A stretch of 64,000 bases of DNA from contig OZ024743.1 of the NCBI GenBank assembly GCA_964016885.1, positions 195,176,001 through 195,240,000 on the forward strand. Direction: 5' to 3'. Within the stretch, counting starts at the first letter, position 1. Each line of letters begins with the position of its first letter. Below the pieces are notes generated by a model. The model ran no database searches. It was given only the letters and a program-made list of their open reading frames with translations, and had not been told where the DNA came from. Below are positions 1 through 64,000 of this stretch, in pieces. Source of the stretch: Eledone cirrhosa. Lineage: Eukaryota. A program made the position numbers and the translations under genes.

Positions 1-38
1 ACAGTAAGTAAGGTACTCAATTCAAAGCAGAGTATGAA

Positions 39-171
39 TATTTAATATAGAAATGGCTTCTACAGGACTAGAACTGTTTCATTCGAGAGAAATCATCAGG
101 AAGCCGACTGTTCAAGTATTACTTGGAATGGAACAGTTCTAGTCCTGTAGAAGCCATTTCTATATTGAATA
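39..171. repeat. Near-perfect ~45-bp inverted repeat overlapping the hammerhead
   Basis: tatttaatatagaaatggcttctacaggactagaactgtttcattc (39-84) is the reverse complement of gaatggaacagttctagtcctgtagaagccatttctatattgaata (126-171), with about two mismatches. Confidence 0.9.
55..105 (-). ncRNA. Type I hammerhead ribozyme motif (Penelope-like element type)
   Basis: Minus strand reads GGCUUC-CUGAUGA-UUUCUCUCGAAU-GAAA-CAG-UUCUAGUC-CUG-UA-GAAGCC. The core is intact, with a 6-bp stem I (GGCUUC/GAAGCC), stem III CAG/CUG and a GUA triplet. Stem II is short with a U-U closing mismatch. Confidence 0.7.
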
Positions 172-318
172 TAGAAATCGAGACATATCTGAGGATCTTA
201 CGATTTCAGAGTCAGGTTGATCATTGCATCGATCGTGCCTCGAGCTGGTCACCAGAGAAACGATTCTAATATGTTTAATAAATGTTATTCGTCGCACCAC
301 TGATTCTCCGTTTCTTAT

Positions 319-372
<54 letters not shown>

Positions 373-374
373 AT

Positions 375-654
375 ATTAATTCAATATATTAACAAAAATA
401 GACATTCGTGTGATCAAGTATATTTTATTATACATATATCAGAGGTACTGAGCTATCTTCAACAGTTCGTACTCATCAGATAAAATAAGATGATGCATGA
501 CATACCCTGACATAGTAGATGGTTAAGATTCAGTCATGGTAGTGAATATGATATGACAAGACTCAATATTTAGATTGAGACATGAACAAAACTTACATGT
601 AAATTTTATACTAGATCACACGAATGTCTATGTTTGCTAATATTTTGAATTAAT
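375..654. repeat. ~50-bp imperfect inverted repeats enclosing ~180 bp (MITE or Penelope-like remnant)
   Basis: attaattcaa...tagacattcgtgtgatcaagtata (375-423) pairs with tatactagatcacacgaatgtcta...ttgaattaat (607-654). A degenerate CTGATGA-GTAC-GAA motif lies inside on the minus strand (~466-479). Confidence 0.6.
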
Positions 655-805
655 ATTAATAACTCTGTAAAAGCATCCTATTGGGTGCTTCCAATCTATT
701 GTAAAACTCCTTCTCTGATTTATTCATTGAACCATGTTTAACATTTAAATATATATATATTAGGAAATGTGAAGACTAAAATCGGAAGAGGGCTCGATAA
801 CGAGT

Positions 806-970
<165 letters not shown>

Positions 971-1470
971 TGCTAGATAGAATGTAACATGTCCAGACAC
1001 ACACTTCACTCTATGCGCTTCTTCACTGCTGGTCGATATCTGAATATATAGTCATGGTATGACTGGAACCAAGGAGATTTGGCCCTTAGTCGTCCGAGAA
1101 TAATATTACAAGCGTGTAATAAATAGGACTAGTCAATCAGAGCTAACCGGATGCTACATTACAGTCATAACAACAATCATTTTAGTGCCATAAGTAAAGT
1201 GCGAAGACATTTTCTGTCCGGTGTTACGAATTATTGAAGAGATTTACAACATATTTCCTGCAGCGAACCTTACAAAATGATGCACATAACATTAGCTGGT
1301 TTACACACTGAATGAATAATTTAACAAACGCCGTGTTCAGCTCAGGCCACATTAAATAATACATACGAAGCAAATAAAAACGCAGTTGAACGAAAGAAAC
1401 CATTGGTGGATAAATTACGAGAAAGGGAACCTGAATATTTCATACAAATATTTATTATGATACTCAGATT

Positions 1471-1680
1471 AGGGCGCTAGATTGGCAAAATTGGTAGGGT
1501 GTCGGACAAAATGTTTAGCGGCATAGAGTTACGTCCCTTAACTTTCAGGTTTCAAATCCCAACGAGGTTAGCTTTGCCTTTCATCCTTTTGGGGTCGATA
1601 AAATAAAGTACCATTAATGCATTGGGGTCGATTTAATCGACCAATGATTGTTGGTCTTGTGCCTAAATCAGAAAACATTC
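1471..1680 (+). mobile_element. tRNA-derived SINE, degenerate
   Basis: A-box-like TGGCAAAATTGG and B-box-like GGTTTCAAATCC. The central GCCTTTCATCCTTTTGGGGTCGATAAAATAAAGTACC resembles the MetaSINE core as recalled (not searched). The tail is CTTGTGCCTAAATCAGAAAACATT. Homologous to the copies at 57.3-57.7 kb. Confidence 0.8.
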
Positions 1681-2179
1681 TGATACTCAAAATAGTCATA
1701 GTTATCACGACAGCCATGCAAGAACAAATGAAAGGTCTGATGCCCCACCAGTTCGGCTGGTTACCAGTGATTGTATTAGTGCATACAAAATCTTTAATAA
1801 CTTGAAAACAAGAAGTGACACAGATACACAGTAACTTGGCTATTCAGATGTGAAAAGATGGATTTCAGTTATACAGAATTAAATTAGTTGATTTATGCTT
1901 CGTTAGTATCATAACCTGCAAGTTTAAACTGTCATTGTGATTACTGACGCCAAACTTTATATAAATGAAAGCATACATAAACTCGCTGACATGAATATTT
2001 ATATATATGGGAATTTTCATACAATTGTGAGAATCTTAACAACGGGGGAGTAGTTGTACAAATTCGGCTCCTAGATGCATAGCAAAAAATTAATGTTTAC
2101 ATGTATATGAATATGTGTGTGTGTGGGGTGGGGGTCTATTTTGTGTCTGTAAGTGTGTATATATATATTGGAGGTAAAG

Positions 2180-2224
2180 AATAATAATAATAATAATAAT
2201 AATAATGATAATAATAATAATAAT
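2180..2224. repeat. (AAT)n tract at the left boundary of the retrotransposon array
   Basis: Direct inspection; abuts the 3' end of Tx1 copy E1. Confidence 0.95.
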
Positions 2225-2469
2225 GTTTTCTTTATTAAACACAAGGGTTTACATTAAGTAGACATTAAGGACAGTACAGGACAATACAGGACGGTACAAA
2301 TGGGCATTTCTGCGTGTAAAAAAAAACAGAGGATGTAATAAAATAACAATGAAAAATTCCCCAATAGGGGGGAGACTTCCGAGGGACAGTTGTGGAGAGA
2401 GCCCATTAAAAGACCACAGTGACCCTGACCACCAGGGCAAGTGCCCTCTCCCAGTTTTCCACCTTTAAT

Positions 2470-5400
2470 TTACAGACACATACTCAGAATAGGCCCATTC
2501 ACTCAGGCCATACTTGCTTCTCTCACACATCTTTCAACAAAATGCTGGGAAGAGAGCACTTCCCTCTCCACCCTGATTTTCCTTTTCAAATGAAATTTGA
2601 AAAAGTTAATCAGGGCATCACCGAAGAGGTAAGTGCTCGTCTTCAGCCCTTTCAAACGTGTCCACCATACTATCTCTTTCGCCATGGCCACCAGACAGAT
2701 AAAAACTGCCTGCCCTTCTCGACTAAAGGAAGAGGGCGGGGCAATCCTCACGATGGACTCAGCTGATAGCTGGATCCGTCCTACACGTGACAGCAGGTGT
2801 TCGACATAAACCCACAAGTCAGCAATGCTCGGACACTGGACGAGTGCGTGCAGTACGGGTTCGTCGCCCTGCGCGCATCTAGGACACGCCTGGCTGACGG
2901 CACCTCCATGCCTGTAGAGATTATCCCGAACTGGCAAAGCTCCCCGGTAGCACTGCCAGGCCAGGGATTTCTGGAAGGTGTCCATAGGTCCCGGCCCGAA
3001 AGTCCTTCCGAAGAGATTGGCTAGTTGATTTTCGTCGACGCCTAGAGTTTCTCCAAGTACGTCGTCGCTCTTCCCCTCCACTAATCCTCTATAGAACGCC
3101 AAGGTGGAGTTTCCACCGATCACATTGCCCGATTGGTCGAGGGCTGTGAGTGCCTGAAGACATTCCACTCTCCAAGCGCTCCCTCTCGGTCTTGGCTTGA
3201 CCCAGGACTGCAGCTCCGTCAAGGAGACGAGCTGGGGAATGACGTGTCTAGCAAACGGCGACCACACTTGTTCACCGTCGAGGAAGAGGTGGAGATGTCG
3301 TAGCCTGAGCGCGTGTCTGCGCATCATCAGCCACAGCATGCCCAGCCCTCCAAGTAGCGGGTGTTGACAGCAGATGGACCGCCTGACCATCGGAGCGCGT
3401 CCCTTCCACAAAAAGCGAAAGCAAGCGCTCCAGCGCAGTCAGGCGGGGCTTAGGACAAGATACGACGGTCAGGCGGTAGTAGATGACGGACACGATGTAC
3501 GCATTAGCCACCTCCGCTCGACCTTTCAGGGATAGTTTCCTCTCCGTCCATTTCTGGGTGAGAGAAGCCACCCTGCTCGTCACCTCGTCCCAGTTTTTGT
3601 CCGTCTGGAGGTCCGGACCGAACCAGACGCCTAGCAATTTAACCGGTCAGTTCGTCCAGCGCCCGACGACGCTGTTGGACGGCATGGACCTGCCTCTCCA
3701 GGTGCCGAGCTGCAGGCCCACTGACATTTCCTGGTTGATCATTGCTCCTGTCACCGCTACGTATTCTCTTAGTGTAGTGCCGATCGCCTCGATGTGTTTG
3801 GCGTTCGACACCACTACGGTGACATCGTCCGCATATGCTGACACGGATCTTCCGCAACCTAGTTCGCACGGGACGCCCCTCAACGTCTCCAGTTTGTGCA
3901 GTAATGGCTCGAGAGTCAATACGTACAAGAGGGGCGAGAGGGGACATCCTTGGCGGACCGAGCGCATGATGTTGAACGGTTCCGAAAGGTGACCGTTCAC
4001 TCTCACCACAGAGCAGATGTCGCTGTACATGGCAGTGATCCAGCCTCTGAAGACGGGCCCAAAGCCAGCCGCGCTCAGGACTGCCGCTAGGTAACGATGG
4101 TCGACCCTATCGAAAGCTTTCGACTGATCTAAATTGATCAAGGTCCCACCCGTGTCAGGTTCCCTAGCTGCCCTCTCTACGATGTATCGCATGAGGTGGA
4201 GATTGTCATGGATGGATCTGTCGGGAATGGCGCATGTCTGCACCTCTACCACCAGACCACCAACGACAAGCGCCAACCTCTTTGCTAGCACCTTGGCTAA
4301 AATTCTGAACTCTGTGTTTAGCTGAGTTATGGGCCTAAAATGATCTATGTTATCCCCCTTGTTCGGATCCTTTCTCAGCAGCGCCACCGCTCCTCGGCTC
4401 ACATAGCTGGGAATTCTCCCGTTCTGTTGCCAGTTGCAGTAGACGTCCGCCAAAAGGCCTCCGAACAAGTTTGGCATTTGTACGTAAAGTTCATAGGGCA
4501 GACCATCCAAACCAGGCGATTTACCCCTTGTGCAGCCAGTCATTGCCTCCCGTACTTCAGCGGCTGTTATCGGCTTTTCGCAACACTCCGCCTCAGTGGC
4601 CGAGAGCCGCGGCAGTCCGTCGAGGTAGACACTAAAGTCTATCCCTCGATCCGGCCCGCCGCTGCCCCCGAACAACTGAGCGAAGTGTCGCTGAAAAGCT
4701 TCACACATTTGCCCGGGATCGAGTAGCATGCGCCCGTCGTGGTCCACCAAAGACCGGATCGTGACTTTGTTGCCACGACGCGCCTCCACCACTCGGGCCC
4801 ATTGAATGGCTTTCGTCCCCTCGTGTCTGAGAGCACGCACCCTAGCTCTGAAAACGCAGCCTTCGTGCTTTGCATTGAAGAATTGGTCAAGGGCCAATTT
4901 CGCCTCAAGTACGTCCGTCGCGATGCCTTTGCAAAGCGCCTCGTCTAATTTTCTGACTAATTCTCCCTCTGCTCTATTTTTCTCTATTGCTAAAGCCTTA
5001 CTAAACCTAATGGACTCTATTCTAATTGCTCTTTTCAGAGCAAACCACCACTTGTTGTTGACGATGGCCCCCGTCAACTCCCGCCCAACTAGTTCGCTAA
5101 TCCGGTCTCTGTAGGCCTTGCGCGCTGGTAAGGACGCGTTTAGCTTCCAGTAGCCAGGTCCTCGTCTATGAAGCCTATGTAAGTCAAGCACAAAGATCAC
5201 GAATGTGTGGTCCGTGTAGCTGACTATCTTGAATTGTGGACAGCCTATCCTAGACCTATCTATTTCCCTACAAAATACTCTATCTAGATATGATCTGGAT
5301 GACCCTATGCGATTTGTCCAAGTCCACATTGGTACATTCGGGAACTCCAATCGGTACCTGTCAGACAGTTCAAAACGCCTGAGCAGGTTGGTGAGGCTCT

Positions 5401-5887
5401 TGCACCCTCCTCCCTAATCCACTAATCCCACACAATCCCAGCGTGCATCTAAGATCACGTTCCAGTCGCCCACTAACACTAAAGAGCGGGGCGTTCCAAG
5501 AAAGGTCTCCAGACGCCGGAAACATGCAGGCCGCCATACTCCTATAGGGGCATAGACGGCCACTAACCTGAAAGCTTGCCAGTCTCCGCTGGTCACGTCC
5601 AGCACCACCAACTTACCTTCTGTGTCCAGGAAGATGGCCCGTATGGCAAGATCCAAACCTGTCCGAAAAAGCACAGCAACTCCTCCCCCCAATTCCGGAC
5701 GGCTGGGAGATGCGTACACATCGTAGCCGCCGAAGATCGGTGCGAAGGCCCGTGCTTCGGAGATTCTGGCCTCGCTGATGGCCACTACATCTATGTTTAG
5801 TGACCTGAGGTCGTTGAGCAGGTGGCCCTGCTTCCATGACGACCCCAAGCCATGCGCATTTATGCTGCCTATTCTGAGTGCGGTCAT
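2470..5887 (-). pseudogene. E1 ORF2: APE endonuclease - reverse transcriptase - CCHC; disrupted
   Basis: APE motifs SINAHGL, AISE, VYAP, GDWN, LDR, TDH. RT motifs KSPGLDGLP, FRPIT, LDQSKAFD, VRQGCPLSP, YADD. C-terminal CPRC..EPVLHALVQC. Stop at 5414 and frameshifts near 3645 and 3420. Confidence 0.9.
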
Positions 5888-5921
5888 GTTGAAAAGGAGT
5901 GGAAAAGATCGGAAGGACCAC

Positions 5922-7917
5922 TCACCTTATTTCTCGTAGAGGAAGGACGGTTTTTCCATCCTTTTCACTGCTTGTGGCCTCCTCAGGAAGGATGTCCTTA
6001 TAAATCCTCCTGGAGAGTGCTTGTCGGAAGTCTCCGATGTCTTTGGGGAATTTTTGTTTTGTGTCATGTACGTTCTCTGTGTGATGCGAGTGATTTGTAT
6101 GTGTGGAGGTGGTGTGAATTTTAGGGTTGTTGTGTAGTCTTTTTCTGTGATGTTGGTGTTGTGTTGGATGTAGTGTAATAATTGCTTGTTGTTCAAATTT
6201 AATGCTGTGTAGTGTGTATCCTTTTGGTTGTTTTGTTTTGATTGCGTTTGTTGTGGGTTTGTATCTGTTTCGCATTTTGGTGACTTTTGTGGTGTAGGTG
6301 ATGGTGGTGTTGAGGTTAATGATGGTGATGGTGTTGGTGTTTGGGGTGATGGGGTTGGTGATGCTGGTGTGGATGGTGGCATATCTGTCCTAACTTTTTT
6401 GTTTGTTAATTTATTTGTTTCCCTCTGTATTTTGTTTTTGGAGGGGGAAGGAAGAGAATTTTTTTCTTTTTTGATTTTTTTTTTTCCTGATACCGTTTCC
6501 CACTCCTCGTCGTCACAATCTGTCTCCAGTTGTGATATGCCGGGGAGTAAAAAATCCTCCACGGGCGTTAGTTTTGGTTGTAGCGTGGTAGATGATGTAG
6601 GCACTGGTGCTAGTTCTGAAGCGTTGGGTGGTGGTGGTGTTGGTTTTGCTGGTGGTGGTGGTGTTGGTTTTGCTACTGTTGCTGGGGTTGTTGCTGTTAT
6701 AGTTGCTTCTGTTGTTGCTCCTACAGTTGTTGCTGTCATCTCTGCTACTGGTGGTGTTGATGGTTGAGTCACTGGGGTGGGTAGGAGAGGTGGCGTCAAC
6801 CTTTTATCCTGAGGACAGAAAGCCCTTAGGTGGGTTCCTTCACCACAAACGACACACCTAGGCCTTCTGCCCTCGACAATTACAGTGAGGTGGCTGCCGT
6901 CAGTGAGGTCTATTACCTCTGGGATCTCCTCAATGCTTTTTTGGTCCGCTTGAATCAGGAGCTCCATCCCAGATCCGGACCAGTTCTCCTGGTTTTCTTT
7001 TGCTATTGCTATTATCTTTGTGTTGGCTTCGATGCCGGCGAGGACGGCCGCTATTAGCCAGGGAATTTCGATGGCCGGTGGAACGTGTGTCACCCTGATC
7101 TTTACGAGTCTCTGGCCACAATAGCTTGGGACGAGTGTGAAGTCGTCACTTCTTAATGGGGCCATGTAGTGTTCTCTAGCCTCCTCTGGTGTTTCAAAGA
7201 ACACGTCCACGGTTCCATACTTCTGCCCACGTCTGATGTAGGTTTTTCTTGCCCACACATGTCACAAAGCTTTTTTGGATTTGGGACTCGGATGCCCGTT
7301 CCACTCGGCGTGATTTTACATTAATTGTTCTATACGACACGGTGCATAGGCGCCGATGCTCCATTCTATTAAGTGTGTGTGTGGGGGGGAAGGGGGCTGA
7401 CCCTGAACCCATCTTTCCTTTCCATATTTTTGGCATTTTCTAATTCCTCCTGAGTTACCGTAAATGCTTCGCACTGTTTTGCTACTCTGGCAAAACTCAG
7501 GATGGTTTTTTTAATGTCATTGTTGCTGTTGTTGTTATCGTTATTTTTGTTATTATTAATTTTAGTTTCAGTTGTGGTGGTGGTGACTTCAGTGGTGTTC
7601 GGTATGAATGAGTCTATTTTGCTTGAAAACATTTCGACATCACGAGTTGATATATTTTTTCCTTTTGTTTCTGTTGTCGCTGTGGTGGTCGGGGTGGTGG
7701 TTGTAGCGGTGGTGGTGGTGGTGGCGGCTTTAACACCTGCAGTCATTGGCAATGGCGGGAAATGAATGTCTGCCTGATACAAATTTAAAATATTGCTACT
7801 GCTTATATTTATTTTAGTGTTGGCAAACGTAGTAACATTTACAATTGTGGTGTCGGTGTGAGGTGTTAATTTGTGAGGAAGGCTCTCAGCTGATTGGTGC
7901 AGAGGTGAATTAGCCAT
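5922..7917 (-). pseudogene. E1 ORF1 (nucleic-acid-binding protein with zinc knuckle); frameshifted
   Basis: Overlapping ORF pieces 7369-7917, 7194-7436, 5927-7258 and 5922-6275. Contains CX2CX4HX4C (CVVCGEGTHLRAFC) and Thr/Asn- and Pro/Thr-rich low-complexity regions. Confidence 0.85.
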
Positions 7918-8128
7918 TTTTTTTTCAAAGAAATTATTTGATAATCATAAAATCTTAAATTTTGGGCACAAGGCCCCAATCTTTTTGGGTGTCCTTTTCG
8001 GAAAACAATGTATGTGCGCCTCTATATAGTTAACAATAAAATATTTTCCATAAATGGCAATTTTTAACAAACGGAAATAACAAACGTTTGCGGAGCTCAC
8101 GATGATACGATTTACTACGTAGGTCGCC

Positions 8129-8152
8129 AATAATAATAATAATAATAATAAT

Positions 8153-8221
<69 letters not shown>
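8129..8221. repeat. (AAT)n tract between E1 and Dong copy D1
   Basis: Direct inspection. Confidence 0.95.
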
Positions 8222-8223
<2 letters not shown>

Positions 8224-9918
8224 AGTCCTGGAAAACAGAGTTAACATCAGCCAGAGAATCGTTGGGAGGCGTGAAGATCAAGAGAGGTGTCTTCCAGGGA
8301 GATAGTCTGTCCCCTCTGTTGTTTGGCCTTGCCCTGATACCCCTGACCATTATACTGTGAAAAGTGAGAGCAGGATACAAGTTGGGAAAGGGAGAGCTTA
8401 CCATCAATCACCTCCTCTTCATGGACGATCTTAAGCACTTCGGGAATAGTGAGAAGGAGTTGGATATGCTTGTTGACATTGTCCGTATTTTAAGCAATGA
8501 TATATGTATGCAATTTGGTATTAGTAAGTGTGGAGTCCTTGTGATGAAGCGGGGTAAATTGAGCAGAAGCAACGGAATCCAGGTACCAACAGGTGAGATG
8601 ATAAAGGAAATTGACACTGAAGAAAAATACAAGTATTTGGGTATTCTGGAGGCTGATGACATCAAGAACAAAAAAAATGAATCAATTGATAAGATCTGAA
8701 TACATTCAGAGAGTAAGGAGTGTATTAAAATCACATCTGAACAGTAGGAATGCCATAAGTGCAGTAAATTCCCGAGCTGTGTCTTTTATTAGGTACAGTG
8801 CGGGAATTCTGAGATGGAATGTTGCTGAAAAAAGAAATGGATAGGAACACTAAGAAACTATTGACTATCTACAACATGTTCCACAAGAGGAGTGATGTCG
8901 ATAGACTCTACTTAAGGAGATCTGAACGTGGAAGAGGTCTTATCAGCATAGAGGACTGTGTTCAGATGGATAAAAACAACCTACATAAATATGTGACTGA
9001 TTGTAGGGAGCCAACGCTCAGAATTGTACTGAAGGAGAGGACAATAGACCAGGGGATGTCCAGGGAGGAAATAACAACAAAGAGGAAGAGCAACCTTCAT
9101 GAAAAATCCCCTCATAGTACCTTCTTTTAGAAAACGGAATTCAGATATCCACAGACATGGAACTGGTTGAGAAAAGTAGACCTTAAAAAGGCTTCAGAAG
9201 GAATGCTAATGGATGCGCAAGAGCAGGCCCTCAAAACGAAGTGGCTGAAACACCATATTTACAAGGAGGAGGCTAGCCCACTGTGCAGGATATGTGGAGA
9301 GAGAGAGGAGACTGAGGCTGACATTGTATCCGAGTGTATACAATTAGCCCAGACTCACTATAAAGGCTGGAGACATGATGTGATAGGCAGAGTGATCCAC
9401 GTGCAAAGTAAACAATTTACCACGTTCTGAGAAGTGGTATGAGCATAAGCCAGAATCGGTGATAGAAAACGATCAGGTGAAGGTGCTATGGGATTTTAGG
9501 ATGCAGACGGACAAGAAATTAGAACACAATGAGCCTGAGCTGGTGGTTTGGGACAAGGAAAAAAGATCGTGCCTGATTGTAGATGTAGCCTGCCCATTTG
9601 ACACGAGAGTGCAAGAAAAGGAGAGGGAGAAAATTAACGGATACCGGGACTTAAAGTGGGAGTTAAAAAGGATTTGGAACTGCCATGAAATCAAGGTCGT
9701 CCCGATTGTCAGAAGCTCGCTAGGTACTATCTCAAAGAGTTTCCAAGGATGGTTAAAGAAGATTAGTCCATTGGAACACTTCAAAAGGCATGCTTGCTGG
9801 GAACAGCAAGAACCCTCCGATACGTCCTGAATATCTGCGGCTGCAGGTAGTGGCTTGATATTCATTTCAACAAACTTTCCAGTTAAATAACATCAATAAC
9901 TGAGACTCAAAGAACAAC
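8221..9918 (+). mobile_element. R4/Dong-clade RLE non-LTR retrotransposon, 5'-truncated (D1)
   Basis: Fragments GVFQGDSLSPLLF, HLLFMDDLK, YKYLG, CRICGEREET..IVSEC, RHD, WDF.MQTD..LEHNEPE..IVDVACP. 3' end TGAGACTCAAAGAACAAC followed by (AAT)n. Confidence 0.88.
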
Positions 9919-9954
<36 letters not shown>

Positions 9955-9956
<2 letters not shown>

Positions 9957-12900
9957 TTTTATTTATTGGCCACAAGGACCGACATATAGTGGACAATACA
10001 AACGACTGGGACAGTGGGGTTTCACAGAAAAATCGAGCAAACAATATGAATAAAAATAACAAAGTAACAAGAAAAATACAAGAAAACATTCCCCAATAGG
10101 GAGGATGCCCACCGAGGGTTCGCTCGGGTACTCCACCAATCCAGAACGACCCGATGCTTCTAGAGCACCCTGGAAGAGCACCCCTCTCCTCCTCAAATTT
10201 ACCCACCTACAGCCGCATGACCAGAGTAGGCCCACTGACACGGGCCGTTCTCGCCATATTCACCCACCTTTCAGCAAATGTACTGGGGCGGGGGGCAGCA
10301 TTTCTCCCTGAACCCTCACCTTCCTTTCCAAGTGAAACTTGAAAAAGTTTATGAGGGATTGGCCGAAGAGAAAAGTGTCTAACTTCAGTCCTTTCAACCT
10401 CGTCCACCATACAACCTCTTTCGCTACTGCCACCAGACAGAGGAAAATGTCCTGCCTTTCCTGGCCAAAAGAAGGGGGCAGGTCCATCTTCACTATGGAC
10501 TCGGCCGATAGCCGGATCCGTTCTACACGCGACAACAGCTGTTCCACATAACTCCACAAGTCAGTAATGCACAGACACTGGACGAGTGCGTGCAGAAACG
10601 TTTCGTCGCTCTGCGCGCATCTTGGGCTGGTCCGTCTGACAGCACTTCCATGCCTGTAGAGTTTATCTCGAACCGGCCATGAACCCTGGTAGCACTGCCA
10701 AGCGAGGGATTTTGGGAAATTATCCATCGTCCCCGACTCGAAAGTCATCTGGAGCAGACTGGTTAGTTCGACTTCGTCGACTCCCAGAGCCTCTCCGTGT
10801 GCGTCGTCGCACTTTCCCGCCACTAATCCTCTATAGGACTCGAGAGTGGAAGTTCCACTGACCGCATAACCCGCCTGGTAGAGGGTAGTGATTGCCTGGC
10901 AACATCCCAGATGCTAGTCACCTAGTCTCGGTCTCTTCTTGACCCAGGACTGCAGCTCAGTTAAAGAAACGAGCTGCGGAAAGGCCCGTCTGACAAACGG
11001 CGATCACACCTGTTCACCGTCTAGGCCGAATATCTGGAGATGCCGCAGCCTCAGCGCATGTCTGCGAATCATGCCCAGCCTGCCACGTTGAGGGGGATGG
11101 ACCGCCTCACCAGCGGAATCTGACCACTCCAAAAGAATTTGAAGAGGAGCCGCTCCAAGATGGCGAGGCGCGAAAGGTGGTGAGGGACGACGGTCAGACG
11201 GTAGTAGATGACGGAGGCGATGTACGCATTCGCCACCTCCGCCCGACCTTTCAGTGATAGCTTTCTCGCAGCCCATTTCTGGGTGAGACTGGCTACCATG
11301 CACGTCACCTCATCCCAATTCTTATCCACCTGGAGGTCTGGCCCGTACCAAATCCCGAGCAACTTTAGCGGTCCGTCCGTCCAGCGCCTCACGACGCTGT
11401 TGGACGGCATGGACTTACCTCTCCAGGGGCCGAGTTGCAATCCCACCGACTTTTCCGGGTTAAGTTTTGCTCCCGTTGACCTTTCATATTCCTTTCATAA
11501 GTTGCCGACCACCTCTATTTCTGAGGTCTCCGACATCATCACGGTGATGCCGTCCGCATAAGCCGGCACAACCTTTCCGCGTCCCGGTTCGAGCGGGATG
11601 CCCTGCAACAGCTCCAGCTTCCGCAGTAAAGGCTCGAGAGTTAATACGTACAGAAGGGAGGAGAGAGGGTACCCTTGACGGACCGATCGGGAGACCTGAA
11701 ACGGTTCCGAGAGGTGGTCTCGCCTTTCCTTATCAGCGTCACTACGCCCCGGCTCACAGAACTGGGAATGCTCCCGTTCTGCTGCCAGTTGCAGTAGAGC
11801 GCTTCGAGGAGATGGAGAGCAAGTCTGGCATATTTAAATAAAGCTTGTAGGGCAGATCATCCAAACTGGGTGACTTGTGCTTCATGCAGCCGACAAGGGC
11901 ATCCTGAATCTCGGCTTAAATAATCGGCCTTTCGCTGCGTCCAGCGTCGGCCGTCTAGTTGCGGCAAGCCCTCGAGGTAGGGACTGAAGCCCGCCACCTA
12001 TCTTACCCGTCACTTCCCCTGAACAACCTAGCAAAATGTTGGTGAAAGGCCTCACACATCCGCTTGGAATCGCTCAGCTCGTGTCCATCTCGGTCCGTCA
12101 AAGACCGAATCGTGGTTTTATTACCACGCTGCGCCACTGCCACGCGAGCCCATCGAACAGCTTTCGTTCCCTCGTTTCTCAGAGCACGTGCCTTAGCTCT
12201 GACAATGCCACCTTCGTGTTTCGCATTGAGGAAATGGTCTAATGCCATTCTCACCGCTAGCACGTTAGTTGCAATGCCACTACAAATAGCCTCGTCTAAC
12301 TTATCTACCAACTCCCCATCCTTTCTATTTTTCTCTAACGCTAGTTCTTTGCTTAACTCTATCATCATTACCTAATATCTCTTTTAAGAGGCCCCCACCC
12401 CACCATCTATTGTTGACGACTCCCCCTGTCAACCTTTTCATAACTAAATTGTTGACTGGTCCCTGTAAGCCTTACGTGCCGGAAATGACATGTTCAGCTT
12501 CCAGTAACCAGGTCCTAATCTACGCGTCTTATCTAGGTCGACTATACAGATCACAAACTTGTGATCTGAATAGGCGACCGTTATAAAACGTGGGCAGCTT
12601 ACACTATTTCTGTCTATTTTCCTAATGAATATCCTGTCTATATACGATCTAGATGACCCTATGCGGTTAGTCCAGGTCCACACTGGCGCATTAGGGAAAT
12701 CTAATCGGCACCTCTGAGACAGTTGGAACTGGCTGATCAGGTTCTTGAGGCTTTTGCATCCCACGCTCCTATCAATACTCCCACACAGTCCCAGCGTGCG
12801 TCTAAGTTGCCGTTCCAGTACCCCACTAAGAGTAAAGGGCGAGACGTACCCAGAAAGGTTTCCACGCGTCTAAAGAAGTCGGGCCGTCCTGCCCCAGTAG

Positions 12901-15416
12901 GAGCGTAGACTGCCACCAGTCTAAAGGCACCACGTTATTGTTAACGTCCAGGACCACCGACTTCCCGTCCCGGTCCCGGAAGATTGACCTTACCTCGAGA
13001 TCCAGGCCTTTCCTAAACAACACTGCATCCCCACTTCCCATTCCCGGCTGACTAACAGATGCTAAGATATGATAGTCGTCGAAAATGGGGGCTAGTGCGC
13101 AAGTGTCGGAAATCCTGGTCTCGCTGACGGCAATTACATCCATTTCTAGAGACCTGAGATCGTTGAGCAGGTGGCCCTGCTACCAGGACGATCCCAGGCC
13201 TCGAACATTTAAACTTCCTACTCTTAATACGGCCATGTTGGCAGGTTAAAAGAGAGAGAGGAGAGGTTTACTTACCTTCCGGGCTCTTGTGAAGGTCGGG
13301 TGGTTCAACCTCCATAGTTGGTGGGGTTTCTTTTGGGAACCCCTTTAAAAGTCTTGAAGTGGGTTTTACGTTCGGGATTCCCACGTCCCGAGGAAAGCTG
13401 TCTCGTATCTCTTTGTATAAATCGAGCGACATTCGCACCAGAAACAAATCTTCCGGCACGCGAAATGTGCTCGATTAAAAATCTCCTCTTCTTTTTGTAT
13501 ATTTTCACTTCGTGCTGCGAGGGCCATCAGTTCCTTGTTGGCCCTCCTGACGAGCACGAAGTTTTGTATGTTTTGTTGGTGTGATTTTATTTGTTTGTGA
13601 TGGCTTTGGTAGTGTTGTTTCGGTTGTATCTGTATTTGTTGTGAGTGCGGTGTCTGTGGTTTCAGATGTTTGTGCGTGTATTTGTTCTTGCGTCTGTTTA
13701 GGTTGTTTGCGTTGAGGGATTCTGGTGATGGTGATGGTGGTGTTGATGTTGGTGTTATTGGAGAGATGTTTGCGTGGGTGCATTTTTATTGTGGGTGATT
13801 TTGTGCTTTGTTGATTTTTTTTTCTTTTTCTGTTTCCTTTTTTGTATTTTGGGGGATTTTAGTTTTCCCTCATCTTCACTACTGGTAGATGAGGGGTCTG
13901 TGTCTGTAAGTGTGTCTGTGTGTATGTTTATGTTTTTATTGATGTGTGTATTTGGGGGGGGGGATTTGACAACTTTCCTCGTTTCCCCCCTGGGTGGTTA
14001 ATGTTGGCGGTGGTCTTTCTATTGGTGTGGTTGTTGGTGGTTTTGCCGGTGCTGGTGTTAGTTGTGGTCCTCGCCCCGGCGTCGGCAGCAGTCGGTCCTT
14101 TCGACCCCTTGCATCTTTCAGCAGTTGAGGGCAGAAGGCGCGCAAATGGGCTTTTTACCCACAAACAAAACAATGCGGTCTTTTGCCCTCAGTCATAATA
14201 TGAAACCGTCTCATTCTGAAGGCGGATGTGGTCCGGGATTGTCTTCACATTCTCGGGGCTGATCTGGAAAATGTATCTCCAGGTCAACACCAGACCAGTC
14301 CTCTCTGGCTGTTCTTGTCACTTCTATCGGGATGGTATCCGTCCCCTCCACAATCACACATCCCAGAAGCCACCACATGTCAAGTCCTGGTGGGATTCTG
14401 GGAATGCGGAGACGGGCCGTTCTTTTCCCATGTGGGAGGGGTACATTATGACCTTGCTGGTTATGCAAGGAGTAATAAAGTGTTTCATAGCAAGGGCTTC
14501 TGAGTTGAACATCACCGAAATGGTGCCGTACTGTCTGCCCCTCGCTATATATTCGGTGTCATCTCTGATGCACCTCAGCGCGACTTCGACATCTGCTTGT
14601 GGAATTAAATCTGCTCTTTTGGTTTTTGCTGAGATGCATCTATAATGCACCGATCTGCGCTCCACTGCCTCAATACCTTCTAACGGGACAGTAAAGCTGG
14701 CCGAGGTTTGCTCTTGCTTGATCAGCTTCCAGGCCTGGGCCAACTTTTCATCTTTGTTTGTGAGGTCCATGTTGAAGCATGGCCTCTTTTTTGCTGCTGC
14801 CGCAGCGAAAGTGTTCTTTTTTTCGTTAGGGGTGTTGTTGTTGTCGTTGTTCTTGTTGGTGTTGTTGTTACCACTGTCGCTGTTATCATTGTTTTCTTTG
14901 GTGCCGGCGTTGTTCTCGGTGCCGTTAGTATTGTTGCTGTTGGTGTTGTCGCCATTTGTTTTCATGTTAGTGGTGTAGATATTGTTGTTGCATTTGTCAT
15001 TTTTTCTGTTATCTGTATTTTTGTTGTCGCTGTTACTGTCATTTTTTTCAAAATTAGAGTTCTCAGTGTTGTTATCATTGCTGTCTTTGTTCACATTGTT
15101 TGTGGTGGTGTTTATTGTATCAATTTCTGTTAATTCGCCGTAGCGCTCCTCTCAACTTCCACGTCATTGTCGCACGACAGCAGACATGTTGCTGGAGGCG
15201 TGGCTCAGCCATGTTTAATTTTTTTTTCGATAATTTTTTTAAAATGTAAGAGTTTTAATATTTGGGCCAATAGGCCCAAATATTATTCTTTCCCCTTCAC
15301 AGGGCAAAGCCCAAGGGCTTGTATGCGTTACGCAACAACAAAAATTCAATAAATAAGTTTTGACAGGTAAATAAGTAAACTTACGAGAGCGAGAAAAAAG
15401 ACGTCAGTTCAGACTC
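9955..15416 (-). mobile_element. Tx1 family B, full-ended, degenerate, internal RT deletion (E2)
   Basis: ORF1 ~15212-13268 (Asn-rich N-terminus, ARGRQYGTISVMF). ORF2 13236-10207. About 370 bp of RT are missing at ~11718 relative to E8. (AAT)n on both sides. Confidence 0.85.
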
Positions 15417-15436
15417 AATAATAATAATAATAATAA

Positions 15437-18400
15437 CGTTTTCTTTATTAACCGCAAGGGTTTACATAAAGTAGACATTAAGGACAGTGCAGGACAATAC
15501 AGGACGGTACAAATGGGCATTTCTGCGTGTAAAAAAAAACACAGGATGTAATAAAATAACAAAGAAAAATTCACCAATAGGGGGTAGACTTCCGAGGGAC
15601 ATTTGTGGAGAAAGCCCATTAAAAGACTACAGTGACCCTGACCACCAGGGCAAGTGCCCTCTCGCAGTTTTCCACCTTTAATTTACAGACACATACTCAG
15701 AGTAGGCCCATTCATTCGGGCCATACTTGCTTCTCTCACCCATCTTTCAACAAAATGCTGGGAAGAGAGCACTTCCCTCTCTACCCTGATTTTCCTTTTC
15801 AAATGAAATTTGAAAAACTTAATCAGGGCATCAGCGAACAGGTAAGTGCTCGTCTTCATCCCTTTCAAACGTGTCCACCATACTATCTCTTTCGACATAA
15901 ACCCACAAGTCAGCAATGCTCGGACATTGGACGAGTGCGTGCAGGACGGTTTCGTCGCCCTGCGCGCATCTGGGACATGCCCGGCTGACGGCACCTCCAT
16001 GCCTGTAGAGTTTATCCCGAACTGGCAAAGCTCCTCGGTAGCACTGCCATAGGCCCCGACCCGAAAGTCCTTCCGAAGAGATTGGCTAGTTGATTTTCGT
16101 CGACGCCTAGAGTTTCTCCAAGTATGTTGTCGCTCTTCCCCTCCACTAATCATCTATAGAACGCCAAGGTGGAGTTTCCACCGATCACATTGCCCGATTG
16201 GTCGAGGGCTGTGAGTGCCTGAAGACATTCCAGTCTCCAAGCGCTCCCTCTCGGTCTTCGCTTGACCCAGGACTGCAGCTCCGTCAAGGAGACGAGCTGG
16301 GGAAAAACGTGTCTATCAAACGGCGACCACACCTGATCACCGTCGAGGAAGAGGTGGCGCTGTCGTAGCCTGAGCATCATCAGCCACGACATGCCCAGCC
16401 TTCCACGTAGCGGGTGTTGACAGCAGATGGACCGGCTGACCATCGGAGCGCGTCCCTTCCACAAAAAGCGAAAGAGCAAACGCTCCAGCGCAGGCAGGCG
16501 GGGCTTAGGACAAGGTACGACGGTCAGGCGGTAGTAGATGAAGGACGCGATATACGCGTTAGCCACCTCGGCTCGACCTTTCAGGGATAGCTTCCTCTCC
16601 GCCCATTTCTGGGTGAGAAAAGCCACCTTGCTCGTCACCTCGTCCCAGTTTTTGTCCGTCTAGAGGTCCGGACCTAACCAGACCCCAAGCAATTTAACCG
16701 GTCCGTCTTCCAGCGCCCGACGACGCTGTTGGACGGCATGGACATGCCTCTCCATGTGCCGAACTGCAGGCCCACTGATTTTCCTGGTTCATCATTGCTC
16801 CTGTCACCGCTTCGCATATGCTGACACGGATCTTCCGCATCCTAGTTCGCACGGGGCGCCCCCTCAACGTCTCCAATTTGTGCAGTAATGGCTCGAGAGT
16901 AAACACGTACAAGAGGGACGAGAGGGGACATCCTTGGCGGACCGAGCGCATGAAGTTTAACGGTTCTGAAAGGTGACCGTTCACTCTCACCACAGAGCAG
17001 ATGTCGCTGTGCATGTCAGCGATCCAGCCTCTGAAGACGGGCCCAAAGCCAGCCGCCCTCAAGACTGCCGCTAGGTAACGATGGTCGACCCTATCGAAAG
17101 CTTTCGACTGATCTAATTTGATCAAGGACACACCCGTGCCAGGTTCCCTAGCTACGCTCTCTACGATGTATCGCATGAGATGGAGGTTGTCGTGAATGGA
17201 TCTGTTGCCAGTTGGAATAGACGCCCGCCAAGTGGCCAGCGAACATGTCTGGCTTCTGTACGTAAAGTTCATAGGGCAGACCATCCAAACCAAGCGATTT
17301 ACCCCTTGTGCAGCCAGTCATAGCCTCCCGTCCTTCAGCGGATGTTATCGGCTTTTCGCAACACACCGCCTCAGTGGCTGAGAGCCGTGGCAGTCCGTCG
17401 AGGTAGACACTAAAATCCATCCCTCGATCCGGCCCACCGCTGCCCACGAACAGCTGGGCGAAGTGTCGCTGAAAAGCTTTACACATTTGCCCGGGATCGA
17501 GTAGCATGCGACCGTCGTGGTCCACTAAAGACCGGATCGTGGCTTTCTTGCCACGACGCGCCTCCGCCACTCGGGCCCATCGAACGGCTTTCGTCCCCTC
17601 GTGTCTGAGAGCACGCACACTAGCTCTGACAACGCAGCCTTCGTGCTTTGCATTAAAGAATTGGTCAAGGCCCAATTTCGCCGCAAGTACGTCGGTCGCG
17701 ATGCCTTTGCTAAGCACCTCGTCTAATTTTCTAACTAATTCTCCCTCTGTTCTATTTTTCTCTATTTCTAAAGCCTTACTAAACCTAATGGACTCTATTC
17801 TAATTGCTCTTTTCAGAGCAAACAACCACTTGTTGTTGACACTGGCCCCCGTCAACGCCCGCTTAACTAGTTCACTAATCCGGTCTCTGTAGGCCTTGCG
17901 CGCTGATAAGGACGCGTTTATCTTCCAGTAGCCCTATCCTCGTCTATGAAACCTTTCTAAGTCAAGCACACAGATCACGAATTTGTGGTCCGTGTAGCTG
18001 ACTATCATGAATTGTTGACAGCCTATGCTAGACCTATCTATTTCCCTACAAAATACTCTATCTAGATATGATTTGGATGCCTCTATGCGATTTGTCCAAG
18101 TCCAAATTGGCAAATTCGGGAAATCCAATCGGTATCTGTCAGACAGTTCAAAACGCCTGAGCAGGTTGCACCCTTCTCCCCTATCCGATCATTCCACACA
18201 GTCCCAGCGTGCATCTAAGATCCCGTTTCAGTCGCCCACTAACACTAAAGAGCGGGACGTTCTAGGAAAGGTCTCCAGACGCCGGAAGAAACCAGGCAGC
18301 CCTGCTCCTGTCGCGGCATAGACGGCTACTAGCCTGAATGATTGACCGTCTCCGCTGGTCAGGTCCAGCACCACCAACTTACCTTCTAGGTCCAGGAAGA

Positions 18401-20535
18401 TGGCCCGTATCGCGAGATCCAAACCTCTCCGAAAAAGCACAGCAACTCCTCCCCCCGATCCGGACGGCTGGGAGATGCGTACAAATCGTAGCCGCCGAAG
18501 ATCGGTGCGAGGCCCGTGCTTCGGAGATTCTGGTCTCGCTGATAGCTACAACATCTATGTTTAGTGACCTGAGGTCGTTGTGCAGGTGGCCCTGCTTCCA
18601 TGACGACCCCAAGCCACGCGCATTTATGCTGCCTATTCTGAGTGATGTCATGTTGAAATGGAGTGGAAAAGATGGGAAAGACCACTTACCCTACTTCTCG
18701 TAGAGGAAGGATGGTTTCTCCATTCTTTTCACTGCTTGTGGCCTCCTCCGGAGGGATAATGATGGTGATGGTGTTGGTGTTTGTGGTGATGGCGTTGGTG
18801 TTTGTGGTGATGGGGTTGGTGATGCTGGTGTGGAAGGTGGCATATCTGTCCTAACTTTTTTGTTTGATAGTTTATTTGTTTCCCTCTGTATTTTGTTTTT
18901 TTTGGGGGGGAGGGAAGAGAATTTTTTGCTTTGTTGGTTTCTTTTTCTTTTTTTCTTTTTTCCTGATACCGTTTCCCACTCCTCGTCGTCACAATCTATT
19001 TCCAGTTGCGATAGGCCGGGAATGGAACATCCTCCAAAGGCGTTGGTTTTAGTTGTTGCGTGGTGGATGATGTAGGCGCTCGTGGTAGTTCTGGCGCATT
19101 GGGTGATGGTGGTGTTGGTTTTGCTACTGTTGCTGCGGTTGTTGCTGTTACAGTTGCTTCTGTTGTTGCTGCTACAGTTGTTGCTGCCATCTCTGCTGCT
19201 GGTGGTGTTGATGGTTGAGTCACTGGGGTGGGTAAGAGAGGTGGCCTCAACCTTTTAGCCTGAGGGCAGAAAACCCTTAGGTGGGTTCCTTCACCAGAAA
19301 CGACACACCTAGGCCTTCTGCCCTCGACGATTACGGTGAGGTGGCTGCCGTCAGTGAGGTCTATTACCTCTGGGATCTCCTTAATGCTTTTATGGTCCGC
19401 TTGGATCAGGAGCTCCATCTCAGATCAGTACCAGTTCTCCTGCTTTTCTATCGCTATTTCGATTATCTTGGTGTTGGCCTCGATGCCGGCGAGGACGGCC
19501 GCTATTAGCCAAGGAATTTCGATGACCGGTGGAACGTGGGTCACCCTGATCTTCACGAGTCTCTGGCCACAATAGCTTGGGACGAGTGTGAAGTCGTCAC
19601 TTCTTAATGGGGCCATGGAGTATTCTCTGGCCTCCTGCGGTGTTTCAAAGAACACATCAACGGTCGCATATTTCTGCCCACGTCTGATGTGGGGTTTTTT
19701 TGCCCATACATGTCCCAAAGCTTTTTGGATTTGGCACTCGTATGCCCGTTCAACTTGATGCGATTTTATGTTTATCGTCCGATAAGACACTGTACATAGG
19801 CGCCGATGCTCCATTTTATTAGGTGGGAGGGGGAGGGAGGCTGACCCTGTACCCATCTTTCTTTACCATTTCTTTGGCTTCTTCTAATTCCTCCTGAGTT
19901 ACATGTAATGCTTCGCACTGTTTTGCTACTCTGGCAAAACTCAGGGTGGTTTTCTTAATTTAATTGTTGCTGTTATCGTTATTTTTGGTATTGTTAATTT
20001 TAGTTTCAGTTGTGGTGGTGGTGGCGTCGGTGGTGTTCGGTGTGGAAGAGTTCATTTTGGTTGAATTCATTTCGATATCAAGAGTTAATTTTTTTTTCTT
20101 TTGTTTCTGTTTTCGCTGTGGTGGTGGTGGTGGGGGTGGGGGTGGCGGCTTTAACACCTGCAGTCATTGGTAATGGCGGGATATGAATGTCTGCCTGAGA
20201 CAAATTTAAAATATTGCTACTGCTTATATTTTTAGTGTTGGCAAACGTAGTAATATTTACAATGGTGGTGTCGGTGTGAGGTGTTAGTTTGTGAGGAAGG
20301 TGTGACCCTGAGTCGGCCATGATTTTTCAAAGATTTTTTTTTTGTTTGATAATATAAAAAGTTTAAATTTTGGGCTCAAGGCTTCAATCTTTTTGAGTGT
20401 CCTTTTCAGAAATCAATGTATGTGCACTCATATCCAATTAACAATAAAAATTTACCATAAATGGCAACTTTAAACAACTGAAAATAACAAACATTTGCGC
20501 AGCTCACGATGATACGATTTACTACGTAAGACGCC
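15437..20535 (-). mobile_element. Tx1 family A (A2 subfamily), full-ended with multiple internal deletions (E3)
   Basis: Colinear with E1. ORF1 20320-18686 and ORF2 18651-15683. At least seven deletions. (AAT)n on both sides. Confidence 0.9.
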
Positions 20536-20709
20536 AATAATAATAATATTAATAATAATAATACAATCGTCCTTGTATTATTATATTTACACCAGCTTAA
20601 CTCTACACCTCGCTACAGACGAGAACATTAACATCGAGTGCTCACCTGGGTGAACCTACAGTAACTTCACGTTACACACCCTGGATATACATATATATGA
20701 GTGTATGTT

Positions 20710-20712
<3 letters not shown>

Positions 20713-20791
<79 letters not shown>
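20713..20791. repeat. (GT)n microsatellite in the central spacer
   Basis: Direct inspection. Confidence 0.95.
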
Positions 20792-20794
<3 letters not shown>

Positions 20795-21618
20795 TGGTGT
20801 GTGAGCTTGCGTGTGTGTGTGCATGTAATATCTCTAGGTAAGTGGGCATATTCCATATATACATATGTGTGTGCACATATGTAAGTGTCGGAATATTTCC
20901 GTTTCTATGTCAAGATCTATCTCTGAGGACACATTTCAAGTATCTTAAAAACGTGATTCTATTAGCACAAAACGACTTTCATGAGGAGTTGCTAATAAAA
21001 TATTTCCAAATCATTAAAATTAATTACACTATTTTCATCATGAATTTCAGTAAATATCTATAAAACATACAATAATTGAGTAGAGAACGTACTAGTTATC
21101 TTTCCAAATCCCACTACACTTGATCGATACGAGTGCATGAAAGACGTGTAAACACTATAGTAATCTAATATATTATATGACTCAATGGTGAAGTATATAA
21201 GATGTTGAAACGATATCTGTATGTTACCCTACATTCGACTTGTTTCCTTTAAACTGTATGCTGTATGATAGTGTTCCACAATTATAATATCGACACATTT
21301 TGTTTTACATTTTCTGATATATGTCATATTTATTGATTTGTAAGAGGAAATGTTATTTAAAAATAATATATTTGAAAGATATTTGCGAAAGATAATAGCG
21401 AAAAATATTAAGTTTTAATTAATTTCAATATCAAATTCAGTAATGTCTAAATCTATTTATATACAAGTTAGTTATTCACACATAGGTTTAGTAATTTCTT
21501 TATTTATTTCTATAATCCTCCATTCATATCCAACCGTATTAAACAAAGAACCATGTCCCAACATACAGATTGGCGCTTGAGGCTTTCATGTCGTTCTTTA
21601 TGGCATAAATATCAACAA

Positions 21619-21642
21619 TTCTTCTTCTTCTTCTTCTTCTTC

Positions 21643-21695
<53 letters not shown>
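21619..21695. repeat. Compound (TTC)n(TTA)n tract at the start of the right arm
   Basis: Direct inspection. Confidence 0.95.
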
Positions 21696-21904
21696 GGCGA
21701 CCTACTTAGTAAATCGTATCATCGTGAGCTCCGCAAAGGTTTGTTATTTCCGTTTGTTAAAAATTGCCATTTATGGAAAATTTTTATTGTTAAATATATA
21801 TAAGCGCACATACATTGTTTTCCGAAAAGACACCCAAAAAGATTGGAGCCTTGTGCCCAAAATTTAAACTTTTATGATTATCAAAAAATTTCTTTGAAAA
21901 AAAA

Positions 21905-23886
21905 ATGGCTAATTCACCACTGCACCAGGCAGCTGAAAGCCTTTCTCACAAATTAACACCTCACACCGACACCAACATTGTAAATGATTATACGTCTTCC
22001 AACACAAACAATTTAAGCACTAGCAATATTTTAAATTTGTCTCAGGCAGACATTCATTTCCCGCCATTACCAATGACTGCAGGTGTTAAAGCCGCCACCA
22101 CCACCACCACCACCACCACCGCGACAACCCCCACCACCACCACAACCGCGACAACAGAAACAAAAGGAAAAAATAAATCAACTCGTGATGTCGAAATATT
22201 TTCAACCAAAATGGACTCTTCCAAACCGAACTTCACTGTCGTCACCACCACCACAACTGAAACTAAAATTAATAATAACAAAAATAACGATAGCAACAAC
22301 AACAACAATGAAATTAAAAAAACCACCCTGAGTTTTGCCAGAGTAGCAAAACAGTTCGAAGCATTTACGGTAACTCAGGATGATTTAGAAAATGCCAAAC
22401 AAATGGTAAAGAAAGATAGGTACAGGGTCACCCCCCCCCCAAACCTAATAAAATGGAGCATCGGCGCCTATGCACCGTGTCGTATCGAACAATAAATGTA
22501 AAATCGCGCCGAGAGGAACGGGCATCCCTGTCCCAAATCCAAAAAGCTTTGGGACATGTGTGGGCAAGAAAAACCCACATCAGACGTGGGCAGAAGTATG
22601 GAACCGTGGACGTTTTCTTTGAAACACCGGAGGAGGCTAGAGAACACTCCATGGCCCCATTAAGAAGTGACGACTTCACACTCGTCCCAAGCTATTGTGG
22701 CCAGAGACTCTAAAGATCAGGGTGACCCACACTCCACCGGCCATCGAAATTCCCTGGCTAATAGCGGCCGTCCTCGTCGACATCGAAGCCAACACAAAGA
22801 TAATACCAATTGCAAAAGAAAAGCAGGAGAACTGGTCCGGATCTGGGATGGAGCTCCTGATCCAAGCGGACCAAAAAAGCATTGAGGAGATCCCAGAGGT
22901 AATAGACCTCACTGACGGCAGCCACCTCACCGTAATTGTCGAGGGCAGAAGGCCTAGGTGTGTCGTTTGTGGTGAAGGAACCCACCTAAGGGCTTTCTGC
23001 CCTCAGGCTAAAAGGTTGACGCCACCTCTCCTACCCACCCCAGTGACACAGCCATCAACACCACCAGTAGCAGAGATGGCAGCAACAACTGTAGCAGCAA
23101 CAACAGAAGCAACTATAACAGCAACAACCCCAGCAACAGTAGCAAAACCAACACCACCACCACCAGCAAAACCAACACCACCATCACCCAATGCTTCAGA
23201 ACTAGCACCAGCACCTACACCATCCACCACGCCACAACCAAAACTAACGCCTGTGGAGGATTTTCCACTCCCCGGCCTATCACAACTGGAGACAGATTGT
23301 GACGACGAGGAGTGGGAAACGGTATCAGGAAAATAAAAAAGAAACCAAAAAAGAAAAAATTCTCTTCCTTCCCCCAATACAGAGGGAAACAAATAAATAA
23401 ACAAACAAAAAAGTTAGGACAGATATGCCACCATCCACACCAGCATCACCAACCACATCAACCCAAACACCAACACAATCACCATCATTAACCCCAACAC
23501 CACCATCACCTACACCACAAAAGTCACCAAAATGCGAAACAGAAACAAACCCACAACAAACGCAAACAAAACAAAACAACCAAAACGATACACACTACAC
23601 ACCATTAAATTTGAACAACAAGCAATTATTACACTACATCCAACGCAACACCAGCATCACAGAAAAAGACTACACAACAACCCAAAAATTCACACCACCT
23701 CCACACATACAAATCACTCGCATCACACAGAAAACGTACATGACACTAAAACAAAAATTCCCCAAAGACATCGGAGACTTCCGACAAGCACTCTCCAGGA
23801 GGATTTATAAGGACATCCTTCCTGAGGAGGCCACAAGCAGTGAAAAGGATGGAAAAACCGTCCTTCCCCTACGAGAAGTAAGGTAA
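21905..23886 (+). pseudogene. E4 ORF1, frameshifted
   Basis: Pieces 21905-22495, 22453-22713, 22695-23336 and 23425-23886. Zinc knuckle CVVCGEGTHLRAFC. Confidence 0.85.
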
Positions 23887-23922
23887 GTGGTATTTCCCAT
23901 CTTTTCCACTCCTTTCAACATG
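23881..23922 (+). promoter_or_regulatory. Inter-ORF signal: AG|GTAAGT splice-donor-like motif, pyrimidine tract and CAAC-ATG
   Basis: The motif is present at the same position in 7 of 8 Tx1 copies from three families. Function is inferred. Confidence 0.55.
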
Positions 23923-26900
23923 ACATCACTCAGAATAGGCAGAATAAATGCGCGTGGCTTGGGGTCGTCATGGAAGCAGGGCCACCTGCTCAACGACCTC
24001 AGGTCACTAAACATAGATGTAGTGGCCATCAGCGAGACCAGAATCTCCGAAGCACGGGCCTTCGCACCGATCTTCGGCGGCTACGATTTGTACGCATCTC
24101 CCAGCCGTCCGAGATCGGGGGGGGGGGGGTGGAGTTGCTGTGCTTTTTCGGAGAGGTTTGGATCTTGCCATACGGGCCATCTTCCTGGACCCAGAAGGTA
24201 AGTTGGTGGTGCTGGACGTGACCAGCGGAGACGGGCAAGCTTTCAGGTTAGTGGCAGTCTATGCCCCGACAGGAGACCTTTCTTGGAACGTCCCGCTCTT
24301 TAGTGTTAGTGGGCGACTGGAACGGGATCTTAGATGCACGCTGGGATTGTGTGGGATTAGTGGATAGGGAAGGAGGGTGCAAGAGTCTCACCAACCTGCT
24401 CAGGGGTTTTGAACTGTCTGATAGGTACCGAATGGATTTCCCGAATGTACCAATGTGGACTTGGACAAATCGCATAGGGTCATCCAGATCATATCTAGAT
24501 AGAGTATTTTGTAGGAAAATAGATAGGTCTAGCATAGGCTGTCCACAATTCAAGATAGTCAGCTACACGGACCACAAATTCGTGATTTGTATGCTTGACT
24601 TAGATAGGCTTCATAGACGAGGACCCGGCTACTGGAAGCTGAACGCGTCTTTACCAGTGCGCAAGGCCTACAGAGACCGGATTAGCGAACTAGTTAAGCG
24701 GGCGTTGACGGGGGCCATCTTCAACAACAAGTGGTGGTTTGCTCTGAAATGAGCAATTAGAATAGAGTCCATTAGGTTTAGTAAGGCTTTAGCAATAGAG
24801 AAAAATAGAGCAGAGGGAGAATTAGTTAGAAAATTAGACGAGGCGCTTAGCAAAGGCATCGCGACCGACGTACTTGCGGCGAAATTGGCCATTGACCAAT
24901 TCTTCAATGCAATGCACGAAGGCTGCGTTGTCAGAGCTAGGGTGCGTGCTCTCAGACACGAGGGGACGAAAGCCGTTCAATGGGCCCGAGTGGCGGAGAC
25001 GCGTCGTGGCGATTAAGCCACAATCCGGTCTTTGGTGGACCACGACGGACGCATGCTATCGATCCCGGGCAAATGTGTGAAGCTTTTCAGCGACACTTCG
25101 CTCAACTGTTCGGGGGCAGTGGCGGGCCGGATCGAGGGATGGACTTTAGTGTCTACCTCGACGGACTGCCGCGGCTTTCGGCCTCTGAGGCGGAGTGTTG
25201 CGAAAAGCCGATAACAACCGCTGAAGTACGGGAGGTAATGACTGGCTGCACAAGGGGTAAATCGCCTGGTTTGGATGGTCTGCCCTATGAACTTTACGTA
25301 CAAATGCCAGACTTGTTCGGAGGCCTCTTGGCGGACGTCTACTGCAACTGGCAACAGAACGGGAGAATTTCCCAGCTCTGTGAGCCGAGGAGCGTTGGCC
25401 CTGCTGAGAAAGGATCCGAACAAGGGGGATAACATAGATAACTTTAGGCCCATAACTCTGCTAAACACAGAGTTCAAGATTTTGGCCAAGGTGCTAGCAA
25501 AGAGGTTGGCGCTTGTCGTTGGTGGTCTGGTGGCAGAGGCACAGACATGCGCCATTCCTGACAGATCCATCCATGACAACCTCCACCTCATGCGATACAT
25601 CGTAGAGAGGGTAGCTAGGGAACCTGGCACGGGTGGGTCTTTGATCAATTTAGATCAGTCGAAAGCCTTCGATAGGGTCGACCATCGTTACCTAGCGGCA
25701 GTCCTGAGGGCGGCTGGCTTTGGGCCCGTCTTCAGAGGCTGGATCACTGCCATGCACAGCGACATCTGCTCTGTAGTGAGTGTGAACGGTCACCTTTCGG
25801 AACCAACAACATCATGCGCTCGGTCCGCCAAGGATGTCCCCTCTCGTCCCTATTGTACGTATTGACTCTCGAGCCATTACTGCATAAACTGGAGACGTTG
25901 AGGGGCTCCCGCGCGAACTAGGATGCGGAAGATCCGTGTAGCATATGCGGACGATGTCACCGTAGTGGTGTCGAACGCCAAACACATCGAGGCGATCGGC
26001 ACTACACTAAGAGAATACGAAGCGGTGACAGGAGCAATGATCAACCAGGAAAAGTCAGTGGGCCTGCAGTTCGGCACCTGGAGAGGCAGCTCCATGCCGT
26101 CCAATAGCGTCGTCGCGCGCTGGACGGACGGACCGGTTAAATTGCTAGGGGTCTGGTTCGATCCAGACCTCCAGACGGACAAAAACTGGGAAGAGGTGAC
26201 GAGCAGTGTGGCTTCTCTCACCCAGAAATGGGCTGAGAGGAAGCTATCCCTGAAAGGTCGAGCGGAGGTGGCTAACGCGTACATCGCATCCGTCATCTAT
26301 TACCGCCTGACCGTCTTACCTTGTCCTAAGCCCCGCCTGACTCCGCTGGAGCGTTTGCTCTTTCGCTTCTTGTGGAAGGGACGCGCTCCGATGGTAAGGG
26401 GGTCCATCTGCTGTCAACACCCGCTACGTGGAGGGCTGGGCATGCTGTGGCTGATGATGCGCAGACACGCGCTCAGGCTACGACATCTCCACCTCTTCCT
26501 TGACGGTGATCAGGTGTGGTCGCCGTTTGCTAGACACGTTTTTCCCCAGCTCGTCTGCTTGACGGAGCTGCGGTCCTGGGTCAAGCGAAGACCGAGAGGG
26601 AGCGCTTGGAGACTGGAATGTCTTCAGGCGCTCGAGCCCTCGACCAATCGGGCAATGTGATCGGTGGAAACTCCACCTTGGCGTTCTATAGAGGATTAGT
26701 GGAGGCTAAGAGCGACGACGTACTTGGAGAAACTCTAGGCGTCGACGAAAATCAACTAGCCAATCTCTTCGGAAGGACTTTCGGGCCGGGGCCTCGGGAC
26801 AACTTCCAGAAATCCCTGGCCTGGCAGTGCTACCGGGGAGCTTTGCCAGTTCGGGATAAACTCTACAGGCATGGAGGTGCCGTCAGCCGGGCATGTCCGA

Positions 26901-27310
26901 GATGCACACAGGGCGACGAAACTGTCCCGCACGCACTCGTCCAGTGTCCGAGCATTGCTGACTTGTGGGTTTATGTCGAACACCTGCTGTCACGTGTAGG
27001 ACGGATCCAGCTATCAGCTGAGTCCATCGTGAGGATTGCCCCACCCTCTTCCTTTAGCCGGGAAGGGCAGGCAGTTTTTATCTGTCTGGTGGCCATGGCG
27101 AAAGAGATAGTATGGTGGACACGTTTGAAAGGGCTGAAGATGAGCACTTACCTCTTCGGTGATGCCCTGATTAACTTTTTCAAATTTCATTTGAAAAGGA
27201 AAATCAGGGTAGAGAGGGAAGTGCTCTCTTCCCAGCATTTTGTTGAAAGATGGGTGAGAGAAGCAAGTATGGCCCGAATGAATGGGCCTTCTCTGAGTAT
27301 GTGTCTGTAA
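23920..27310 (+). pseudogene. E4 ORF2 (APE-RT-CCHC), multiple frameshifts and stops
   Basis: INARGL, GDWN, TDH, FRPITLLN, LDQSKAFD, YADD and CPRC..ETVPHALVQC across successive ORF pieces. Confidence 0.9.
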
Positions 27311-27553
27311 ATTAAAGGTGGAAAACTGGGAGAGGGCACTTGCCCTGGTGGTCAGGGTCACTGCGGTCTTTTAATGGGCTCTCTCCACAAATGTCCATCG
27401 GAAGTCTCCCCCCTATTGTGACATTTTTCTTTGCTATTTTATTTCATCCTCTGTTTTTTTTAAACGCAGAAATGCCTATTTGTACCGTCCTGTATTGTCC
27501 TGTACTGTCCTTAATGTCTACTTTATGTAAACCCTTGTGGTTAATAAAGAAAA

Positions 27554-27606
<53 letters not shown>

Positions 27607-27607
<1 letters not shown>

Positions 27608-30600
27608 AGTTGCATTTATCTTGCTTTATGTTCATACGAGTTATCACCAAGTCACAACCAGTGACCTTAAGAGACAACAAGGTCCGCCATGTTCAAGAAA
27701 GAACATACATACTCACACATGCATCTTTAGTGTTTAGACTTGTGATGTACTTATATTGACAGAATCTTCCTTAGTATATGGGCAGTTCCCATTAGTACTA
27801 TCTTTTGTATTTCTCCTATACGCGGGTTTCCTGGGATTTGCGATAAGTAATCGTTAGACCCCTTAGGTATCATTCCCAGAGCGCCTACAACCACTGGTAT
27901 TGTTTTAGTTCTCAATTTCCACATCTTTTCCAAATTCTATCTCCAGGTCCTTATACTTGCTCAATTTTTCAAATGTTTTTATAGATACATTCTTGTCTAT
28001 TGGAACGGACATATCAATTAGCAGGCATACCCTCTTTTTAAAGTCCTTCAATATTATATCAGGTCTATTTGCATCTATTTTTCGGTCTGTTTGGATGCTA
28101 AAATTCCACAAGATTGAGATGTGGTCTTTTTAAAGTATGGGAGGTGGTTGATGTTCCCACCAATTCTTTTGATGGGGCAGGTCAAAATGCTTACACGTTA
28201 TCCAATGTATGTATTGTGCAGCTCTGTCATGCCTGTTTAGGTATTCGGTTGGAGCTATAGGACTGCATATTGAAATTATATGGTCAATGGTCTCTGGTTG
28301 TTTTTTGCATACACGGCATAATGGGCTGCATCCATTTTTTATTATGTTGGCTTGGTAATTTTTTGTTGGCAGACACTGATCTTGTGCTGATATAATCAGT
28401 CCTTCAGTCTCCGATTTCAGTCCAGAGGATGCCAACCACTGATGGGTTAAAGTTTTGTCAACATCAGGATTGTTAGCTCGATCTGGGTATTTTCCATACA
28501 GAGGCTTTTCTTGCCATTTCTTAGCCAGTTTCTGTAGCAGTTCTTTCTTTGCAGTTACTTTTACCTGCTTTGCTTTTTCTGTGTTTTCTATTTCAGCAGT
28601 AAATGGGACTTCTGAAATTTGTAGTCCATTACTGTATCTTTGTGCATCTTTTGTAATGGAATATGATCTTTTGATGCTTTCGTGTTTCAAAACGAGTTTG
28701 ATCATCCAATCATGTGATTCCCTTAGATATGTAGATAATCCAATTGTTGCAGTTTTCAACGCAATGTCTAACTGGATTAACCCACGTCCTCCTTCTTTCC
28801 TAGGGAGATATATTCTATCTGTATCTGCCTTAGGGTGTTGCATTCTGTGCATGGTTAAGAATTTTCGAATTTTTGTATCGAGCCTACGGATCTCTGCGCT
28901 TGACCAGTTGATGACATTGCAACTGTAGGTTACTACTGGTATGGCAAGCGTGTTTATGGTATCGATCCTATTCCTTGCATTCAATTCCATTCTTAAGACT
29001 GCTCTTACTCTGGGGTAACATTCCTTCCTTATCCTTTCCCTCATTGTCGAGTGCTTGATTCCGTCTCCTTCACAAACACCTAGATATTTGTAAGTTTTAT
29101 CTTGATCAAGTTCTCTTATCACGATCCCCCGATCAAGATTAATGTCTGAACTCTTCAGCAGCTTTCCTCTGGTGAACGTTGCTTTGGCGCATTTATCTAG
29201 TCCAAACTCCATTTTAATGTCATCACTGAACTGCTCCACAGTGGATAATAGCCCTTGCAATTGTTCATCATTTTTTGAAAATAGTTTCATGTCATCCATG
29301 TAGAACAAGTGATTAATGGTTTTGTCATAGAGTTTATATCCCTGTTTTGTTTCATTGAGCATTTTACTTAATGGTATAAGTGCGATGCAGAATAAAAGCG
29401 GTGATAAAGAGTCACCCTGAAAAATTCCACAATTAATATTAACTTCTCCAGCTTCCAGTGATTTTGTTTCACTATTCAAAAGGAGTGTCGTTTTCCATGT
29501 CTTCATACTGAATGACAAAAACCTCCTGACAACGGGGGATACTTTGAAAATCTCTAAACATTTTTCAATCCAACTGTGTGGCAAACTATCAAATGCTTTT
29601 TTATAATCTATCCAAGCAATTGATAGATTTTTGTGTCTATTATTGACAATCTTCCAGTATCATTTTGTTAACCAAAAGCTGATCCTTACAGCCATATGAG
29701 CCTCGTTTACACCCTTTCTGCTCAATGGGAAATAGGTCATTTGTTATCAGGTGGTCATATGTGTATTCAGTTAGGACTGATGTTAACATTTTATACATTG
29801 TGGTCAAGCAAGTTATCGGTCTGTAATTTTTGGGATTGTTTGTCTCATCCTTCTTCGGAAGCAGGAATGTAATACCGTTAACTAGCCATGATGGTATCTT
29901 TTCTGGCTCCTTAGCTATTTCATAGTAAAGTTGGGCTAACAGCTCTTGAGACTCTGTGAAGGGATTTATCCAAAAATTTTGTATTTTGTCTTTTCCTGGG
30001 GATTTCCATTTGCTGGTTTTTCTTAGAGCCAAGCGCAACTGTTCAACTGTTATATTTTCCCATATTTGTTCCTCAAGGTGAGCTGTATCTTTCATTTGTC
30101 TGTCTATCCATGGGGCATGTATGTTATGAATTTTTTCTTCAGCCCAGATCTTTTCCCAGAATTTTTGCACTTCCTCCTTGGGTGGTATTGATTTAGCAGT
30201 TATTGTTGACTTACCAATTTTTCTGTAGAAGTTTCTTTGGTTGTTTTTGAACATATTATTGTCCTTATAGAATCTAGATCGTTTTTCAAAACGCCTTATA
30301 CGAGCAGCTTTGGCCGACACTTTTTGCTTGATTATTTCTATCAGCATGTCTATGTCACTTGTTGATTTTATACTGTACTTTCTTTTCAATTTTCTAAGTT
30401 TAGTTTGTTTAACATGTTCACCTACTTTATAGTTTTTTAAAATTTCTATGTCAGATCGGAGAAGGTTTATTTGGCGATTGATGTTCTCTTGCCAAGTAGA
30501 TTTCTTGTGGGAATTCCCTTGTTTTTTCATCTTCACTCCACATAAGTGAGTGGTGACTTTAGCCGATGCATAATAGAGATGATTTAAATCAATAATGTTT

Positions 30601-32530
30601 AGTTTGTTTGTGATGATAATGTTTTTGAAAATTATGTTAGTCTTGTGTATTATCTTTTGGTTCTGTTTGGAGTTCTGGATCTTAGGGAGGGTGTCTCGTT
30701 GCTCCATGTCAGATTCTTTCATTTTCATCCATTCGATCATAATTTCATCCTTCAAGTTGGCAAGTTCATTCTCATTCATTTCTTTATCATTTACGATCTC
30801 ATTATTTTCATTTGGATTTTCATCTTGAGCATGCACTCCCTCCACTTTTTCGATCCTTTCTTTAATTTGTTCTGTTGCCAGTGATTCCGCCCCAACCCTG
30901 GGATTCGAAGTGTTACAATTTACCTCGTTTTCACTGACACGCGTTTCATTTTCCCTTCGCTGACTTTGTGCTAATAGCTTGATCTGATCAATTTCTATAT
31001 CAGTTAGTAACTTTTTTTTTACAATATTTCTTCGTATATTGGCTAGTTTGTTACTGTCAATATAGCCTCTGTTTTCGGGATGTTTCTTTTTCCAGTTGAT
31101 ATATGTCTGTTCTGTATTCGATGTATTTGATGGGTAGTACATGGCAGTGTAGAAAGCCTCAAGGACTTCTTTATTATCTTCCCTTGACAATTTTTCTCTC
31201 TTTTTCTTTGGATTTCTTGGTGGTGAGCATGGAGGGCCAACAGTAGGAGTATTCCGGTTATGGGAGGTCTCCAGCTCCGAAGTGATGGGAAGGTTTGAAC
31301 CATTAGCTGATTTTTCGACCCCAGTCTGGTTCCTCTCTGAGGGACGCGGCCCTTTTTTACCTGGGTGACGGCCGATCCGGTATGAGATTTTATCATTAGA
31401 CATTTACTTTATTTTGTCGCGTTTTATCCTTATCTGCCAAGGGGTAATCATTTCGAGTTACCACTTCTAGAACGAGTGTCAACCAAGACTAGAGGGGTCG
31501 TTCTCCCCTAGAGACACGGCTATTCCCCGCCGGCCGCACTCCCGGTATTTCTTGGTCACGAGGTTTTCTTTTTTGTTGTTGTTTTTTTATTGTTACTATC
31601 ATGAGTGGTTCCTTAATGTGAGCATTGCGTGGCTTAAGAATGAAATTATTAATAATTGTCTCCACTCCAGGCACAAGGCCAGCAATTACCCAGTGCATTA
31701 CAATAATATAATATACTTTTTGCTGAAGTTGCCTGTTATTCTTGTTGGCTATGTCGGTGGTGGTGCCGGGGCTTTTTATATTGTTGGTGAGGAAGGGGTG
31801 AGCCAGCAGTCCCATAGTTGTTGATGTTGACGTTATACCTTTTGCTAGCCTCTCCCTTGTCTAGCGATACCGCCACCTTCCCCTTTCTCTCTCAAGTTAA
31901 AAGGGGAATAGTGGTGGTAGCAATGTAGGAGTGGTGGCGGCGGTGATGGGATAGTGGTAGCAATGATGGATGGAGTGGTGACGGCGGTGGTGTTGTCGTT
32001 ACTGTGTTTTGTGATATGTAGTATCTATGAGTTTGTGTTCGTATGTTTAATATATATTGTGTTGACATATTCCCGTCAAATTGGAATTAAACATTTTGTT
32101 AAAACTTGAGACAATAATAATAGTAATTATTATTATGATACTGGGATTGGTGGTGGTGGTGGTGAAATTGCCGTTATCTGGCTGTTATATTTAGTGTACA
32201 CAGCGGGGTGATGGGGTAGGTGGTGGATCAAGTTTCTGGTGTTGGTGAAATTGCTGTTATTTGACTGTTCTATATAGTGTAGACAGAAGGGGTTTTCTTC
32301 CATTTATAACCATTTTCTTTTTTGAATATAAAATATATAATACAAAATTGAATATTTGAGTGATATAACAATATATTATGGATCCGAAATTTTATGAGAT
32401 TTGATTCGGTGATTTATGCATCATTTGTACTAAGAATTGTCATTTCACAATTGATTTAGATATGTTAAAAATCAAGAACATACGGGAACGATTTCATGAA
32501 CTTCTACCACCACGTGCGTCTTCTTCCCTT
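27607..32530 (-). mobile_element. R4/Dong-clade RLE retrotransposon, full length (D2; second family)
   Basis: Single long ORF, ~140-bp 3' UTR ending in (TAA)n and a ~1.1-kb 5' region. Its terminus is homologous to that of D3. Confidence 0.88.
27751..31403 (-). pseudogene. D2 RT - CCHC - restriction-like endonuclease polyprotein, three lesions
   Basis: YRPITCLTTMYK, QKGC..GCKDQL, WIDYKKAFDS, GIFQGDSLSPLLF, HLFYMDD, CRVC...ETIDHIISIC, RHD, RPDI..LIDMSVP..KLSKYKDL. Frameshift ~29640, stop 28130, frameshift ~27930. Confidence 0.9.
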
Positions 32531-32533
32531 ATC

Positions 32534-32586
<53 letters not shown>

Positions 32587-32595
32587 GTTATTATT

Positions 32596-35500
32596 GGCGA
32601 CATACGTAGTAAATCGTATCATCGTCAGCTCCGCAAATATTTGTTATTTTCAGTTGTTTAAAATTGGCATTTATGGAAAATTTTTATTGTTAACTATATA
32701 TAAGTGCACATACATGGTTTTCTGAAAAGGACACTGAAAAAGATTAGGGCTTTGTGCCCAAAATGTAAACTTTTATAATTATCAAACATTTCTTTGAAAA
32801 CATCATGGCTGACTCGCAGCTGCACCAAGCAGCTGAGAGCCTTCCTCACAAACTAACACCTCACACCGACACCACCATTGTAAATATTACTACGTTTGCC
32901 AACACTAAAAATATAAGCAGTAGCAATATTTTAAATTTGTCTCAGGCAGACATTTATATCCCGCCATTACCAATGACTGCAGGTGTTAAAGCCGCCACCC
33001 CCACCACCACCACCACCACAGCGAAAACAGAAACAAAAGAAAAAAAAATTAACTCTTGATATCGAAATGAATTCAACCAAAATGAACTCTTCCACACCGA
33101 ACACCACTTACGCCACCACCACCACAACTGAAACTAATATTAACAATACCAAAAATAACGATAACAGCAACAATTAAATTAAGAACACCACCCTGAGTTT
33201 TGCCAGAGTAGCAAAACAGTGCGAAGCATTACATGTAACTCAGGAGGAATTAGAAGAAGCCAAAGAAATGGTAAAGAAAGATGGGTACAGGGTCGGCCTC
33301 CCTCCCACCTCCCACCTAATAAAATGGAACATCGGCGCCTATGCACCGTGTCTTATCGGACGATAAACATAAAATCGCATCAAGTTGAACGGGCATCCGA
33401 GTCCCAAATCCAAAAAGCTTTGGGACATGTATGGGCAAAAAAAATCCACATCAGACGTGGGCAGAAATATGGAAGCGTGGACGTGTTCTTTGAAACACAA
33501 CAGGAAACCAGAGAACACTCCATGGCCCCATTAAGAACTGACGACTTCACACTCGTCCCAAGCTATTGTGGCCAGAGACTTGTGAAGATCAGGATGACCC
33601 ACATTCCACCGGCCATCGAAATTCCCTGGCTAATAGCTGCCGACCTCGCCGGCATCGAAGCCAACACCAAGATAATCGAAATAGCGAAAGAAAAGCAGGA
33701 GAACTGGTGCTGATCTGGGATCGAGCTCCTGATCCAAGCGGACCATAAAAGCATTGAGGAGATCCCAGAGGTAATAGACCTCACTGACGGCAGCCACCTC
33801 ACCGTAATCGTCGAGGGCAGAAGGCCTAGGTGTGTCGTTTGTGGTGAAGGAACCCACCTAAGGGCTTTATGCCCTCAGGCTAAAAGGTTGAGGCCACCTC
33901 GCTTACCCACCCCAGTGACTCAACCATCAACACCACCAGCAGAAGAGATGGCAGCAACAACTGTAGCAGCAACAACAGAAGCAACTGTAACAGCAACAAC
34001 CGCAGCAACAGTAGCAAAACCAACACCACCACCACCCAACGCGCCAGATCTAGCACCAGCGCCTACACCATCCACCACGCCACAACCAAAACCAACGCCT
34101 GTGGAGGATTTTCCACTCCCCGGCCTATCACAACTGGCGACAGATTGTGACGACGAGGAGTGGGAAACGGTATCAGGAAAAAAGAAATAAAGAAACCAAA
34201 AAAGAAAAAAAGATTTTCCCTCCCCCTCCAAAAACAAAATACAGAGTGATACAATTAAACTATCAAACAAAAAAGTTTGCCACCATCCACACCAGCTTTG
34301 CCAACCCCATCACCACAAACACCAACACCATCACCATCAGTAACCCCAACACCACCATCCCCAACACCACAAAAGTCACCAAAAAGAGAAACAGAAACAA
34401 ACCAACAACAAACGCAATTATTACACTACATCCAACACAACACCAGTATCACAGAAAAAGACTACACAACAACCCAAAAGTTCACACCACCTTCACACAT
34501 ACAAATCACTCGCATCACACAGAAAACGTACATGACACTAAACCAAAAATTCCCCAAAGACATCGAAGACTTCCGACAAGCACTCTCCAGGAGGATTTAT
34601 GAGGACATCCTACCGGAGGAGGCCACAAGCAGTGAAAGGGATGGAGAAACCATCCTTCCTCAATGAGAAGTAAGCTAAGTGGTCTTTACCATCTTTTCCA
34701 CTACATTTCAACATGACCTCACTCAGAATAGGCTGCATAAATGCGCGTGGCTTGGGGTCGTCATGGAAGCAGGGCCACCTGCTCAACGACCTCAGGTCAC
34801 CTCAGGCGTCGACGAAAATCAACTAGCCAATCTCTTCGGAAGGACTTTCAGGCCGGGGCCTCGGGGTAACTTCCAGAAATCTCTGGCCTGGCAGTGCTAC
34901 CGAGGAGCTGTGCCAGTTCGGGATAAACTCTAGAGGCATGGAGGTGCCGTTGCCGACCGGGCATGTCCTAGATGCGCGCAGGGCGACGAAACTGTAATGC
35001 ACGCACTCGTCCAGTGACCGAGCATTGCTGACTTGTGGGTTTATGTCGAACACCATTGCTGTTGCGTGTGGGACGGATCCAGCTATCAGCTGAGTCCACC
35101 GTGAGGATTGCCCCGTCCTCCTCCTTTAGCCGGGAAGGGCAGGCAGTTTTTATCTGTCTGGTGGCCATGGCGAAAGAGATAGTATGGTGGACACGTTTGA
35201 AAGGGCTGAAGGCGAGCATTTACCTCTTCAGTGATGCCCTGATTAACTTTTTCAAATTTCCTTTGAAAAGGAAAATCAGGGTAGAGAGGGAAGTGCTCTC
35301 TTCCCAGCATTTTGTTGAAAGATGGGTGAGAGAAACAAGTATGGCCCGAGTAAATGGGCCTATTCTGAGTATGTGTCTTTAAATTAAAGGTGGAAAACCG
35401 GGAGAGGGCACTTGCCCTGGTGGTCAGGGTCACTGTAGCCTTTTAATGGGCTTTCTCCACAAATGTCCTTCGGAAATCTCCCCCCTATTGGGGAATTTTT

Positions 35501-35627
35501 CATTGTTATTTTTATTACATCCTCTTTTTTTTTACACGCAGAAATGCCCATTTGTACCGTCCTGTATTGTCCTGTACTGTCCTTAATGTCTACTTTATGT
35601 AAACCCTTTGTGGTTAATAGAGAAAGC
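32596..35627 (+). mobile_element. Tx1 family A2 with ~2.7-kb ORF2 deletion (E5)
   Basis: Intact termini and disrupted ORF1 32805-34678. The ORF2 start (34713) is fused at ~34800 to the C-terminal segment (GVDENQL...), so APE and RT are absent. Confidence 0.9.
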
Positions 35628-35672
35628 ATTATTATTAATATTATTATTATTATTATTATTATAATTATTATT

Positions 35673-38600
35673 GGTGCTGCTGAAAAAGGGACCACTTCTT
35701 TTGCAGGTCTCGCCCGAAATATCGAGACAGTGTTAGTCACAGAGGAGCAGATGGCAGTTGCAAGGGCTATGGTGACAAGAAGCGCAAATAGAGTCTCCCT
35801 GAAACTTCCACCCGATTTTTTTCAAGGACCAGCAGCTACTGACGGTGCCTTACCGCACCGTAAGCAAAATCTCACATCGGGTGGAGAGAGCCACGTAGGC
35901 TCAAATCCAAAAGGCCTTGGGGTGCGTCTGGGCACGGAAAACCCACATCACCCGAGGCAGAAAGTACGCCACAATAGTCGTACATTTCTCCTCCCCCCAA
36001 GAAGCAAAGTCTCACTCTTTGGAAACCCTAAAGGGTGAGGAGATAGTCTTAGTGCCCTCCTACTGCGGGCAGAAAATTGTTAGGGTCAAATCGACCCAGA
36101 TCCCACCCGACGTGCTCATACCTTGGCTGACATCCTCGTGGACACACCCATGACCAGCGAAAGGGACTGTTCTACTGTCCCTTCACCACACGATCAAGGT
36201 AAGTGACCCTTTCTCACTTGCCCCGTTTCTCATCCAACATGGCCGTAATCAGAATAGGCTGTATAAATGCACGTGGCCTGGAGTCATCTTAGAAGCAGGG
36301 TCACATGCTCAACGACCTCAGGTCACTAAACATAGATGTGGTGGCCATCAGTGAAACCAGAATCTCCGAAGCACAAGCCTTCGCAACGATCTTCGGCGGC
36401 TACGATGTTTACGCATCTCCCAGCCGTCCAGGATCGTAAGGAGGGGTTGCCGTCCTTTTTCGGAGAGGCTTGGATCTCGCGATACGGGCCATATTCCTAG
36501 AACCAGAAGGTAAGTCGGTGGTGCTGGACGTGACCGGCAGCGAAGGCAATGCTTTCAGGCTAGTAGCCGTCTACGCCCCAACAGGGGCAGGACGGCCAGA
36601 ATTCTTCAGACGTCTAGAGCCCTTTCTTGGAACGTCCCGCTCTTTAGTGTTAGTGGGCGACTGGAACGGTATCTTGGATGCACGCTGGGATCGTGTGGGG
36701 CTAGTGGATAGGGGAGGAGGGTGCAAGAGCCTCACCAACCTGCTCAGACGTTTTGAACTGTCTGACAGGTATCGGCTGGATCACCCGAATGTGCCAATGT
36801 GGACATAGACAAACCGTATCGGGTCATCCATATCGTATCTCGATAGGGTATTCTGCAGAGAACTAGATAAAGCTAGTATAAGTTGTCCACAATTTAAAAT
36901 AGTCGACTACACAGACCACAAATTTGTGATCGGTGAGATCGACATAGACAGACTTCATAGACAAGGGCCTGGTTACTGGATGCTGAACGCATCTTTCCCT
37001 GCGCGCAAAGCCTACAGAGACCGGATTAGCACATTAGTTAAGCGGGCGTTGACGGGAGCTGTCAACAACAGGTGGTGGTTCGCCCTGAAAAGGCCAATTA
37101 AAGTAGAGTCGATTAGGCTTAGCAAAGAGTAGTGAGAGAGGAAAATAGAGTAGAGAGAGAGCTAGTTAGAAAGCTACAATAGGCGTTTGGGACAGGCATC
37201 GCAACCGACGTGCTTGCGGCGAGATTGGCACTCGACCAACTCTTCAGCGCAAAACATGAAGGCTGCGTTGTCAGAGCTAGAGCGCGTGCTCTGAAACACG
37301 AGGGGACCAAAGCCGTCCAATGGGCCCGGTGGCAGAGGCGCGACATGGCAACAAAGCCACAATTCGGCCTTTGTCTGACCAAAACGAGTGCGTGATGCTC
37401 GAACCCGAGCGGATGTGTGAAGCTTTTCAGCAGCACTTTACTGAACTGTTCGGGAGCGGCGGTGGCCCGGATCGGGGCATAAACTTTAGTGCATACCTCG
37501 ACGGAGTGCCTCGGCTCTCGACGACCGCAGCACAGTGTTGCGAAAAGCCAATAACAGCCGGTGAAATACGGGAAGCGATGGCTAGCTGAACAAGGGGTAA
37601 ATCGCCAGGTTTGGATGGTCTACCCTACGAGCTTTATGCATTTATGCCAGACTTGTGCGGTGACCTCTTGGCAGACGTCTACTGCAACTGGCAGCAGAAC
37701 GTGAGCATTTCCAGTTTTGTGAGCCGGGGAGCAGTGGCGCTGCTGAGAAAAGACCCGAACAAGGGGAATGTTAACTATAATATCAGGCCCATAACCCTGC
37801 TAAACGCAGAGTTCAAAATTTTCGCCAAGGTGTTAGCAACGAGGTTGGCGCTTGTCGTCAAGGGTCAGGTGGAAGAGGCGCAGACATACGCCATTCCGGA
37901 CAGATCCATACACGACAACCTCCACCTCATTCGATACATAATAGAGAGGGTGGTTAAGGAACCTGGCACGGGTGGGGCCTTGATCAACTTGGATCAATCC
38001 AAAGCATTCGATATGGTAGCCCATCGGTACCTGGCGGCGGGCCTCGAGGCAGCCGGTTTCGGGCCCTTTTCAAGGGTTGGATCGCAGCAATGTACAGCGA
38101 CATCTACTCAGTTGTGAAAGTGAGCGGTCACCTGTCGAAGCCGCTCGGCATCATGCGCTCAGTCCGCCAGGGTTGTCCCCTCTCTTTCCTCTTGTACGTA
38201 TTGGCTCTCGATCCGTTACTGTACAAACTGGAGGCGATGAGGGGCGTCCCATGCGAACTAGGATGCGAGAAATCCGAGTCGGCTTACGCTGACGACGTCA
38301 CCGTGGTGGTGTCGAGCACCAGATACGTCCAGATGCTCGGCACCACTCTTAAGAAATACGAAGCGGTGACAGGAGCAAAGATAAACCACGAAAAGTCGGT
38401 GGGCTTGCAGCTCGGCACCTGGAGAGTCAAGTCCATGCCATCCGACAGCGTCGTGGGGCGTTGGAGGGACGGATCGGTTAAATTGCTTGGGGTCTGGTTC
38501 GGACCAGACCTCCAGATGGAGAAAAACTGAAACGAGGTGACGAGCAGGGTGGGCTCCCTCACCCAGAAATGGGCCGAGAGGAAGCTGTCCCTGAAAGGCC

Positions 38601-39956
38601 GGGCGGAGGTGGCGAATGCGTACATCGCGTCCGTCATCTGCTACCGCCTCGCCGTCGTCCCTTACTCCAGCCCAACTCTCACCAAAATGGAGCGCCTCCT
38701 CTTCCGCTTTTTGTGGAAGGGATGTGCTCCCATGGTCAGACGATCCATCTGCTGTCAACACCCGTTGCGTGGAGGACTTGACAAGCCATGGCTGATGATG
38801 CGCAAACATGCGCTGAGGCTGCGACATCTCTGGTGCTTCCTTGATGGGGAACAGGTGTGGTCGCCATTCGCCAGGCACGTTTCCCAAAGCTCGTCTCCTT
38901 GACGGAGCTGCAGTCACGGGTCAGAAAAAGACCGAGGGATAGCGATTGGAAACTGGAATGTCTCCAGGCGCTCACTGGCATCTGCCAGCTGGGCACCAGT
39001 ATCGGTAGAACATCCATCTCGACGTTCTATAGAGCACTAGTGAAGGGGAAGAGCGACGACATTCTCAGAGAGATCCTGGGCGTCGAAGATCAGCTGTTTG
39101 CTCTCTTCCTGAGAACTTTCAGCCCGAAGCCTATGGATAACTTCCAAAAATCCCTGGCCTGGCAGTGCTACCGGGAAGCGCTGCCGGTTCGAGATAAGCT
39201 CTACAGGCACGGAAGTGCCGTCAGCTGAGCCTGTCCGATATACGGGCAGAGCGAGGAAACCGTCGTGCACGCACTCGTTCAGTGCCCGAGCATTGCTGAC
39301 TTGTGGAGCTATGTCGAACAGTTGGTGTCGCGTGTAGGACTGATCCGGTTATCGACTGAGTCCATTGTACAGATGGTCTCGCCGTCTTCCTTCGAGGAGG
39401 AAGGGCAGGCGGTTTTCATCTGCCTGGTGGCCATGGCGAAAGAGATTGTGTGGTGGACAAGGTTAAAAGGGTTAAAGAGAGACACTTTCCTCTTCGGCGA
39501 ATCCCTAATTAACTTTTTCAAGTTTCACTTGAAGAGAAAATCAGGGTGGAGAGGCAAGTCCTTCCTTCTAGCAAGTTTGTTGAAAGGTGGGTGAATGTAG
39601 CGAGAATGGTCCGAGTGAACGGGACAACTCTGAATATACGTCTGTAGTTTGAGAGATGGAAAAATTGAAAGAGGGCGCTTGCCCTGGTGGTCAGGGTGGC
39701 CGTGGTCTTTTGTGTGGTTTTCGCCACGAGTAACTCTCGGAGGTCCCCCCACCCCTATTGGGGAATTTTTCATTGTTTCAATTTTCATTATTATTGTTTA
39801 TATATATATATGTTTCTATGTCCTTTTTTTTGCTTTTCTTATATAAATAATAATAATATTTACACGCACAAAACCCACATTGTACCGTCATGTACCGTCC
39901 TGTGCCGTCTGTAATGTTTTTTCTTGATGTCAGCCCTTGTGACCAATAAAGAAATC
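35673..39956 (+). mobile_element. Tx1 family C, 5'-truncated, ORF1 mostly deleted (E6)
   Basis: Starts mid-ORF1 (SFAGLARNIE...), with a deletion at ~36130. ORF2 36239-39647 has all motifs but many stops. Ends CCCTTGTGACCAATAAAGAAATC followed by (ATT)n. Confidence 0.87.
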
Positions 39957-39974
39957 ATTATTATTATTATTATT

Positions 39975-42900
39975 GAATGCCATGGTTGACGGAGGCTCGG
40001 GTCTGTAAGGTATAGTAATTTTTAACCGCTATAACAATTGTAAATTGTTTAAAAATTTAACTAAATTGTAGACAAAAACACCTACCTCCTCGTGAGAGGG
40101 GCCTTTCTGCCCGTTATTTGGCCCTTCGGGGTTAAATAACCGCTTATTGGGGTTTTGTGCCCAATATTTATTTTAAACCAAAAAAACATGGCTACAGATA
40201 AGAATTTTCACAAGTCACTCCCACGCATTCCGTCTTCTTCCTCAATCGTCACTACACCAGAGAGAAGATTGTCTCCCCCCTCCCTTCTCTAAATGTGCCT
40301 CTCTCCCTCCCTTCTCTTTCGCAAGCGACGCCAGTAAAGAAAAAGAAAAATATAGTTTCTGATAGTTTCCAAGAGCACGTGCAAAACGTGGAACATTTCT
40401 CCACGACGACGACAACGACGAAATATGTGTGCGGTAAATACGGAAAGCCATTTCATTCGTCTGACGTCATGAATAATAGCAGTAGCAGCCGTAATAACAG
40501 CAGCTGCAGCAACAGTGACAAGGAAAACAACAGTAGCAGCCGCAACAGCACCAGCATCAGCATAAACAACAACAGCATTAGCAGCAACAGCAACGACAAC
40601 AGCAGCAGCAGCAGCAACAACAACAACAACCACAGCAACAGCGGCCGCGGCAGTCGTAGTTCCAGCAGCAACAACACAAGTGACAGCAGCTCTGACGACA
40701 ACAACAACAACAACAACAACAAAGAAAAACCAATCTCGTTTGCAGGTATCGCAAAGAACCTGGAAGCCATCCTTATAACAAATGAGGAATTACAGGAAGC
40801 AAAGAAGATGGTGACGAAAAGCGTTCACCGAACAATCTGCAAGGCAGCCGCAAAATGTTTCGAAACCCAACAGCACTGTACGGTCACGTACCGTACAGTA
40901 AACACAAAATCCCGGAGGGTTGAAAGAGCCACAGAGGCTCAAATGCAAAAGGCCTTAGAGTCTGTGTGGCAGCGGAAAACGCATATCACCCGAGGCAAGA
41001 AATATGCCACTGTGGACGTGCTTTTTGTCACACCCCAGGAGGCAAAGGCTCAATCCTTAGTGACCCTAAGGAGCGAGGAAATGGTGCTGGTGCCCTCCTA
41101 CTGCGGACAAAAAATTGTGAGGGTCAAACTGACCCCCCCCCCCCGGGATGGCCCCTTGGCTGGCCGAGTCTGTCCTCGTCGGAATCGAGGACAAAACAAC
41201 TGTACTGCAAGTACAGAAAAAAGTACGAGAAGATTGGGTCGGCACCTCCATTGAGATGTTAATCCAAACCAACCAGGAGTGCATCGAAGCTATCCCGGAT
41301 GTGACAGACTTCGATAACGGCACTCATTTGCGCATAAGTGTTGAGGGCAAACGCCCGAAATGCTTTCGCTGTGGATCGAAGACTCACATCAGGGACTTCT
41401 GCAATGAGAAGACCCTGAGAAAGGAGACCCGCCCCCTCCTTCCGAAACCGGCTCCACTGCTACCAGCAACAGGACAGGCGGCAACCAGGAAGGTTAGGTC
41501 CGTGGCACCCATACCCACGCCACGGAAATCAATAACAGCAGCAGCAGTAGAAGTATTAACAACAACAACAGCAATACCAACTGCAGCTGCAACAGAGACT
41601 CCACTGCAAGCCCACCGCAAACAACAACACCTTCAACACCACCACCACAAGCACCAGCATCGAAAACACAACAACAAAACACACACACCCTGCAACAACG
41701 ACAAGAAAATAGCAGAACCACAACGCATCCCCAGAAAAAGAAATACACAGCAATAAATACACACAACAAGAAACTAATGGCTTACATAATTAAACACGCA
41801 GACATTTCACAGAACGACTACATAATACCAGCACCATTCAGAACACCAACGAACATAAGACTGGTAAGAATAGCACAGAAACAATACACAAACATTAAAA
41901 CGAAATTCCCCAACGTAGTTGGTGATTTCAGAGACCTAGGAGGGACACTCAACCGGAGAATATATTCGGATATACTCACAGAAGAGCCGACGACCAGCCG
42001 AAGGGACGATTCAACGGTCCCTTCACAAGACGATCAAGTGAAAAGGGATGGACAAACCATCCTTCCTCAACGAGAAGTAAGGTAAGTGGTCTTTCCCATC
42101 TTTTCCACTCTTTTTAACATGACCTCACTCAGAATAGGCAGCATAAATGTGCGTGGCTTGGGGTCGTCATGGAAGCAGGGCCACCTGCTCAACGACCTCA
42201 GGTCACTAAACATAGATGTAGTAGCCATCAGCGAGACCAGAATCTCCGAAGCACGGGCCTTCGCACCGATCTTCGGCGGCTACGATGTGTACGCATCTCC
42301 CAGCCGTCCTGGATCGGAGGGAAGAGTTGGTGTGCTTTTTCAGAGAGGTTTGGATCTCGCCATACGGGCCATCTTCCTGGACCCAGAAGGTAAGTTGGTG
42401 GTGCTGGATGTGACCAGCGAAAACGGGCAAGCGTTCAGGCTAGTGGCCGTCTATGCCCCGACAGGAGCAGGGCGGCCTGATTTCTTCCGGCGCCTGGAGA
42501 CCTTTCTTGGAACGTCCCGCTGTTTTTGTGTTAGTGGGCGACTGGAACGGGATCTTAGATGCACGCTGGGACTGTGTGGGATTAGCGGATAGGGGAGGAG
42601 TGTGTAAGAGCCTCACCAACCTGCTCAGGCATTTTGAACTGTCTGACAAGGACCGTTTGGATTTCCCGAATGTGCCAATGAGGACTTGAACAAATCGCAT
42701 AGGGTTATCCAGATCATATCTAGATATAGTATTTTGTAGGGAAATAGATAAGTCTAGCATAGACTGTCCACAATTTAAGATAGTCAGCTACACGTACCAC
42801 AAATTCGTGATCTGTGTTCTTGACTTAGATAGGCTTCATAGACGAGGACCCGGCTACTGGAAGCTAAACCCGTCTTCACCAGCGCGCAAGGACTACAGAG

Positions 42901-45722
42901 ACCGGATTAGCGAACTAGTTAAGCGGGCGTTGATGGGGGCCATCGTCAACCACAGGTGGTGGTTTGCTCTGAAAAGAGCGATTAGAATAGAGTCCATTAG
43001 GTTTAGTAAGGCTTTAGCAATAAAGAAAAATAGAGCAGAGGGAGAACTAGTTAGAAAATTAGACGAGGCGCTTAGCAAAGGCCTGGCGACCGACGTACTT
43101 GCGGCGAAATTGGCACTTGACCAATTCTTCAATGCAAAGCACGAAGGCTGCGTTGTCAGAGCTAGGGTGCGTGCTCTCAGACACGAGGGGACGAAAGCCG
43201 TTCAATGAGCCCGAGTGGCGGAGGCGAGACGTGGCAACAAAGCCACGATTCGGCCTTTGGTGGAATTCGACGGGCGCATGCTACTCGATCCCGGCCAAAT
43301 GTGTGAATCTTTCCAGTGACACTTCGCCCAGCTGTTCGGGGGCAGCGGCGGGCCGGATCGAGGGATGGACTTTAGTGTCTACCTCGACGGACTGCTGCAG
43401 CTCTGGGCCACTGATGCTGAGTGTTGCGAAAAGCCGATAACAGCATAAGGGTAAATCGCCTGGTTTGGATGGTCTGCCCTATGAACTTTACGTACAAATG
43501 CCAAACTTGTTCGGAGGCCACTTGGCGGACGTCTACTGAAACTGGCAACAGAACGGGAGAATTCCCAGCTCTGTGAGCCGAGGAGCGGTGGCACTGCTGA
43601 GAAAGGATCCGAACAAGGGGGATAACATAGATAATTTCAGGCCCAAGATTTTGGCCAAGGTGCTAGCAAAGAGGTTGGCGCTTGTCTTTGGTGGTCTGGT
43701 GGGAGTGGCGCAGTCATGCGCCATTCCCGACAGATCCATCCACAACAACCTCCACCTCATGCGATGCATCGTAGAGAGGGTAGCTAGGGTATCTGGCACG
43801 GGTTGGTCCTTGATCAATTTAGATCAGTCGAAAGCTTTCGATAGGATCGATCATCGTTACCTAGCGGCAGTCCTGAAGGCGGCTGGCTTTGCGCCCGTCT
43901 TCAGAGGCTGGGTCGCTGCCATGCACAGTGACATCTGCTCTGTGGTGAGAGTGAATAGTCACCTTTCAGAACCGTTCAACATCATGCACTCGGTCCGCCA
44001 AGGATGTCCCCTCTCGTCCCTCTTGTAAGTATTGACACTCGAGCCATTACTGCACAAACAGGACGCGTTGAGGAGCGTCCCGCGCGAACTAGGATGCGGA
44101 AGATCCGTGTCAGCATATGCGGACGATGTCACCGTAGTGGTGTCGAACGCCAAACACATCGAGGCGATCGGCACTACACCAAGAGAATACGAAGCGATGA
44201 CAGGAGCAATGATCAACCAGGAAAGTCAGTGGGCCTGCAGCGCGGCACCTGGAGAGGCAAGTCCATGATGTCCAACAGCGTCGTCGGGTGCTGGACGGAC
44301 GGACCCGTTACATTGCTAGGTGTCTGGTTCGGTCCGGACCTCCAGACGGAAAAAACTGGGACGAAGTGACGAACAGGGTGGCTTCTCTCACCCAGAAATG
44401 GGCCGAGAGGAAGCTATCCCTGAAAGGTCGAGCGGAGGTGGCTAACGCGTACATCGCGTACACCTGCTACCACCTGAATGTCGTACCTTGTCCTAAGCCC
44501 CGCCTGACTGCGCTGGAGCGTTTACTCTTTCGCTTTTTGTGGAAGGGACGCGCTCCGATGGTCAGGAAGTCCATCTGTTGTCAACACCCGCTACGTGGAG
44601 GGCTGGGCATGCCGTGACAGATGATGCGCAGACACGCGCTCAGGCTACGACATCTCCACCTCTTCCTCGACGGTGATTAGGTGTGGTCGCTAGACGCAGC
44701 TTTCTCCAGCTCGTTTCCTTGACGGAGCTGCAGTCCTGGATCAAGCAAAGACCGAGAGGGAGCGCTTGGAGACTGGAATGTCTTCAGGCGCTCACAGCGC
44801 TCGACCAATCGGGCAATGTGATCGGTGGAAACTCCACCTCGGCGTTCTATAGAGGATTAGTGGAGGGGAAGTGCGACGACGTACTTGGGGAAAATCTAGG
44901 CCTCGACGAAAATCAACTAGCCAATCTCTTCGGAAGAACTTTCGATCCAGGGCCTATCGACAACTTCCAGAAATCCCTGGCCTGGCTATGCTACTGAGGA
45001 GCCTTGCTAGTTCGGGATAAACTCTACAGTCATGGAGGTGCCGTCAGCCGAGCATGTCCGAGGTGCGCACAGGGAGACGAAACCGTCCTGCATGCACTCG
45101 TCCAGTGTCCTAGAATTGCTGACCTGTGGGTTTATGTCGAACACTTGCTGTCGCGTGTAGGACGGATCCGGCTATCAGCTGAGTCCATGGTGAGGATTGC
45201 CCCCGCCCTCTTCCTTTAGCCGGGAAGGGCAGGAAGTTTTTATCTGTCTGGTGGCCATGGCGAAAGAGATAGTATGATGGACACGTTTGAAAGGGCTGAA
45301 TACGAGTACTTACCTCTTCGGTGATACCCTGATTAACTTTTTCAAATTTCATTTGAAAAGGAAAATCAGGGTAGAGAGGGAAGTGCTCTCTTCCCAGCAT
45401 TTTGTTGAAATATGGGTGAGAGAAGTAAGTATGGCCCGAGTGAATGGGCCTACTCTTAGTATGTGTCTGTAAATTAAAGGTGGAAAACTGGGAGAGGGAA
45501 CATGCCCTGGTGGTCAGGGTCACTGTGGCCTTTTAATGGGCTTTCTCCACAAATGTCCCTCCGAAGTCTCCCCCCTATTGGGGAATTTTTCATTGTTATT
45601 TTTTATTGCATCCTCTGTTTTTGTTTTTTACACGCAGAAATGCCCATTTGTTATGCCCCGTTTTGTCCTGTACTGTACTTAATGTCTACTTTATGTAAAC
45701 CCTTGTGGTTAATAAAGAAAAT
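39975..45722 (+). mobile_element. Chimeric Tx1: C-like 5' UTR/ORF1 joined to family A ORF2 and 3' UTR (E7)
   Basis: ORF1 40188-42085 (CFRCGSKTHIRDFC) resembles E6 rather than family A. From 42039 onward it is near-identical to E1, E4 and E5. ORF2 42119-45472 is disrupted. Confidence 0.85.
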
Positions 45723-45753
45723 ATTATTATTTTTAATTATTATTATTATTATT

Positions 45754-48700
45754 GTTTTTTGAGTCTCAGTCATTGATGTTGGTGAACTGGAAAGTTTGTT
45801 GAAATGAATATGAAGCCACTACCTGCAGCCTCAGATATTCAGGACGTATCGGAGTGTTCTTGCTGTTCCCAGCAAGCATGCCTTTTGAAGTGTTCCAAAA
45901 AGCGGGGTGGGACTAATTTTCTTTAACCATCCCTCGAAACTCTTTGAGATAGTACCTAGTGCGCCTATGACAATCGGGACCACTTTGACCTCATGGCAGT
46001 TCCAAATCCTTTTTACCTCCCACTTTAAGTCCTAGTATCGGTTAATTTTCTCCCTCTACTTCTCTTGCACTCTTATTTCAAATGCGCAGGCTACATCCAC
46101 AATCAGACACGATCTTTTTCCCTTGTCCAAAACCACCAGGTCAGGTCTATCGTGTTCCAGTTTCTTGTCCGTCTGTATCCTAAAATCCAACAGCATCTTC
46201 AGCTGATCGTTTTCCATCACCGACTCTGGCTTATGCTCATACCACTTCTCAGAATATGGTAAATTGTTTACTTTGCATAGGTGCCAGTGGATCACCCTGC
46301 CCATCTCATCATTTTTCCAGCCTTTATATTGAGTCTGGGCTAGGTGTTTACATTCAGATACAATGTGAGCCACAGTCTCCTCTCTTTCTCCACAGATCCT
46401 GCACAGTAGGCTAGCCTCCTCCTTGTAAATATGGTGTTTCAGCCACTTCGTTTTGAGGGCCTGCTCTTGCGCAGCCATTAGCATTCCTTCTGTAGCCTTT
46501 TTAAGGTCTCCTCTTTTCAACCAGTTCCTTGTCTGTGGATCTCTGAATTCAGTTTTCTCAAAGAAGGTACTATGAAGGGATTTTTCATGAAGGTTGCTCT
46601 TTCTCCTTGTTGTTATTTCCTCCTTGGACATCCCCTGGTCTATTGTCCTCTCCTTCAGTACAATTCTGAGCATTGGCTCCCTACTATCAGTCACATATTT
46701 GTGTAGGTTGTTTTTTCTCCATCTGAACACAGTCCTCTATGCTGATAAGACCTCTTCCACCTTCAGATCTCCTTAAGTAGAGTCTATCGACATCACTCCT
46801 CTTGTGGAACATGTTGTAGATAGTCAATAGTTTCCTAGTGTTCCTATCCATTTCTTTTTTTTCAGCAACATTCCATCTCAGAATTCCCACACTGTACCTA
46901 ATAAAAGACACAGCTCGGGAATTTACTGCACTTATGGCATTCCTACTGTTCAGATGTGATTTTAATACGCTCCTTATTCTCCGAATGTATTCAGATCTTA
47001 TCAATTCCTTCATTTTTTTGTTCTTGGTGTCATCAGCCTTAGGAAAACCCAAATACTTGCAGTGTCAATTTCCTTTATCATCTCACCTGTTGGTACCTGG
47101 ATTTCGTTGCTTCTGCTCAATTTCTTCTTTGTTTGTTGTTTGCTCTCGCTTTTATGCCAAGTAATTTCCTCACCGCATTTGCTGTTGCTTTGAGGATATT
47201 GTTGCACTGGTGAAGGCTCCTCGCCTCAAGGTATGGGATGACTTTGTTTACCTTAGTTGTTGTTTCTTTTAACTTTTTCCTGTCTACAAATCTTAGGTTC
47301 ATAGGTTTCCCACTATCATTGTTCATTTCATCTACCACTAAGTTTAGGATATTAACCAAATCTTGTCCTAGCCCGTCAGCATTCATTTCCTCAATGGTCG
47401 TATCTTTGTTCCAAGTATTATTTATTTCAGCATTCAGATCACTGTCTGCTTCGGATGCTTCCTCCGTTCTCTCAACCTCTTCACCTTCATTTCCCACTGG
47501 CTCGTTTGCCTAGCATACTCCACTCTCCATTTCAAACCTAATCTCTCTGCTCAGTTCCTCCAGTTCCAGCTCGCTTATCCACCCATTAGTTCTTATTACC
47601 CGAGCCTACCCGGCCAATTTTTGTTCATCTAATTTAAATAGACCAATCTCGTTCCAAATGTTATGCATCCGTTTCCTTTAGCCTTTTTACTTGGGGTTAC
47701 TCTTCAGGTAACATTCCATAACAGCTCTATTCATTTCTTTCGTCCAGTTGATTCTGGTCCATTTCCTTCTTCCTCTTCCTCCAACACCAGCAGTATTTGG
47801 ATGACAGCCAGGTCCCTGCTCCTGGGCCAGGGAGCACCTGCTGGGTGACAGTCTGTCACTTGACATTCCAGTCTCCACTTCACCGTTATTCGAACTGTTT
47901 AGGTTCGACATTTAAGCACTCAATTCGAGGATTGGTGAATGTATGGTTACATAACTACCGGTGATTTCATCACCCCCGGTGATTTTAGCGTGGCACCGTC
48001 ACGCTGTAGACGAACATAAATAAACCAACAAACAAATACATAAAAACCTAAAAAGTAAACAAAAACAACAAAAACAAACACAAGTTTCATTGTAATGTTT
48101 GAATGTCTGACTTAGCTTTTCTTATCTTTTTCTCTCTCCCTTTTTTGTTTGTTTTTCTCCTTTGCGTTTTTCGTTTTACAAGGCCAGTAACATCGGTTCC
48201 TAGTGTTGCTGTTGCTGCTGCTGCTAAGGGAAGTAGGGGTTGTTGTGTTCAAAACTTTTGAAACCCGTGTCCGTTGTTGCGTTTGCCTCTGTCTGTGTTC
48301 TGTTCTATAATTTTTCGACTATAATTTTATCTATTATTTTTTTCCCTTTCATCCCTACGTGGGCGACACCACAAAGCACCTGCAACACACCAGGACAATT
48401 GCTGGCCCCGTGCCAAAAGCAGAAGCACTTATTATTATTATTTTATAGTTTAGATTTGACATTGTTTAAACTAAACATTTTGAGAGAGTTTAGAGATATA
48501 ACAACATAATTATTTTGGTGTTGTTGTTATTGTTGTTAGCTGTTTGTCCGAGTCACTAACCCAGTCTATTTATATCTTTTGATACCTTCAACGCTTCTTT
48601 ACATGTGTAACGGCATCACCACCCCTCTCTTAAGTAGTGAGGGAATAGTAGCGGTAGCGATGATGCAGTGTTGACGGTGGCGATGGGGCAGCAGTACTAT

Positions 48701-49483
48701 AGGGATGGTGCCGGTCTTTATTTGGCTAGATTTTTTGTGGTAGTTGTGATGGTGATGGTGGCGGCGGCGGTGCTGGCGGGTAGGTTATTTGGCTGTTATT
48801 TTCTAGCCATTTTCTTTTTTGACTATAAAAACAATTATTATTATTATATAAAAACAATTATTATTATTATGTTATAGTTTAGATTTGACAGCGTTTAAAC
48901 TAAACATTTTGAGAGAGTTTAGCGATACTACAACATCATTATTTGTGTGTTGTTGTTGTTGTTGTTAGCTGTTTGACCGAGTCACTAACCCAGTCTATTT
49001 ATATCTGTTGATACCTTGCTCGCTTCCCTTCATGCATAGCGGCATCACCACCCCTCTCTCAAGAAGTGAGGGAACAGTGGCGGCAGCGACGATGCAGCGG
49101 CGGCGGTGGTGATGTGACAGCAGGGCCATAGGGATGGTGCTGGTCTGTATTTGGCTAGATTGTTTGTGGTAGTGGTGATGGTGATGGAGGCAGCGGCGGT
49201 GGTGGTGCTGCTGGTGGTGAAGTTATTTGGCTGTTATTTTCTAGCCATTTTCTTTTCTGACTATAAGATTTCTGGTACAAAATTAAATATTAAATTAAAT
49301 ATTATATACTGGAGCCCTTTGCCGCAATGTGATACGTTGCCACTTCCTGAGAGCTAAGACTGATATCTTACGTTTCATTTGTAATAAGAATTATTCTATC
49401 ACAATTGTTTTAAATATGTAAAAAATCAAAAATTAACGGGAGCGATTCTATAATAGCCTCTCCACCATGTGCGTATCTTCCCT
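45754..49483 (-). mobile_element. R4/Dong element of the D1 family, both ends present, RT core deleted (D3)
   Basis: ORF remnant 47911-45831. The N-terminal region is joined at ~47125 to the post-RT segment KLSRSNEIQVPTG. CRICGEREETVAHIVSEC and RPDLVVLD are present, and the 3' end matches D1. Confidence 0.85.
48430..49265. repeat. Two diverged ~430-bp tandem monomers in the D3 5' region
   Basis: ttatagtttagatttgaca...ccgagtcactaacccagtctatttatatct...ttatttggctgttattttctagccatttt occurs at ~48443-48825 and ~48872-49265. Confidence 0.9.
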
Positions 49484-49497
49484 TAATTATTATTATT

Positions 49498-52400
49498 CAG
49501 GTCAAAAGTTTAAAGGCAGCCACTGTAGATTTCACCACGACTACGACGGCTACAGTCATGCCTGTCATCCACTCTACTGAATGTGAAGGCAAAACTTAGC
49601 CTTCTGTGATAGCAGCAGTATCATCTGAAAACGACATCACCACCACCGCCCCATCACCACCACAACAACAACAACTCAGAGCAATAACGACAATAACACC
49701 GACAGCTTCAATGTAAACACGGATGGCGGTGGCAACAGCACAACAAACAAAACAACAACAACACCGATAACAACAGCAAGAATGACAACACCAACAATAA
49801 GAGCATCAGAAACACCACATTTGCTGCAGCAGCAGCAAAAACAAAGCGCTTATTGAATATTGATATTGATATTAGCGATAAAGACGAACAGTTGGCCAAA
49901 GCGTGGAGGCTAATTAAACGGGAGAAATCATGGGCAAACCTGACCATCCCGGACGAGGCAATAGCGCCCATGCAAAGGAGGACGGTGTTCTTTCGATGTA
50001 TTTCGGTGCAGACACGAAAAGTGGAACTTGCGAGCCAAGCAGGGGTCGAGGCTGCTTTGGAGTACATCGGAAGTAACATAGAGTACAAAGCAAGAGGCAA
50101 ACAGTTCGGTACCATCTCGGTACTGTTCAAAACCGAGGCCCTTGCTATTAAGCACTCGGTGAACCCCTGCAGAACGGAACGCATTATCATGCATCCGTCC
50201 TACATGGGTAAAAGGACAGTAAAGGTACGCAATCCCAGCATCCCACCAGGAATGAACATATGATGGCTGCTGGGATGCGTAATCGAGGAGGGGACAGACA
50301 CTACCCTCCTGGATATCAAAAGGACAGAGAGAGAGGACTGGTCCGGAATGGATTTGGAGATTCTTCTCCAAATGAAACCGGAGGATATGAATAACATCCC
50401 GGATTTTGTCCGCCTGCAGGACGGGACAGCAATCCAACTAATCATTGACGGAAGAAGACCACGCTGCTTCGTCTGAGGGGAAGCAACGCATCTTCAAGCC
50501 TTCTGCCCTCAGCGCAAAAATGCAGGGGGTCGCAAACCTCCTTTGTTGCCAACTCCAGTGTCAGCACGGAAAGCTGCACCACCACCACCAAAAACAACAC
50601 CAACAAAAACACGGACACCAAATCAAAAACAGCCAGATCACCACCAACACCAAAACCAACCCAAGGAGAAAACGAGGAAAGCTCCCCCCCCCCCCCAATT
50701 ATACACATAGACAAAACAATAAACGTACACACAGACACAGAGACACTCAACAGACACAGACCCTTTGTCTTCCAGCAGCGAAGATGAAGGAAAATCCCAA
50801 AGTGCAAAAAAACAGAGAAAACTCACACAAAAAAAAGCCCCAACAAAACAAAAACATACACAACAAAAAATACAGACACCACTAACGCAAACACTTCCCC
50901 AATAACATCATCACCAACAGCAACATCGACACCACTCAACAATCCCCTAAACGCAAACAACCTAAACAAACACAAGTACAGATAAGCACACAAATACCTG
51001 AAATTGCAGACACCACACCTACAACAAACATAGACATACCCGAAACAAAACCACCAAAATCATCACCACCACAGTCACCAAAACGAAAACAAATAAAACC
51101 ACACCAACAAAATGTTAAAAACTTTGTGCTTGTCAGAAGGGCCAACGATAAACTGATGGCCCTCTTAGCACGAAGCGAGGACATTCAAACAGAGGGGGAG
51201 ATTTTTGAAATTAGCACATTTTGCGTGCCAGAAGATTTGCTTCTGGTCCGAATGTGACTCAATTCCTTCAAAGAAATTCGAGAGAGCTTTCCTCAAGACG
51301 TGGGAACCCCGAATGTGAAACCCACATCAAGACTTTTAAAGGGGTTCCCAAAAGAAAACCCACCAACCATGGAGGTCGAACCACCCGACCTTCACAAGAC
51401 CCCGGGAGGTAAGTAAACCTTCCCTCTCTCTCTTAGGTTACCAATATGGCCATATTAAGAGTAGGAAGTTTAAATGTTCGCGGCCTGGGGTCACCCTGGA
51501 AGCAGGGTCGCCTGCTCAACGACCTCCGGTCGCTGGAAATTGATGTGATTGCCGTCAGCGAGACCAGAATTTCCGACACGCGCGCACTAGCCCCCATTTT
51601 CGACGACTATCAGATCTTCGCATCTGTTAGCAGGCCGGGAATGTGGGGTGGGGGTGGAAGTGCTGTTTAGGAAAGGACTGGATCTCGAGGTAAGGTCGAT
51701 CTTCCAGGACTCGGACGGTAAGTTGATGGTCTTGGATGTGAGCAGTAGCGAAGGTTGTGCCTTTAGACTGCTGGCCGTCTACGCCCCTACAGGGGCCGGA
51801 CGACCTGATTTCTTTAGGCGCCTGGAGACCTTTCTGGGTACGTCTCGCCCTTTACTGTTAGCGGGGAACTGGAATGGCATCTTAGACGCACGCTAGCATT
51901 GTGTGGGAGTAGCCGATAGGAGCGTGGGATGCAAAAGCCTCAAGCACCTACTCAGCCAGTTCCAACTGTCTGAGAGGTATCGACTAGATTTCCCCAATGT
52001 GCCAGTATGGACATGGACCAACCGAATGGGGTCATCTAGATCGTATATAGACAGGATCTTCATTAGGAAAATAGATAGAAATAGTATGGGCTGTCCACTT
52101 TTTAAAACGGTCGCCTACTCAGATCACAAATTTGTGATCTGTACGGTCGACCTAAATAAAACGCGTAGGTTAGGACCGGGTTACTGGAAGCTGAACATGT
52201 CATTTCCGGCACGTAAGGCTTACAGGGACCGAGCCAACAATTTAGTTAAGCAAAAGTTGACAGGAGGGATCATCAACAACAGATGGTGGGTGGCGCTCAA
52301 AAGAGAGATTAGAGTAACTTCGATAGAGTTCAGCAAAGAACTAGCGTTAGAGAAAAATAGAAAGATGGGGGAGCTGGTAGATAAGTTAGACGAGGCTATT

Positions 52401-55123
52401 TGTAGTAGCATCGCAACTGACGTGCTAGCGGCGAGAATGGCATTAGACCATTTCTTCAATGCCAAACACGAAGGTTACATTGTCAGAGCTAAGGCGCGTG
52501 CGCTGAGAAACGAGCGAACTAAAGCTGTTCGATGGGCTCGCGTGGCGGAGGCGCAGCGTGGTAATAAAACCACAATTCGGTCTTTGGCGGACCGAGACGG
52601 ACACGAGATAAGCAATTCCAAGCGGGTGTGAGGCCTTTCGCCAGCACTTTGCTCGGTTGTTCATGGAGAGTGGCGAGTCAGAAAGAGTAGCGGATTTCAG
52701 TCCCTACCTTAACGGCTTGCCCCGCATCTCGACGGTCGACGCTGAGTGCTGCGAAACGCCGACTGCGTCGTCGGCTGCATGAGGCACAAGTCACCCGGTT
52801 GGATGGCCTGCCCTACGAGCTTTACGTAAATATGCCAGACTTGTTCTCCGAACTCCTCGAATCACTCTACTGCAACTGGCATCAGAATGGGAGTATTCCA
52901 AGTTCTGTGAGCAGGGGAGTGGTGACGCTGATAAGGAAAGACGAGAACAAGAGGGATACATTAGAAAACTTCAGGCCCATAACTCTGCTCAACACAGAGT
53001 TTAAGATTTTGGCCAAGGTGTTAGCAAAGAGATTGGCACTTGCCGTCGAGATTTGGTTGGGGAGGCGCAAACTTGCGCAATCCCAGCCAGGTCCATAGAC
53101 GACAATATCCACCTCATGCGATACATCATAGAGAGGGTATGGTGTAGACATGGCTTCGGTGGGGCACTAATCAATTTAGATCAATCGAAAGCATTCGATA
53201 GGGAAAGACCATCGGTATCTGGAATTTGTCCTCAAAGCAGCTGGCTTCGGCTCTGTCTTTAGAAGCTGGATCGTTGCAATGCACAGCGGCACACGCTCGG
53301 TGGTTAAGGTTAATGGCCACCTCTCGGAATCATTTCGGCTCACCCGATCGGTCCGTCAAGGGTGCCCTCTCTATTCCCTTCTGTATGTATTGACTCTCGA
53401 GCCTTTACTGCGGAAGCTGGAGCTGTTGCAGGGCATCCCGCTCGAACCTGGACGTGGAAAGGCGGTGTCGGCTTATGCAGACGACATCACCGTGATGGTG
53501 TCGAACACCTCAGAAATTGAGGTGGTCGGCACCTTATTGAAGTAATATGAAAGGTTGACAGGAGCCAAACTTAACCCGGAAAAGTCGGTGGGCTTGCAGC
53601 TCGGAACCTGGAGAGGCAGGCCCATGCCGTCCAATAGCGTCGTGGGGCGCTGGACAGACGGACCGGTGAAGTTGCTCGGGGTTTGGTTCAGACCAGACCT
53701 CCAGGTGGAAAATAATTGGGACGAGGTAACGAGCAGAGTAGCCAGTCTCACCCCAAAATGGGCTGGGAGGAAGCTATCACTGAAAGGTCGAGCGGAGGTG
53801 GCGAATGCGTACATCGCGTCCGTCATCTACTACCGCCTGACCGTCGTGCCTTGCCCCCGTCCGCGCCTCGTCAAGTTGGAACGGCTCCTCTTCAAATTCT
53901 TGTGGAGGGGACAAGTTCCGTTGGTGAGGCGGTCCATCTGCTGCCAGCACCCTCTACGCGGAGGGCTGGGCATGCCGTGGCTAATGATGCGCAGACATGC
54001 GTTGAGGCTGCGACATCTCCAGATATTCTGCCTCAACGGTGAACAGGTGTGGTCGCCGTTTATCAGACGGGTCTTTCCGCAGCTCATTTCTTTGATTGAG
54101 CTGCAGTCCTGGGTCAAGAACAGACCGAGACTGGGTGACTGGCACCTGGAATGTTGCCAGGCACTCACTGCCCTCTGCCAAGCGGGCAATGTGATCAGTG
54201 GAACTTCCACTCTCGAGTTCTATAGAGGATTAGTGGTGGGCAAGTGCGATGACGCACTCAGAGAAGCTTTGGGTCTCGATGAAGTCGAACTGACCAGTCT
54301 GTGCCGGAGGACTTTTGAGCCGGGGACGATGGACAATTTCCAGAAATCCCTCGCTTGGCAGTGCTACCGGGGGGGTGGGGGCACTGCCGGTTCGGGATAA
54401 ACTCTACAGGCACGGAAGTGCTGTCAGACGGGCCTGCCCAAGATGCGCACGGAACTACGAAACCGCAAGCACTTGTCCAATGTCCGTGCATTACTGACTT
54501 GTGGAGTTATGTTGAACAGCTACTGTCGCGTGTGGAACGAATCCGGCTATCGACCGAGTCCATAGTGAGATCGATCCACCGCCTTCCTTAGGTCAGGAAG
54601 AGCAGGAAATGTTCCTCTGTCTGGTGGCAGTTGCGAAAGAGATTATATGGTGGACCAGGTTGAAAGGACTAAAGACAGACACTTTTCTCTTCGGCCAATC
54701 CCTCATCAACTTCTTCAAGTTTCACCTGGAAAGGAAGGTGAGGGTGGAGAGAGAAGTGCTGCTCCCCAGTACATTTGCTAAAAGGTGGGTGAATGTGGCG
54801 AGAATGGCTCGTGTGAATGGGCCTACTGTGACCATGCGCCTATAGGCTAGCTAACTTGAGGAGAGGGGTGCTCTCCCTGGGTGCCCTAGAAGCGCAGGGT
54901 GGTTCAGGATTGGTGGGGTACCCGAATCACACCAGCGTTGTCCACCCCTATCGGGGAATTTATTTTGTTATATTTTTGCATAGTTTATTTCATATTTTTA
55001 TATTTTCATTGTTAAATTAGTCTTGCCATTGTGCACTTTTACTCGACCTTATTGTAAACTCCCACTGTCCCTGTCTTTGTATTGTCCCCTACATGTCGGC
55101 CCTTGTGGTTAATAAATGAAATC
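49498..55123 (+). mobile_element. Tx1 family B, slightly 5'-truncated (E8)
   Basis: ORF1 remnant to 51416 (ARGKQFGTISVLF). ORF2 51446-54845 has APE, RT and CCHC motifs. Ends CCCTTGTGGTTAATAAATGAAATC followed by (ATT)n. Confidence 0.88.
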
Positions 55124-55141
55124 ATTATTATTATTATTATT

Positions 55142-56096
55142 GTTCTTTGAGTCTCAGTCATTGATGTTAGTTAACTGAAAAGTTTGTTGAAATGAATATC
55201 AAGCCACTACCTGCAGCCTCAGATATTCAAGACGTATCGGAGGGTTCTTGCTGTTCCCAGCAAGCATGCCTTTTGAAGCGTTCCAAAAAGCGTGAAGGGG
55301 CCAATTTTCTTTAACCATCCCTGGAAACCTTTTGAGATAGTACCTGTGCGCCTATGACAGTCGAGACCACTTTGACTTCATGGCAGTTCCAAATCCTTTT
55401 TACCTCCCACTTTAAGTCCTGGTTTCGGTTAATTTTCTCCCTCTCCTTCTCTTGCACTCTCGTGTCGAATGGGCAGGCCACATCCACAATCAGGCACGAT
55501 CTTTTTTCCTTGTCCAAAACCACCAGGTCAGGTCTATTGTGTTCCAGTTTCTTGTCCGTCTGTATCCTAAAATCCCACAGCACCTTCACCTGATCGTTTT
55601 CTATCACCGACTCTGGCTTATGCTCATACCACTTCTCAGAATGTGGGAAATTGTTTACTTTGCATAGGTGCCGGTGGATCACCTTGCCCATCACATCATG
55701 TCTCCAGCCCTTATAGTGAGTCTGGGCTAGGTGTTTACACTGGGATACAATGTGAGCCACAATCTCCTCTCTCTCCACAGATCCTGCACAGTAGGCTAGC
55801 CTCCTCCTTGTAAATATGGTGTTTCAGCCACTTCGTTTTGAGGGCCTGCTCTTGCGCAGCCATTAGCATTCCTCCTGTAGCCTTTTTAAGTCTCCTCTTT
55901 TCAAGCAGTTCCATGTCTGTTGATCTCTGAATTCAGTTTTCTCAAAGAAGGTACTACAAAGGGATTTTTCATGAAGGCTGCTCTTTCTCCTTGTTGTTAT
56001 TTCCTCCCTGGAGATCCCCTTGTCTATTGTCCTCTCCTTCAGTACAATTCTGAGCATTGGCACCTTACTATCAGTCACGTATTTGTGTAGGTTGTT
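55142..56096 (-). mobile_element. R4/Dong element of the D1 family, 5'-truncated (D4)
   Basis: HIVSQC..RHD..WDFRIQTDKKLEHNRPDLVVLD..IVDVACP. Same 3' end as D1 and D3. (TTA)n on both sides. Confidence 0.88.
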
Positions 56097-56132
56097 TATT
56101 ATTATTATTATTATTACTATTATATATTTTAA

Positions 56133-56148
56133 TATACATACATATATC

Positions 56149-56236
<88 letters not shown>
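56133..56236. repeat. (TA)n microsatellite
   Basis: Direct inspection; further (TA)n, (CT)n and (GT)n tracts at 56536-56592 and 56752-56850. Confidence 0.95.
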
Positions 56237-56239
<3 letters not shown>

Positions 56240-56531
56240 CGAAAGGTCTGTTTGGCTCATGAATTCACCCAGATAACGCTGATCGAATAACCATGTTGCT
56301 TGTTTTCTTCCCATCTTCGGTTAGCCTTTCTTCGATGTTGTTTACTTGTCTCACTCGCTTTACGCGTTTCACTTGTCCCAATAGCTTATTTTAGTTATTG
56401 CTCGCACCAACGTGAGGTATATGATTTTTAATGCGATGAAATACCAATGATCGTTGGCAAATCACTGATGAGGGACTAATTTTATAATATGTAATCCATG
56501 TGCAACCATGCAGTATTCTTCTCCCCATATT

Positions 56532-56597
<66 letters not shown>

Positions 56598-56816
56598 GTG
56601 TGTGCGAATGTGTATACATTTAAGTACAATTGCATATATATATACACATTGTCGTTTCAATTTGGATTGCCTCGGGAACGTAACCTTATTATGTAAGAAG
56701 CTGTCTGATGACGTCATGTCACTGAGTACACAGAATCGCGGAGACACTGTCATCTCTCTACCTCTCTCTCTCTCCTTCTCTCTATCTCTCTCTCTATATA
56801 TATATATATGTGTGTG

Positions 56817-56849
<33 letters not shown>

Positions 56850-57057
56850 ATGTCATTCACCACATGACTGTACTTTACATTTAAATCCTTTTCATATTTT
56901 ACGATATTTTTCTTGATTGTTTGGAAAAGTCATTTAGTCTCGATCTTCGCAAATGTAACCTAGGGAAAGTGATTTATACTACAACCCTTTAAAGTCCAAT
57001 TTAGAATCGATTACTTACATATTCAGTTATGGTATTTTTTATTCATCAGTTCTCATA

Positions 57058-57292
57058 TCGCTGGAGTGGCAGAATCATTAGAGCGCACGGACAAAACGCT
57101 TCTTAGTATATGATTACTGTTCTTTATTTTCTTATTTTTCATATTCTACCGAGGCTAACTTACCCTTTCATCCTTCTGGTATCAATGAAATATAGTATAA
57201 GTCACATACTGGCGTCTCATTAATCGACTACACCTTCCCAGTAAAAAAATTAAAAAAATAAATTTCTGATCTGTTGCTCTGATAGAAATAAT
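57058..57292 (+). mobile_element. Old, degenerate tRNA-derived SINE
   Basis: TGGCAGAATCATTAG head and ccgaggctaacttaccctttcatccttctgg core, homologous to 1471-1680. Confidence 0.6.
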
Positions 57293-57480
57293 TGTTTCTA
57301 TTTTAGGCACAAGGCCAGCAATTACCCAGTACATTACTGGTACTTTATTTTATCGACCCCGTAAGGATGAAAGGCAAAGTTAACCTCGGCGGCATTTGAA
57401 CTCAGATCACAAAGGGGACGTAACTCTATGCTTCAAAGCATGGTGTCCGACTCTCTACCGATACTGCCAATCCACCACCC
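57286..57480 (-). mobile_element. tRNA-derived SINE (tandem copy 1)
   Basis: Minus strand: A-box TGGCAGTATCGG, B-box GAGTTCAAATGC, core GCCTTTCATCCTTACGGGGTCGATAAAATAAAGTACCAG and tail GCCTTGTGCCTAAAATAGAAACAATTATT. Confidence 0.85.
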
Positions 57481-57489
57481 TCATGATAG

Positions 57490-57676
57490 AAATAATTGTT
57501 TCTACTTTTGGCACAAGGCCAGCAATTATCCAGTGCATTACTGGTACTTTTATTTTTATCGACCCCGTAAGGATGAAAGGCAAAGTCAACCTCGGCGGGA
57601 TTTGAACTCAGATCGTAAAGGGACGTAACTATGCTGGAAAGCAGGGCGTCCGACCCTCTACTGATACTGCCAATCC
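57490..57676 (-). mobile_element. tRNA-derived SINE (tandem copy 2)
   Basis: Direct repeat of 57286-57480 with B-box GAGTTCAAATCC. Confidence 0.85.
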
Positions 57677-58363
57677 AAATAATACTATGTTATAAGCGTT
57701 AATATTGCTACGGAAATGAGAATGGTTTCGAAGCTTGTTGAACAATTTTCAGAAAGTATATTACTTTTCCTCTTCAGTTTTGTTTTCCTTCTTTTGTTTT
57801 CTATGGATTGCTGTAAATAGACGGACAATATTTGTTTATTGGGGTATTTGACTTAAAGAAATGCATATATGATAGTAATTTTCGATGAAAACTGAGAAAA
57901 AAGGACGTTCCATTTCAAATATTGCAGTGCTTCTTTCTTGTTTGGAAATCTCATTATAAATCAGCATTTTGTCACTGTTCTTTATAAAGTATAGTGTTCC
58001 GAATAATATTATGCACCGTTGATTTGCCAATAGCGTGTTCTTGACCTATTTTAGCTTTAGTGGCAACACTGTCATGCTTGATAATTATTGACAATTCTTC
58101 TTTGAATGCTATAATTTTTTCTTGTTCTGAAAATGTTCGCCACTTCTACTAGCGTGACTTATTCGATTGGAATTCATGACGATAAATTATGGGTTTGTAA
58201 ATAAAATATCCTCCCGGTTATCATGGCTTCGAATAACATGGCCCTCAAATTAATATGGTTTATGAGATGGCAACGACTCCTGAAAGGCACACAATGATTA
58301 CAGTTTTGCACTGCACATGAATGTAGCAAATATGTATGTATATATATGTATATATATATATAT

Positions 58364-58563
58364 NNNNNNNNNNNNNNNNNNNNNNNNNNNNNNNNNNNNN
58401 NNNNNNNNNNNNNNNNNNNNNNNNNNNNNNNNNNNNNNNNNNNNNNNNNNNNNNNNNNNNNNNNNNNNNNNNNNNNNNNNNNNNNNNNNNNNNNNNNNNN
58501 NNNNNNNNNNNNNNNNNNNNNNNNNNNNNNNNNNNNNNNNNNNNNNNNNNNNNNNNNNNNNNN
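58364..58563. other. Assembly gap (200 N) within (TA)n
   Basis: Run of N; a (TA)n/(TATG)n tract continues to ~58900. Confidence 1.
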
Positions 58564-58620
58564 CAGTCAAGTTTGCAAATATATATACATATATGTATAT
58601 ATATATATATATATACACAC

Positions 58621-58761
<141 letters not shown>

Positions 58762-58783
58762 CATATGCATATGTATATATATG

Positions 58784-58846
<63 letters not shown>

Positions 58847-59193
58847 ATATGTACGTATGTATGTATGTATGTATGTGAGCATGTATGTATGCACGTATCT
58901 ATGCGTATTTATGTATACATGAATGCATGCAAGTATGTATGTATCTTCATATACAGATATACATACACAGAGAAGCACACAAAAACCAACTAACTATATA
59001 CGTGTTTTGCTCCCGAGAAAATTATTTTCCCGTTCTTTGTTGTTTTCTTGCTCTCGTTCATATTTGTATTTCTTCTTTTATATCTATATCTCATTATATC
59101 TTCCGATGAAGAGGTAATACTGACATCCGAAACACCAAGTATTGAACTACTACACACACACAAATCCCCCCTCCCTCACAGACACACACACAA

Positions 59194-59225
<32 letters not shown>

Positions 59226-60439
59226 GCAATGGTCAAACGCAATAAAATGAACAAATTTATTATTAGTTTTACGCTTGCTATAGTAGGAAAAGTGTGTTAA
59301 TGTTCGGATATTTATATATATATATATATGTGCGTGTGTGTGTGGGTGTGTGAATATATATATACATATATATATATATACATGCAGCCGATTTACTGTT
59401 TTCTCTTATTATTCCTTGAGAGAAGGTGGAGGGACTACGATATATTTTACTTCCCAGATGTTGGTGGTAAACAGAGAGATATGTGAAAGGGTCGAACAAT
59501 ATGCATTGGTATGTACGATTTGATTTCCAAGCTCACAAATGTTGTCTTTAAATGTCATAACATATAACGCGATAAAATAATTTAATCGTAGAAGGTGGTA
59601 TAGTGCGATAATTGGTAGATCAACAGGCAAGATGCCTGGCGATAGTTTACCGCGGAGGACTATTTGGTTGGTAAACTAAGACCTTTGCCCGGTTTATCAT
59701 GTAAGTTAGTGCGAAGGGATTACTGTGTCACTGAAAGAGTAGTTTATTAATTCGTGATAATGTAATCTCCGACAACATAAAGCAAGAGACAGATTGTATG
59801 TGAGCTGAGTCCTCTAGGGAAATAAATTAGTTTTCGTTGCAACACTACTGTCATTAAAACACATAATTACAACGTGGCTTTACGTATGAGTAAGGAATCA
59901 AACGTAATTTCTTGCATAACTAATAAGATTCGTTTCTAATTATGCGACTAATGAGTCAGTGTAATTTGTTGAACGTAACAAGAAAATGGCTTACTTTTGT
60001 CTTTGAACAAGCGATTAATAAATAGTGGTACAGATATATTTAGATTTATGCCTTTGCAGGAAAAAGGAGGTTGAATAACTTGAATCAAAAGAACACCACA
60101 ATTCGGTTTCGTATTAACATTTATGGATCCTGGTAGAACTAACATGGTATTAAATGAAATTATCTTGCGCTTTAAGTTAATATTTTCATGTTATGACCGT
60201 AGAAAAGTGTATTTGTAAGATATATTTTCCAAGTTGTTTCTAATATAGTACTTAGGTTACAAACGGTGTAACTACTTATATCTATAGCATTGTTATGCTA
60301 TATCAGTATCAGTATCAGTATTGTTCTGTATTATTCGACGACAATCTTGAAGGGGTACGTTGATATTACATTGCAATGAATATATGATGTACGTTCACTC
60401 TCACCCTCTCCCATTTGATGCACATAGGCAAACCCACAG

Positions 60440-60475
<36 letters not shown>

Positions 60476-60477
<2 letters not shown>

Positions 60478-60960
60478 GGCCAACAACTGGTCCGTTTCTT
60501 CCGATATCATTTCGGAAGAAGGATCAGGATGGAGAGAGAGGTGCTGCACCCCAGCCGTTTTTATGAAGGATGGGTGAAAGTGGCGAGAATGGCCCGTGTG
60601 AATGGGCCTTCTCTTTACATGAGCCTGTAGGTGGAAAAGAGGAAGGAACGAGGGAGCACCCCCTCTCTGTGCTCCTGAGGAAAAGGGTTGCACACTTTTT
60701 TCGGGGGTGTGTGCGACCCCCCCCCCCCCCCCCAAGGCGCCTCCTCTCTATTGAGGATTTTGTTATAAATTTTATTTTTTGTTATATTTTATAACAAAAT
60801 CCTCTATTGAGGATTTTGTTATAATTCTATTTTTTGTTATATTTTATTTTATTTTTATATATTGTTATTGCCTCCTCCCTATTGAGGACGCCTTGTTTTG
60901 TAAACTCCCCCCATTGTACTTGTCCCACTTTTGATGCCCTTGTGGCAAATAAAAGAAACA
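60476..60960 (+). mobile_element. 3' fragment of a further Tx1 family, inserted in (TA)n
   Basis: GQQLVRFFRYHFGRRIRMEREVLHPSRFYEGWVKVARMARVNGPSLYMSL* matches the ORF2 C-terminus of families A-C. Ends CCCTTGTGGCAAATAAAAGAAAC. Confidence 0.85.
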
Positions 60961-60973
60961 TATCTATTTATCT

Positions 60974-60974
<1 letters not shown>

Positions 60975-61058
<84 letters not shown>

Positions 61059-61059
61059 C

Positions 61060-61148
<89 letters not shown>

Positions 61149-61171
61149 TGTGTGTGTGTTTGTGTGTGTGT
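60975..61171. repeat. (TA)n/(CA)n/(GT)n compound microsatellite
   Basis: Direct inspection; similar tracts at 62040-62125, 62313-62390 and 62620-62780. Confidence 0.95.
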
Positions 61172-62035
61172 TTCCGGATGCGTATGTATGTATTGTGTGT
61201 TTGGCTGGCATGTACATACATCCAGGTCATTTCAGAAAGATTTAGAATAATTATATACGTCAAGTAACTATGCATTTTATGTTTCGCAGTTATATCTTAA
61301 ACGCAAATTGACTGCTTGATTCTTCTAAAAGATTTCCGATATATTATCGAAGTTAAAAAAAGAACAGCAATAAAACTTGCATGTCTTTTCTCGTAATGTC
61401 TGCAGTTTGTCTTTCGTTCAACCAGAGTGATCTTGTTAATTCAGTCTGGTGTGACAATGATTTTAATAAAACTTGAAACCTTTAACAAACGAAGAAATGT
61501 AGATTCGTTTTGCTTTATTACAATGATTTTTTCCCCGTTTTTATTTTCTTCTTATTGATTTATGATTTTTTACAAGATTTTTGTATGTTTAATCTAATTG
61601 AAACATTTCGGAAGCAATGCACTTTAAAATTTGGAGGTTTATTGGCAGCTTGGTCATAAATATAAACCAAGTGAAAAGATTATTGATGATCTAAGAAATA
61701 CGCTTTTTCAACAAACTAGTTTTTGGCCGAAGTCATCCAATTACTATTTCGGTTTTTGTCAGTTTCTCAGACGCGGATCGTAATATTCTACCCGGAAGTT
61801 TTCTTCTATCCTACATGTTTAGCCATATAGTTACTTACGTTTGTAAATATAAATAGTTATGGCTATAACTCGATACCAATATAAAGAAATATTTGTTACT
61901 GCAACCTGAGATTTCATGTCAAAAGATATTTATTTGATGCACATCGACCAAACTTAATCATTGGCTTAACAATAAAAGAAACACTTTATGTAACTGTATA
62001 GATACATTCACATCAACACAAACACTAGCACGCAT

Positions 62036-62129
<94 letters not shown>

Positions 62130-62205
62130 GGTGTAAATTATGAATATATTATATATCTATCCAGTCTATCTATCTATTTCTCTCGCTCTCTATCCCTAAA
62201 TATAT

Positions 62206-62249
<44 letters not shown>

Positions 62250-62309
62250 TCCCCATTGTATCTCTATATTATTACATTGCGATTGACCATACGGAATTGA
62301 CCTCAAACC

Positions 62310-62391
<82 letters not shown>

Positions 62392-62520
62392 CCGTTTATA
62401 TTAAGTATTTCCGAAGAAAAAACAAAGGAAAAAAGAGTGCTCTAAGCATAATACAGAGGTATTTAATTAGAAAGTGAACAACACAATATATAACTACTTA
62501 TATATAACATATTATAACTT

Positions 62521-62588
62521 TTTCATCTGATGAGTGAACTAGACGTATGTTAATATTGTCTAGGCTACCGAAACCTTTGGTAATGGAG
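62521..62588 (+). ncRNA. Hammerhead ribozyme-like motif, partly degenerate
   Basis: UUUCAU-CUGAUGA-[stem II with CUAGAC/GUCUAG]-GAAA-CC-UUU-GG-UA-AUGGAG. Stem I needs G-U pairs and the base of stem II is imperfect. Confidence 0.5.
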
Positions 62589-62623
62589 TAGTTATATATT
62601 GTGTTGTTTACTTTTTAATTATA

Positions 62624-62735
<112 letters not shown>

Positions 62736-64000
62736 TGTGTATATGTGTTTGTGCGTGTGTGTATTTTTATGTGTGTGTGTGTGGGGGTTTGTGTGTATTT
62801 GTATGCAAAAAGTAAACAGAAATAACAAAGTTAATGAGACAGTACAATGAAGATATATATTGGATTATTACTTCAGTCGTAACGTTTCGGACAATATTTC
62901 TTCAGCAGGAGTTACAATGGGGAAATAAGAGATGAAATAGAAAAATAAAGACAGATAGGAAAGAAACTGAAAATTATTTTTATTTTTTAGAAAAGATTCA
63001 TATGTATTCAGTTAGACAATTTGGAGAAATGCTGTACAATATGTGTCCTTTGTAATTGAAAGTTTTAGAAAGGGAATAAATCGTTGTATATTCTAAGTGG
63101 ACAGGCGCGCGTGCGTTTTTGTCTGCGTGCGTGTATATGTTTGTTAATTTGTTCGCGGAAAGGTTTGAAGAATGGGCGTTGGATAGTGACGGTTCTGGCT
63201 GCTGTGAGAGGTCGGCATGTGAGTGTGCACGCGCGCGTGAACTGACCAATGCAAGGAGGTATATAAGTATGCATGTGAAAGTCTGCATATATATATACAT
63301 ACACACATACACAGAATCAGTTGCAACTGGTTGTATAGAAAAGGAGCCGGTAGTGAATATGATCGTTGTCCTATACATTTAATTTCGTGGTATATCCTTA
63401 AGAAAAACCACTTAGATTCGATTACGACGATATGGTTGTACAACCTCAAACAGCTGAACTACGAAGTGTGAAGTCCCTACGTGCGTGGAAGTGGATAAAG
63501 CGAGGGGGTGATGGGGATAGATTGAATGTTGCGAACATACTCACTGACTATGCCACACAAGCGGCAGTGGATGCTAGGCGATCAGAAACTCACACGCAAG
63601 AAAAACAAAGACGAATACACACTTTAGTGAGAGCCCTGGATTGTGTATGTCGATGTATGTGGTGTGTGCATGAGTGCCCACATACGCCTGCATGAATCAG
63701 AAATTGCACGACTTTGAGGTTTAATTTTATACAGAGGTTTGTGTGTTGTGTGGTATATTCGGGTGTTATATATATGTATGTTGTATTGTCTGGTCGGTGG
63801 AGTTGAGCGTGAACATGAGTTTGGTCGTGTTGGATAAAGGGAGGATATAAAATCTGTGGATCGTCGGGGAAGGTAATTGAATGCATTATGAAGTATAGTT
63901 CCAATGAGGTCCTTGTGTGAGGGGCTGGGCTGCGAATCCTTGGTATTAAATGACGCCTTATACAGTGTTGGTTGGAAAGACGTTACGAGCGACAAGGGTA

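Follow-up and report, generated by a model that had tools for sequence, protein, structure and literature searches.

The window analysed here, a stretch of 64,000 nucleotides from Eledone cirrhosa, contains eight copies of L1-group LINEs with APE, RT and zinc-binding domains. These Tx1-like copies belong to several families and are packed into about 54 kb (window 2176-56130), where they chain through one another's ATT tails, whereas only 2 ORF1-ORF2 junctions were found in the flanking 200 kb. An intact ORF2 from outside the window is 1145 aa long, matches Pfam Exo_endo_phos, RVT_1 and zf-RVT, and has human L1 ORF2p as its best solved relative (E 6e-52). The closest named ORF2 relatives come from Argonauta (55-69%) and a cuttlefish (44-46%), and the nearest relatives outside the host, the P0005/P0121 group, are about 40% identical.

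ORF1 of the Tx1 clade comprises an RNA-binding domain and a CCHC knuckle. In the ORF1 proteins described here a CX2CX4HX4C pattern is visible by eye, the Pfam zf-CCHC match is weak (E 0.2), and in the atlas they lie next to clusters of zf-CCHC and ZCCHC3-RBD (0.90-0.92). Copies of family A have (ATT)n on both sides and copies of families G2, F and M have (TATC)n, a preference judged by eye, in repeats that also form the 3' tail of the element. Such flanks fit the microsatellite targeting of Tx1, which is known to insert into microsatellites (PMC4494074), and the Tx1 label, a probable assignment, rests on the ORF2 architecture and the target repeats. An Rfam search of the window gave no match. 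Two other features of the window are a different, nearly intact RT-encoding LINE (28130-31403, minus strand), RTE- or R4-like by eye, which has no Tx1-type APE start and is unrelated to the Tx1 copies, and a direct duplication of ~410 bp with 86% identity (48423-49266), which lies outside the LINE copies.

The features on which the analysis draws are the following.

5920..5927, minus strand: donor of E1, AG|GTGAGT, family A; the TGA looks copy-specific
13270..13277, minus strand: donor of E2, family C1, phase 1 (GGT AAG TAA)
18684..18691, minus strand: donor of E3, GG|GTAAGT, a family A copy with internal deletions
21696..27554 (ends approximate), plus strand: E4, full-length Tx1-like LINE of family A, with (TTA)n/(ATT)n on both sides
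23838..23840, plus strand: CAG of family A, 42 nt before the A donor, putative acceptor for chimeric family D
23881..23888, plus strand: 5' splice donor of E4, AG|GTAAGT, cut site 23882/23883, with the ORF1 stop TAA at +2..+4
23889..23919, plus strand: pyrimidine-rich inter-ORF spacer of E4
23920..23922, plus strand: ORF2 ATG of E4 (APE-RT-zinc finger protein)
24196..24203, plus strand: second AGGTAAGT, in the APE region of E4, a by-product of E-G-K codons, unconserved across families
34673..34680, plus strand: mutated donor of E5, AGCTAAGT
36197..36204, plus strand: donor of E6, family B, phase 1 (GGT AAG TGA)
39975..45780 (ends approximate), plus strand: E7, chimeric family D, inserted just after E6's 3' end and ATT tail
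42029..42048, plus strand: E7 junction at 42038/42039, B' ORF1 up to the donor position, then A sequence after CAG
42080..42087, plus strand: retained A-type donor and ORF1 stop of E7
51407..51414, plus strand: donor of E8, family C2, phase 1

A preliminary description of this DNA had reported a consensus 5' splice donor lying on the ORF1 stop, and all eight of its motif positions, as well as the second site in the APE region, were found where it had placed them. Only E5 is mutated (AGCTAAGT, read at 34673), and the two stop registers are also as described, AGG-TAA/TGA in family A and GGT-AAG-TAA/TGA in families B and C. The pyrimidine-rich spacer reported to follow the donor extends to the representatives of 14 families (75-85% C+T). 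The GT-to-ATG distance of 37-40 nt holds for the window copies (E4 37, E6 40, E7 37, E8 37, E5 38) but not as a general spacing, which is 28-47 nt across families. Other points fell away on inspection. The TAA>TGA change in E1, offered as a sign that the motif is kept up, is absent from 29 other A copies and appears private to a dead copy, and so gives no evidence of selection; the true family-level TGA stop is that of family G2. The second AGGTAAGT is correctly placed but lends no support, as it encodes E-G-K, is present in 4 of the 11 families displayed and has been lost from the remaining 7. E7 is a chimera and not plain family A. Among the variants listed for positions 23882-23891 in DNA-like runs, none reached 1%. 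In the best-supported rows listed for six contig runs no joint fell at the donor, an outcome that has no bearing on whether it is spliced.

Because dead copies evolve neutrally, selection can be read only from differences between families. Further families were retrieved with an APE-start pattern that is blind to the donor (38 matches, 30 of them read), and more were gathered by additional genome searches, giving a total of 14 Tx1-like families from one genome. In all 14, the ORF1 stop bears G|GTRRGT (xxG|GTRRGT); the register is phase 2 (AG|G TAA/TAG/TGA) for nine of them and phase 1 (G|GT AAG TAA/TGA) for the other five, and the stop that overlaps the donor is TAA, TAG or TGA depending on the family. 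The family donors match MAG|GTRAGT, the consensus of the U2-type 5' splice site. Of the AG|GTRAGT consensus originally proposed, the core donor stands, and the form shared by the families is the broader xxG|GTRRGT with position -2 free (GG|GT in J, CG|GT in one D subgroup). All ORF1s end in R or K, and the ORF2 ATG has a good start context, mostly CAACATGG, which is kept across families. At the other end of ORF2, the stop seen in L319-L337 is, in most families, a pyrimidine-preceded TAG that resembles an acceptor.

When the motif was set against its flanks, over columns -12 to +22 with the rows anchored on the motif and the stop placed independently by translation, columns -1, +1, +2, +5 and +6 were invariant and none of the other 29 were, so that the motif is indeed more conserved than the sequence around it. 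Four-fold sites of ORF2 are invariant at 8/45 positions among phase-2 families and 35/88 among phase-1 families, and are ~45-60% identical between the main groups. The rough chance that five protein-free motif positions would be retained neutrally is 0.002, or 0.01 if the +5 G is credited to stop context, with sites treated as independent and taken from one genome. The claim of conservation across Tx1 families therefore holds for the host, in 14/14 families and two phases, but not beyond it: the motif is missing from the ORF1 stop in 23 of 24 distant relatives, which are metagenome contigs with a locatable ORF2 start, out of 65 loci. The sole distant case, L191 near 1928-1936 (28% identity), has GTGAGT on its ORF1 stop, by chance or convergence. 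Presence in 1/24 distant relatives makes the trait specific to this lineage, whose boundary is drawn between the host families and the distant relatives, with the 40%-70% identity range in between. This comparison of sequences speaks for a U1-type donor on whose nucleotide sequence selection itself acts, and we are highly confident that the site is real and under selection.

The strongest evidence that the donor has been used, absent from the preliminary description, is the donor-exact junction of E7. Three independent chimeric families, D, M1 and M2, are joined out of register: each carries the 5'UTR and ORF1 of one family up to the exact donor and continues with the base after a CAG in the ORF1 end of another family, and the parents share only AG at each of the three joins. 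Family D comprises E7 and 11 other copies examined. Over the 5'UTR and ORF1, D matches B' at 91-95% identity (the ORF1 side matches A at 74%), and over the ORF2 side it matches A at 94% and B' at 83-84%. Its B' sequence runs up to the final exon base, the one preceding GTAAG, and its A sequence starts directly after the CAG located 42 nt before the A donor. The B' parent with GTAAG was seen in 14 of 20 loci read, and an intermediate retaining the B' donor in none of the 20. The first base after the join is G in 5 of the 12 D copies, a point against a splice origin, though with derived states.

In M1, the G2b-type 5' half (93-95% identical to G2b) ends at the donor and is joined to family N (ORF2 94-96% identical to N). 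An AG was predicted before the N segment, and CAG is found there in 94 of the 100 parent matches listed, of 848; this acceptor lies 23 nt from the next donor. In M2, represented by three copies found as a by-product, a G2a-type ORF1 runs to the donor and is joined to M1 after CCCCGCCAG, a second join that restores the natural N stop; L244 and L252, possibly collapsed M2, were left out of the count. The break position played no part in the detection of D and M2, whereas M1 came from a donor-anchored pattern, so that ascertainment affects its 5' break. Pyrimidine tracts are weak at the acceptors of D and M1, and this, like their short distances to the next donor, counts against a splice origin. 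As DNA footprints, all three joins connect an exon end to the base after a 3' AG, as expected of U2-type splicing. The genomic chimeras suggest that the donor has been cut by the spliceosome, and we consider it quite probable, from these footprints, that spliceosomal use of the donor produced them.

Two further observations concern the same families. ORF1 of M1 (e.g. L251, L257) reads through the retained N donor to a stop four codons into ORF2, which uncouples the donor from the stop in M1. L295 and L315 are in-register recombinants, with a G2b-type ORF1 followed by an N-type ORF1 end and ORF2; they lack a donor join, and their crossover lies ~60-75 nt before the donor.

To look for spliced copies, we searched the genome for family A, family C and the G/G'/H/I group with negative patterns, in which the exon-end letters are followed by anything but the donor; each such pattern passes only ~56% of random joins. 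The family A pattern gave 6 matches, all small indels or point changes (one, L055, judged from the matched letters alone), and the family C pattern gave 0, both as absolute counts. The G/G'/H/I pattern gave 26, of which 16 represent chimeric family M. Among these 6, 0 and 26 matches we found no copy spliced to an acceptor within its own element, no ORF1-only or ORF1-plus-3'-end copy, and no precise GT-AG deletion within one element of the kind that defines SpIREs. In individual copies, slippage has removed 4-9 nt at the donor (L051, L246, L250, L254, L258, L261). The internal deletions of E2, E3 and E5 were considered as splices and rejected, their ends showing microhomology and no GT-AG, and L143, from which the spacer is missing, was rejected because it keeps the GT and has TA microhomology. 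As the genomic copies show, the RNA that normally retrotransposes is unspliced.

An intron-like segment is also present in the 5'UTR, where it is kept in 19/19 full-length copies (found among 40 stretches). In G2-, N- and M-type copies it spans ~67 nt (GTAAGT, a T-rich stretch, TTGTAG) and lies ~30 nt from the 5' end (seen in L329, L337, L326, L330, L335 and L352-L391); H and B'/D have a similar layout.

The donor might also be spliced in cis to a late acceptor, such that ORF2 is removed and an ORF1-rich or decay-bound RNA results, with the chimeras as side products. The donor is strong and appears usable, a pyrimidine-preceded TAG stands at the ORF2 stop in B, B', C1, C2, F, N, G, G2 and M, and plant Ty1/copia elements provide a precedent (PMC5580714). 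The lack of any ORF1-plus-3'-end copy among the 6, 26 and 0 matches, obtained with patterns that pass ~56% of joins, is weak counter-evidence, since an RNA without ORF2 would not move in cis. Such splicing would, however, remove the ORF1 stop, although unspliced RNA already supplies one; ORF2 of family A ends in TAA and so has no AG there, and we identified no acceptor common to all families. We regard this explanation as unlikely, though by no means negligible. The loss of the ORF1 stop on splicing, and the lack of a copy spliced within its own element, also speak against the ORF1-only mRNA that had been suggested for these LINEs; the accompanying suggestion of a U1 site fares better, given a U1-type donor that appears to be under selection and chimeric footprints that suggest its cutting.

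Another possibility dispenses with splicing altogether, and has the motif held by protein and stop constraints (a basic last residue, a stop with G after it) and by descent, with the chimeras generated by RT template switching at AG microhomology. Every ORF1 does end in R or K, the families are related, since only one genome was sampled, template switching is known for LINEs (10.1101/2025.02.02.635956), and in-register recombinants exist in the host genome. As the shared AG is also a microhomology, template switching could use the same joins, and given the 4-9 nt slippage at the donor in single copies, D could represent a switch plus a 5-nt slip. Yet the protein-free positions are still invariant (chance ~0.01 even when +5 is discounted), the motif survives two frame shifts, both of the joins found without bias fall at the cut site, and the acceptors are CAG in 3/3 cases. 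Moreover, when the same search was applied to a control, a single position at a non-donor CAG 11 nt upstream, it returned 2 single-copy matches and no chimeric family, compared with 26 matches at the donor, 16 of them M-type. We consider this explanation improbable.

Combining these results, we favour a reading in which the ORF1 stop carries a U1-type site, tandem copies give rise to splice chimeras, and U1 protection is the benefit, and we assign it, as a whole, a probability of roughly 0.55. Read-through RNA from an upstream copy would reach the next head-to-tail copy, the upstream donor would be joined by splicing to a CAG close to where ORF1 of the downstream copy ends, and the hybrid RNA would be retrotransposed to found a chimeric family. 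That the built-in donor lets the spliceosome graft the promoter, 5'UTR and ORF1 of one family onto the ORF2 of another, and that D, M1 and M2 were so founded across tandem copies, seems likely. In the window E7 follows E6 head to tail, of 19 full-length N-type copies examined 6 sit just behind the 3' end of another element, and among the places listed there are at least four N-then-G pairs, 3-6 kb apart, and no G2-then-N tandem precursor.

A close variant of this reading keeps the use of the donor by the spliceosome, and has the chimeras formed by trans-splicing or by an RT jump onto the 3' end of the cleaved ORF1 exon. Its junctions would look identical to cis products, it would accommodate the weak acceptors and the missing precursor among the places listed, and trans-splicing has been proposed for mRNA/L1 chimeras (10.1101/2025.02.02.635956). 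Nevertheless, head-to-tail arrays are common enough (6/19) for the cis route to be simple, and a template jump needs no CAG on the 3' side, yet CAG is found at 3/3 joins; we think this variant improbable. A short intron of 37-61 nt, starting at the donor, ending at an AG within the first codons of ORF2 and fusing ORF1 to ORF2 for production of the ORF2 protein, would suit the pyrimidine-rich spacer and the first downstream AG, which is in frame in 8 of 9 phase-2 families, but is very improbable, as that AG is out of frame in I and in 5/5 phase-1 families, none of the three AGs listed for B' within ~95 nt is in frame, the good start context (mostly CAACATGG) is retained at the ORF2 ATG, and the ORF2-encoding, cis-copied product to be expected was not found in family A, whose negative pattern admits all three local acceptors of A.

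Under the favoured reading of a selected donor with tandem splice chimeras, exchange of ORF1 and promoter would be an occasional consequence of donor upkeep, and rare chimeras are unlikely to be enough to maintain the site. From day to day, the site may serve to bind U1 and so protect or balance the full-length bicistronic RNA, a role demonstrated in EVD and foamy virus; as the main daily role this is a tentative proposal, which we put at slightly under even odds. ORF1 is ~40% A, and poly(A) hexamers occur within 700 nt upstream in 12/14 families and within 1.25 kb downstream in 4/14, with none downstream in 10/14 and no hexamer conserved in position across the 14 families, which gives the proposal little direct support. 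In EVD, a Ty1/copia element of Arabidopsis, U1 makes splicing possible and also protects the full-length RNA, the donor blocking premature termination in addition to its part in splicing (PMC5580714). In foamy virus, U1 at the major splice donor suppresses premature polyadenylation independently of splicing (PMC3694450), although that donor guards one defined LTR poly(A) site, whereas the LINEs described here have no positionally conserved hexamer.

Like the window LINEs, EVD has a conserved U1 donor between structural and catalytic genes. However, EVD, an LTR element, has a single ORF and a defined acceptor, and its Gag stop arises through splicing (PMC5580714), whereas the window LINEs carry the stop inside the donor; in them we found neither a conserved same-element acceptor nor a stop made by splicing, the two marks of a copia-type subgenomic RNA. 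Human L1 SpIREs resemble the present case in that spliced LINE RNA was retrotransposed and its junctions are kept in DNA, but they are deletions of the 5'UTR or of 5'UTR/ORF1 and differ from the module transfer seen here (PMC5860796). In RAP1GDS1/L1PA2 and related mRNA/L1 chimeras, splicing supplies a new 5' part for the LINE, and host exons are combined with L1 (10.1101/2025.02.02.635956). SpIREs and mRNA/L1 chimeras, as described in these papers, are single or few copies, whereas the chimeras here have multiplied, and whole 5'UTR and ORF1 modules appear to pass between LINE families at a conserved donor that the element itself encodes. The present case is thus an extension of known kinds, namely U1 control in copia elements, SpIREs and spliced mRNA/L1 chimeras.

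Members of the Tx1 clade (Kibi, Koshi and crocodilian Tx1) share with the present elements two ORFs, an APE-RT-zinc finger ORF2 (1145 aa here) and insertion into microsatellites ((ATT)n or (TATC)n here), and their ORF1 is of CCHC type, as the present ORF1 may be (PMC4494074). Reticulate evolution of LINEs, with ORF1 and ORF2 of different ancestries, has been described (PMC4120745); the account invokes recombination, whether of DNA or of RNA, and 5' truncation, and the word "splicing" is absent from its main text. The repeat annotation of O. vulgaris reports 13 recently active L1-Tx1 families, and its available passages mention neither splicing nor ORF1 (PMC13282606). In the literature covered, which included passages of PMC13690279 and PMC11203168 and had Repbase entries and most subscription papers outside its scope, we found no description of a donor on the ORF1 stop of Tx1 elements, in agreement with the preliminary description, and no report of splice-type ORF1 exchange between LINE families.

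Taken together, the data indicate a real, selected and lineage-specific feature which, to judge by its DNA footprints, has been used as a splice donor. Replacement of the 5'UTR and ORF1 in LINEs is usually ascribed to unspecified recombination; here the joins are base-exact, of splice type, and located at a conserved element-encoded donor, with both parents still readable in the genome. With young families and readable parents, one route of ORF1 and promoter replacement becomes directly testable. The feature also points to a LINE with U1-dependent control between its two ORFs, an arrangement of which the literature covered offers descriptions only from LTR elements and retroviruses. If the proposed route is correct, it would amount to exon shuffling between retrotransposon families, with M2 built on top of M1. 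Host transcripts might also be affected by such donors, of which a cephalopod genome would hold thousands.

Follow-up and report, generated by a model that had tools for sequence, protein, structure and literature searches.

The renewal of LINE families by exchange of the 5′ module is known and is usually credited to reverse-transcriptase switching. The mouse L1MdTf and L1MdGf families were described as recombinant L1 families (PMC3600994), for which DNA recombination, an RNA/DNA heteroduplex and strand switching were given as models, the string "splic" being absent from the main text of that paper. For SVA_F1 (MAST2) and the chimpanzee STK40-SVA, an upstream exon spliced into the retrotransposon was described as the founder of an amplifying subfamily (PMC6139936). 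Among L1-mRNA chimeras, 6 of 17 were reported to end exactly at splice donors, some of the donor-ending ones having no acceptor on the L1 side, and cis-splicing, trans-splicing and template switching were proposed for them (10.1101/2025.02.02.635956). Spliced L1 RNAs that had been retrotransposed (SpIREs) were described as dead ends (PMC5860796), and a non-LTR reverse transcriptase was found to be able to jump between separate templates (PMC8857657). No paper on splice-made chimeras between LINE families was found in a literature search from which Repbase, supplements and most subscription papers were left out.

The window analysed here is the whole 64,000-nucleotide stretch from the 3.0 Gb genome of Eledone cirrhosa, and it was found to contain eight related LINE copies. 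Copy E7 proved to belong, in decayed form, to a large hybrid LINE family, called R in this text, and is not the product of a local event. The features of E7 are given below in window positions.

39957-39974, + strand: (ATT)n tail of copy E6, which the 5′ end of E7 adjoins directly in a head-to-tail array
39975-45753, + strand: E7, a decayed full-length copy of recombinant family R, from the 5′ end to the (ATT)n tail
39975-42038, + strand: C2-derived module, 5′UTR and ORF1 up to the position of the parent's donor
42037-42038, + strand: seam AG, common to both parents (2-nt microhomology), at which the exon of the C2 donor also ends
42039-42085, + strand: A-derived duplicate ORF1 tail with one additional G, TAA stop at 42083-42085
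42082-42087, + strand: A-type GTAAGT donor-like motif retained in R, as read in the sequence
42088-42121, + strand: pyrimidine-rich spacer and ORF2 ATG (42119-42121), as read in the sequence
42119-45472, + strand: A-derived ORF2 (endonuclease, reverse transcriptase, zinc-binding), broken in E7, domains by Pfam on an intact R copy

The C-type ORF1 end of E7 was found to extend up to 42038, followed by the A-type tail from 42039, and the ORF1 frame (ATG at 40188) reads ...TTSRRDDSTVPSQDDQ-VKRDGQTILPQREVR* across the seam. The frames opened by the ORF1 and ORF2 start codons of E7 run into stops after 34 and 157 aa, respectively. Two further copies in the window carry the sites needed for the comparison.

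23838-23887, + strand: E4 (family A), CAG ahead of the tail adopted by R, and A's own donor
36198-36222, + strand: E6 (family C1), GTAAGT donor (36199) within a predicted hairpin of 9 bp, laid out as in the C2 parent

In E4 the CAG at 23838-23840 precedes a tail that matches the post-seam sequence of E7. The first-pass annotation had read E7 as a junction of C-type and A-type sequence at the splice donor position, with a duplicated ORF1 tail that is preceded by CAG in family A, and the window was found to read as claimed on each of these points.

The seam 16-mer had 2,471 exact matches in the genome (control 0), so the junction is not single-copy, which would have counted against the first-pass reading; the equivalent 19-mer of family A had 2,151. 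An intact relative of E7 was found to encode an ORF1 of 697 aa and an ORF2 of 1139 aa. Young R copies have both ORFs intact, are about 99% alike and stand in head-to-tail arrays, and the family may still be active today. Five of them were found head to tail at one locus (G000:C1:55422001-55460000, L061-L064), with the full 1139-aa ORF2 in 5/5 and the full ORF1 in 4/5. The seam of a young R copy, near its position 2290, was bridged by contigs from three public sequencing runs, each of a different study (X5 1709-4078, X6 987-2398, X7 2217-3231). An intact R copy contained PF03372, PF00078 and PF13966, that is, an ORF2 with an APE-type endonuclease, a reverse transcriptase and a zinc-binding region at the C terminus, with a separate ORF1 ahead of it, as in the L1 clade. 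The nearest solved structure to the R ORF2 was human L1 ORF2p (E 1.5e-52, versus 1.8e-21 for R2), and the best named homologue was that of Argonauta hians (74% identity). None of the 116 ORF2 homologues was named Tx1; a Tx1-like preference for a repeat target, (ATT)n, was found, and the Tx1 label of the first-pass annotation fits the L1-Tx1 families described for Octopus vulgaris (PMC13282606).

In family R, the 5′UTR and ORF1 come from subfamily C2, and the ORF1 tail, the spacer and ORF2 from family A, so that different parents flank one shared seam in many copies. The proposal of a C-like 5′ parent stood as far as the type is concerned and not as regards E6, which belongs to the sister family C1; the true parent is C2. 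The expected unrecombined parent with GT at the seam position was found in C2, in which the ORF1 end of E7 is followed by GTAAGT. The C-type donor had 686 genome matches, 30 loci of which were sampled, and the C2 pattern (ORF1 end of E7, GTAAGT, C-type ORF2) was present in 4/30. A direct search for C2 gave 113 matches, and among the 100 listed, 82 were of C2 type and 18 were altered R copies, as counted by eye. About 90 C2 copies carry the ORF1 end of E7 with GTAAGT, as against at least 2,471 copies of R.

Full-length C2 was found to match R across the entire 5′ module, and the E7 module was 90-92% identical to one full-length C2 copy (L073). Between the majority bases of old R and C2, differences were found at 5/400 and 10/647 ORF1 sites, followed by 156/1,043 sites in the spacer and ORF2, a region in which old R differed from old A at 3/1,045 sites. 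In the ORF2 tree (86 of 96 rows, 10 having been removed for low cover), R was intermixed with old A and separate from C1 and C2. The parental ages are similar, with a median of 4.2% for C2 and 3.3% for old A from their own group majorities. Most R-specific alleles were present in 2/50 C2-type left arms, which points to a late C2 sublineage as the 5′ donor; 7 of its 14 changes are silent.

Compared with the described systems, R resembles mouse L1MdTf and L1MdGf in being a new active family with the 5′ part of one family and the 3′ part of another, and it differs from what is described for them by its staggered seam, its duplicated ORF1 tail and the position of the seam on a donor (PMC3600994). 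SVA_F1 and STK40-SVA, as described, join a non-autonomous element to host exons (PMC6139936), whereas R joins two autonomous LINEs, and splicing is proposed for it. The reported L1-mRNA chimeras carry host-gene exons in one or two insertions (10.1101/2025.02.02.635956), whereas in R an ORF1 module founded thousands of copies. SpIREs are described as intra-element products and dead ends (PMC5860796); R is inter-element and successful. Insertion at simple repeats is shared with Kibi and Koshi, the microsatellite-targeting Tx1 elements (PMC4494074), but in R the (ATT)n target is the elements' own tail, by which head-to-tail arrays are built.

The 6-kb sense strand of a reference C2 copy contained two AG|GTAAGT donors, and the seam lies on one of them. 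The left edge of the R seam thus falls on a canonical donor of the parent, as expected of a junction born by splicing. Across five family representatives, 7/8 positions of the ORF1-end donor were invariant, as against 2/37 and 2/24 positions in its flanks, and the motif was found 34-53 nt upstream of the ORF2 start in 9/9 copies compared, in two codon phases. An invariant donor with variable flanks and two codon phases suggests that the motif is under sequence-specific recognition. A strong acceptor-like site was also found in the 3′UTR.

45610-45637, + strand: strong acceptor-like site in the 3′UTR of E7, by a simple pyrimidine score

By the same score this site was first among the 189 YAG sites of A and second among the 209 of R. 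It is possibly the normal partner of the ORF1-end donor, and removal of ORF2 would fit as the ordinary job of that donor. A mini-intron of 52 nt fusing ORF1 to ORF2 was rejected, for no retrocopy of it was found at the A/R donors and the phases vary among families.

Other donor-like motifs were seen in these elements. A second one, at 40005-40010 in the 5′UTR of E7 and also in the B1/C1b and B2 heads, is located some 30 nt inside the 5′ end, in three head types unrelated to each other (GTAAGG, GTAAGT, GTGAGT). In R and C2, splicing from this second donor to an AG 14 nt inside ORF2 would, by eye, put an ATG that lies 5′ of the donor into the ORF2 frame. Family D (L209, minus strand, near 8248; L029) has its own ORF1 and an A-like ORF2 (91%), and its 48-nt spacer directly ahead of the ORF2 ATG reads GT, pyrimidines, AG.

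The preferred reading, to which a probability of about 0.5 is given, is that the left edge of the R seam was set once by the spliceosome on the C2 ORF1-end donor. Read-through RNA of an array with C2 followed by A would have been spliced from this donor to a cryptic CAG of A. By another route, the reverse transcriptase of A may have jumped to a C2 RNA that had been cleaved at the donor; the template jumping reported for a non-LTR reverse transcriptase allows such a mixed route, in which this step is an assumption. The product, with a whole ORF1 and ORF2, would then have been retrotransposed, gained one G and outgrown C2. R goes back to one shared origin, with an exact seam, both parents in the genome, later intact young copies and same-strand arrays. 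It represents one founding event and not a recurring swap route. The multi-copy seam, the GT in the parent and the common same-strand arrays make a splice-defined origin plausible, so that the splicing proposed in the first-pass annotation holds as a plausible account of this one family and not as a general means of module exchange. It is put forward somewhat more tentatively, at a little under even chances, that the host spliceosome made a new autonomous LINE family within a microsatellite-targeted array through the elements' own ORF1-expression donor, the product having outgrown its 5′ parent more than 25-fold and being still intact. If so, LINE evolution would gain a further route, the splicing together of two autonomous families into a hybrid, and R, among the largest families sampled here, would be indirect evidence of real use of the donor. 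Even without splicing, the question can be put to the test with R, for which both parents are known, the seam is exact to the base and young copies are intact.

As a rough estimate, a random switch would match the donor in about 1-3% of cases if 50-150 nt of the C2 side were viable, and on the same premise the coincidence weighs roughly 30- to 100-fold for a donor-defined end. Such a coincidence is rare in the background, since 0/139 other junctions were found to begin at a strong donor. The weight of the donor coincidence is offset by the commonness of microhomology events, which leaves splicing and switching near balance; the figures for the origin readings are judgements and were not computed.

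The same-orientation tandem arrays on which read-through would depend were found to be common, as the first-pass annotation had supposed, with 27/32 tail junctions leading into a full 5′ end. Elements were inserted at the tails of older elements in the same orientation, 5′ ends were preceded by (ATT)n runs in the contexts shown, and C2 was followed by the 5′ end of A at 3/29 loci. Only two A copies were found to bear the additional G of R, and one of them has a full-length C2 of the same orientation 6.2 kb upstream, a coincidence estimated here at about 1-2%. This locus (G000:C2:46713000-46726000, L299-L300) reads A-R-C2-A, the final A having the additional G. It was rejected as the founder, its C2 arm having 0/13 R alleles and the A copy just scattered R-like alleles; the G may have come by conversion by an R copy. 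No source locus with all R alleles was found among the 50 C2-type left arms. Other repeats at 28130-31403 (− strand) and 45760-47123 share the (ATT)n arrays of the window, including a long RT-encoding element that, judging by its motif, may be R4/Dong-like. The window also has 200 N bases near 58360-58570, apparently one assembly gap, far from the seam.

On the acceptor side, the caveat of the first-pass annotation that a strong pyrimidine tract is lacking was borne out. The seam CAG of A, 80 nt ahead of the ORF2 start, had 9/20 pyrimidines by the simple score and three further, competing AGs within 16 nt. More pyrimidines were found at 29/64 YAG sites in the 5′ part of A, and a better CAG stands 42 nt upstream of the seam CAG.

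Next to splicing stands a switch of reverse transcriptase from A RNA to C2 RNA, or a skip along C2-A read-through RNA, at the shared AG, which is a serious though somewhat less favoured explanation. The match to the donor would then be accidental, the choice of sites having been restricted by selection for a complete ORF1 with an intact A tail and spacer, and hairpin bases at both breakpoints having helped. In a junction survey of 1.8 Mb of DNA, 176 unique junctions were obtained, 139 of them well fitted, the rows including about 10-15 reference-switch artefacts. Microhomology of 1-5 nt was dominant, 2 nt being found in 28/139 junctions as at the R seam, and strand switching is a standard model for L1 mosaics as described in PMC3600994. 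Apart from the R seam, GT..AG-compatible junctions were 1/139, with a weak donor; at later loci GT..AG was found in 0/31 kept rows (of 42), and in 0/9 inter-element junctions, two of which fit poorly. An independent C2/A-type chimera (L342), in which C2, about 495 nt into ORF2, is joined to an A-type spacer, brings the same parental types together near the ORF2 start of A; the join shows no splice signal and an imperfect microhomology of about 6 nt. In the second hybrid family, C1b, the 5′UTR and the beginning of ORF1 are of B1 type and the remainder is of C1 type; the two parts meet in an AAC-rich tract that contains no donor. Among 21 C1 copies in which a head was matched, about 9 have the C1b head (L203, L191, L205 and others). 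Moreover, an R-type copy (C4:241175755) has a deletion that begins at the seam place though R has no GT there, as seen in a 35-nt view. Within the window, the head of copy E2 near 14850-15220 (− strand) is of C1b type.

Predicted RNA structure bears on the same explanation. Structure prediction places the 5′ base of a hairpin at each of the two R breakpoints, with the C2 donor paired and buried inside a hairpin, and the E6 stretch at 36160-36240 gave a predicted fold with z -3.6. Hairpin bases were weakly enriched at left breakpoints (p 0.045, 77/176 junctions used), so structure alone explains little. Against a switch stand this weak enrichment, the estimated 1-3% coincidence with the best-conserved donor, and the longer AGTGA homology of the parents, which was left unused: intermediates using it had 0 genome matches, by which a two-step origin through AGTGA was also rejected. 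At one locus (L125) the donor and spacer can pair with sequence past the ORF2 stop, at about -42 kcal/mol in A and R (unshuffled); in a folding model, such spacer-3′UTR pairing may account for part of the motif conservation.

A DNA-level origin, by which an A cDNA primed at the (ATT)n tail of C2 joined upstream C2 DNA and deleted the ORF2 of C2, or repair at the AG removed the 6 kb between a C2 and an A in tandem, is considered improbable. It agrees with the same-strand insertion of elements at the tails of older ones, and in R the younger 3′ end recruited the older 5′ end, which is the direction described for L1 (PMC3600994). It requires the same donor coincidence, however, and no source locus was found for it among the C2-type left arms. 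Of the R-specific changes in the C2 arm, which also occur in living copies of the C2 sublineage, half are silent; this fits a 5′ donor that was active and not decayed.

Splicing as a recurring route for 5′UTR/ORF1 swaps between families, the wider claim of the first-pass annotation, is likewise doubtful. In its favour are the donor conserved in all families examined, the arrays that permit read-through and the R seam itself, but this seam is the single event known, and neither C1b nor the single-copy chimeras are anchored at a donor. The predicted recurrence of breakpoints at the donor was not observed, for none of the five donors searched (old A/R, C1, young R, B, C2) yielded a second donor-anchored chimera. 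Non-parental sequence right after the donor was found in 9 (old A/R), 6 (C1), 1 (young R) and 7 (B) matches, all of which turned out to be local slips, a mutated R or matches outside the elements, and L152, L153, L158, L292 and L294 were rejected as independent events on being non-element matches or mutated R. The C2 donor had no third partner among the 100 matches listed of 113, and same-family pairs, in which the same donor and CAG are on offer, gave no donor-anchored chimera. Contigs from runs of unrecorded kind, compared with a young copy, had no joint at the donor among the matches listed, which speaks neither for nor against splicing. The search covered an estimated 5,000 or so copies, with a filter that passes about 3/4 of random continuations. 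Its expected background was only about 0.2-0.4 matches, so that it has low power and, though it gave no excess, is compatible with rare splicing. Spliced RNAs without ORF2 would also seldom be copied, owing to cis preference. Lastly, an assembly artefact or a single-copy accident has a negligible probability in view of the 2,471 exact seam matches, the intact young copies and the seam-bridging contigs of three independent studies, which exclude for the family the misassembly considered in the first-pass annotation.

The extra base noted in the first-pass annotation was found as one G in a run of G 7-9 nt past the seam (E7 42045-42047), and the idea that it keeps ORF1 in frame with the A end was given up. 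In two real copies without this G, the ORF1 stop stands one codon ahead of the donor; ORF1 still terminates beside the donor, and the G is therefore unnecessary for the stop. Only five genome matches were without the G, and two of these have young-R marks and so are probably later losses. Two A-headed copies (L253, L261; 2 of 14 rows) were found to contain young-R alleles in ORF2, by which in-register recombination between A and R is seen to happen as well.
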